A DNA stretch of 64,000 nt. Source: Macrostomum lignano (Eukaryota). Below, one piece after another: positions 1 through 64,000 of the stretch (its first letter is position 1; every line of letters begins with the position of its first letter). A model generated the notes under the pieces. It was not told the DNA's origin. It did not search any database and saw nothing but the letters and a program-made list of their open reading frames with translations. The stretch lies in NCBI GenBank assembly GCA_002269645.1, contig NIVC01000035.1, positions 558,001 to 622,000 of the forward strand, read 5' to 3'. The translations under genes were made by a program, and so were the position numbers.

Positions 1-1249
1 CCAGTGAACTTTATCACACAGTTAAATTAACGAATTATAAATGTTGCGCACAAAAACTTAGTTTGAAGTATGCAAAGTAGCTTTAAATGTGACGAATTCT
101 AAAATATACTGGTTACAATTTCAAGATGAAAGATCATAAAAGTTTAATATGTAGCTTCTTGTAGCTCTTCGTATTAGGAAAAGTGCAAAAATTGTTCTGT
201 GGAAAGCCTTTTTATTATTTATTTGTACGCGAAAATCCAACTTTGTATGCCATTTTTCTATCACATTTTAATACTCGTATTTCTCAAAATATTTTCGCGG
301 TTTATTTTTTGTTTTAAATGAACTAAAATTTTAGTATAAATATATAGACGCGATTTTTGGCAAAGACTGAAGAGAGAACAACTTGACTCGTGTCGAGCCT
401 CGAAGCAATCTTTATTGGTTAATTGAGAAAAGCTAATAGTGAGTTCCGAATAAATATTTTAAGAAGTGTTTTTCCGAGTTAATTCATTTTATGACAAAGT
501 AAGGTAGAAGGAAGCGCATACAGTATGTACTACTGAGAAGTAGAACGTTGGAAGGAGAAGAAATACGAAGTAGATCTCGAGTCTGATCTCGGAAACGCTC
601 AGGACTGGAAAGATCATACACGCAGTACATATACCAGTAGCTATAGAGATTTAGCCCCAGTAACAACTTAGGTGGCAGCATCTAGGATAATTAAAAGAAA
701 AAACAATTAGAGCACTGTTACAGTCTTAGTATCAGCAGTGAGATTATCATTAAAGACAGAAGTTCACCCCTTTCACAACTTTGGTGACAGCTGTGGAATC
801 ATTCTAAGAGGGCAGAAGGTTAGCTTTAAGTCAGTTCATTTTCCTAAATGTTTCGAACCGGTCTCCAACAAAAATTTTGAATAGATTCAATTCGAATACG
901 ACAATGCAGGCCTGACATTGAATTCTGAAGTTAACTTGAACTTATATACGGCTCGTACATATGATATCAGGCCTGGGTCTCTATTTCGACAGTAACGACC
1001 AGCACTAAGCATACGACGGTCTTCTCTGTAAGCTCCTACTCTTGTGTTTTCCTTTCTGGACTGCCACATCTGCCAGTAGGTCTCATACTCAATTTTATTA
1101 TTACTGAGTGTCGTAACGCGTCCCTACGCTTGAGATATTCAAGCTCTGAACTACTATACTCGTATTTGTACTCATAACTGGATCGAAGGTTTCGATTTTC
1201 GCCTCGAACAGGACCCGGGCTCTACTCTGTGCATTTTTCTCAGGACCCA

Positions 1250-1830
1250 CGCTCTGCACTAAGCGGTCTAACGCCTCAGGACCTACGCTCTACTCCGTGC
1301 GTCCCAACGCCTCAGGACCTACGCTCTACTCCGTGCGTCCCAACGCCTCAGGACCTACGCTCTACTCCGTGCGTCCCAACGCCTCAGGACCTACGCTCTA
1401 CTCCGTGCGTCCCAACGCCTCAGGACCTACGCTCTACTCCGTGCGTCCCAACGTCTCAGGACCTACGCTCTACTCCGTGCGTCCCAACGCCTCAGGACCT
1501 ACGCTCTACTCTAAGTGTCTCACAACGCCTCAGGACCTACGCTCTACTCCGTGCGTCCCAACGCCTCAGGACCTACGCTCTACTCCGTGCGTCCCAACGC
1601 CTCAGGACCTACGCTCTACTCTAAGTGTCTCACAACGCCTCAGGACCCACACTCTACTCTAAGCGTCTCACAACGCCTCAGGACCCACACTCTACTCTAA
1701 GCGTCTCACAACGCCTCAGGACCTATGCTCTACTCTAAGCGTCTCACAACGCCTCAGGCCTCACACTCTACTCTAAGCGTCTCACAACGCCTCAGGACCC
1801 ACACTCTACCTAAGCGTCCCAACGCCTGGT
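1250..1830 (+). repeat. Tandem array, 36/38-bp unit
   Basis: acgcctcaggacctacgctctactccgtgcgtccca, grading into an ...ctaagcgtctcaca variant. Confidence 0.95.
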
Positions 1831-1984
1831 AACGCTACTTTATTTCATCATAGTACTAAAGCTCCCAATCCATTTGGTGCCAGTTCATACTACGAGCGTA
1901 CTATTAGTAGACTTCGGACGTCGAGACGCACAGAGTAAGCCTAAAACAGTTGGCCGTTAGAAAGCAACAACGCGGTTTTTCTTA

Positions 1985-2568
1985 GGCTACCGGACATTTG
2001 CCCTCCGGCATTTGCCCTCCGGACATTTGCCCTCGAGGACATTTGCCCTCGAGGACATTTGCCCTCGGGGACATTTGCCCTCCGGACATTTGCCCTCCGG
2101 ACATTTGCCCTCCGGACATTTGCCCTCGGGGACATTTGCCCTCGGGGACATTTCCCCTCTGGAAAAGTACAGGTAAGGCTGGGGATAGGGTAGGGCGCGG
2201 GTATATATTGCTTACTAGAAAAGGATGAGTTGTTGGCTGGAGAAGAACCTGATGGATGCAAGAGGCGGGAGGATGAGGTTGGTGCTGGAGGAACGACGGG
2301 TGGGTACAGGAGGAGGTGAGGTGAGTAATGTGCGAGGGGGTAAATTTGCAGAGGGCAAATGTGCGGAGGGGAAATGTCCGGAGGGCAAATGTCCGGAGGG
2401 CAAATGTCCGGAGGGCAAATGTCCCCGAGGGCAAATGTCCCCGAGGGGAAATGTCCGGAGGGCAAATGTCTGGAGGGGAAATGTCCCGGAGGGCAAATGT
2501 CCGGAGGGCAAACGCCGCCGAGGGGAAGTGCCGGAGGGGAAGTGCCGGAGGGCAAATGTCCGGAAGCG
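1985..2568. mobile_element. Foldback MITE with arrays of subterminal repeats, MULE/Mutator-like
   Basis: Left arm is (GGACATTTGCCCTCC)n and right arm is (GGAGGGCAAATGTCC)n. Termini ggctaccggacatttg...caaatgtccggaagc. Direct repeat GTTTTTCTTA at 1975-1984 and 2568-2577 (9-10 bp TSD). Confidence 0.85.
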
Positions 2569-3078
2569 TTTTTCTTATACTCGTAGTAACACTGCAGATG
2601 CAGTAATAAACGTCAAATCACAAAATAGTTTTCCACCTGCTTGCTCAGAACGCTATCAAATAAAGGCAATTTTAAGTTGTACATATTTTTCCGACGGCAC
2701 TGCATGGGCTCCATAGCTTTAAAAATTAGTTATCCAATCCTACTTCAGTATTCGGAATTTTTTTCGTCCACTTCTTTCTACGGTTGCTATCGGCCGCTAT
2801 CAAGAGACGATCCATTTTGACTATAGATTTATGTGCACTCAATAAATTGTTGATGTCGATGAGAAAATGACACGTTTCGTTATAAAAACAAGCTACCATT
2901 CTGATTGCCGAAGTATCAAATTTTTATCTTTGACATGCCAGCTTTGACAGCTTTCTCACGATAAACCATTTTCGACCCTAACCCGTGATTATAACAAGCC
3001 GAAACTTCTTTCGGTTGGAGTACTTTTCTAAGATTTAACAGTCTTCGGAGAGTTTAATTCTGGTACTTTTACATCAAA

Positions 3079-4235
3079 ATGCTGTCAGTCAACGGAAAAT
3101 CGCTAATTGTTTTAGTTGCTTTGGCTACTACAACAATTTGCACTGCGGTTCCTGCTGAGGAGGAAATCGCTGTTTGTAAGTTCTTCATTGTCAAATGATG
3201 GACCATTTAACAGTGTCATATTTGCTGCATTTGTCTTTTTCTCCTCGTGCACCTATCTTCTTATTGTGCACCTTCCTTATTCTTGTGCACCTCCCTTCTT
3301 CTTGTGCACCTTCCTTATTCTTGTGCACCTCCCTTCTTCTTGTGCACCTCCCTTCTTGTGAACCTCCCTTCTTGTGCACCTCCCTTCTTGTGAACCTCCC
3401 TTCTTGTGCACCTCCCTTCTTGTGAACCTCCCTTCTTGTGCACCTCCCTTCTTCTTGTGCACCTCCCTTCTTCTTGTGCACCTCCCTTCTTCTTGTGCAC
3501 CTCCCTTCTTCTTGTGCACCTCCCTTCTTCTTGTGCACCTCCCTTCTTCTTGTGCACCTTCCTTCTTTTACTTGTACATCTGTTTTACATGTATTTTGCT
3601 GCACCTCACTTAAAAACTCTTATTCTGCCATCTGCAACTTGCAGCCACAACCAGCTTTGATGCCACTCCGTCAAACTCCAATCCTATATCGCATATGGCG
3701 CTGGAGATTGCCGAAATTCTCAAAGTCTCTGCACCATCTGGAGTGATCTGCAACAGCTGCCTCATCAAGTCGTGGAAGAAACGCGACAATGAAATCAATC
3801 ACAGGCAGCTTCCAGTGTCCATGATACCGTCAATTGTCAGTCAATACCCAGCGGATATGCAGCAGGCGCTCATGATGGGCTGGATGAGTTCGGACATGAA
3901 CTGGGTTGACTAGTAAGTCACTACAGTGTACATATTTTACATCCCAGTTCCCAGCTTAGTACTCGTATTCTCGTACAAAAACTCGTAACTTTAGTAGCTA
4001 TAGAAATTATTATGCCCTAATTCATTTTAGCCACGTTAACATCCTGAAAGGCGACATGAAAGGCAATTCTAGAGGAATTTTCGTTAACAACGGCATTGTG
4101 GACATTGTCTTCATGAACGTCGAGATCCAAGCGGAACTGGTGCCGAAGAACCGGGATCACTACACTCACGAGGTCAATGCCATAGCGAGAACGGTGCAGG
4201 CCGAGGCCGTGAAGGTCTACCGGGAGATCGCTTAG
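3079..4235 (+). CDS. Orphan secreted protein, 189 aa, 3 exons (3079-3175, 3645-3912, 4031-4235)
   Basis: Hydrophobic N-terminus MLSVNGKSLIVLVALATTTICTA. GT-AG junctions t|gtaagt...cag|cc and ta|gtaagt...ttttag|c give one open frame of 570 nt. AATAAA at 4271-4276. No family recognised. Confidence 0.75.
3240..3565 (+). repeat. Tandem array, 16/19-bp unit (intron 1 of the secreted-protein gene)
   Basis: cacctcccttctt(ctt)gtg. Confidence 0.95.
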
Positions 4236-4571
4236 AACAATAGCAATCTACTCTGACAATATTCAATTGAAATAAACAAAAAACTTAGGCAATTATGATA
4301 CTTTGCTCAACCACTGGCACAGTTTTTGTGGCAATGGGTTTAACAATAACTTTTAACATGTATGTAGTAGGGCATCGTTTAGGAGCGAAATAGAATTTGC
4401 TTTTACACTATTGATAGTAGTTTCTAGTTGCTTCACTAAATTTATCTATCAACTAAACCAGTCCACTAAAAAACTAAGAATCAGGGGCGTCACCATGGAT
4501 TTTATGGTGGGGCGGACAAAGTCAAGAATTCTGTATGTACATGTACCATCATTGTCAGAATCGGGGGTTGT

Positions 4572-5712
4572 CGGCACTCACTTTAGCACCGCAGGCACTC
4601 ACTTTAGCACCGCAGGCACTCATTTTAGCACCGCAGGCACTCATTTTAGCACCGCAGGCACTCACTTTAGCGCCGCAGGCTCTCACTTTAGCACCGCAGG
4701 CACTCATTTTAGCACAGCAGGCACTCATTTTAGCGCCGCAGGCTCTCACTTTAGCACCGCAGGCACTCATTTTAGCACAGCAGGCACTCATTTTAGCACC
4801 GCAGGCACTCACTTTAGCACCGCAGGCACTCATTTTAGCACCGCAGGCACTCATTTTAGCACCGCAGGCACTCACTTTAGCGCCGCAGGCTCTCACTTTA
4901 GCACCGCAGGCACTCATTTTAGCACAGCAGGCACTCATTTTAGCGCCGCAGGCTCTCACTTTAGCACCGCAGGCACTCATTTTAGCACAGCAGGCACTCA
5001 TTTTAGCGCCGCAGGCACTCATTTTAGCACCGCAGGCACTCATTTTAGCACCGCAGGCACTCACTTTAGCACAGCAGGCTCCATTTTAGCACCGCAGGCA
5101 CTCACTTTAGCACCGCAGGCACTCATTTTAGCACCGCAGGCGGGACTCACTTTAGCACCGCAGGCGGGACTCACTTTAGCACCGCAGGCACTCACTTTAG
5201 CACCGCAGGCACTCACTTTAGCACCGCAGGCACTCACTTTAGCACAGCAGGCTCCATTTTAGCACCGCAGGCTCCATTTTAGCACCGCAGGCACTCATTT
5301 TAGCACAGCAGGCACTCATTTTAGCACAGCAGGCACTCACTTTAGCACCGCAGGCTCCATTTTAGCACCGCAGGCACTCACTTTAGCACAGCAGGCTCCA
5401 TTTTAGCACCGCAGGCACTCACTTTAGCACCACAGGCTCCATTTTAGCACCGCAGGCACTCACTTTAGCACAGCAGGCTCCATTTTAGCACCGCAGGCAC
5501 TCACTTTAGCACAGCAGGCTCCATTTTAGCACCGCAGGCACTCACTTTAGCACAGCAGGCTCCATTTTAGCACCGCAGGCACTCACTTTAGCACAGCAGG
5601 CACTCATTTTAGCACAGCAGGCACTCACTTTAGCACCGCAGGCTCCATTTTAGCACCGCAGGCACTCATTTTAGCACAGCAGGCTCCACTTTAGCACCGC
5701 AGGCTCCATTTT
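4572..5712 (+). repeat. Tandem array, 21-bp unit (intergenic)
   Basis: gcactca(c/t)tttagcaccgcag. Confidence 0.95.
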
Positions 5713-6266
5713 TTGTCGCCCTGAAGCAACATCATTGATTTCCATAACAGATCAACAAAGGTGGGCAGGGGGAACAAAGCATTGGCATGTCCCACCCATA
5801 GATTTTACTGGAGGAACATGTCCCCCCTGACTACTCACATAAGTAGACCTATAAAATAATTTTTAAAAAACAAGACTCAAAAAATCGCAGATCCAATTAC
5901 ATCCTGAAGTCAATGGCTTAGTTTCATAACACAATCGAAAAAATGCATTAACGCAATGCATTTACTCGAATTTATTGACAATTAATTATTTATGCGTGTT
6001 TATTTACTGTTTAATTTTACAACAAACCGCAGCTGCTCTGCAACAAGATGAAATAATAAACTTACTCATTACCAGCTACAGTATCGATAATGAAGGTACA
6101 AATTTTATGTTAATTAAAGTTGAAACGCAATTCGGCTTAGTAACTATATACTGTTACTACTATTATTATCAGACAAACCCGGCAGATCAATATTCACAGT
6201 AAAAAATGATAAATATAACAAAAAAATAATGAATGAATGATCGAGTCAATTGTTGCAGATTGTTAA

Positions 6267-9200
6267 TTAGTTAAACTTCCACCGGTGACCGCACTCGTTG
6301 CACAGCACAAAGGTGGTCATTGGCTCATCAGCCGATCTGGTCTGCAGCTGATTATAAGTGCAATTGTTCTTCTTGCACTTGCCGCACTTCAACATATCGG
6401 TAGACGTGCCGCTGTTCATCGACATCTGGTGATCATCGATTGCTTCCTTGGTCAGCCGCTCCCTGAGCTTGCGCATATCGTCCGATGCCATCTCTTCCGC
6501 GCTCATCTTGGCAAACTGCGCCGGGGAGATATTCCCCATGAGGACGCAGTAGCGCAGATTAGGATTCTTCGTGTCGCGAAGGTTCATCACCCTGCTGCGG
6601 ATTCGATTCTTGTATTTCATGTCCAGCTTCGAGCCAGTCTCCAGGTGGACGCAGGTCTCAATCTCGGCGGCAAGGTAATTGGGCTCGTATGCTCCGGATG
6701 GGATTGTGTCTGATTCGAGTGCCTGGGTTCGGGTGGGGAGTTGGGAGAACTTGAATACTTAATTATTATCATTGGAACACTGATTAGGACAGGTGTGTGG
6801 GGATCACTGATTAGGACAGGTGTGTGGGGATCACTGATTAGGACAGGGGTGTGGGGATCACTGATTAGGACAGGGGTGTGGGGATCACTGATTAGGACAG
6901 GTGTGTGGGGAATTGGGATCACTGATTAGGACAGGTGTGTGGGGATCACTGATTAGGACAGGTGTGGGGATCACTGATTAGGACAGGTGTGTGGGGATCA
7001 CTGATTAGGACATAAAGAATCTATAATAGACAGGAAATATTGCGAATATTTTCAAATAAAAGAAGAGAAAGTACTTTACAAAAAACTGCTAACCTGTTGC
7101 AGCATTTCGCGGCACTTCAGCCGAACTGAATCGGTGGTTCGCAGTCTCTCGGACTCTTTAAAAGTGACGGCTGGAGCGGCTATGGCGGTGGTGGCGCCTT
7201 CGCTGCTTCCATTTGGACTGGCCTCTTCGTCTGCATCGACGCGAGGTCGTTTAGCCTCAGTGGTGTCGGCTCCGCTGCCATTCTCATCAGCTGTCGGTGA
7301 CGGCGCAGCAGCGGCAGCGGCCTGCTGTTGTTGCTGGGCAGAATCCAACAGCTTCTTCCATTTCTTAATAAGCTGTCGGGCTTCGGACAGCAGAGTGTCG
7401 GATTTGAGTCCGCGACGCAGACGATTCACAATAATGCCAAGGCCGGTTTTCTGCAGCACAGCTATGGTGATGCTGGCCTCGCGCAGCTGGGACAGGTAGC
7501 GGGCCACCTTGGCCTCATCCTGGGAGATTTAGACAGTTTGGTGCAATGGTTCTTTTCAAGGTATACGGATTAAGCTCTACATTTTTAGCAAATAATAAAA
7601 CTGTAGGGGCCATAGCCCAGTGGTCTAAATTCCTATGTTCCAGCGGCCCAGGCTTGATTCCAAGTGCAGTCGCATTAATTTGTGGATAGCTTAATTGGAA
7701 TCTCGGCTTGGCTCTGCTTGTGCAATTACTGGCCTTGAAGGCCAACCCAAAGGCACAGTGAAGTGTGCATGCCTAACAATCAAGTTAGGTCTGCTCTACA
7801 CTCTTGTGTCAGTGTGTAGTAGTGTGCCTAGCCCTATTGCAGCGCATGGCTTAAGTACGCCAGACGCCTACACAACCTGCGCCACGCTGTGAAATGACTT
7901 ACCTGTGAAAGAAACCTAAAGCAAAGTTAACGCAGTTTTGGGTAAACGGCAGGAGTAACTATGACTGTCTTATCAAGCCTAAATGCCTCGGCATCTAATT
8001 AGTACTGCGCCGCGCCATACTAATCGCCGCGCGCGTATGCGCCGCGCCGCGCCATATTAGATCCGCGCCGGACGCCGTCCGCCAAAATGCCCATGCGCTG
8101 CAATCAGGGTGCCTAGGTGAATATGAATAAATACATGTCTATATGCTTGCGTGCCTGCTCAAGAGAGTTGGCAGAATGGGTGGTAATGTGTTTTGCTAGT
8201 TGTGTAATAATGTCACTTAGTTGCGCTCAAAGCATAGGCAAATGAAAACAAAGAGCAAGAACCCTGAAGGAGGCAATTGAAGAGTTGAGGAAAAAGAGCA
8301 TTCTGAATAAAGTGGCATATTAGGATAAAACATAGTCTTTTGCCTCTATATTATTTTGTATATATGAATATGTATAATATGTGTAATTGAAGATAGAAGC
8401 TAAAGGGGTATCTACCTCTTTTGGTAAATAAAAAAGATCCAAGAAAAAAAATACTAAGGATAAGAAATAATTTTATTAAAGTATACATTTAGTAATTTAC
8501 TTTCTATTTCCTTTGACCAAAGCTTTATTTAAGTTTGGGTCTCTATCTTGAAGCTTATATTTAAATGATCTTTTGTAAGAGAACTTAACATTTTTTTAAT
8601 TTTAGAAATACAAAGCAAAGATTTTTTGTGAATAGTTTTTTAAACTAGTTTCTAAGAGCCATTTTTATAAGAGACAATATAGGCCCTCCTAGTTTATCAT
8701 TATCTAATACAAGCAATACAAAACACTTTTTAAGTTTTTCTTTATTTTTATTTTAGTAATTTCATTGCAAAGTTATTCATTAGGCTTAGTTTTTACTAAA
8801 ATTAGCTTTTTATATTAGGCCTATTCACGGCTATTGATATTGGCAAGTCATAGGCCTAAGATTGGCTAAGAACAGGTCTAAGACCCTCATTAAATAAAGT
8901 CCTTATGAGTTATGACCCCAATCATTGATTTAATCAAGTTAGGTCTAATAAACAATAATATAATTTAAGGCCTAACATTCTAAATAAATTTAGCTAAACT
9001 AAACCAGAAAAGATGAAGACAACTATTAATAATCTATGTATCATTTATTTTGTATTTATTTCAACAAGCATAATTGAAGTTCTAATCTAAGATGCTATTG
9101 CTAGCTTTAGTAAATAGAAATTTAGTCTAGAATAGACCTTACTTACATACTAATACTAATAATACTAGGCCTAGGTTAGGTTTTTATACTAATGTAGTAT

Positions 9201-9562
9201 ATATAAAAAATTATAAGCTAAGTAAGAAAATTTAAAAAAACTTATTAAATTAAATAGGCCCCTATATTTTAAAGTTGTCATGTAAATGATGCAAGGCCTA
9301 GACCAAAAATGGATATATATACTACAAGTCTAATATACTCTAACTTTTTTGCCTAGTCCTTGATGATTATAATACTAATAGTCAAATACTTTCTTGAGAA
9401 GGCCTAATAGGCAATAGTTGCAGACATGAGGCATGAAAATAAAATCAAAACAGCTTTAGAGCCAGAGGTTAACTTTCTAGGCCTACTTACAATTTTATTC
9501 TTGGTAGTCATTTTCTCCAACTTCTTGGCAATTCGCTGGTAGTCTATTCCATCAACAGACAT
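6267..9562 (-). CDS. TCEA1: Transcription elongation factor TFIIS, 317 aa, 3 exons (9562-9491, 7519-7094, 6722-6267)
   Basis: N-terminal domain [18 protein letters not shown]...LQKTGLG, central domain [15 protein letters not shown], Zn ribbon with the canonical [24 protein letters not shown]. Both introns are phase 0 with GT-AG ends. Confidence 0.96.
6778..7012 (+). repeat. Tandem array, 27-bp unit (TFIIS intron 2)
   Basis: ctgattaggacaggtgtgtggggatca. Confidence 0.95.
7832..8109. mobile_element. MITE with 18/19-bp TIRs and a 7-8 bp TSD, carrying a 28S rRNA fragment
   Basis: TIRs CCCTATTGCAGCGCATGG (7832-7849) and CCATGCGCTGCAATCAGGG (8091-8109); (G)TGCCTAG duplicated at 7824/5-7831 and 8109/10-8116. 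Confidence 0.85.
7940..8010 (+). pseudogene. Degenerate 28S rRNA fragment (R2/I-PpoI target region)
   Basis: GGGTAAACGGCAGGAGTAACTATGACTGTCTTATCAAGCCTAAATGCCTCGGCATCTAATTAGT versus the conserved 28S sequence GGGTAAACGGCGGGAGTAACTATGACTCTCTTAAGGTAGCCAAATGCCTCGTCATCTAATTAGT (recalled). Confidence 0.88.
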
Positions 9563-9599
9563 TTTTACACTGGCTAGGTATAGTAGAAGCTCAGATAGA

Positions 9600-10340
9600 G
9601 ATAGATGGACAAGAGAAACAAAGCCAAAGACAATTCCAGTTGTTTGAAATTTATAGTATATAAGAAAAGCTAGGCCTAGGCCTGCGAAAAGCAGTATTTA
9701 TTAAGTGATAGTATAAGCTTAATTATAGTTCGTAGAGAAATAACAAAGTAAAATTAAGATTTGACCGTGGTGAAGATCACCATTAACTTCGATTAAAAGA
9801 CTGGTTCGTGTAGTGTGACATTCGCTTGTGCGTTTTAAGACTACGCACACAAAAACAGACACAAAAAGCACACGAGAATATAGGAGTTACTCTATAAAGC
9901 TCTAAATTATGAACCATAGAGTTTTAAATCTTAAAAAAAATTGCAAAGCAACGAAGGATTTGTTTAACCAGTTTTCGTGTAAATACATCGCGCGCAATTT
10001 CAAGATTACGTGTCACAATGCGCTCGCTTTTAACTCAATACATTTTCCTTCGACTGATCGTGTCGCGTACGCAGTGTTTTAATAGTTTACTCGGCTGTTA
10101 GGAGGAGTTTTAATTCATTCAGACGAAACATTTATCCTTGATAAAAATTACTGCAAGTCTTTATCTTACCTTTTAGGAGGAAAATATACATGTAAAATTG
10201 TAAATCTTTATCTTTCTAAGACTAAGTTTTTAATTTTATCTAAAACATTTTTATGTGCCCCGTGTGATTATTTTGCCCTGAATTAATTACCAAGTGATTA
10301 TATTTAAGAACTACTTAACAGCGCTATAGAGGCTAAAAAC
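9600..10340. promoter_or_regulatory. Putative bidirectional promoter/5'UTR region between head-to-head TFIIS and HYOU1
   Basis: Divergent start codons at 9562 (-) and 10361 (+) are about 800 bp apart, with a CpG-containing patch at about 9780-10100. No specific element verified. Confidence 0.45.
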
Positions 10341-10360
10341 TCATTCGATTTATTGTAATA

Positions 10361-13300
10361 ATGTCTATTAAACTTTGCTTATTCGTTCTATATTTATGCT
10401 GTATGACCATTTCTACTGGGATGGGTAAGAATAAAGGCTATAAAATGTAATGTCTGTACAAATTAAATTTTTTGATTAACTACTGATATATGTTCATAAA
10501 AAGCGTGCCTTTTCGTATGTGCCTTTTCATAAAATTGACTAATAAAATTAGTGTCATAACTAAATTCTGCGTTATAACAACCCATAGCAACATATATATA
10601 ACTTATAAGATTTGCAAAGTCATCTGAGCATCTCTTCATGCTGAATTTCAGGATCAAAAGTTCTGCTTGGCATTGATTTTGGCTCTGAGTACATAAAAGT
10701 GGCTGTCTTAAAGGTTTGAATTTTTAACCTTAATTTTCTATTGCCATTACATCCAGCAAAATAATTCAGGTTCCTTATTCATGCATATATTATGCTTAAA
10801 ATTTTAGCCAGGAAGACAATTAGAGATTGCATTAAACAGGTAATGTCATTTGTTTATAAACAGTAGAACTACCGAGAGGGGGTACATATATATTTTTTTT
10901 ATTGTCTGGCTCTCTGGACCGTCGAGATATTCAACGATTCCGCCAAAACGTCATCTTTCTCTAGTGCATTCAATGCACCCCTGTTCGTCAATCAGAACTG
11001 CACATCAGTGCAGCCTTGCCGAGCCACCAAATTTCATTAACACGTCGACCACTGTGTCACACAGACAGAGCTTCTGGACCTTCAACAGATGGCACCAGGT
11101 CACTATGGACACTCTGTTGCGAATTTCTTTGATGTCGCTGACCAAACTTCAATAATGTACAAATCTCAACCCGTTGAATTAGCTGGCGACGTCTGAATGA
11201 CGACTGAATGCCTCGAGACTTTTCGAGCATTCATCCAACCTTCTGGTAGAATCGTTTAAAATCTCAACGTTCCGGAAGACTGGCGACTTGATTCTTGTTC
11301 GAGAAGGTGCGCAACGAACATTTAGCATTCCGTGTTCTTCAATTTCGTGTGTCTGCGTTCTGCGTTCCGCGAGGCAGCAAAAAATTGTCAGAGGGGGGTT
11401 CTCCTCTCGGTAGTTCGACGGGCGGAAAGATGACTTGTTATTCCTATGCTGTTAAATCTTATTGAAACAATACTGACACATGAGATGTCTTTACAATCAA
11501 CCATGATGGCTAACATTTATATAAAAATTTTAGCGAAGCTCGGAGAAAAATGTCTACGGCAGTAGCTTTCAGAGACGGTGAACGTCTTATTGGTGACTCA
11601 GCTTTGTCTATGGTATGTTTCACACTCTTTATCAGTACTGTTATTGTACCAGAAAATGTACATCATCACTGTATAGCTAAATATGCCAGAATAAAACTCG
11701 CATTACTGGCAGGCAAAGAAGCACCCAGATCAGACCTTTCTGCACCTGCCGCTTCTACTTGGTTGCCAACTAAACAGTCCCATGGTGGAACTCTACCGTC
11801 AACGATATCCCCATCATCGAATAGTTGTTGGAGCGGACGGTACATTGGAGTTTCTACTTAGTGGGTAAGTATTCGAATCGGACCCCAGGTAGAATACGCT
11901 ACAGCCTTCTGAATTTCCGTATTCCAACCGAAGCAAGTCATTTTCAAGGACCACTAGAAGTTACCATTAATTTACAGAAATCTTCGCTTGTCTGTGGAGC
12001 AACTGTCTGCCATGCTACTAGAAGCAGCAATCGAGACGGCAAAAACATTTATAGACGACGATGTGGACAATTCTACAACTAGAAATGGCTCGAAAAGTGA
12101 ATTTGAAGTTGCCATAGCAACGCCGCCATTTTGGGGACAAGCGGAACGTGGCGCCATTCTGCGCGCTGCACAGTATGCCGGGATTCCAGCTGCTCGGCTG
12201 GTCAACAACAACGCTGCGGGTCAGTTGTGGCCAAACTGAGGCTGTCAGAGGCGTAGCTCTGGGTGTCAGTTGGTTGTCAGAGACGTAGCTTTGGGTGTCA
12301 GTTGGTTGTCTGAGGCGTAGCTTTGAGTGTCAGTTGGTTGTCAGAGCCGTAGCTTTGGGTGTCAGTGGGTTGTCAGAGGCGTAGCTTTGGGTGTCAGTTG
12401 GTTGTCATAGGCGTAGCTTTGGGTGTCAGTTGATTGTCAGAGACGTAGCTTTGGGTGTCAGTGGGTTGTCAGAGGCGTAGCTCTGAGTGTCAGTTGGTTG
12501 TCAGAGGCGTAGCTCTGGGTGTCAGTAGGTTGTCAGAGGCGTAGCTTTGGGTGTCAGTGGGTTGTCAGAGGCGTAGCTTTGGGTGTCAGTGGGTTGTCAG
12601 AGGCGTAGCTTTGGGTGTCAGTGGGTTGTCAGAGGCGTAGCTTTGGATGTCAGTGGGTTGTCAGAGGCGTAGCTTTGGGTGTCAGTGGGTTGTCAGAGGC
12701 GTAGCTTTGGGTGTCAGTGGGTTGTCAGAGACGTAGCTTTGGGTATCCGTTGGTTGTCAGAGGCGTAGCTTTGGGTGTCAGTTGGTTGTCAGAGGCGTAG
12801 CTTTGGGTGTTAGTTGGTTGTCAGAGCCGTAGCTTTGAGTGTCAGTTGGTTGTCAGAGCCGTAGCTTTGAGTGTCAGTTAGTTGTCAGGTGCATCATTTC
12901 AAGTGTCAGTTCGATGTTAATTGTGTCGTTATACTTGTCAGTTTTAAGGAAATTGGTTTAGGTACTATAAGTAGCTTGATCCAGTGAAGTGATAACTTTC
13001 AACCAAAATGGATTCCTCGCTTATTCGGTTTCAGTTGCTCTGAACTGTGGCAACAGCATCTTGTCAAGTCTGAGTTCCAAGCCTCAGTCGCGTACATTCT
13101 TCGATTTCGGCGCATCTTTTACTGTCAGCACTGCTGCATGTAAGTGCCCTGAGTGCAAGTAGGCAATCTGTCATCTAGATACAAGAACAGGCCTTCAAAA
13201 TCTGTCATCTAGATACAAGAACAGGCCTTCAAAATCTGTCATCTAGATACAAGAACAGGCCTTCGAAAATCTGTCATCTAGATACAAGAACAGGCCTTCA

Positions 13301-16300
13301 AAATCTGTCATCTAGATACAAGAACAGGCCTTCAAAATCTGTCATCTAGATACAATAACAGGCCTTCAAAATCTGTCATCTAGATACAATAACAGGCCTT
13401 CAAAATCTACCATCTAGATACAGTAACAGGCCTTCAAAATCTATCATCTAGATACAATAACAGGCCTTCAAAATCTGTCATCTAGATACAATAACAGGCC
13501 TTCAAAATCTGTCATCTAGATACAATAACAGGCCTTCAAAATCTGTCATCTAGATACAATAACAGGCCTTCAAAATCTGTCATCTAGATACAATAACAGG
13601 CCTTCAAAATCTGTCATCTAGATACAATAACAGGCCTTCAAAATCTACCATCTAGATACAATAACAGGCCTTCAAAATCTACCATCTAGATACAGTAACA
13701 GGCCTTCAAAATCTATCATCTAGATACAATAACAGGCCTTCAAAATCTATCATCTAGATACAATAACAGGCCTTCAAAATCTATCATCTAGATACAGTAA
13801 CAGGCCTTCAAAATCTACCATCTAGATACAATAACAGGCCTTCAAAATCTACCATCTAGATACAATAACAGGCCTTCAAAATCTACCATCTAGATACAGT
13901 AACAGGCCTTCAAAATCTATCATCTAGATACAATAACAGGCCTTCAAAATCTATCATCTACATACAATAACAGGCCTTCAAAATCTATCATCTAGATACA
14001 ATAACAGGCCTTCAAAATCTATCATCTAGATACAATAACAGGCCTTTAAAAAGATATTGACCCCCTAATATATTTTTAGCATATCAAAAAGTGACCGGTT
14101 CCAAGAATTTTCAAACCTACCTGCTGCGAATTCTTGGCACTGGTTACGACCCGGCGCTGGGCACCTTCGATTTTATTGAACGATTAATTAACGCCGGAAA
14201 ATCACCGGTTACTATGGACGCTAGTTCGGTTGCTAAGGCCCGAGTAGAAGCCGGGCAATTATTTCGGGTGCTCAGCGCCAATCGGCGAGCTGGTTCGATG
14301 ACACGAGACCAGCTGAGAACGAAGGTTGCGGACTTGTTGAACAGACTGAGGCGACCAGTTGAAATGATGACGTCATTGGCTGGTGACGTCACCCGTAGTA
14401 GCAGCAGCGATACGCTATTGATGGGCGGCGGATCCCGGTGTCCGCTGGTGCAAGAGGAGCTGATGAAATTCTTGGGAAGGTAAAATGGCACGGTTGGGAA
14501 GGGGTTGTTATGCGAATAACACCCATGAGAGCCAAGCCCCCCCCCCCGGCACAGAGGTTAATATGAGTTTTGTTTAATTTGAGTTCAATTAGGTTAGTTT
14601 AGTGTAGTTCGGTTTACAGTAGTTTAGATCAGTTTTGTCTTATTTAGTTGAGTTTAGTTAGTCCATTTTAGTTTGGTCCAGTTTAGTTTAGTTTAGTTTA
14701 GTTTAGCTTAGTTTAGTTTAGTTTATTTTAGTATAGTTTAGTTTAGTGTTGTTTAGTTTAGTTTAGTTTAGTATAGTTTAGTTTATTTCAGTTTAGTTTA
14801 GTTTAGTGTTGTTTAGTTTATTTTGGTGTAGTTTAGTTTAGTTTGGTTTAGTTTAGTTTAGTCTAATTTATTTTAGTTTAGTCTAATTTACTTAGCATAG
14901 TAGTTCAATTTGTGTAGTCATCAATTTTTTTACATGCAGCTCCAGACTGGGTCATTCGATCAACACTGATGAAGCTGCCGCGTTGGGAGCCGTTCAGCAT
15001 CTGGTTGCCATGGAAACTAATCGAGCTAGAAAGCGCCATTCACGTGACGGCGGATTTTCTAAGAGAAAATCTGGAACAGCGCAAATGCTATTGGTTGATG
15101 TCAATTTGTTCTCCGTGGCTGCCGTGAGTTCGGATTGACTTGCCTCACGGTTCCTTGCTTGTTGAGATAGGCAAGTGGGGTGAGAAGTGAGAGTAAAGAA
15201 GAGAGTAGATAAGAATAGAGTGTAGAATAGAGAAGGTAGAGTAGAGTGGTAGATGAGTGGAGAAGGTAGAGTAGAGCAGTAGATATGTGGAGGGGGTAGA
15301 GTGAAGAGTAGATAAGAAAATAGAGTAGAGTAGAGTAAAGAATAGAAAAGAGGAGATGGTAGAATAGAGAGTAGATAAGAGGAGAAAGTAGGGTGAAGAG
15401 TAGATAAGAGAATAGTGTAGAGTGAAGAATAGACAAGAGGACAGGGTAGAGTAGAGTGAAGAGTAGATAAGAGGACGGGGTAGAGTAGAGTGAAGAGTAG
15501 ATAAGAGGACAGGGTAGAGTAGAGTGAAGAGTAGATAAGAGGATAGGGTAGAGTAGAGTGGAGAGTAGATAAGAGGACAGGGTAGAGTAGAGTGGAGAGT
15601 AGATAAGAGGACAGGGTAGAGTAGAGTGGAGAGTAGATAAGAGGACAGGGTAGAGTTAGAGTGGAGAGTAGATTAGGGGAGAGAAGAGAGTAAAGAGTAA
15701 AGGAGAGGAGAGCAAAGGACAATGGAGACGAGATCTCGAGTGAAAAGTGCAAACAAAGTGCTAGTTATGCTACAAAGCATACCATCTCAAATAGTTAAAC
15801 TCTCCATCAAACCAGAGCGCCAACATCACAGGCTCTTATGTCAATCGTCAGTCGGTATTCAAAATTGGCGATCCAATTCCAAACAAGAAATCAATCAACT
15901 TCGAGACTGATGCTGCATCTTTACCTGATGAGTTTTGCATTGTCCTTGAATACCATAATACATCGAATTTGAACGAATTTCAGCGAAGGTAAGTAAATGC
16001 TTCTGCATGGCAACTAATTATCTCATAACAATTTGCAATACATAATAGCTAAAAATGCGTAAATCCTTATTTGTTTCAGGTGTCTTGGTGGTACTCTTCT
16101 GGTTAAATATTGTACTACCGAGTTTGATCGAATTCGAAATAAATTTAGAGCAAATTTTTCCAATATTTCTACTAATAGTAAACAAACTAGCATTGGAGCA
16201 CTTTTTAGACACGATAGCAGCGGAATTTTATGGTTAGATAAGCTAGAATTGATTGCTGATAAGATCGCTAATCAGCCAATTAGATTTCAACCGGTAAAAT

Positions 16301-18724
16301 ATGGCTATGCCGTGCCATCGGTGGAACAGCGACAGCATAGCAGAGATGTGTAAGTTGAGTTCGTATTTCTTTTTTTGTTAATATTTTCTATGAAACTATT
16401 TAGAATTGAAAAATTGATAGAGAACACATTGAAGGATGAGAGAGAGGGTAGCGGTGTCCAGATGAAGGATCAGAGAGAGGGTAGCGGTGTCCAGATGAAG
16501 GATCAGAGAGAGGGTAGCGGTGTCCAGATGAAGGATCAGAGAGAGGGTAGCGGTGTCCAGATGAAGGATCAGAGAGAGGGTAGCGGTGTCCAAATGAAGG
16601 ATCAGAGAGAGGGTAGCGGTGTCCAGATGAAGGATCAGAGAGAGGGTAGCGGTGTCCAGATGAAGGATCAGAGAGAGGGTAGCGGTGTCCAGATGAAGGA
16701 TCAGAGAGAGGGTAGCGGTGTCCAGATGAAGGATCAGAGAGAGGGTAGCGGTGTCCAGATGAAGGATCAGAGAGAGGGTAGCGGTGTCCAGATGGAGGAT
16801 CAGAGAGAGGGTAGCGGTGTCCAGATGGAGGATCAGAGAAATGGTAGCGGTGTCCAGATGAAGGATTAGCGGTAAGCTGCCAAACTAAGGACAGAAAGAC
16901 GATCTCAAACGAGCCCTCAAAAATCTCCAGCATTCTCGAGTTCCGTCGTCGCGAGCTCGAGACCCGAGCAGCATCGAAAATTCGCAACGATTTGGAAGCG
17001 GCGGTGATCGAATATCGAGCCAGGCTGTTCGGCGATGATAGCAGCGGTAACCATGACAACCAAATGAAAAATTCGAGCACAGTTCAACCGATATACTCCA
17101 GATGCTCGAGTAAAAAAGAACGCCAAGAACTTTTGGCTGCTTTGGCTAAGGCGGAACAGGCTTTAGCTGCGGGATCCTCGTCAAATTTAACGATGCTGAA
17201 TACCGAGTTGAAACGATTAAAACAAACTTTTGCTGCCGTCTCGGCCAGGGCAATCGAGTTGATGAAGCGCCCAGCTGCTCTGGCTAGCCTTGAGTCAGTT
17301 TTAAAATTGGCGGAGTCAAACATTTCTGCAACTGAAAAAGATTCAAAATTGATAGCCGAGACTAGGAGTGTGAAGGTGGGCGCCGATTTGATTTGTGCTT
17401 ATTTCTTAGAATTTCTAAGATTGGCCCTTTCTTAGAATAGTTTAGCCATTTCTTAGAATATCATTTGCACTTTCTTATAACCGTAAGCCATTTCTTAGAA
17501 TAGTAAGCCATTTCTTAGAATAGTCAGCCATTTCTTAGAATAGTAAGCCATTTCTTAGAATAGTAAGCCATTTCTTAGAATAGTAAGCAATTTCTTAGAA
17601 TAGTAAGCCATTTCTAAGAACCGTAAGCCATTTCTTAGAATAGTAAGCCATTTCTTAGAATAAAAAGCACTTTCGTGGAATATTAAGCACTTAAAAATCG
17701 ATCCAAACTCCCACAGAAGTGGCTCACAGCGGCCAAGGCAGCTCTGGTCAACGCCGATCTGACCCAGAATCCGCCAGTCTTGGTCCGTCAGATAGAATCA
17801 GAATACAAAAGCAAATTATTCAAAGCGGAGCAAAGTTTCGAAAAGACGCCTAAGCCATGAGCTGGAGGACAGCGATGAGGACGACACGCTGTCAGGTGCG
17901 AAGAAGAGCGCATCTTACGGTAGAAGTCACCAGGGTTCTAGACGTCCGTCTAGGTGTCTAGGGGTATAGGTGTCTAGAGGTATAGGTGTCTAAGGATATA
18001 GGTGTCTAGATGTCTAGGGGTTTAGGTGTCTATGGGGTCTAGGGGTATAGGTGTCTAGAAGTATAGGTGTCTAGGGGTCTAGGTGTCTAGGTGTCTAGTG
18101 GTCTAGGTGTCTAGGGGTCTAGGGGTCTAGGGGTCTAGGGGTCTAGGGGTCTAGGGGTCTAGGGGTCTAGGTGTCTAGGTGTCTAGGGGTCTAGGGTCTA
18201 GGGGTCTAGAGGTCTAGAGGTCTAGGGGTCTAGAGGTCTAGAGGTCTAGAGGTCTAGGGGTCTAGGGGTCTAGGGGTCTAGAGGTCTAGGGGCATATGTG
18301 TCTAGATGTCTAGGTGTCTAGCAACTCTGCATTGCTTCAGTTCACCCAGCTGTAAAATTTACCTATTAGCTGGGGTAATTGACGGTGTGTGTGGCGACCC
18401 CCCAGTCCTTGGACTGAACAGCCGTACGCAGCCTTCAGATGCGCCGCGCAATAGCTGCGGCTGAGCTGTCAGTTGCACATCTGGCCATTAGGGCAGGTGT
18501 AATCAATTATTATTATAATAATATTAGGCAAAAATCACACTTAATTCACCGAATATGAATATATTCCAGAATCTACTCGCCCAAGACGGTCTCTGCCGAG
18601 TGAGGACGAAGTTGAAGCAAGCGACGAGTCTGACAGCGACCATCCAGACTTGGATGATGATGACGATATTGATCGAGGAAATCGTCGCGACGTTGATTTT
18701 CATTCGCTAATTGGCGAACTTTAA
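10361..18724 (+). CDS. HYOU1: HYOU1/Grp170/ORP150-like ER Hsp70-family chaperone, divergent. Exons 10361-10424, 10652-10713, 10808-10839, 11534-11612, 11713-11864, 11978-12219, 13035-13139, 14080-14479, 14946-15123, 15795-15988, 16080-16349, 16931-17375, 17717-17860 (TGA); out-of-frame tail 17859-17895 plus 18570-18724
   Basis: Signal peptide MSIKLCLFVLYLCC; GIDFGSEYIKVAVLKPG; RRKMSTAVAFRDGERLIGDSA; FFDFGAS; LLMGGGSRCPLVQE; INTDEAAALGAV; FRHDSSGILWLD; RNDLEA. All 13 exons to the TGA are phase-consistent (788 aa). The terminal exon ends ...HSLIGEL*, followed by AATAAA at 18730. Confidence 0.9.
12240..12890 (+). repeat. Tandem array, 32-bp unit (HYOU1 intron 6)
   Basis: gtcagttggttgtcagaggcgtagctttgggt. 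Confidence 0.95.
13165..14045 (+). repeat. Tandem array, 34-bp unit (HYOU1 intron 7)
   Basis: tctgtcatctagatacaataacaggccttcaaaa. Confidence 0.95.
14560..14900 (+). repeat. (GTTTA)n microsatellite (HYOU1 intron 8)
   Basis: gtttagtttagttta. Confidence 0.95.
15185..15720 (+). repeat. Purine-rich tandem array, about 34-bp unit (HYOU1 intron 9)
   Basis: agagtagagtgaagagtagataagaggacagggt. Confidence 0.93.
16432..16866 (+). repeat. Tandem array, 33-bp unit (HYOU1 intron 11)
   Basis: gatgaaggatcagagagagggtagcggtgtcca. Confidence 0.95.
17428..17665 (+). repeat. Tandem array, 20-bp unit (HYOU1 intron 12)
   Basis: tttcttagaatagtaagcca. Confidence 0.93.
17945..18320 (+). repeat. 8-bp tandem repeat (last HYOU1 intron)
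   Basis: (aggggtct)n with aggtgtct/agaggtct variants. Confidence 0.93.
18325..18525 (+). mobile_element. 5'-truncated copy of the CORE-SINE
   Basis: gcattgcttcagttcacccagctgtaaaa...ttagctggggtaattga...ggcgacccccagtc.ttggactgaacagccgtacgcagccttc matches the reverse complement of 35790-35980. Confidence 0.82.
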
Positions 18725-18874
18725 AGTTTAATAAACTTCAACCGAGATTTTCTAGGGCTGACTGCAGTTCCTTATCCTGACTTTTGTGGTGGTTTTGGTA
18801 AGATTTTCACATTCTCCAAGCGAAATTTCACCTTTGCTAAATTCAACGGACTTTATTTAAACACCAGACTTAAA

Positions 18875-19270
18875 AATTCCCAAACTTCACAATTCCCCAA
18901 TCTTCACAATCCCCAATCTTCACAATTTCCCAATCTTCACAATTTCCCAATCTTCAAAATTTCCCAATCTTCACAATTTCCCAATCTTCACCATCCCCAA
19001 TCTTCACAATTTCCCAATCTTCACAATCCCCAATATTCACAATTTCCCAAACTTCACAATTTCCCAATCTTCACAATTTCCCAATCTTCACAATTTCCCA
19101 AACTTCACAATTTCCCAATCTTCACAATCCCCAATCTTCACAATTTCCCAATCTTCACAATCCCCAATCTTCACAATTTCCCAATCTTCACCATCCCCAA
19201 TCTTCACCATCCCCAATCTTCACAATATCCCAAACTTCACAATTTCTAAACTTCACAATTCTCAACCTTC
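18875..19270 (+). repeat. Tandem array, 16-17-bp unit
   Basis: tcccaatcttcacaatt. Confidence 0.93.
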
Positions 19271-19567
19271 CCATACCCCGTGGCTTCTTATACTGCCTTT
19301 CATAATCAAACTACGTCGGTGCTGTAAAATAATCTATTATTTAGTAACCGTCCATTATTGTGAATCAAACCCAGAAGATTTAACTTGTTTCTTATTTTCC
19401 TCAAGCCATTATCTTATTTGCTTGGTGCAAGAAGCTTTTCCTCGCTCAGATAGCTTGCTGGCTTATCATAAATACACGCGGCTTAAGTACTTGGATTCTG
19501 TTTGAATTATTACCTATTTTAGTGTGAAATGCTGCTACAAGTATTGTAATACGACTTGAAAATTGAT

Positions 19568-20078
19568 TCTCCCTGCCTGTCTCTCCCTGCCTGTCTCTCC
19601 CTGCCTGTCTCTCCCTGCCTGTCTCTCCCTGCCTGTCTCTCCCTGCCTGTCTCTCCCTGCCTGTCTCTCCCTGCCTGTCTCTCCCTGCCTGTCTCTCCCT
19701 GCCTGTCTCTCCCTGCCTGTCTCTCCCTGCCTGTCTCTCCCTGCCTGTCTCTCCCTGCCTGTCTCTCCCTGCCTGTCTCTCCCTGCCTGTCTCTCCCTGC
19801 CTGTCTCTCCCTGCCTGTCTCTCCCTGCCTGTCTCTCCCTGCCTGTCTCTCCCTGCCTGTCTCTCCCTGCCTGTCTCTCCCTGCCTGTCTCTCCCTGCCT
19901 GTCTCTCCCTGCCTGTCTCTTTCTGCCTGTCTCTTTCTGCCTGTCTCTCCCTACCTGTCTCTCCCTACCTGTCTCTCCCTACCTGTCTCTCCCTGCCTGT
20001 CTCTCCCTGCCTGTCTCTCCCTGCCTGTCTCTCCCTGCCTGTCTCTCCCTACCTGTCTCTCCCTACCTGTCTCTCCCT
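19568..20078 (+). repeat. Tandem array, 14-bp unit
   Basis: ccctgcctgtctct. Confidence 0.95.
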
Positions 20079-20338
20079 GGCTACTAATTGAACATAATGC
20101 TATTTCGCCAAAAGTACATGAGCTACGAGTACTTTATATGACAACGAAATATTGCAGCGATACGGTCGCAGAGGGGAGTAACACTAGGCTTCTATCATAG
20201 ACTAAAATTTTATAGTTTTGTACTTAAACAGTAGATAGAGAATTGAGTAATTCAGCCAAGGTCAAACCCCCCAGAGAACCAGAGCGAGGAGGACACTTCA
20301 TCACTACCAGCTGATCCAGTAGCATTCCTTGAAGAAGC

Positions 20339-21722
20339 ATGCATCAGCTGCACGTTCCAGCTTCCGTATCCTGTCCAGGAGAGCTAAATCCTGTGCCCCA
20401 GATGGCTCCGGTTCCATTTGCGCCAGCTCTGCAGCGCGTCCGCGAGAACCGGCAGCTCGCCCAGGTGCACAAAGCGCTGACTTCGGGATTAAATCCCCTC
20501 GATGACGTGTTCTCCTGGATGGACCAGGACAATAACTCCGCTATATCTGGCAAACTGGCCGAGCAGAGCAAGCTGACGGCTTCGAAGTTTAATTTTATGT
20601 ACTTCCGCATTCGGATACCTGATTATCGTGCCGTTCTTAATAGTCTGGTGCAGGTGAGGGCAAGAAAAAACTTTAACTAACGTCCCTAAATCCTAACCTT
20701 ATATTCCATCCTTAAAATCCTATCCTTAAAATCCCATCCTTGAGATCCTATTCCTAAAATCCCATCTTGAAAATCACATCCTTAAAATACCAAACCTAAA
20801 TCCGATCCTTAAAATCCCATCCTTAAAATCCCGTTTCTAAAATCCCATCCTTGAAATCCCAACCTTAAAATCCCATCCTTAAAATCCCATCCTTAAATTC
20901 CCATCCTTAAAATCCCAACCATAAAATTCCATCCTTTAAATCCCATCCTTAAAATCCCATCCTTCAAATTCCATCCCTCAAATCCCATTCTTAAAATCCC
21001 ATCCTTAAAATCTCACCCTTAAAATCTTATCCTTGAAATTCCATCGTTAAAATCCCACCTATATAAGTCCAGCTTCGAAATCCTACACTTAAAATCCTAT
21101 ACTTTAAATCCCATCCTTAAAATCCCATCCTTAAAATCCCATCTTTAAAATCCCATCTTTAAAATCCCATCTTTAAAATCCCATCCTTAAAATCTTATCC
21201 TTGAAATTCCATCGTTAAAATCCCATCCTTAAAATCCCATCCTTAAAATCCAATCCTCTTTCCCATCGGCAGGTGGCCAAATCCGAAAGCCTATTTAGCG
21301 AGGAGAAGCTGCGCAAGTGGACTCTGGGCTATCGATTCCGCCTGCAGAAGGGTGCCCCAATCAAGGCCGCCCTGAGGGCCTTCTCTTGTCGTCTCGGCAT
21401 TGAGTCCGACTCCGACATTGTGTTCTGCCGCGACGGTTTCTTCGGCGACCCGGCGGCGGGCACGCTGTCCTCGCCGACTGGCATTCCGCACCAGATGCTC
21501 CTTGGCGACGTTACCGCAGTCGGCTGCGGCCTCACCAACGGTTCGAGCATCTTCGTCAGCAAGTCAACGCCTATGGAACGCGAGGCCGCTGCCGCCGTTC
21601 TACGCGTCATCGACGAGGAGCCGGCCGGAGGCGAAGAAGGCGAAGGCGGCGCCGGCTCGCCGTCTGGCGAAGGATCGTCAACTTCGCCATCGCCGAGTGC
21701 CTCGGAGACCGTCAACGAATAA
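20339..21722 (+). CDS. Protein with an internal SUMO-like (Rad60/Nip45 SLD-type) ubiquitin-fold domain, about 254 aa; exons 20339-20653, 21273-21722; true N-terminus uncertain
   Basis: FRLQKGAPIKAALRAFSCRLGIESDSDIVFCRDG...GDVTAVGCGLTNGSSIFV resembles the SUMO pattern FK+K..T.L.KL...Y..RQG....IRF.FDG...T...L.+...D.I.V. Phase-0 intron cag|gtgagg...ggcag|gtg. Acidic/Ser-rich tail with no terminal diglycine. Confidence 0.6.
20685..21250 (+). repeat. Tandem array, 14-bp unit (intron of the SUMO-like-domain gene)
   Basis: tcccatccttaaaa. Confidence 0.92.
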
Positions 21723-22205
21723 TCTGCGAGAGTTGATAGTTTTTTTCCTGGAGTATTTATTTCGCTGACAAAACAGCAGAAGAAACAAGACAATTGTGTT
21801 GATTCGTGAAATATTTCATTTTTACTGAAAAAGTCAAATAAATATTTTTCTCTAATTTTATGACGAAAAATTTTATGATGCGTTTTAAAAGCGTTCGCAT
21901 CTCGAGGCAAAAGCAAAAAAATCTGTTCTCGCCTCTATTGTGACGATGACTTTTTTCGTTAATGCCCATTTCCATTATCGTAATGGCACTTAAAAATTGC
22001 CAATCTCGAGGGCCTTTTTTGAATTTTTCATAGCTGAAAAGGCATTAGTAAGCGACGCTGTGATAGATGGATTGCAGTGAGCAGTGGGCGAAAGCGATTG
22101 GTTACTGAAAATATTTTGCTATTTGCAAAAAATATGTGTCTATTTAATAAACAAGAAAAAGAACGGATGAAAAGGAGGAAAGAACGATTAAATGCTGCAT
22201 CAAGG

Positions 22206-24086
22206 ATGAGACTCAAGCTGAGCAGCTTCAGTGGATTATTAGTGACGAGAATCGGTCGGCACAGTTCGCCTTCAGTTCTTCGGCTGTGCTATCTGATGCA
22301 GCTTTTGGCGATGATTCTGGCAGTGACTCTTCTTTTGCTGATTATAAGACGTCCACTGGTGAATGAAAAGACAGGTGCCGAGCTGCTTCCTCTGAGCTTT
22401 TGGTCTGATCCACCTGCGGCCAGGTAAGTAATTTTGTTCTTAAAAGGTGCGTACACTAGTGTGCTCATGCAATTATTTATACCTGTAAGCATTTAAGCAG
22501 CTAGTCCAGTTTCATTACCCACTTCGTTAATTTGATCATTCATGCGTTCGTTCGTTTCATCAATCGTTCGTTCGTTTCAACGTTCGTTCGTTCGTTCGTT
22601 CGTTAGTTTTATCGTTTGTTCTGGATTAACTATCTCATATCTAGTAGTTTATCTAGATACGCTTGTATAATTAAATACACATCAACACAGAAACACAAAG
22701 CAACAGCTCGACTCAAGCAGCTCAGCTTACAACGAACATGAGCAGACCTTTGAGCGATCACTAGCATCAATTTCAACATCTTTAGACGAAGCTGAAAGTT
22801 TAAATCGGGTTATACAAAACCGCCGTCGACTTTCGATGCACAAATTCGACAATGAGTGGCGACTTCCCGTGCTTCGGCTCTCAACTGAAGAGCTAAGTTT
22901 TCAAAGACGCGTTGCAATCGGTGCGAACTGGGCTCGACGTCAATCGGTGGTGTTCGCGGCGACTGTCCGCGATTCGGCGTCCACGGACGCTCTCTTTGTC
23001 AACATCGACAACTTGCTGCGCCTTTCAGCTGCATTTGCCGAAGCTCGATTTGTTCTAGTCGAAGGCGACAGTCACGACGACACTCGGGCGCGTCTGGTCA
23101 ACTGGGCCAGGCAAGATCGCCGAGTATCCGTGCTCGGCTGCGGGCGCGTCAATGCGGCAGCCCGTTGCCAGCCGAAACTCGTCTACGGCAGCTCCGGCCG
23201 CTCGCACCGGCCCGGCTGGTCGATGCGTCGCTCGGCAGGGGAGAAACGGGACCGAACGCTGATTATGTCGGCCCTGCGGAATGTCTACCTTGACTATGCT
23301 AAGCGGCAATCGTTCAATGCCACTCTGCTGATTGTCACGGATCCCGATCTGACTTTTGCTTCCTGGCCTATTCAGAATATTCTGCAGGTATGCCGAGGAA
23401 AAGCGTCAACGCGTAGCCTCCTAGCGCACCCGCATGCGATACAAAACATCCCTGAAAACATCAACTACGAGCAAGTACACAAGTAGTTCGAAAAGCCACT
23501 ATTAGAAAGTCAAAGGGCCGGTGTAAACTCTGTGTGAGCGTGTGTATGAGTGACGATTGTGACGGGACGAATGTTGCGAAAGCGTTGCAAACGTCCTTTA
23601 AAACATGGATACGCTTTTCAAAAGCTCAAGAAACCATTGGCTATCTTGCAGAATCTCTCTGCTCTTTAAACGGCTAAATAATATTCACTGCCTCTCAAAA
23701 TTCAGGGCCTGTACTACTTCGCAACCCGACCGAAACTCGACTCTCTTTGCGCTCGAACTCGCTTTCTCAATCGTCTATACGACCCCTGCACCTTGACGAC
23801 ATTCAAAACGAGGCACTTTTCCGACACGGGAATGTCCGACTCGGACTTGGCCGATCGGCTTGGCAACTACAGCGTCTCAGGCGGAGCGCCAGTAAAGGTG
23901 GCCTCCTGTTTCCAGGCGTTCGCCATCTATAGAATGGCCCAGCTGCTCAGACCCGGCGTCGAGTACGGACCAGCCGAGGGCGAGACTCTGTGCGAGCACA
24001 ACACCCTGTCTAGGCGGCTTGCTGAGAACTACTTAGATGTGAACATGGAGCTGGTGGTGACTGCGCAGAATGAGGGCGGAGTCTGA
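22206..24086 (+). CDS. Type II membrane GT-A glycosyltransferase, CAP59/CMT1 (GT69)-like, about 431 aa; exons 22206-22423, 22691-23387, 23706-24086
   Basis: N-terminal TM segment LMQLLAMILAVTLLLLII; FVLVEGDSHDDTRARLVNW; RTLIMSALRNVYL; DxD motif in VTDPD; VASCFQAFAIY; CEH. Spliced length 1296 nt in frame. Start codon choice is uncertain. Confidence 0.72.
22545..22605 (+). repeat. (TTCG)n microsatellite (glycosyltransferase intron 1)
   Basis: cgttcgttcgttcgttcg. Confidence 0.85.
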
Positions 24087-24247
24087 GGAACTAACTGATG
24101 CAGCAGATTGCCTGCCGCCCATCCATCCAAGCAACTAAAATTCATTTTTCAACATCTAGCTCGTAATTTTCAACGACGCCAGACTCGAAAATCGTGTAAA
24201 TTTCCATGACGGCCGGTTTTCGCTGACAAATGCGTTACTGAGGTAGG

Positions 24248-24290
24248 ATCATCATCATAATCATAATCATCATCATCATCATCATCATCA
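24248..24290 (+). repeat. (ATC)n microsatellite
   Basis: atcatcatcatcatcatcatc. Confidence 0.85.
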
Positions 24291-24399
24291 TTAAACCTCC
24301 ACTCCACTCCTTCAGATTGCCTGCTCGGTCGTCCCTCGATCAACATCACCTCCAAGTGTACACGATCGCGATCGGAATTTTTAAAATCCCCCAACTGAT

Positions 24400-24570
24400 T
24401 CTCCGTATTCCTTATCTTTCCAGTCAGAACTACTATTTTTCTCAGTGCTAATTTCCGTATCTCCTGACAGTTTCTTTCAAGTCATCTTGTATCCTCCTGC
24501 AGGATGTCTGCATCGTCCTCCATGATGTCATCAGCAAATCGAAGATCTCACGCCTCCGAATGAAAAACTT
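24400..24570 (-). mobile_element. Decayed non-LTR (RTE-like) reverse transcriptase fragment
   Basis: The minus strand encodes LRFADDI (24544-24524), followed by D.LQE...LKETVRRYG and, after a frameshift, ISTEK; stops and frameshifts are present. Confidence 0.6.
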
Positions 24571-25212
24571 TGAATTCTCCCCTGAAAAAGCACGTATTCT
24601 CGTACTTGCTCGAACGACAGTCGGGACTTAAGAAGATGACATATTTTTTGGTTTGTTTCTTGAGAAATTTACCCCACTTTCAAGTGGACGAGTAAGCGTC
24701 CTTCTGCGTCGTACTCGTACTTTAAATCCTCGAAAAAAACTGATTGAATATTGTTAGCCCAGATTACCTTCGATTGGAGTGCTCATGATTGAGTAGTGAA
24801 TTTATGAGTTCATGAGAGCGTGCGGGAGCTGATAGCTCAGACAGGGGTTGAAGACAAAATCCCTTCCACCGTAGGCCATAGACTATAAAGCTTGCTCCTA
24901 GGACCCACCGGCCGTGTAACATTAGGCAAATATTCATCTCTCCCCATGCCCCCCGCGCAGGCTCTTCCTACACTATTGGTTTGAAAAACAAAATAAACAG
25001 TCTTGTCGCTTGTTAAGGAAGTTTTGAGATCACAACTAAGAATTTATTTGATTTTTATTTTCAACAAGTGCTATACAAGAATTTAATCCTCTTATTCTTC
25101 AAATTTGTAAGAGATTAGAAAATCCTTGGATATTCATTATGAAGTAGGCATTCAAGAACATGAATGTAGTGATGCTTCAGAGAATCTCTGCAGTTTGGCA
25201 TCAAATAAGCAC

Positions 25213-27231
25213 TCAGATATTCTCATAGTTCTGTTTGCTCCCAGTTGCCAAGCCTCTCACTTTAGCCGCGGTAAACGTCGCTCCATCCTTGACGTAGCCG
25301 GGCACAGAAATCCAGAAATTCAAGTTTGGCAACGCCTGCAAATTGGCCGTCTTCTTCAATAGAAAAACGTTTACAGCGAAGCCGCCCGCTAGGTAGACAA
25401 CCAGCAGGACCAGCACTATGATGATCAAAACGTCCCCGCCGCTCATGCCGCCGCCACCGCTGCCGCCGCCACCTCCACCGTCTACCTCACAGGCGTGCTT
25501 CGAAGTCAGCTTACTGTGGAATATAAACGGACTCGAAATTCCTCCATCGTCTGTGGGCTCAAACTTGTCCGTGGCGTCCGGCGAGCAGACCAGACTGACC
25601 ATGGACTCCCGGATGATCCCGCCACTCTGCTTATTGTCGTACTTGATGTACAAACCGTAGGTGCTGTCGTAACCAAACTTGGCCGTGCTCTGCAAGCCTA
25701 GCAGGAACTCCTGAAGAAGGACAGGGTTGGGTTGCTTCAATACCTGCCTTTTTTGGCTCTCTACAGCACGGAATGCTTCATTTGATCCTTCAACCTGATA
25801 ACAGGCATTCTCCCTAAATAGAAGCATCCCCAGCTAGCAAGCACCCCCCAATAGCAAGCACCCCCCAAATAGCAAGCATCCCCCAGATAGCAAGCACCCC
25901 TAGATAACAAGGATCCCCAGATAGCAAGCACCCCTAGATAACAAGGATCCCCAGATAGCAAGCACCCCTAGATAACAAGGATCCCCAGATAGCAAACACC
26001 CCCAGATAGCAAGGATCCCCAGATAGCAAGCACCCCCAGATAGCAAGCATCCCCCAGATAGCAAGCACCCCTAGATAACAACGATCCCCAGATAGCAAAC
26101 ACCCCAGATAGCAAGGATCCCCAGATAGCAAGCACCCCCAGATAGCAAGGATCCCCAGATAGCAAGCACCCCTAGATAACAAGGATCCCCAGATAGCAAA
26201 CACCCCCAGATAGCAAGGATCCCCAGATAGCAAGCACCCCCAGATAGCAAGCATCCCCCAGATAGCAAGCACCCCTAGATAACAACGATCCCCAGATAGC
26301 AAACACCCCAGATAGCAAGGATCCCCAGATAGCAAGCACCCCCAGATAGCAAGGATCCCCAGATAGCAAGCACCCCCAGATAGCAAGGATCCCCAGATAG
26401 CAAGCACCCCCAGATAGCAAGCACCCCTAGATAACAACGATCCCCAGATAACAAACACTCCCAGATAGCAAGCATCCCCCAGATAGCAAGGATCCCCAGA
26501 TAACAAACACTCCCAGATAGCAAGCATCCCCCAGATAGCAAGCACCCCTAGATAGCAAGCACCCCCCCCCCAAATAGCAAGCATCCCCCAGACAGCAAGC
26601 ACCCCCAGATAGCAAGCACCCACCCCAAATTGCTCCCCCAAATCTTTTAGCTCTCCCTATGTAAGAGACGCTCTGGTCCTCAGAGCACTAAAACTTATAA
26701 ACGACACCTGCAGTAAGAGGTTTGAGGGACATGTGACTTCAAGCTGCAGACATATTGAGACACATTGCACTAGAGCATGTAAAATCTGGGCCCACCGGTC
26801 ATTTGCACCTCCATCAGCCCTCTTGGATCGAGGTTAAATCAATAAACAGACAAGATTGTCTCACCTGGGAGCCCGCAGCGGAATTCTGACAACTAGCCGC
26901 GTCACTGCCAGACTCGCATTGAACACCAGTGCACGGATTGTAAGAGTACAGCCAGTTCCGATTCGGTCCCAGAATCCGCTTGAATTGAAAACCGCTAGCA
27001 CTGGCTATCGGTGACAGATCGATGAACTTTCCCGAGCTGGTCTCGCATTTGCAGTTGTTTATCTGCTTCACGCAAGTTACCTGAGAGCGGCACATTAGCA
27101 GTGAGTACATGCATACTAGCAAACAGTTTCTTAATTCTATACTTAGGATGATTCAACAGCTAAAACACATTTACCTGCTGACTATGGACTGCAGAAAATA
27201 TCGATACGAAGATTAATATTTTTGGGTGCAT
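25213..27231 (-). CDS. Cation-dependent mannose-6-phosphate receptor/ATG27-like type I membrane protein (one MRH domain), 256 aa; exons 27231-27175, 27080-26865, 25710-25213
   Basis: Signal peptide MHPKILIFVSIFSAVHS; MRH motifs IDLSPI, YSYNPC, SLVCSP, LTSKHAC; TM segment VLIIIVLVLLVVYLAGGFAV; cytosolic LPNLNFW..VPGYVKDG and a C-terminal YENI tyrosine sorting motif. Confidence 0.82.
25825..26630 (+). repeat. Tandem array, about 17-bp unit (M6PR-like intron 2)
   Basis: cagatagcaagcacccc / cagatagcaaggatccc. Confidence 0.94.
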
Positions 27232-27569
27232 TTAGAATTTCAGCACTCGATGGAATTTATGTAGCTGTTGCTAAAACCTTCTACTGCTCTCTTCTTTAGA
27301 CTCAAAAAATTTAAATGCTTTTAAAGCCTTTTTAACGAGTCGAAGCGCTTTAAGATAAGACTTAAGTTGGACACCGTTTTCACTTTCATTTTCTGCAGTA
27401 CTTGATAAAAAATGTTCGGGTTTTGACACAGCTCCATATCGGAAATTATGCGTACATTTGAAAGTTATTTCACTAAAAACGCAGTGACATTTCAAGTACA
27501 GACAAAAGCTCTGGTGCAATTTACCGCGCAAACGGTTGAAAATGACAGTATTGATGAAACATGCTCGTT

Positions 27570-28308
27570 TTTTAGCACCAGGGGCTTTAGCACCAGGGGC
27601 TTTAGCACCAGGGGCTTTAGCACCATGGGCTTTAGCATCAGGGGCTTTAGCATCAGGGGCTTTAGCACCAGGGGCTTTAGCATCAGGGGCTTTAGCACCA
27701 GGGGCTTTAGCACCATGGGCTTTAGCACCAGGGGCTTTAGCATCAGGGGCTTTAGCACCAGGGGCTTTAGCACCATGGGCTTTAGCATCAGGGGCTTTAG
27801 CACCATGGGCTTTAGCACCAGGGGCTTTAGCACCATGGGCTTAAGCATCAGGGGCTTTAGCACCAGGGGCTTTAGCATCAGGGGCTTTAGCATCAGGGGC
27901 TTTAGCACCAGGGGCTTTAACACCAGGGGCTTTAACACCAGGGGCTTTAACACTAGGGGCTTTAACACCAGGGGCTTTAACACCAGGGGCTTTAACACCA
28001 GGGGCTTTAGCAGCAGGGGCGCTAGCACCAGAGGCTTTAGCATCAGGAGATTTAGCACCAGGGGATTTAGCACCAGGGGATTTAGTACCAGGGGCTTTAA
28101 CACCAGGGGCGCTAGCATCAGAGGCTTTAGCACCAGGAGATTTAGCACCAGGGGATTTAGCACCAGGAGATTTAGCACCAGGGGATTAGTACCAGGAGTT
28201 TAGCATCAGGGGCGCCAGCAACAGGGGCGCCAGCAACAGGGGCGCCAGCAACAGGGGCGCCAGCAACAGGGGCGCCAGCAACAGGGGCGCCAGCAACTGG
28301 GGCGCCAG
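27570..28308 (+). repeat. Compound 15-bp arrays between the TMEM67 3' end and the M6PR-like 5' end
   Basis: tttagcaccaggggc (27570-28200), then ggggcgccagcaaca (28205-28308). Confidence 0.95.
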
Positions 28309-29054
28309 CCGAATGGACGAAATAAATCACAAATAACAGGAAGGATTGAGTCACAGTATAATATCGTATTTGTCACGCTTATATATTTATTAAATTAAAA
28401 AAATTATCAATTGATGTTTTATTCGCAGCATGTACAATACAATCGAGTGTATGGGATGCACAGCATCAGTTATGGTTGGTTCACAATCACATGTTTACAG
28501 TATAATTTTTGTGACCTGCAAACTGGTACTAAAAGAATAAATATAATTAAAACATATTTTAAAAATTCAGTTTCAATCGAAATTTAATTAAGATACTCGA
28601 ATTTGAATTGTTGCGTTCTAATGTGTACATAGCAAAACAAATCAGTTTAGGTAGCTAGCAAATATTTAGCAGTTATTTTTGTTATTATCATTGAAAAATT
28701 TGAATTTTATTGTTTTACTTAATCTCAAGTTTAATTATTTACTTTGCTTTGATGTTGGTTCACGATAAAAATATACATAATCTTTAAGACAGAAAATTTG
28801 AGATAGATAAGAGCGCAGAATATGCAAGAAAAACTACACGAAAATCAACAGTACATGGCACAGGTCATCACTAATACGTAGGAGAAATTCAGTTTTGTTT
28901 TAACGAAACGAGATTAGCTGGGATGGTACGGTTTGGATATGGTAAAGAAAATAACTTTAATGTGCTTCGTAACTTTATTGTCAACCAAAGTCTTTGTTTT
29001 AGACTTGTGTCCGAATCCGAACATTAATAATAATATCTTTCGCGTCCGATAGTC

Positions 29055-37220
<8,166 letters not shown>

Positions 37221-38055
37221 TGCGGAAGCATTCAATAGTCTATAGAAAACAAAAGGCACAAAAAATGTTGGAGTATGCCATGTTAAAAGTGTGTATAAAA
37301 CAATATTAGCACTTAAAAAATTATTTTCAAAGAAAAAAATTATGATCACTTATTTCTTTTAAGCATAGGAAAGGCTTTTTACTTACTTTTATAATATTTT
37401 TTTATAAAAACTTAACTGGATTTGTTATTCTGTTTGATGTCTTGTAAAACGATTTAAAAAGGTCTACCGTGTGCATGTATTATCTAGATTAATATGGATC
37501 CCAAGACCAAGAAGAGGGTATGTATTCTTCAAGCACCAAAAAGCAACCTTGGGTACCGAAATTCTGGGTACCAAAGAGCACTGATACTCAAAAGTGTGGA
37601 CACCTTAGGAATTAAGATTATAGATGTAACTGCTAAGAATCAAGCTAGGCTACGAATAAGATCTAATTTTTTAAAAACCGTTTTAATATTTAGAGTGTTT
37701 TTTCTGCCACCATCATCTTAGGATGCTATATTGATTGAAATAAGTATAAGCTTATTGCAAATGCAAACTTAATGGGCTACGTCTAATGGTCTCTTCCCCT
37801 AGCTAGATTGGCTTGATCAGTTGGGTATTTAACAAATTCACATGCATTAAGTCCTATATACTAACTAGGCCTAGGCCTACCTAGTCATTTTGGTAGCAAG
37901 ACATTTCAGTCAGAGGTCATTTTGGCAGGCAGAGGTCATTTTGGTAATAAGACTAGTGTCTTTGGTGATAGCTGTTTTGCTAGAATATATTTGTTTCACA
38001 ACTTAGACTTTGGCCTTGGTTATAATTGTTATTTTAGTACTGATTAGGCCACCCC

Positions 38056-38747
38056 TAAGGGTCACAATCCTGGGATTTTGGGATTTAGGGCTTTTTCCAG
38101 GATTCATGGGTCAGGATTTAAACCCAGAATTTTAATGCTATGTTTTTATAATGTCTAATATAATATAGCAAGTATTTTATTATCAAATGGCAGTTAGTTC
38201 AAATATGGAACATACATGCATACATGTCCATTCTCCATTGCCCACTTTGTTAGGTCTTTATGTTGTTTGAGTTGAGTCTTGTTTAAATCATTTAATATTG
38301 AGATTTGATTTTAAAGTTTGAACTTGTTGTTGTGAGTCTAGACTCTAGACTGACAAGTGACAATATGAATGCCTAGGCAGTAGTAGGTTCAGGTTCAGGT
38401 TGTGACTTATGTTGTGACTGTGAGTCCTTGTGACTCCTTGTGAGTGTGCTTCATGCCATGGGCCAACAACTCCACAACCATGTCCATGAGTCATATACAT
38501 TTGTTTTGCAATGTGCATACTACTAGTACTATTATATAGTATGTAATATATGTATATACATTCATATTGCTTTGCATAGGCCCCTAGTAATCAATAATGA
38601 TAGTGATATATATTAGATAGTCTAAAATGTTAAATATATTAGATTACCAGACTAGCATTACCCCTTTAGCTGTCGTAACATTTACAACAAGGTGCTAGAA
38701 AAATATCAATCCTGGGATTGACAGAATCTAGGATTTTGTGACCTCTA
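38056..38747. mobile_element. Old hAT-like MITE (probable)
   Basis: Imperfect terminal inverted repeats taagggtcacaatcctgggatt...aatcctgggatt..ggattttgtgacctcta; no TSD recognisable. Confidence 0.45.
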
Positions 38748-39389
38748 GTATTGATATTAAAGTTTGTTCAAATTTCCTAAAAGATACTACTAGGCCAAAA
38801 CAAATGAGTAATATTGTATTAAAATTTGTTTATTGCTTTTTAAGGCCAAAAGGTGCCAATATTTTATATATAAATTATATATTTCAGTATATAGTTTCTA
38901 TATTAGGCCTAATATTATAAATATAATTTGAAAATGTTATAAGTACATATAAAGTTTTACTTTAATATGTTTCATATATTGTAATAATTTTAGGCCTAAA
39001 TAATTTCAAATATTTTAGTGTATTCATATTAATGGGCAACTTATAGGTATTTATATAATTTATTAGGAATATTTATATGTTTCTTAGTAAGTAAATTAAT
39101 AATTCATTTTGATAATCTATCTATTTCTTTTTCGATAGCCTTTTCTAGGAATATTCTAAAATCTTCTTTTTTTGAAAATCGTGAAATATTCATATGAAAT
39201 AAAAACATTAAATGCAAATCAAGCAAAGTTTTGGCAGCTTAAAAATATTCACCAAGCCTAAGTTCAGAAAGCAAAAAAGTGGTTTATTTTTTAGTTTATA
39301 AAGTGTGAGACAGTGGCAGGGCAAGATATTGCCCAATAAAAGTCAAGGTTGTAAAGTCAGTTTGGCTATTTGACCAACCATATAATATA

Positions 39390-39741
39390 AATAGAGGCAG
39401 GGGGTTGTGTGTACCCTGGTGCACTTTAAGCAACATGGGCACACAACCCGCAAGAAGCATTACTGCCCATTCCACTGACTCCCCTGAGCAGGCATGCAAG
39501 CGTGCAGATTTGTACGCAGGCACATACTCACACAAGAGTGTACAGCGGCCCTAAATTTATTTATTGTTAGGCATGTACACTTTACTGCGCCTTAGTGGGT
39601 TGGCTCTCAAGGCTGTTAATTGCATGAGCAGAGCCAAGCCAAAATTCGAATTCAGCCCCAAATTAATGTGACTGCACTTGGAATCAAGCCTGGATTGCTG
39701 GCACACCAGAGCAGCTGCGCTACCACTAGGCTATGACCCCC
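39390..39741 (-). mobile_element. SINE family A, copy 3
   Basis: Reverse complement of the same head and body (gactgcacttggaatcaagcctgg...ctatgacccc; ccattccactgactcccctgagcaggc). Confidence 0.8.
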
Positions 39742-39759
39742 TTTTGACCAACCATACAT

Positions 39760-39890
39760 GCGCAACCTTGGGAATCACTTGGCCATTTCTATTGGCAACA
39801 CACACGTATAAGTCACTATTGGATGGAATAGTAGTCATGTGACTGCTCTTAGCAAATAGCAACATGGCCAGGTGAATCCCTAGGTTGCGC
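39760..39890. repeat. About 130-bp imperfect inverted repeat (hairpin/MITE remnant)
   Basis: GCGCAACCTTGGGAATCACTTGGCCAT pairs with ATGGCCAGGTGAATCCCTAGGTTGCGC. Confidence 0.7.
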
Positions 39891-41519
39891 CCAAGCATGT
39901 GACCAACTAACCCTTAATTGGGCATTGTGAGGTTAAGTGTGTAGGCTAGCAGGCTACCACAAACTACAATTATAATCTATATATTTATGAGTAGAAAAGA
40001 GCTTATTGCCTATTATTTTTTTCTGTTTAACCCCAAATACCTTTCTCATGTTTACTATACTACTTAAAATACTAAGTAGCATAAAGTTTTTATTTTAAAT
40101 TTCACAAAAGATTTCTAATTGTTGCACACATATTCAATAGTTTGCATTTTTTATTTCTACTTGAAGTAGTAAACCAGGGCTATTAGGGCTAATGAGTTGG
40201 GCTCTTGCTTTATTATCTTTGACAAGTGACTCAAGCAGCCTAGTAAGCCGTATACTAACCGCTGCTAACTCTTCTTAACTTGCAAGTGTTCGTTAGCAAA
40301 TGCTGTAGCCCACTGTGCTAGGAGCCCCCCAACCCCCAGCCCACGAAATGCAACGCTTAATTCTGTTTTTTTGCTTTTAATTCTGTTGAAACTAAGCACC
40401 TCTGATCCAACACTAATCAACCCTTTCGACAAGATTGATAAAGGCTTATACCATCAGTCAGTGGACTCAGTGGGGAGAGAAGTCTCAATGCGCAGTCTCT
40501 CTGTCGTGAGCTCCTGTCGCATCCTTCATGCTGCTTCTTTCCATTCTAGGTGACCAATCAGCCTTGAGCTGATGAAGGGTCAGGCTACAACGTGTCCATA
40601 TTATTTAAGCTAGTGAATCTTTCTCTCTCTACCTACTCTCGCTACACAAACAGGAAGCTATACCCAGGTAGATGCGAGGCTGCAATTAGTGGATTAATAA
40701 AGTAAAGCTAGCTTGAGTATCCAAGACTGCTGCTACTAAGAACTGATTATTTCTTGTTTTTAAGTCAGCGCGAGCATCCTGTTTCTGTGTACTGAGCCAA
40801 GTCTCAGTGCTTGTGTATCAGTGGTCACGCACGCACGAAGTAAGTTAACTTTCTTATTCATAAATCATCAGTGTTTACAGTATTGCTTTTGTCAGCCAGG
40901 TTGACAACTCCCATTTGGCAGCAGTAGATTTGGTCTCGCCTAGAGACACAGACTAAAAGGCCGAGCAAATCGATAATTGTATCCTTTTGTCTATGGTTTT
41001 CGACCACCTATGCCGACCACCTATGGTTTTCGGCAAGAATACGATTGTTTGCCAGCTGTTTTCTTCACTGTCCTTTCCAATTACCATAGACGATTGACTG
41101 CTTATCTTTACTGCTTTATCAAAGTGCCATAGACAGAAGGATTGAAGAGAAGCCCGGTAACAATCATATTTCACACAAAAGGGTATAATAAACGACATAG
41201 ACAGATTCTTTCACGACAGCAATTACTTAAGCTAAAGCCGCGAAAAAATCCGTATGTATCGTACATTCTCATTTTTTACTAAACGCCAAATTGTAACAGA
41301 CGAACGAGAAAAGCAAGCTAAAAGCATAAAGCATTCACCGTCACTGTTTCAGTGATTCAAGTGTCACTGTTGGGAGTCACTGAAAAACCATTAGCTAGTG
41401 ATCAAACACTCGTGGTTGCTATACTATACCCGTCACTGACTGTACTTTGGACATGCACACAGGGAATGAGAATAGGTTTGTTTCGCTGTTAATTTTTTGT
41501 TGCCTTATTTTGATTGTCT

Positions 41520-41820
41520 ATGGCCCCAATTTTTTATTAGAGGCATGGGCATTGTGCACCTGGTTCACTTTAAGCGACATTGTCACAACCGGCGAGAGGA
41601 ATACTACCCATTCCACTGACTCCCCTGAGCAGTCATACGCACTGGCACACACTCACACAGGAGTGTACAATGGACCGAACTTTTTTATCGTTAGGCATGT
41701 ACACTTCACACTGTGCCTTGGGGGTTGGCTTTAATTGGCTTTAAAATTAAAGTGACTGCACTTGGAATCGAGCCTGGGCCTAGCACAGAGCGTCGCGCTG
41801 GACCACTGGGCTACGCCCCC
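41520..41820 (-). mobile_element. SINE family A, copy 4
   Basis: gtgactgcacttggaatcgagcctggg...accactgggctacgcccc; ccattccactgactcccctgagcag; shares its tail with copy 3. Confidence 0.8.
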
Positions 41821-42329
41821 TCCTGTCTATGGCCCAAACATAGTCGAAAAACTTTCAATAGCCAATCGTTCATCTCGTGTAGCTGCTTTGCGTAGACATG
41901 AAGGCTTTTCAATGTTGCTGAGTGTAGTTACTTGAAAAGTAAATATTTTGATTCTTGAATTATTCTTTATTCAGAAATACATTTTTGCAACGTTGGTTGC
42001 TCCATTTAATCGTATGTGCCTACAGAAAGCCTGTTTGATGGGGCTTGCAGCCTCTATTTCTTGTCTGATAAAGTCCATCCAAAATGAACCCACTGAATCG
42101 ATACTAAAATGCGCCGAAGTAGCCCTTCTCTGATCCACTGGCTTGCACGAAATGCAGGCCTCTTGCATTCTATTCGAGAGAAATCGATTTAGCTAACAGG
42201 GCCGACAGCCATGTCGAGGCTTTTTTGCTTTTGCCAGACCCGTTTGCTTCTATTATATTCAATCAATTATATTGCCACTATTGCTGTTATGCAGTGCACT
42301 TGGTCTAGTGTCTTAGAGTCATTACTGTA

Positions 42330-42975
42330 AGCTGTAGGTTGTAACTAAGCTGTAGCTATAAGCTTTAGCTATAAGCTTTAGCTGTAAGCTGTAAGCTGTA
42401 GCTGTCACTGTAAACTGTTAATGTAAACTGTAGGTTTAAGCTGCAAGCTGTAGTTGTAAACTGTAGCTGTAAACTGTAAGCTGTAGCTTTAAGCTGTAAC
42501 TGTAAATTGTAGGTTTAAGCTGTAGCTGTAGCTGTAAGCTGTAGCTGTAAGCTGTAGCTGTAAGCTGTAGCTGTAAGCTGTAGCTGTAAGCTGTAGCTGT
42601 AAGCTGTAGCTGTAAGCTGTAGCTGTAAGCTGTAGCTGTAAGCTGTAGCTGTAACTGTAAGCTGTAACTGTAAGCTGTAGCTGTAGCTCTAAGCTGTAGC
42701 TGTAAGCTGTCAGCTGTAGCTGTAAGCTGTAGCTGTAAGCTGTAGCTGTAAGCTGTAGCTGTAAGCTGTAGCTGTAAGCTGTAGCTGTAAGCTGTAGCTG
42801 TAAGCTGTAGCTGTAAGCTGTAGCTGTAAGCTGTAGCTGTAAGCTGTAGCTGTAAGCTGTAGCTGTAAGCTGTAGCTGTAAGCTGTAGCTGTAAGCTGTA
42901 GCTGTAAGCTGTAGCTGTAAGCTGTAGCTGTAAGCTGTAGCTGTAAGCTGTAGCTGTAAGCTGTAGCTGTAAGCT
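42330..42975 (+). repeat. 13-bp tandem repeat upstream of the ADISSP CDS
   Basis: gtagctgtaagct. Confidence 0.95.
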
Positions 42976-43214
42976 CTCATCTTTAGAATTTGAAGTAGAA
43001 TTTACTGCTCCTTTGGGGTTGGCTAATTTTTTATTTTGAATATCTAATGCATTTTTGCTTTCAAGTTATGTGCTTAATTTTGTCGTTAAATTCAAAACAG
43101 TGTAACTTTGAACTGTTTTTTTATTTCAGTTCGATCAACGTCTTCAGTTTGAGTCTTGCGCCCTGCTTCATCTCAGAGAATAATTAATTTTAACGCTGAA
43201 GTTACAATTGTGAG

Positions 43215-45315
43215 ATGAGCAGCACGGATGATGATTTCCAAGGCACCACAGGCGAAGGAATTATCGGTCACGTGCACTTTAATCCAGAGGAAGTGTCGCA
43301 TCACGATCTGGAGATTCTGATTGATGCTACCAGTACAGATTGCATCGATGTTCATCTCGGGTTCTTGCAGGTTTGATTTTGAGATGTATTTGTGGTCTTT
43401 GTGTTTTAATGCTTTACCCTGAAATGTGTCGTTATTGAACTAGAGTGGAGGATCTGGATTCGTGGGATTAGTGATTTAGATTACGTGATTTGGATTATGG
43501 GATTAGTGATTCAGATTATGGGATTTGGATTATGGATTAGTGATTCAGGTTATGGGATTTTGATAAGTGATTAGTGATTCAGGATATGGGATTTGGATTA
43601 TGGATTAGTGATTCAGATTAAGGGATTCGGATCAAGGATTAGTGATTCAGATTATTGGATTTGGATTATGGATTAGTGATTCAGATTATGGGATTTTGAT
43701 TAGTGATTAGTGATTCAGGTTACGTGATTTGGATTATGGGATTAGTGATTCAGATTATTGGATTTGGATTATGGATTAGTGATTCAGATTATAGGATTTG
43801 GATTATGGATTAGTGATTCAGATTATGGGATTTGGATCATGGGATTAGTGATTCAGACTATGGGATTAGTGAATCCATCTGCACTTCTCTTATCCAGGTG
43901 AATCACGTGTACGAAGTTGACGTATCAATTGACAAAAGTCAGCACAAACTTGGTCGCTCTGTTGAAGTCTGCGACCCGATCAGCAATTTATTCGTCAGAC
44001 TGAAGTCATTCGAGCCTGGCACGGATGACTCCACTGCTGACGTGTTTCGGTTCGAATTATTCGCTCATAAGGAGCGCCTGATGCGAGAGTCGCTGACTCT
44101 GAGAGGTTCCGAAGAGAGTTCTCGTCAGCCTGGGGGCCTCTTCGATTCGGAGGCGAAACTCACTGTGCACTTTCACGCCAGAGTGTTGGGTGAGTAGTTG
44201 GATAGCAATTTGGTCACGGGGAATCTTTCTCTTGATATCGATTGTGAGGAATCTTTCTCTTTAATTCTATCACAGGGTATTTTTTCGTGGAATTCTGTTA
44301 TGTAGAATCTTTCTTTGGGGTATTCGGTCATCGGGAATCTTTCTCTTGAAGTGGATCATAGGGAATATTTCTTTAAAATATTTGGTCATAGGAAATCTTT
44401 CTTTCGGATATTCGGTCATTAGGAACTTTCTCTTGAATTCGGTCATGGGGAATCTTTCTTTTGAATTGAGTCATGGGGAATCTTTCTTTTAAATTCGGTC
44501 ATGCGGAATCTTTCTCTTGAATTCAGTCGTGAGGAATTTTTTTCTTTAATTCGGTCATGGGGAATTTCTTTTTTGAATTCGGTCATTTGGGAATATTTCT
44601 TTTGAATTCGGTCATGGAAATCTTTTCTTTTAAATTCGAACATGGGGAATCTTTCTCTTGAATTCGGTCATGAGGAATCTTTCTCTTGAATTCGGTCATG
44701 GGGAATCTTTCTTTTGGATTTCCAGTCATGGGAATCTTTCTCTTTAATTCGGTCATGGAGAATCTATTTTTTTGAATTCGATCATGATGAATCTTTCTTG
44801 AATTTGGTCGTGTAGAATCGTTGTTTCGGTTACGTTCATTGGGAACTTTTCACTTTGGGAATTTCGGTCACGGGAGAATTTGATAATGGGGAATCTCTGG
44901 TCTTCTTGGAATTCGGTTATAGAAGATCATTTTCGGTCAAATCTCATAATCAATTTTACATCTCATCTCATGTAAAGTTGTACATCTTATTTCACAGTTG
45001 GGCAATATTAAAAATCTAATTTTAAAGAACGATCGTAGGAAAAAGCAGACCTTACTAGTGAATAAAACAGTTATACAAAAAATCAGGATTTCGTGTTCAA
45101 ATTCACTGTTCTCCAGTGAATCAACTTGAGTTATTTGTTTTAGACTAAATCGCAATTACCGTGGGGATTTTTATCCCCATTTTTTTGACAACTCAGGCAA
45201 ATTCAAAGGCACCCCTGCGTTGAAGAACGGAATCCGCTGCGTCGGCATGCGATCTGAAGACGAGACGGAGCCTGACTGCTCAGACTTGGCCCCGGCAGGT
45301 CGGGAGCCTGAGTAG
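43215..45315 (+). CDS. ADISSP: ADISSP/C20orf27 (UPF0687) homolog, 188 aa; exons 43215-43370, 43898-44189, 45197-45315
   Basis: GHVHF, VHLGFLQVNHVYE, AHKERLMRESLTL, VHFHARVLG, GTPALKNGIRCVG match recalled C20orf27 motifs (SHVHF, VKVGFLKILHRYE, AHKEGVLKEE, VQARVM, GTPMLLDGVKCVG). Confidence 0.88.
43455..43870 (+). repeat. Tandem array, 34-bp unit (ADISSP intron 1)
   Basis: ggattagtgattcagattatgggatttggattat. Confidence 0.93.
44210..44930 (+). repeat. Degenerate tandem array, about 28-bp unit (ADISSP intron 2)
   Basis: aattcggtcatggggaatctttctcttg. Confidence 0.9.
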
Positions 45316-45429
45316 TTGACCGGCTGGTTCTCCTTTATTGCCGTCTGGGTCCTGCAGCTCTTTGTTGAAGATTTTGAAGCTTTATTGTTTCTGAAACCAT
45401 TTATATTTTATATTTGCTTGGTTTCAAGT

Positions 45430-45450
45430 TTTATCTGCCTGTCTGCCTGC

Positions 45451-45481
<31 letters not shown>

Positions 45482-45515
45482 CCTGTCTGTCTGTCTGTCT
45501 GTCTGTCTGTCTGCC

Positions 45516-45548
<33 letters not shown>

Positions 45549-45643
45549 GCCTGTCTGTCTGCCTGTCTGTCTGTCTGTCTGCCTGCCTGCCTGTCTGCCT
45601 GTCTGTCTGCCTGTCTGTCTGTCTGTCTGTCTGTCTGTCTGCC

Positions 45644-45676
<33 letters not shown>

Positions 45677-45678
45677 GC

Positions 45679-45724
<46 letters not shown>

Positions 45725-45725
45725 T

Positions 45726-45760
<35 letters not shown>

Positions 45761-45836
45761 TAGTGTCCATCTGTCTTAGTGTCTGTCTGTCTGTCTGTCC
45801 GTCCATCTGTCTGTCTGTCTGTCTGTCTGTCCGTCC

Positions 45837-45900
<64 letters not shown>

Positions 45901-45967
45901 TAGTGTCCATCTGTCTTAGTGTCTGTCTGTCTGTCTGTCTGTCCGTCCGTCTGTCTGTCTGTCTGCC

Positions 45968-46018
<51 letters not shown>

Positions 46019-46033
46019 GTCTGTGTGTGTGTG

Positions 46034-46109
<76 letters not shown>

Positions 46110-46110
46110 C

Positions 46111-46144
<34 letters not shown>

Positions 46145-46155
46145 GTCTGTGTGTG

Positions 46156-46224
<69 letters not shown>

Positions 46225-46235
46225 GTCTGTGTGTG

Positions 46236-46276
<41 letters not shown>

Positions 46277-46279
46277 GCC

Positions 46280-46366
<87 letters not shown>

Positions 46367-46435
46367 GTCTGTCTGTCTGTCTGTGTGTCTGTCTGTCTGT
46401 CGACTGTCTGTCTGTCTGTCTGTCTGTCTGTCTGC

Positions 46436-46483
<48 letters not shown>

Positions 46484-46490
46484 GTGTCTG

Positions 46491-46523
<33 letters not shown>

Positions 46524-46534
46524 GTCTGTGTGTG

Positions 46535-46613
<79 letters not shown>

Positions 46614-46624
46614 GTCTGTGTGTG

Positions 46625-46657
<33 letters not shown>

Positions 46658-46692
46658 GTCTGTGTGTGTGTCTATCTGTCTATCTGTCTGTG

Positions 46693-46772
<80 letters not shown>
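45430..46772 (+). repeat. (TCTG)n microsatellite, 1.3 kb, downstream of ADISSP
   Basis: tctgtctgtctg with cctg, gtgt and cttagtg interruptions. Confidence 0.97.
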
Positions 46773-46776
<4 letters not shown>

Positions 46777-47509
46777 CAGCAAATTAATTTTCAGTCTGCT
46801 AATCTGTCTTCATCTGTACTATATTATTTATTCAGCACTCATTAATGGTGATTTACTTGACCCCCTGTCAATTTATCCGTGTGGCAATATTGCCTGTTAG
46901 GCACTGTGATTTGTCTAGCAAATAAAACACTTTAAAGTCGCCGTTTTAATCCTAAACCATTTCTAGTCACTGTTAGCTGTTTTACAAGACAATTCTTTAA
47001 ATTTATTGTCTGCATAAAAATGTGACCCAATTGGAATATCCATAGTGATTCAATGTGTTTTATTCAAGTCAGTTACCATTCATCACCAAAAATTTTTTTC
47101 AAATTTTTTTGTCAGTGTGAATTAATTGACTGTTATTATTAATTTGTGTACTTTTCGTTTCAAATAAATTTATTTACTTTAGTCCACATGACGTGTAATC
47201 TAAAACTTTTCTCAAGAATGATTTTCTCAAGTCTAGACAAGATGCCGCTTCACTGAAAAGTTCAAGGAGACTACATGTATTATGATTACAAGGAGAGTGA
47301 ATCGAAGTGCAGCAAATTAGTTTTTGAGTGAATTCTATGACTGGTAAACCCTAAATATAATCAATCAATCAATCAATCAGTATTGGTTCTGTGTGCTGAC
47401 AGACGCTTGTCAAAAATATTTGTCTCAATGATAAATAGACAGTTTCTAAGTGACCGCTATTGATTACTGCGATCTAGGATGCCTTAAAAATGAACGCCCC
47501 AGCCCCTAG

Positions 47510-48050
47510 CTCCTGCCCAAGTCTGTGTTTGAACCCCCTCTGCCCATCTTGCCCCAGTCTGTTTTTGAACCCCTTCTGCCCCTCCAACCCCGTCTGTGTG
47601 CTTAAACCCCCTCTGCCCCTCCTACCCCAGTCTGTGCTTGAACCCCCTCTGCCCCTCCTACCCCAGTCTGTGTGCTTGAACCCCCTCTGCCCCTTCTACC
47701 CCAGTCTGTGCTTGAACCCCTCTGCCCCTCCTATCCCAGTCTGTGCTTGAACCCCTCTGCCCCTCCTATCCCAGTTTGTGCTTGAACCCCCTCTGCCCCT
47801 CCTACCCCAGTCTGTGTGCTTGAACCCCCTCTGCCCCTCCTACCCCAGTCTGTGCTTGAACCCCCTCTGCCCCTCCTACCCCAGTCTGTGCTTGAACCCC
47901 CTTTGCCCCTTCTGCCCCAGTTTGTGCTTGAACCCTTCTGCCCCTCCTACCCCAGTTTGTGCTTGAACCCCCTCTGCCCTCTTACCCCTGTTACCCCTGT
48001 TTGTGCTTAAACCCCCTTTGCCCCTCCTACCGCAGTGTGCTTGAACCCCC
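47510..48050 (+). repeat. Tandem array, about 36-bp unit
   Basis: gtgcttgaaccccctctgcccctcctaccccagtct. Confidence 0.93.
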
Positions 48051-48394
48051 TCTCATTTTAGTTCCTGCACTCCGCTTGACAGAAAGGAACTACTGCACTG
48101 GCTGCTAACTGAATTATTTAACCCTCAATAAAATAGATTATTAGATTATTTTTGGGTGTATCTGTAAAGTATGTGCATGCGTATATTTATATAAAATCAT
48201 TTTCTCTTTGTTTATATGACCTAAGTTAATTAATAGTTAATTATGCGCTTTGTACCTCTGTCTTTCCCGTAGTTTTTTACTCCTGTGTAGTAGCATTTTG
48301 TATTTAACAATAGAGATAAATGTTTTTTGTCAGTGTTTGAGCTGTTTAGCCTTTTTATTTTCGTGATTTTGCATTATATGCGTTTATCTAGTGG

Positions 48395-50370
48395 CTCTAT
48401 AGATTCTAGAGTCCTATAATTTTGTGGGGGGGATTCTAGAGTCCCTTTAATCTAGTGGGGGGATTCTAGAGTCCTATAATCTAGTGGGTGAGATACTAGA
48501 GTCCTATAATCTAGTGGGTGAGATTCTAGAGTCCTATAATCTAGTGAGTGAGATTCTAGAGTCCTATAATCTATGGGTGAGATTCTAGAGTCCCTTTAAT
48601 CTAGTGGGGGGGATTCTAGACTCCTATAATCTAGTGGGTGAGATTCTAGAGTCCTATAATCTAGTGGGTGAGATACTAGAGTCCTATAATCTAGTGGGTG
48701 AGATTCTAGAGTCCTATAATCTAGTGAGTGAGATTCTAGAGTCCTATAATCTATGGGTGAGATTCTAGAGTCCCTTTAATCTAGTGGGGGGGGGATTCTA
48801 GAGTCCTATAATCTAGTGGGTGAGATTCTAGAGTCCTATAATCTAGTGGGTGAGATACTAGAGTCCTATAATCTAGTGGGTGAGATTCTAGAGTCCTATA
48901 ATCTATGGGTGAGATTCTAGAGTCCTATAATCTATGAGTGAGATTCTAGAGTCCTATAATCTAGCGGGTGGGATTCTAGAGTCCCATAATTTAGTGGGTG
49001 AGATTCTAGAGTCCCTATAATCTATGGGTGAGATTCTAGAGTCCCTATAATCTATGGGTGAGATTCTAGAGTTCTATAATCTAGCGGGTGAGATTCTAGA
49101 GTCCTATAATCTAGCGGGTGAGATTCTAGAGTCCTATAATCTATGGGTGAGATTCTAGAGTCCCATAATTTAGTGGGTGAGATTCTAGAGTCCCTATAAT
49201 CTATGGGTGAGATTCTAGAGTCCTATAATCTATGGGTGAGATTTTAGAGTCCTATAATCTATGGGTGAGATTCTAGAGTCCTATAATCTATGGGTGAGAT
49301 TCTAGAGTCCTATAATCTAGCGGGTGAGATTCTAGAGTCCCAATAATCTATGGGTGAGATTCTAGAGTCCCTATAATCTATGGGTGAGATTCTAGAGTCC
49401 TATAATCTAGTGGGTGAGATTCTAGAGTCCCAATAATCTATGGGTGAGATTCTAGAGTCCCTTTAATCTAGTGGGGGGGATTCTAGAGTCCTATAATCTA
49501 GTGGGTGAGATTCTAGAGTCCTATAATCTAGTGGGTGAGATACTAGAGTCCTATAATCTAGTGGGTGAGATTCTAGAGTCCTATAATTTAGAGGGTGAGA
49601 TTCTAGAGTCCTATAATCTAGTGGGTGAGATTCTAGAGTCCTATAATTTAGTGGGTGAGATTCTAGAGTCCTATAATCTATGGGTGAGATTCTAGAGTCC
49701 CTATAATCTATGAGTGAGATTCTAGAGTCCTATAATCAAGCGGGTGAGATTCTAGAGTCCTATAATCTAGCGGGTGAGATTCTAGAGTCCTATAATCTAG
49801 CGGGTGAGATTCTGGAGTCCTATAATCTATGGGTGAGATTCTAGAGTCCCATAATTTAGTGAGTGAGATTCTAGAGTCCCTATAATCTATGGGTGAGATT
49901 CTAGAGTCCCTATAATCTATGGGTGAGATTCTAGAGTCCTATAATCTATGGGTGAGATTCTAGAGTCCTATAATCTATGGGTGAGATTCTAGAGTCCTAT
50001 AATTTAGTGGGTGAGATTCTAGAGTCCTACAATCTATCGATGAGATTCTAGAGTCCTATAATTTAGTGGGTGAGATTCTAGAGTCCTATAATCTAGCGGG
50101 TGAGATTCTAGAGTCCTATAATCTAGTGGGTGAGATTCTAGAGTCCTATAATTTAGTGGGTGAGATTCTAGAGTCCTATAATCTAGCGGGTGAGATTCTA
50201 GAGTCCTATAATCTAGTGGGTGAGATTCTAGAGTCCTATAATTTAGTGGGTGAGATTCTAGAGTCCTATAATCTATGGATGAGATTCTAGAGTCCTATAA
50301 TTTAGTGGGTGAGATTCTAGAGTCCTATAATCTATGGGTGAGATTCTAAAGTTCCATAGTATATGATGGG
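48395..50370 (+). repeat. Tandem array, 29-31-bp unit, upstream of KLHDC4
   Basis: gattctagagtcctataatctagtgggtga. Confidence 0.96.
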
Positions 50371-50480
50371 TGGAATTCTAGTGTATAGGCCTGTATATTC
50401 CTAGAAAACATTGCCGTATTGATTCAGTGACAGGTAGGAATTTACGCTGCAATTTCAATTTTAAAATCAGACGCCTCAAA

Positions 50481-53400
50481 ATGGGCAAGAACAAGAAAGA
50501 CAAGAAGAAAGGTCACGGAGCGGAGAAGACCGCCGCCAAAACTGAACGCAAAGCCGCTAAAAAAGCTTCGAAAGCGGCAAAAACTGCCGGAGAAGATGAT
50601 GTAGCAGCTGTGATAGCTCAGCTAGAAGCTGAGGAGGCTGCAAAATGGCGACCACTGATGGAGCTAACCGAACCTGCCAACGGCGACAGCGAGTTTCGCC
50701 CTTCGCCTAGAAGTAATTTCAGTTGGACTGCGAATTCTCGCCGATCAGAGATTTACCTGTTCGGTGGAGAGCAGCGGCTGCCGGAGACTGGGAGGCTGAA
50801 AGTGCTCAATGAGCATCTGGTCTATAGGCCGGTTGAAAACCGGTGGATTCGACTGGGTGGCGGCACTTTGCCAACGCCTAGGTGTGCGCATCAGGTGAGA
50901 TTACCTTCTCTCCGAGAATCGCGCTTCCGCGACCTTGAGAATCGCCTTTCCCTTTTTCCCGACCTTGAAGATCGCCCTACTGCACCCTTGAGAATCGCCC
51001 TACTGCACCCTTGAGAATCGCCCTACTGCACCCTTGAGAATCGCCCTACTGCACCCTTCAGAATCGCCCTACTGCACCCTTGAGAATCGCCCTACTGCAC
51101 CCTTCAGAATCGCCCTACTGCACCCTTGAGAATCGCCCTACTGCACCCTTGAGAATCGCCCTACTGCACCCTTCAGAATCGCCCTACTGCACCCTTGAGA
51201 ATCGCCCTACTGCACCCTTGAGAATCGCTCTACTGCACCCTTGAGAATCGCCCTACTGCACCCTTCAGAATCGCCCTACTGCACCCTTGAGAATCGCTCT
51301 ACTGCACCCTTGAGAATCGCCCTACTGCACCCTTCAGAATCGCCCTACTGCACCCTTGAGAATCGCTCTACTGCACCCTTGAGAATCGCCCTACTGCACC
51401 CTTGAGAATCGCTCTACTGCACCCTTGAGAATCGCCCTACTGCACCCTTGAGAATCGCCCTACTGCACCCTTGAGAATCGCCCTACTGCACCCTTGAGAA
51501 TCGCTCTACTGCACCCTTCAGAATCGCCCTACTGCACCCTTGAGAATCGCCCTACTGCACCCTTGAGAATCGCTCTACTGCACCCTTGAGAATCGCTCTA
51601 CTGCACCCTTGAGAATCGCCCTACCGCGACCTTGAGAATCGCCCTACCGCGACCTTGAGAATCGCCCTACCGCGACCTTGAGAATCGCCCTTCCCCACCT
51701 GTCCACAGGCGACCATGGCCAAGCCGCCCTCAGGCTCAGGCGATCATTTGTTCGTATTCGGAGGCGAGTTCGCCACTCCAACCGAGTCGCAGTTCCATCA
51801 CTACGATGATATCTGGTCTTGGACCGTAAAGTCGCGTCAGTGGCGCAAAGTGACCCCGGCCTCGGGCAGCCCGGCCCCCTGTCCTCGCAGCGGTCACCGA
51901 ATGCTGGCCCTGAAACGACCCCAAGTTCGTCTCCTAGTATTTGGCGGTTTCCATGACAACGGCCGCACGTTTCGCTATTTCAACGATCTGTGGTCGTTTG
52001 ATTTGGATACTCGAGTCTGGACTGAGATTCGAACCACTGGCTCGCAGCCCAGTCCTCGGTCTGCCTGCCTGCTGTTTCCTCTGCCTGACGACTCCGGCAT
52101 CTGCTTGGTTGGCGGCTACGCTAAGCGGACTGAGAAACGCGGCGAGAAGGGCTTGGTGCACACTGACTGCTTCACTCTGAGCTTAGTGGGTGAGTGCTTA
52201 CTGACTGCTTCACTCTGAGCTTAGTGGGTGAGTGCTTACTGACTGCTTCACTCTGAGCTTAGTGGGTGAGTGCATACTGACTGCTTCACTCTGAGCCTAG
52301 TGGGTGAGTGCTTACTGACTGCTTCACTCTGAGCTTAGTGGGTGAGTGCTTACTGACTGCTTCACTCTGAGCTTAGTGGGTGAGTGCTTACTGACTGCTT
52401 CACTCTGAGCTTAGTGGGTGAGTGCATACTGACTGCTTCACTCTGAGCTTAGTGGGTGAGTGCTTACTGACTGCTTCACTCTGAGCTTAGTGGGTGAGTG
52501 CTTACTGACTGCTTCACTCTGAGCTTAGTGGGTGAGTGCTTACTGACTGCTTCACTCTGAGCTTAGTGGGTGAGTGCTTACTGACTGCTTCACTCTGAGC
52601 TTAGTGGGTGAGTGCTTACTGACTGCTTCACTCTGAGCTTAGTGGGTGAGTGCTTACTGACTGCTTCACTCTGTGCTTAGTGGGTGAGTGCCTCTGGCCT
52701 CCAAGATCCTCAGTTGCTGGGCAGCCAGCCTCCCAGATCCCCTGGGCCAGTCTCCCAGATCCTCAGTTGCTGGGCAGCCAGCCTCCCAGATCCCCTGGGC
52801 CAGCCTCCCAGATCCCCTGGGCCAGCCTCCCAGATCCTCAGTTGCTGGGCAGCCAGCCTCCCAGATCCTCAGTTGCTGGGCAGCCAGCCTCCCAGATCCT
52901 CAGTTGCTGGGCAGCCGGCCTCCCAGATCCTCAGTTGCTGGGCAGCCAGCCTCCCAGATCCCCTGGGCTGGGCCAGTCTCCCAAATCCTCAGTTGCGGGG
53001 CCAGCCAAGTGTTTTTAGTCGACAAGCTGGTTTCGACTAGATTAGCTACTGCAATACACTCCGCATTGTCTCCAAAACCTATTGGTTTAGTTGCGTCCCC
53101 CGCCCGCCCGGTGCAAGCGCGGCAGTGCAGGCTGCAGAGGGTAAACACGCAAAAACGTGAATAGGTTAACTGGAACAGCTTGCTAAGGCATGCCCGATTG
53201 CGGGCCGCAGTCGAGAGGAACTGTTTTCGGGCGTGGCTCAGGTCGACCGTGTCTAGGAAAACTCAATCAGGCCCGCCTCTGCTAGATAGCAACTGGCTGC
53301 TTGTGTCTAACGATGCGGCCACTGCCTTGCCATCTGTTACTCGTAGCTGTTTCACTGTGTACCTTTTTCCGCTTTTTTATTAGCCTGCCTTGGTTATCTC

Positions 53401-56400
53401 CTCTCGCATCTCATCTCCTCTCGCATCTCATCTTCTCTTGCATCTCATCTCCTCTTGCATCTCATCTCCTCTTGCATCTCATCTCCTCTCGCATCTCATC
53501 TCCTCTTGCATCTCATCTCCTCTCGCATCTCATCTCCTCTTGCATCTCATCTCCTCTCGCATCTTATCTCCTCTGGCATCTCATCTCCTCTTGCATCTCA
53601 TCTCCTCTCGCATCTTATCTCCTCTGGCATCTCATCTCCTCTTGCATCTCATCTCCTCTCGCATCTCATCTCCTCTTGCATCTCATCTCCTCTTGCATCT
53701 CATCTCCTCTCGCATCTTATCTCCTCTGGCATCTCATCTCCTCTCGCATCTCCTCTCCTCTCGCATCTCATCTCCTCTTGCATCTTATCTCCTCTGGCAT
53801 CTCATCTCCTCTCGCATCTCATCTCCTCTTGCATCTCATCTCCTCTCGCATCTCATCTCCTCTTGCATCTCATCTCCTCTCGCATCTTATCTCCTCTGGC
53901 ATCTCATCTCCTCTTGCATCTCATCTCCTCTCGCATCTTATCTCCTCTGGCATCTCATCTCCTCTTGCATCTCATCTCCTCTCGCATCTCATCTCCTCTC
54001 GCATCTTATCTCCTCTGGCATCTCATCTCCTCTCGCATCTCCTCTCCTCTCGCATCTCATCTCCTCTTGCATCTTATCTCCTTTGGCATCTCATCTCCTC
54101 TCGCATCTCATCTCCCCTCCCCTCGCATCTCATCTCCTCTTGCATCTCATCTCCTCTCGCATCTTATCTCTTGACGCATCTTATCCCTTGCATTTCAAAC
54201 CTTATATTATATTCTCTCAGATCTCATCTCATATTTCTCGAGTCTTGTCTTAGTTTCATCTCTTAACCTCTTAAATCTCATCTCAATTGTATTCAATGTA
54301 ATCTCCCCTCTCTGATCTTATTTTCATCTTTATTTTATGCCCCTTGTATTCAGTCCTGTGGTACCTTCTAGTTCCCATTTGTTTCCCATTTGTTTGCCTC
54401 CTTTTATCCCAGAGGATTTGTCATCTCTTTGTATGAGTTTGCTTTCATCCTTATCTATATCATTTTTTGCGTGGTTGCCCGCACTTTCAAGCCCAAAATT
54501 ATTCATTAAAGAACTGTGAAATATGACCTTATAACTAGCAAAAAAACTTGGCTAATTATTTTCTTTATGATTTTCGGGCTCAGCCTCGTTAATCAGACAC
54601 ACAGGACGGTGCTTTGACTTTCGTGGATTTCTCCTTGATGAAGATAAACTATTTTCAAAATGCTAGGAGCGTATGATATTTTTAGTATTTGTAGACTAGC
54701 ATAAGAGTCTCCCTCGTGTGGGTTGTATGACCTTAACTACAGAATATCAGTATGTGTTTTTTTCTAGTTAAATGAGAATTTAGATCCAATAGTACATGTA
54801 TATTCGTTTCTGTCAGCTTTGATCCAGGAGCCATGGCATCTCAGCATCTCCCTCACTTGAGCCATGGCATCTCAGCAACTCCCTCACTTGAGCCATGGCA
54901 TCTCAGCAACTCCCTCACTTGAGCCATGGCATCTCAGCATCTCCCTCACTTGAGCCATGGCATCTCAGCATCTCCCTCACTTGAGCCATGGCATCTCAGC
55001 ATCTCCCTCACTTGAGCCATGGCATCTCAGCATCTCCCTCACTTGAGCCATGGCATCTCAGCATTTCCCTCACTTGAGCCATGGCAGCTCAGCAACTCCC
55101 TCACTTGAGCCATGGCAGCTCAGCAACTCCCTCACTTGAGCCATGGCATCTCAGCATTTCCCTCACTTGAGCCATGGCAGCTCAGCAACTCCCTCACTTG
55201 AGCCATGGCAGCTCAGCATCTCCCTCACTTGAGCCATGGCATCTCAGCATCTCCCTCCCACTTAAGCCATGGCATCTCAGCATCTCCCTCACTTGAGCCA
55301 TGGCATCTCAGCATCTCCCTCCCACTTAAGCCATGGCATCTCAGCATCTCCCTCACTTGAGCCATGGCATCTCAGCATCTCCCTCCACTTGAGCCATGGC
55401 ATCTCAGCATCTCCCTCACTTGAGCCATGGCATCTCAACAACTCCCTCACTTGAGCCATGGCTTCTCAGCATCTCCCTCACTTGAGCCATGGCTTCTCAG
55501 CATCTCCCTCACTTGAGCCATGGCATCTCAGCATCTCCCTCACTTGAGCCATGGCAGCTCAGCATCTCCCTCACTTGAGCCATGGCTTCTCAACAACTCC
55601 CTCACTTGAGCCATGGCATCTCAGCATCTCCCTCACTTGAGCCATGGCATCTCAGCATCTCCCTCACTTGAGCCATGGCATCTCAGCATTTCCCTCACTT
55701 GAGCCATGGCATCTCAGCATCTCCCTCACTTGAGCCATGGCATCTCAGCAACTCCCTCACTTGAGCCATGGCTTCTCAACAACTCCCTCACTTGAGCCAT
55801 GGCATCTCAGCATCTCCCTCACTTGAGCCATGGCTTCTCAACAACTCCCTCACTTGAGCCATGGCATCTCAGCATCTCCCTCACTTGAGCCATGGCATCT
55901 CAGCATTTCCCTCACTTGAGCCATGGCAGCTCAGCAACTCCCTCACTTGAGCCATGGCATCTCAGCATCTCCCTCACTTGAGCCATGGCATCTCAGCAAC
56001 TCCCTCACTTGAGCCATGGCTTCTCAACAACTCCCTCACTTGAGCCATGGCATCTCAGCATCTCCCTCACTTGAGCCATGGCTTCTCAACAACTCCCTCA
56101 CTTGAGCCATGGCATCTCAGCATCTCCCTCACTTGAGCCATGGCATCTCAGCATCTCCCTCACTTGAGCCATGGCATCTCAGCAACTCCCTCCCACTTGA
56201 GCCATGGCATCTCAACAACTCCCTCCTACTTGAGCAAAGCATCTCAGCAACTCCCTCACTTGAGCCATGGCATCTCAGCATCTCTCTCACTTGAGCCATG
56301 GCATCTCAGCATCTCCCTCACTTGAGCCATGGCATCTCAGCATCTCCCTCACTTGAGCCATGGCATCTCAGCATCTCTCTCACTTGAGCCATGGCATCTC

Positions 56401-57705
56401 AGCATCTCCCTCACTTGAGCCATGGCATCTCAGCATCTCCCTCACTTGAGCCATGGCTTCTCAACAACTCCCTCACTTGAGCCATGACTTCTCAACAACT
56501 CCCTCCTACTTGAGCATAGCATCTCAGCATCTCCCTTCACTTGAGCCATGGCATCTCAGCAACTCCCTCCCACTTGAGCCATGGCATCTCAGCAACTCCC
56601 TCCCACTTGAGCCATGGCATCTCAACAACTCCCTCCTACTTGAGCATAGCATCTCAGCATCTCCCTTCACTTGAGCCATGGCATCTCAGCAACTCCCTCC
56701 CACTTGAGCCATGGCATCTCAACAACTCCCTCCTACTTGAGCATAGCATCTCAGCATCTCCCTTCACTTGAGCCATGGCATCTCAGCATCTCTCTCACTT
56801 GAGCCATGGCATCTCAGCATCTCCTTCCCACTTAAGCCATGGCATCTTAGCATCTCCCTCACTTGAGCATCTGTTTTATTACAGGAAGATCTTCAGCAGC
56901 AGCCGCCTCCGCCGCAGCAACAGACGACCAGCTCCAACAGTTTGCCTGGCAACCGGTGAAATTCTCCGGTCAGCGTCCCACACCCCGGTGCGGCGTCACT
57001 GGTGCAGTCAATCCATCCACCGGCCGAGCGTACACCTTTGGCGGTGTGTTCGACATTGAACAGGCTGACGACGGCCTGACCGGGGTGATGTTCAACGAGC
57101 TCTACCAGCTGGATTTGGTCAAGCAGCGTTGGCGACTGATTGACTTCGGCAGCAATGATGTCGCTGCTGGTGGTGCTGCAGTCTCTGCAGCCAGCATCCT
57201 GCCGTTAGAGAGAATCAACGCCGGTCTAGCAGTGCTTGACGATCGGCTCTACCTGTACGGCGGCATCTACGAAGGTGACGATGAGCAGCAGGCGGCAGCG
57301 GGTGTCGGAGAGCGGTCTCGAATTCTGGACGATTTGCAGTCGTTAGAGTTGAAGCACCTGAGCCAAGGCTGGAGCATGATTCTGCCACCAACTGCGGCTG
57401 CTGGCTATCAAAGCGACGAGTCGGAGAGCTCCGATGAGGATGCCGGAGAGGAGGAGGCTGAGGATGAAGACGAGGAAGAAGCGACAGAAGCTGACGACGG
57501 GCACGAGGCGACGCCGCCGCCGCCGCCCGTAGTTGCCGGGGAAAGTGTCGAAAGTTACTCGACACGGACCGACTCCTATTGGTCCAGGGCGGTTGGCAAC
57601 AGCTTGCGTCGGTGCTGGCCAGCCAGTGACGTCACCGAATCGCTGGTTGCCAAGTACGCGAAACGGGCCGCCAGGGATTTCTATAGGCAAACTGCTGGCG
57701 ATTGA
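50481..57705 (+). CDS. KLHDC4: Kelch domain-containing protein 4, 571 aa; exons 50481-50894, 51709-52189, 56885-57705
   Basis: MGKNKKDKKKGHGAEKTAAK; PSPRSNFS; PTPRCAHQ; FVFGGEFATP...FHHYDDIW; RSGHRM; FGGFHD...YFNDLW; acidic C-terminal tract. Spliced length 1716 nt in frame. Confidence 0.95.
50910..51692 (+). repeat. Tandem array, 23-bp unit (KLHDC4 intron 1)
   Basis: gagaatcgccctactgcaccctt. Confidence 0.96.
52162..52692 (+). repeat. 38-bp tandem array, about 14 copies, made of the KLHDC4 exon 2 end plus its 5' splice site
   Basis: actgactgcttcactctgagcttagtgg|gtgagtgctt; the first copy is the real exon end. Confidence 0.96.
52700..53005 (+). repeat. Mosaic 22/31-bp array (KLHDC4 intron 2)
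   Basis: cctcccagatcctcagttgctgggcagccag / cctcccagatcccctgggccag. Confidence 0.92.
53395..54170 (+). repeat. 17-bp tandem array (KLHDC4 intron 2)
   Basis: catctcatctcctct(t/c/g)g. Confidence 0.95.
54825..56870 (+). repeat. 31-bp tandem array (KLHDC4 intron 2)
   Basis: gagccatggcatctcagcatctccctcactt. Confidence 0.96.
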
Positions 57706-57709
57706 AACT

Positions 57710-60700
57710 ATAGCTAGATTCTGGATTGGGGAGACCTGCGGTGGTTTCTACAGTATCATGGAGTTTTATACAGCTAGATTCTGGATTGGGGAGACCTGCG
57801 CTGGTTTCTACAATATCATGGAGTTTTATACATCTAGATTCTGGATTAGGGAAACCTGCGCTGGTTTCAACAATATCATGGAGTTTTATACATCTAGATT
57901 CTAGATTGGGGAAACCTGCGCTGGTTTCTACAATATCATGGAGTTTTATACAGCTAGATTCTGGATTGGGGAGACCTGCGCTGGTTTCTACAATATCATG
58001 GAGTTTTATTCATCTAGATTCTGGATTAGGGAAACCTGCGCTGGTTTCAACAATATCATGGAGTTTTATACATCTAGATTCTGGATTGGGGAAACCTGCG
58101 CTGGTTTCTACAATATCAAGGAGTTTTATACATCTAGATTCTGGATTGGGGAGACCTGCGCTGGTTTCTACAATATCATGGAGTTTTATACATCTAGATT
58201 CTGGATTGGGGAAACCTGCGCTGGTTTCTACAATATCATGGAGTTTTATACATCTAGATTCTGGATTGGGGAAACCTGCGCTGGTTTCTACAATATCATG
58301 GAGTTTTATACATCTAGATTCTGGATTAGGGAAACCTGCGCTGGTTTCTACAATATCATGGAGTTTTATACATCTAGATTCTGGATTGGGGAGACCTGCG
58401 CTGGTTTCTACAATATCATGGAGTTTTATACATCTAGATTCTGGATTGGGGAAACCTGCGCTGGTTTCTACAATATCATGGAGTTTTATACATCTAGATT
58501 CTGGATTAGGGAAACCTGCGCTGGTTTCTACAATATCATGGAGTTTTATACATCTAGATTCTGGATTGGGGAAACCTGCGCTGGTTTCTACAATATCATG
58601 GAGTTTTATACATCTAGATTCTGGATTGGGGAAACCTGCGCTGGTTTCTACAATATCAAGGAGTTTTATACATTTAGATTCTGGATTGGGGAGACCTGCG
58701 GTGGTTTCTACAATATCATGGAGTTTTATACATCTAGATTCTGGATTGGGGAAACCTGCGCTGGTTTCTACAATGTCATGGAGTTTTATACATCTAGATT
58801 CTGGTTTGGGGAAACCTGCGCTGGTTTCTACAATATCATGGAGTTTTATACATCTAGATTCTGGATTGGGGAAACCTGCGCTGGTTTCTAAAATGTCATG
58901 GAGTTTTATACATCTAGATTCTGGATTGGGGAAACCTGCGCTGGTTTCTACAATGTCATGGAGTTTTATACATGTAGATTCTGGATTGGGGAAACCTGCG
59001 CTGGTTTCAACAGTATCATGGAGTTTTATACATCTAGATTCTGGATTAGGGAAACCTGCGCTGGTTTCAACAGTATCATGGAGTTTTATACATCTAGATT
59101 CTGGATTAGGGAAACCTGCGCTGGTTTCAACAGTATCATGGAGTTTTATACATCTAGATTCTGGATTAGAGAAACCTGCGCTGGTTTCTACAATATCATG
59201 GAGTTTTATACATCTAGATTCTGGATTAGAGAAACCTGTGCTGGTTTCTACAATATCATGGAGTTTTATGCAGCTAGATTCTGGTTTGGGGAAACCTGCG
59301 GTGGTTTCTACAATATCATGGAGTTTTATACATCTAGATTCTGGATTGGGGAAACCTGCGCTGGTTTCTACAATATCATGGAGTTTTATACATCTAGATT
59401 CTGGATTGGGGAAACCTGCGCTGGTTTCTACAATATCATGGAGTTTTATACATCTAGATTCTGGATTGGGGAAACCTGCGCTGGTTTCTACAATATCATG
59501 GAGTTTTATACAGCTAGATTCTGGATTGGCGAGACCTGCGGTGGTTTCTACAATATCATGGAGTTTTATACAGCTAGATTCTGGATTGGGGAAACCTGCG
59601 CTGGTTTCTACAATATCATGGAGTTTTATACATCTAGATTCTGGTTTGGGGAAACCGGTGGTTTCTACAATATCATGGAGTTTTATACATTTAGATTCTG
59701 GATTGGGGAAACCTGCGCTGGTTTCTACAATATCATGGAGTTTTATACATCTAGATTCTGGATTGGGGAAACCTGCGCTGGTTTCTACAATGTCATGGAG
59801 TTTTATACATGTAGATTCTGGATTGGGGAAACCTGCGCTGGTTTCAGCAGTATCATGGAGTTTTATACATCTAGATTCTGGATTAGGGAAACCTGCGCTG
59901 GTTTCTACAATATCATGGAGTTTTATACATCTAGATTCTGGATTAGGGAAACCTGCGCTGGTTTCAACAGTATCATGGAGTTTTATACATCTAGATTCTG
60001 GATTAGGGAAACCTGCGCTGGTTTCAACAATATCATGGAGTTTTATACATCTAGATTCTAGATTGGGGAAACCTGCGCTGGTTTCTACAATGTCATGGAG
60101 TTTTATACATCTAGATTCTGGATTAGGGAAACCTGCGCTGGTTTCAACAGTATCATGGAGTTTTATACATCTAGATTCTGGATTAGGGAAACCTGCGGTG
60201 GTTTCTACAATATCATGGAGTTTTATACAGCTAGATTCTGGATTGGGGAAACCTGCGCTGGTTTCTACAATATCATGGAGTTTTATACATCTAGATTCTG
60301 GTTTGGGGAAACCGGTGGTTTCTACAATATCATGGAGTTTTATACATTTAGATTCTGGATTGGGGAAACCTGCGCTGGTTTCTACAATATCATGGAGTTT
60401 TATACATCTAGATTCTGGATTGGGGAAACCTGCGCTGGTTTCTACAATGTCATGGAGTTTTATACATGTAGATTCTGGATTGGGGAAACCTGCGCTGGTT
60501 TCAACAGTATCATGGAGTTTTATACATCTAGATTCTGGATTAGGGAAACCTGCGGTGGTTTCTACAATATCATGGAGTTTTATTCATCTAGATTCTGGAT
60601 TAGGGAAACCTGCGCTGGTTTCAACAGTATCATGGAGTTTTATACATCTAGATTCTGGATTAGGGAAACCTGCGCTGGTTTCTACAATATCATGGAGTTT

Positions 60701-61208
60701 TATACATCTAGATTCTGGATTAGGGAAACCTGCGCTGGTTTCTACAATATCATGGAGTTTTATACATCTAGATTCTGGATTAGGGAAACCTGCGCTGGTT
60801 TCAACAATATCATGGAGTTTTATACATCTAGATTCTAGATTGGGGAAACCTGCGCTGGTTTCTACAATGTCATGGAGTTTTATACATCTAGATTCTGGAT
60901 TAGGGAAACCTGCGCTGGTTTCAACAGTATCATGGAGTTTTATACATCTAGATTCTGGATTAGGGAAACCTGCGGTGGTTTCTACAATATCATGGAGTTT
61001 TATACATCTAGATTCTGGATTGGGGAAACCTGCGCTGGTTTCTACAATATCATGGAGTTTTATACATCTAGATTCTGGATTGGGGAAACCTGCGCTGGTT
61101 TCTACAATATCATGGAGTTTTATACAGCTAGATTCTGGATTGGGGAAACCGGTGGTTTCTACAATATCATGGAGTTTTATACATCTAGATTCTGGATTGG
61201 GGAGACCT
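57710..61208 (+). repeat. 60-bp satellite (about 58 copies) starting immediately after the KLHDC4 stop codon
   Basis: ctggattggggaaacctgcgctggtttctacaatatcatggagttttatacatctagatt; 57-bp deletion variants near 59650, 60310 and 61148. Confidence 0.97.
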
Positions 61209-61579
61209 TGTATAGAATATGGAATTATTATACACCAAAGATTACTAACTTCTGACTTGAATTTTTTTTAAATGGTGGTGTAACACTTTCTTTTGGCATT
61301 TGTTTTAACCATAAATTGTTGTTTAATAATTCGAAAATGTTATGGTTAAGTCTGAATTTTTATTATGCTGATATTTTACTGTGCTCAGCTAGATGAGGAA
61401 AACAAACAAAAGAAAGTTCTGTGTTGCCAGTGACTTGTGTAATTTTTCAACCACTGGCGCTTTTGAAATGAAATTTTATTTGCTTTCTACTCGTATTCAT
61501 TTAGGTAGCCTTTTGCATGGCAGCTTCTTAATCTGGGTTATTAAAGGTACGCAGTGTACTTGCAGGCAGGTGATTAGAT

Positions 61580-61656
61580 CTGTCTGTCTCTCTGTGTGTC
61601 TGTCTGTCTGTCTTAGTGTCTGTCTGTCTGTCTGTCTGTCTTAGTGTCTGTCTTAG

Positions 61657-61701
<45 letters not shown>

Positions 61702-61744
61702 TAGTGTCTGTCTGTCTGTCTGTCTGTCTTAGTGTCTGTCTTAG

Positions 61745-61789
<45 letters not shown>

Positions 61790-61804
61790 TAGTGTCTGTC
61801 TGTG

Positions 61805-61837
<33 letters not shown>

Positions 61838-61840
61838 TAG

Positions 61841-61873
<33 letters not shown>

Positions 61874-61904
61874 GCCTGTCTGTCTGTCTGTCTGTCTGTC
61901 TGCC

Positions 61905-61955
<51 letters not shown>

Positions 61956-61962
61956 CTATCTG
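61580..61962 (+). repeat. (TCTG)n microsatellite with cttagtg interruptions
   Basis: tctgtctgtcttagtgtctgtc. Confidence 0.96.
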
Positions 61963-62513
61963 CTAGCCCATGTCTCCTATTTGCCTCTCAGTGTGTCATC
62001 ATCGCAGCAATCATTTTTTAGTTCGACAGCTGACTTCGCGGGGAAAAATTCGCCTTTTATAAGAAAGTACATCTGAACTTTCTTTAGAAATGCTTGACAA
62101 AAATCCATTCACAAGGATTAACTGGGGAAAGGCAAGAAAAGGCTTCCTTAAAAGCATTGGAAATCTGTGTAGTCAAATCCCTTTTATAATTTTGGCTATC
62201 TGAAAAATTCCTTGTTCAGTAGAGGGAAAGAGACCGGATTAAGGAAACCGCCCAGTGTCTGCTACTCGGGGGGGGGGGCGTTCCCTAACAGCAGATTCAA
62301 TATTGAATAACTGCGTGCAGCAGATGTGTTTGATCTTGTAGCAGCCAGTTGCTGGAGACCTATTCTATAAGTTATACTGCATGCGATCGTGTAGGGCTTC
62401 TTCTTACATGTGAAACGTGTGTTTCCTATTGAATTTCCAGCTGCTTTTCTCCGGTAACCTTCCTATAAAAAGTTATCACGCAATTAGAGCTTCTCATAAT
62501 TGAAAGCCTGCCG

Positions 62514-62751
62514 ATGGAGTTACTATGGCTTCTGGTTGCCAGCTTGATGCTGCTTGCCAGCGCTGCCCATGCCGCGCCGGCGCTGCCCTCGGCTGCCAAA
62601 GCAAAGTGCGGAGTGGCCGATCTGAAGCTGGGCGCCACCCTGGATCCAGGGGCTACGGAGACTCGCGGCGCTTCTGTCAAGTACATCAAATCTATTGTGG
62701 TTGCTGGCGCTAACAAGAAGCTGGCCTGCGCCCAGGCCTGCTGTGATGAAG
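62514..62751 (+). CDS. First coding exon of a secreted/membrane protein with a probable MANSC/MANEC domain (KIAA0319/LRP11-like); the gene continues beyond what is visible
   Basis: Signal peptide MELLWLLVASLMLLASAAHA; ...KLACAQACCDE followed by donor g|gttggt; CxxACC motif typical of MANSC domains. Confidence 0.6.
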
Positions 62752-62784
62752 GTTGGTTGCTATGCTGCTCTTGTTGGCTGTTTA

Positions 62785-63230
62785 GGGGGTTGAGTATGAG
62801 AGGCGCCAAACTGAATGAGAGGTGCTAGGTTGAGTATAGTAGGCGCCAAACTGAGTGTAAGAGGCGCCAGTTTGAGTATGAGATGCGCCAAAATAAGCAT
62901 GAGAGGCGCAAGGTTGCACAGGAGAGGCGCCAAGTTAAGTAAGAGAGGCACCAGGTTAAGCATAAGGGGCGCCAAAGTGAGTTTGAGAGGCGCCAAACTG
63001 AGATTGAGGGACGATAATTTGAGTGTTAGAAGCGCCATAGTGAGTGAGAAGCGCCAAATTGAGTATGAGAGGCGCCAAATTGAGATTGAGAGGCGCCAAA
63101 TTGAGTGTGAAAGGCGCAAAATTGAGTGTGAGAGACGCCAAATTGAGTATTAGAGGCGCCATATTAAATGTGAGAGGCGCGATACTGAGTATGAGAGGCG
63201 CCAAGGAATGTGTGAGAGGCGCCATACTGA
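62785..63230 (+). repeat. Degenerate 21-bp array (intron 1 of the MANSC-like gene)
   Basis: gagaggcgccaaactgagtat. Confidence 0.9.
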
Positions 63231-63739
63231 AATTTTGAAATAGTTTCAGAAGCGTTAAATTGACTCCGTATTCCGTTACCATCTCGGCAATACTTAAGCT
63301 TGAGTCTGCAGTCATACTATTGGAGCACCCTTACTAGCATTATAAATCTGAGCAGATAGTTACCAAGTAATGGTCGAGTCTTACCGTGGTATTTCTGCCT
63401 CAATCTAGCAGTCAGCTCCTGTTCACTCCTGTGTGTACTGCATATACGTAAATCTAGTTTGTGAGCTAATCCTCTCGTCAGAGCGAGTCTCCCTAAGTGC
63501 TATTAGACTGATGTAGTCTCATTTACTTTGTGCCTTATATAAATTTGCTTACAGTAAGTGTAGTCACTGCCTACCTTAAAAAAGTAGTATTGTTTGCACT
63601 TTGATTATTATTATAGATGACTGCTGTGTACTTTTCTTTTGGGAGGACTTGCTTTATAAAGGACTTAAATAAATAATTTGTCTAAATTTAACTTTTTAAA
63701 AATAACCAGAAATATTTTTTAGAAAGGCAATAACCTTAT

Positions 63740-64000
63740 AGGCAATAACCAATAAAGGCAATAAGGTTGAGATGACCTGAGGGATCTCCTAGAAAATTCA
63801 ATAACCTAAAGTTTCAGGTTGAGATGACCTGAGGGATTTCCTAGAGTAGGCAATAACCTGAAGCTTCAGATAGAGATGACCTGAGGGATTTCCTAGAGTA
63901 GGCAATAACCTGAAGCTTCAGATTGAGATGACCTGAGGGATTTCGTAGAAAAAAGCATAACCTGAAGCTTCAGATAGAGATGACCTGAGGGATTTCCTAG
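63740..64000 (+). repeat. 52-bp tandem array running off the window end
   Basis: ctagagtaggcaataacctgaagcttcagatagagatgacctgagggatttc. Confidence 0.92.

What the first reader, a model, noticed from the sequence alone, without database searches (positions are those of the whole stretch)
17717..18724. HYOU1 stops at CCA-TGA but its acidic, xxEL-ending tail continues in the +1 frame
Seen: exon 13 reads KWLTAAKAAL...NPPVLVRQIESEYK...EKTPKP-TGA (17858-17860), homologous to the Grp170 C-terminal region. Skipping one base (T17858) gives GAG CTG GAG GAC...: ELEDSDEDDTLS, a phase-1 donor at 17896 (or 17920), and a matching phase-1 exon 18570-18724 ending DFHSLIGEL*, then AATAAA. Established: Grp170s end in an ER-retention xDEL-type signal, and antizyme uses +1 frameshifting at a codon-UGA site. 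Short introns in this window are 91-118 nt, so a micro-intron fix is unlikely. Inference, alternatives: (a) a programmed +1 frameshift giving retained versus secreted chaperone; (b) an alternative acceptor at TAG 17793-17795 or CAG 17799-17801 that enters the +1 frame directly; (c) a 1-nt assembly error or a pseudogenising allele.
Basis: partly seen in the sequence, partly recalled or inferred. Interest (0 to 1): 0.72.

Follow-up and report, generated by a model that had tools for sequence, protein, structure and literature searches.

The report
One-base frame break in chaperone gene
A flatworm (Macrostomum lignano) gene for an ER chaperone is intact except for one extra base near its end; this is most likely an assembly error or a defect in one of several gene copies, not a programmed ribosomal frameshift.

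Summary
The window is Macrostomum lignano DNA. It holds a 14-exon, signal-peptide-bearing, very divergent Grp170/HYOU1-like gene (10361-18724, + strand). Its reading frame is unbroken for 772 codons and then meets TGA at 17858-17860. The +1 frame continues as ELEDSDEDDTLS, uses the good donor after 17895 and the phase-1 acceptor at 18570, and ends ...DFHSLIGEL*, with AATAAA 6 nt later.

CCA-TGA is not a privileged site. Removing any one of 65 bases (17793-17860) restores the same 835-codon ORF, and that stretch holds six homopolymer runs. I found no frameshift signal: CCA is not a known antizyme P-site codon, the spliced mRNA downstream folds no better than shuffles, and Rfam gives no hit. The UniProt model A0A1I8HP21 hides the break with a 43-nt non-consensus "intron", while the gene's 13 real introns are 100-940 nt.

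Both public assemblies share one PacBio data set, have documented ORF-breaking base errors, and come from a recently duplicated genome. The best reading is an ordinary 1-nt indel, either a consensus error or a copy-specific lesion (about 0.88). A splicing bypass is about 0.08 and a programmed +1 frameshift about 0.02. No reads, transcripts or paralogue DNA could be reached, so error versus real allele stays open.

The parts
10361..18724 (+). Whole Grp170/HYOU1-like gene of Macrostomum lignano. Its 14 exons are E1 10361-10424, E2 10652-10713, E3 11089-11156, E4 11534-11612, E5 11713-11864, E6 11978-12219, E7 13035-13139, E8 14080-14479, E9 14940-15123, E10 15816-15988, E11 16149-16349, E12 16931-17375, E13 17717-17895 and E14 18570-18724.
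   Evidence: The model was built from splice sites, UniProt fragments P0001 and P0003 and an insect HYOU1 HMM. All 13 introns are GT-AG and 100-940 nt long. The ORF is unbroken for 772 codons. Full-length identity to insect HYOU1 is 27-29%.
10361..10424 (+). Exon 1: start codon and a signal-peptide-like N-terminus, MSIKLCLFVLYLCCMTISTG.
   Evidence: An in-frame stop lies 9 codons upstream. Kyte-Doolittle mean is 2.75 over residues 5-15. The phase-1 donor ATGG|GTAAGA joins exon 2, which encodes GIDFGSEYIKVAV, the phosphate-1 loop. No dedicated signal-peptide predictor was available.
16931..17375 (+). Exon 12: C-terminal helical (lid) domain.
   Evidence: It matches insect HYOU1 HMM positions 704-783 (hmmsearch E 1.6e-7) and hhalign columns 688-783 (E 5.8e-5). 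It is 100% identical to UniProt A0A1I8HP21.
17376..17716 (+). Intron 12 (341 nt; GTGGGC...CCCACAG), mostly a 20-nt minisatellite.
   Evidence: TRF finds 17424-17688, period 20, 13.1 copies.
17717..17857 (+). Exon 13, frame-0 part: KWLTAAK...SFEKTPKP (47 codons).
   Evidence: It continues exon 12 in phase 0.
17858..17860 (+). Frame-0 TGA stop, preceded by CCA and followed by G, lying 35 nt before the last exon junction.
17793..17860 (+). Permissive window: removing any one of 65 bases here restores a single ORF through to IGEL*.
   Evidence: The enumeration gives 37 distinct proteins. The +1 frame is open from 17796.
17807..17810 (+). A4 homopolymer inside the permissive window. Other runs: A3 at 17813-15, 17822-24 and 17832-34, and T3 at 17836-38.
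   Evidence: These are typical sites of long-read consensus indels or replication slippage (own knowledge).
17841..17844 (+). Second A4 homopolymer, 14 nt before the TGA. Losing one A gives ...AEQSFERRLSHELEDSD...
17859..17895 (+). Exon 13, +1-frame part: ELEDSDEDDTLS plus the first base of a Glu codon, followed by the donor CAG|GTGCGA.
   Evidence: Per-codon coding scores are positive from 17859 onward.
17783..17825 (+). The 43-nt 'intron' (GTCCGT...TCAAAG) used by UniProt model A0A1I8HP21 to jump from frame 0 to +1.
   Evidence: tblastn of P0001 against the window. Its ends do not match the species motifs GT[GA]AG and CAG (PMC8629364). All 13 real introns of the gene are at least 100 nt.
17835..17840 (+). 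Weak alternative donor AAA|GTTTCG (exon end 17834). It is phase 1 in frame 0 and would give ...KAEQ-K-STRPRR...IGEL without any frameshift. A second such site is TCC|GTCAGA (exon end 17786).
   Evidence: A similar weak donor, AAG|GTTTGA, is inferred for real intron 2.
17868..17893 (+). 7-bp hairpin (GACAGCG, 12-nt loop, CGCTGTC) starting 7 nt after the TGA.
   Evidence: Seen in the folds of the spliced mRNA. The energy is not different from dinucleotide shuffles (z 0.01 for 60 nt, 0.34 for 90 nt, -0.83 for 120 nt).
17896..18569 (+). Intron 13 (674 nt), largely an 8-nt minisatellite (GTCTAGGG).
   Evidence: TRF finds 17948-18321, period 8, 46.8 copies.
18570..18724 (+). Exon 14: acidic tail STRPRRSLPSEDEV...DVDFHSLIGEL followed by TAA (18722-18724).
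   Evidence: The acceptor is TTCCAG. The whole +1-frame tail (17859-17895 plus exon 14) is 63 residues with 26 Asp/Glu. Its codon usage matches the rest of the gene (0.29 vs 0.27 bits per codon). It is part of P0001.
18730..18735 (+). AATAAA polyadenylation-type hexamer, 6 nt after the TAA.

Best explanation
The locus is a Macrostomum lignano gene for a very divergent, ER-targeted Grp170/HYOU1-type chaperone. The intended product is about 835 residues: signal peptide, Hsp70-type nucleotide-binding domain, substrate-binding and helical domains, then a 63-residue acidic tail ending ...HSLIGEL.

As assembled, the penultimate exon carries one base too many somewhere in 17793-17860. Frame 0 therefore runs into TGA at 17858, and the tail lies in the +1 frame. 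I take this to be an ordinary one-base indel that the ribosome does not decode in any special way. My own split is two sub-cases:
- About 0.5: a consensus error of the long-read assembly. Six homopolymer runs lie in the permissive stretch.
- About 0.38: a very young frameshift lesion in one of the several near-identical copies this recently duplicated genome holds. That copy would make a 772-residue protein lacking the retrieval signal.

Shown: the gene model, the frame break, the intact coding-like tail, and the absence of recoding signals. Inferred: that the extra base is artefactual or copy-specific.
For: 1. Organism and locus. UniProt M. lignano models P0001 and P0003 map at 100% to the window.
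2. The gene is otherwise flawless. It has 14 exons, 13 GT-AG introns, 772 uninterrupted codons, a start codon with a hydrophobic signal-like N-terminus, and NBD motifs. It is not an old pseudogene, and there is just one defect.
3. The tail is still a perfect ORF with the gene's codon usage, correct splice phases, an xxEL end and AATAAA. This is what an error or a very recent lesion predicts.
4. Sixty-five different single-base removals give the same result, and A4, A4, A3 (three times) and T3 runs lie in that stretch. The stop-codon position of the 'shift' is therefore an artefact of how it was read.
5. Both public assemblies were built from the same PacBio reads. REAPR rates only 32% (ML2) and 64% (Mlig_3_7) of bases error-free. 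Mapped transcripts have broken ORFs in both, and 180 Mb lies in duplicated blocks at least 95% identical (PMC5730564). The species is a recent hidden polyploid with excess paralogues (PMC10468722). At least three copies of this gene's NBD part exist (P0003, P0007, P0008).
6. No recoding signals were found.
Against: - The same break is implied by the ML2-derived UniProt model. If the window comes from the other assembly, Mlig_3_7, the extra base survived Pilon polishing with Illumina DNA and RNA-seq reads. That would favour a real base over a consensus error. I could not tell which assembly the window is from.
- If the frame-0 ending KTPKP is genuine, the extra base sits in a non-homopolymer context, where consensus errors are rarer. 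It resembles by eye the WKPKVKP that follows the last helix of insect HYOU1, but the resemblance is not significant.
- No reads, transcripts or DNA of the other copies could be examined, so nothing here directly shows an indel.
Confidence: 0.88

Rival explanations
1. Programmed +1 ribosomal frameshift. With CCA in the P site and UGA in the A site, a fraction of ribosomes skip U17858 and read GAG CUG... This would yield an ER-retained 835-residue form beside a 772-residue form without a retrieval signal.
For: - A 0-frame UGA lies directly before an open, coding-like +1 frame whose product supplies the xxEL end expected of an ER-resident chaperone with a signal peptide.
- The stop is only 35 nt from the last junction, so by the 50-55 nt rule the mRNA need not be degraded (own knowledge).
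- A 7-bp hairpin starts 7 nt after the stop.
- Annotators are known to hide true shift sites behind invented splice sites (PMC1874602), as the UniProt model does here.
Against: - The sequence does not single out the site (65 equivalent positions).
- CCA is not among the seven natural antizyme P-site codons, and M. lignano's antizyme uses UUU-UGA. After a +1 shift, tRNA-Pro cannot re-pair on CAU (own knowledge).
- G after UGA is not a leaky context (own knowledge).
- Folding energy 3' of the site equals that of shuffles, and there is no Rfam element.
- The prior is very low: outside antizyme, cellular +1 recoding is rare in animals, whereas broken ORFs are documented in these assemblies.
Confidence: 0.02
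2. The stop is bypassed by splicing, with no frameshift needed. There are three options:
- A weak upstream donor (exon end 17834, AAA|GTTTCG, or 17786) joins exon 14 in frame.
- The 43-nt segment 17783-17825 is removed, as in UniProt A0A1I8HP21.
- An internal acceptor (17796 or 17802) enters the +1 frame directly.
The TGA-containing form would then be a minor or retained isoform.
For: - All these junctions keep an ORF to IGEL*.
- A comparably weak donor, AAG|GTTTGA, is inferred for real intron 2.
- A gene model using the 43-nt intron exists in UniProt.
Against: - None of the sites matches the species motifs GT[GA]AG or CAG. The donor after 17895 has CAG|GTG, and the acceptors at 17716 and 18569 are CAG.
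- 43 nt is less than half the shortest of the gene's 13 introns, which is 100 nt.
- Using the upstream donors would discard ELEDSDEDDTLS. That stretch shows clear 3-nt periodicity, has positive coding scores, and ends exactly at a strong phase-compatible donor.
- The micro-intron and the internal acceptors would delete part of the last helical segment.
Confidence: 0.08
3. The stop is genuine and useful. This copy has become a paralogue that makes a shorter chaperone which is not retrieved to the ER (secreted or post-ER), and the tail is a fresh relic.
For: Several copies exist, the gene is otherwise intact, and the PTC is near the last junction.
Against: - The tail shows no decay at all, so there has been no time for a new function to be selected.
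- No alternative poly(A) hexamer follows the TGA.
- There is no evidence of expression.
Confidence: 0.02

Closest known systems
Antizyme (OAZ) +1 programmed ribosomal frameshift
   Same: A 0-frame UGA sits directly before an ORF continuing in +1, and the second ORF has no start codon of its own.
   Different: [quoted passage not shown] They have conserved 5' modules and often a 3' pseudoknot or stem-loop, and are conserved from yeast to mammals (PMC1874602). Here the codon is CCA, no stimulator is detectable, conservation could not be tested, and the shift position itself is not defined.
Canonical Grp170/HYOU1 (insect HYOU1 ending HTEL; human NDEL and yeast Lhs1 HDEL from my own knowledge)
   Same: Signal peptide, Hsp70-type NBD, helical C-terminal domain, and an acidic unstructured tail ending in xxEL. 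The gene is collinear over its full length with 16 insect HYOU1 proteins.
   Different: Identity is only 27-29%. The gene lacks a 14-residue NBD segment and the long acidic insertion of the substrate-binding domain. The tail ends IGEL, with a non-canonical residue at -4 (PMC2140024). The tail is out of frame in this assembly.
Annotation 'frame-fix' introns
   Same: UniProt A0A1I8HP21 removes 43 nt so that two frames fuse. This resembles the Cryptococcus antizyme annotation that deleted 31 nt to hide a shift site (PMC1874602).
   Different: In the antizyme case ESTs proved the frameshift real. Here no transcript evidence is available, and an indel is the more likely cause.
Euplotes-type +1 frameshifting at stop codons (own knowledge, not tested)
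   Same: A stop codon in the A site triggers a +1 shift.
   Different: It is known in ciliates with altered termination, at AAA-UAA or AAA-UAG motifs, and affects many genes. Nothing comparable is known for flatworms.

Membership tests
Grp170/HYOU1 (ER branch of the Hsp110/Grp170 group, Hsp70 superfamily) | Hsp70-type nucleotide-binding domain | tested here: met
   Pfam PF00012 hits on exon translations (E 3.2e-7 and 8.9e-6). The best solved relative of P0003 is the HSP105 NBD (E 6.5e-15). The motifs IDFGSEY, DFGAS and GGGSRCP are present.
Grp170/HYOU1 (ER branch of the Hsp110/Grp170 group, Hsp70 superfamily) | Collinear similarity to HYOU1 through the substrate-binding and C-terminal helical domains | tested here: met
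   Eleven exon segments hit an insect HYOU1 HMM in order, positions 27 to 783. Exon 12 scores E 1.6e-7 and 5.8e-5. Exon 13 alone is not significant.
Grp170/HYOU1 (ER branch of the Hsp110/Grp170 group, Hsp70 superfamily) | N-terminal signal peptide | tested here: met
   MSIKLCLFVLYLCCMTISTG has hydropathy 2.75 over residues 5-15 and an upstream in-frame stop. This rests on inspection only; no signal-peptide predictor was available.
Grp170/HYOU1 (ER branch of the Hsp110/Grp170 group, Hsp70 superfamily) | C-terminal KDEL-type retrieval signal | tested here: inconclusive
   The frame-0 product ends KTPKP, with no signal. The +1 tail ends IGEL: -1 Leu and -2 Glu fit, and Gly at -3 is tolerated in reporter tests. 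Ile at -4 is not among the residues reported as efficient there (K, R, H, N, F, W, Y) (PMC2140024).
Grp170/HYOU1 (ER branch of the Hsp110/Grp170 group, Hsp70 superfamily) | Long acidic insertion in the substrate-binding domain (characteristic, not strictly defining) | tested here: not met
   The alignment with 16 insect HYOU1 proteins shows the roughly 100-column insertion absent from the M. lignano protein.
Antizyme-type +1 programmed frameshift site | 0-frame stop (usually UGA) in the A site with ORF2 open in +1 | tested here: met
   However, any 1-nt insertion within the preceding 65 nt produces the same picture.
Antizyme-type +1 programmed frameshift site | Shift-prone P-site codon | tested here: not met
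   The codon is CCA. [quoted passage not shown]
Antizyme-type +1 programmed frameshift site | 3' stimulatory RNA structure | tested here: not met
   The spliced mRNA 3' of the site gives z 0.01, 0.34 and -0.83 against dinucleotide shuffles. No Rfam match reaches E below 4.
Antizyme-type +1 programmed frameshift site | Conservation of the two-frame arrangement in orthologues and paralogues | not testable with these tools
   No relative of the C-terminal part was found outside two M. lignano fragments, among 5.8e9 and 1.84e9 proteins. No DNA of other copies was retrievable.
Antizyme-type +1 programmed frameshift site | Trans-frame protein product | not testable with these tools
   This needs proteomics or a reporter assay.
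Spliceosomal intron (the 43-nt segment of UniProt A0A1I8HP21) | Splice-site consensus and a length typical of the species | tested here: not met
   The ends GTCCGT...AAAG compare with GT[GA]AG and CAG in about 65% and 60% of M. lignano sites. The length is 43 nt against 100-940 nt for the gene's 13 introns.

The most novel reading that the evidence does not exclude
CCA-UGA-G at 17855-17861 is a genuine +1 recoding site. It would split the output of a flatworm Grp170-like chaperone between a non-retrieved 772-residue form and an ER-retained 835-residue form ending IGEL. This would be a second cellular +1 frameshift in animals besides antizyme, and one used to set protein localisation.
Probability: 0.02. 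Interest if true: 0.8.

Novelty: not a real feature. Interest (0 to 1): 0.1.

Why it matters
If it were a true recoding site, it would be a rare new case of +1 frameshifting in animals, and one that controls ER retention of a chaperone. As it stands, the value is practical:
- It flags a probable base error or a copy-specific lesion in a M. lignano assembly.
- It shows that UniProt A0A1I8HP21 ("Max-binding protein MNT") and A0A1I8HN27 are fragments of one 14-exon Grp170-like gene, the former patched with an invented 43-nt intron.
- It gives a corrected gene model.
- It is a reminder that "stop codon followed by an open +1 frame" is exactly what any single-base insertion produces.

Tried and rejected
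- **DNA of other copies or transcripts.** Exact look-ups of P0001 and P0002 found nothing on record. The spliced 772-residue product was not accepted for look-up.
- **Relatives of the C-terminal part.** The word-indexed search gave only two M. lignano fragments. phmmer over 1.84e9 representatives added only two spurious hits. The PDB search gave nothing below E 0.1.
- **Locating the frame switch by homology.** The full HMM and hhalign alignments stop at the end of exon 12 for every variant tested. A mini-HMM of the insect block around DREVKYLVNKxKIWKPK scored the frame-0 peptide no better than shuffles. I therefore withdrew the by-eye matches (PVxL..I, KSKLFK~KIKLWK, KTPKP~WKPKVKP) as evidence.
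- **Locating it by codon usage.** Scores in the 62-nt overlap were 1.36 (frame 0) against -0.39 (+1), far inside the noise.
- **Selenocysteine or readthrough of TGA.** Rejected: frame 0 has a second TGA six codons on, and it reaches the donor in the wrong phase, giving ...IYSPKTVSAE*.
- **Old pseudogene.** Rejected: 772 codons and 26 splice sites are intact.
- **Literature.** A search for frameshifting in Macrostomum or HYOU1 found only the antizyme survey and a mitochondrial COI case.
Full report
**What the window is**

A search with the conceptual C-terminus returned two Macrostomum lignano UniProt entries. P0001 (A0A1I8HP21, 244 aa) maps at 100% identity to 16932-17375, 17717-17782, 17826-17895 and 18570-18721. 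P0003 (A0A1I8HN27, "Hypoxia up-regulated protein 1") maps to 11713-14435. The window is therefore M. lignano nuclear DNA. The two database proteins are fragments of one gene.

**Check of the observation**

- Frame 0 of exon 13 (from 17717) reads KWLTAAK...SFEKTPKP and stops at TGA 17858-17860.
- The +1 frame is open from 17796 and reads ...HELEDSDEDDTLS up to the donor CAG|GTGCGA (last exon base 17895), which is phase 1 in that frame.
- Exon 14 (18570-18724, acceptor TTCCAG, phase 1) ends DFHSLIGEL-TAA.
- AATAAA follows at 18730-18735. No other + strand AATAAA lies between the TGA and that point.

**The gene**

I built a full model using an HMM of 16 insect HYOU1 proteins, the UniProt fragments and the splice signals.
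- It has 14 exons from ATG 10361 to TAA 18724.
- It has 13 GT-AG introns of 100-940 nt.
- It has 772 uninterrupted codons up to the TGA.

The N-terminus MSIKLCLFVLYLCCMTISTG is strongly hydrophobic and is preceded by an in-frame stop. Exon 2 encodes the phosphate-1 loop. Pfam HSP70 and the HSP105 NBD are the best domain and structure matches. Exon 12 aligns with the HYOU1 C-terminal helical domain (E 1.6e-7 and 5.8e-5). Overall identity to insect HYOU1 is 27-29%. The long acidic insertion of the substrate-binding domain is missing.

So this is a very divergent, apparently ER-targeted Grp170-like gene that is intact apart from one frame break. It is not an old pseudogene. A signal-peptide-bearing Grp170 is expected to end in a KDEL-type signal. 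Insect HYOU1 proteins end in HTEL/HSEL-type signals. That expected signal is exactly what the +1 tail supplies (IGEL), so the tail is very probably the gene's true or ancestral C-terminus. Its codon usage equals that of the rest of the gene (0.29 vs 0.27 bits per codon).

**Where is the shift?**

The sequence does not say. Deleting any one of 65 bases between 17793 and 17860 yields a single ORF ending IGEL*, with 37 distinct junction peptides. T17858 is only the last-but-two of these. The stretch contains A4 (17807-10), A4 (17841-44), three A3 runs and a T3 run.

"CCA-TGA with an open +1 frame" is what any one-base insertion in the preceding 20 codons would look like. I tried to narrow the position in two ways, and both failed:
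- By homology, exon 13 cannot be aligned significantly to the insect profile.
- By codon usage, the difference between frames is inside the noise.

**Tests for recoding signals**

[quoted passage not shown] M. lignano's own antizyme uses UUU-UGA (PMC1874602). CCA is not in the set.
- In the spliced mRNA, the 60, 90 and 120 nt after the stop fold no better than dinucleotide shuffles (z 0.01, 0.34, -0.83). The 60 nt before it are also unremarkable (z -0.48).
- A 7-bp hairpin 7 nt downstream is within that expectation.
- Rfam has no match.
- Conservation could not be tested. No relative of this C-terminus exists in the protein collections outside M. lignano, and no DNA of other copies could be fetched.

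**Splicing alternatives**

The UniProt model joins the frames by removing 17783-17825. That segment is 43 nt with GTCCGT...AAAG ends. The species motifs are GT[GA]AG and CAG (PMC8629364), and the shortest real intron of this gene is 100 nt. It looks like a gene-predictor patch, of the kind the antizyme survey warns about.

Two weak phase-1 GT sites in frame 0 (exon ends 17786 and 17834) would also reach exon 14 in frame. A similarly weak donor seems to be used at intron 2. But these sites would discard ELEDSDEDDTLS, which has clear coding periodicity and ends at the best donor in the right phase. I give all splicing routes together about 0.08.

**Context that sets the prior**

- ML2 and Mlig_3_7 were both built from the same PacBio data.
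- REAPR% and 64% of their bases error-free.
- Mapped transcripts have broken ORFs in both assemblies.
- 180 Mb of Mlig_3_7 lies in duplicated blocks at least 95% identical (PMC5730564).
- M. lignano is a recent hidden polyploid with an excess of two-copy genes (PMC10468722).
- At least three near-identical versions of this gene's NBD part are in UniProt.

A one-base consensus error, or a one-base lesion tolerated in a redundant copy, is therefore common in this material. Cellular +1 recoding in animals is, to my knowledge, essentially confined to antizyme.

**Verdict**

- Ordinary 1-nt indel: about 0.88. My split is about 0.5 assembly or consensus error and about 0.38 a real, very young copy-specific frameshift.
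- Splicing bypass: about 0.08.
- Programmed +1 frameshift: about 0.02.
- Functional truncated paralogue: about 0.02.

What remains open is error versus real allele. Two points lean towards a real base. The break is also implied by the ML2-derived UniProt model. And if the window is Mlig_3_7, the extra base survived Pilon polishing. Neither point could be verified here. Read mapping and comparison with the other copies and with M. cliftonense and M. hystrix would settle it.

Noticed in passing
window 16931-18724 and 11713-14435: UniProt A0A1I8HP21 is named 'Max-binding protein MNT' but is the C-terminal fragment (exons 12-14) of the Grp170-like gene. A0A1I8HN27 ('HYOU1') is exons 5-8 of the same gene. 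The gene was split and partly misnamed in the ML2 annotation.
   Followed up: yes
window 16430-16866, 17424-17688, 17948-18321, 18877-19270, 19568-20079: The last three introns and the 3' flank of the gene are each filled by a different minisatellite: 33 nt x13, 20 nt x13, 8 nt x47, 17 nt x23 and 14 nt x37. Several are open in multiple frames and mimic ORFs.
   Followed up: partly
window 10361-18724: The Grp170-like protein is unusually divergent. It is 27-29% identical to insect HYOU1. It lacks a 14-residue NBD segment (IEGLLDEQDFK region) and the acidic insertion of the substrate-binding domain. phmmer of its C-terminal 244 aa finds no relative outside M. lignano among 1.84e9 representatives.
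   Followed up: partly
window 17858-17895: The frame-0 stop lies only 35 nt upstream of the last exon-exon junction. By the 50-55 nt rule known from vertebrates, the mRNA would escape junction-dependent nonsense-mediated decay, so a truncated protein could accumulate if the base is real.
   Followed up: no
window 18695-18724: The tail ends DFHSLIGEL, whereas insect HYOU1 proteins end (D/E)xH(T/S)EL. The flatworm ending looks like HS-EL with three residues (LIG) inserted, which makes a non-canonical retrieval signal.
   Followed up: no
window 6270-7528 (-), 25216-25833 (-), 32844-33812 (-), 50382-57702 (+): Neighbouring genes by Pfam: TFIIS (central domain, Zn ribbon, N-terminal bundle), an ATG27/mannose-6-phosphate-receptor-like protein, Meckelin/TMEM67, and a Kelch-repeat protein spread over at least three exons.
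   Followed up: partly
window 57714-61268: A tandem array of about 3.5 kb is open for 1185 codons on the + strand and 857 codons on the - strand. It is repeat sequence, not an obvious gene.
   Followed up: no
window 32820-33220, 45400-46900, 61600-62070: Long ACAG/GACA-type microsatellite arrays (translating as TDRQ or CLSV repeats) recur three times in the window.
   Followed up: no
whole window: AATAAA occurs 106 times on both strands against 48 +/- 7 expected from dinucleotide shuffles.
   Followed up: no
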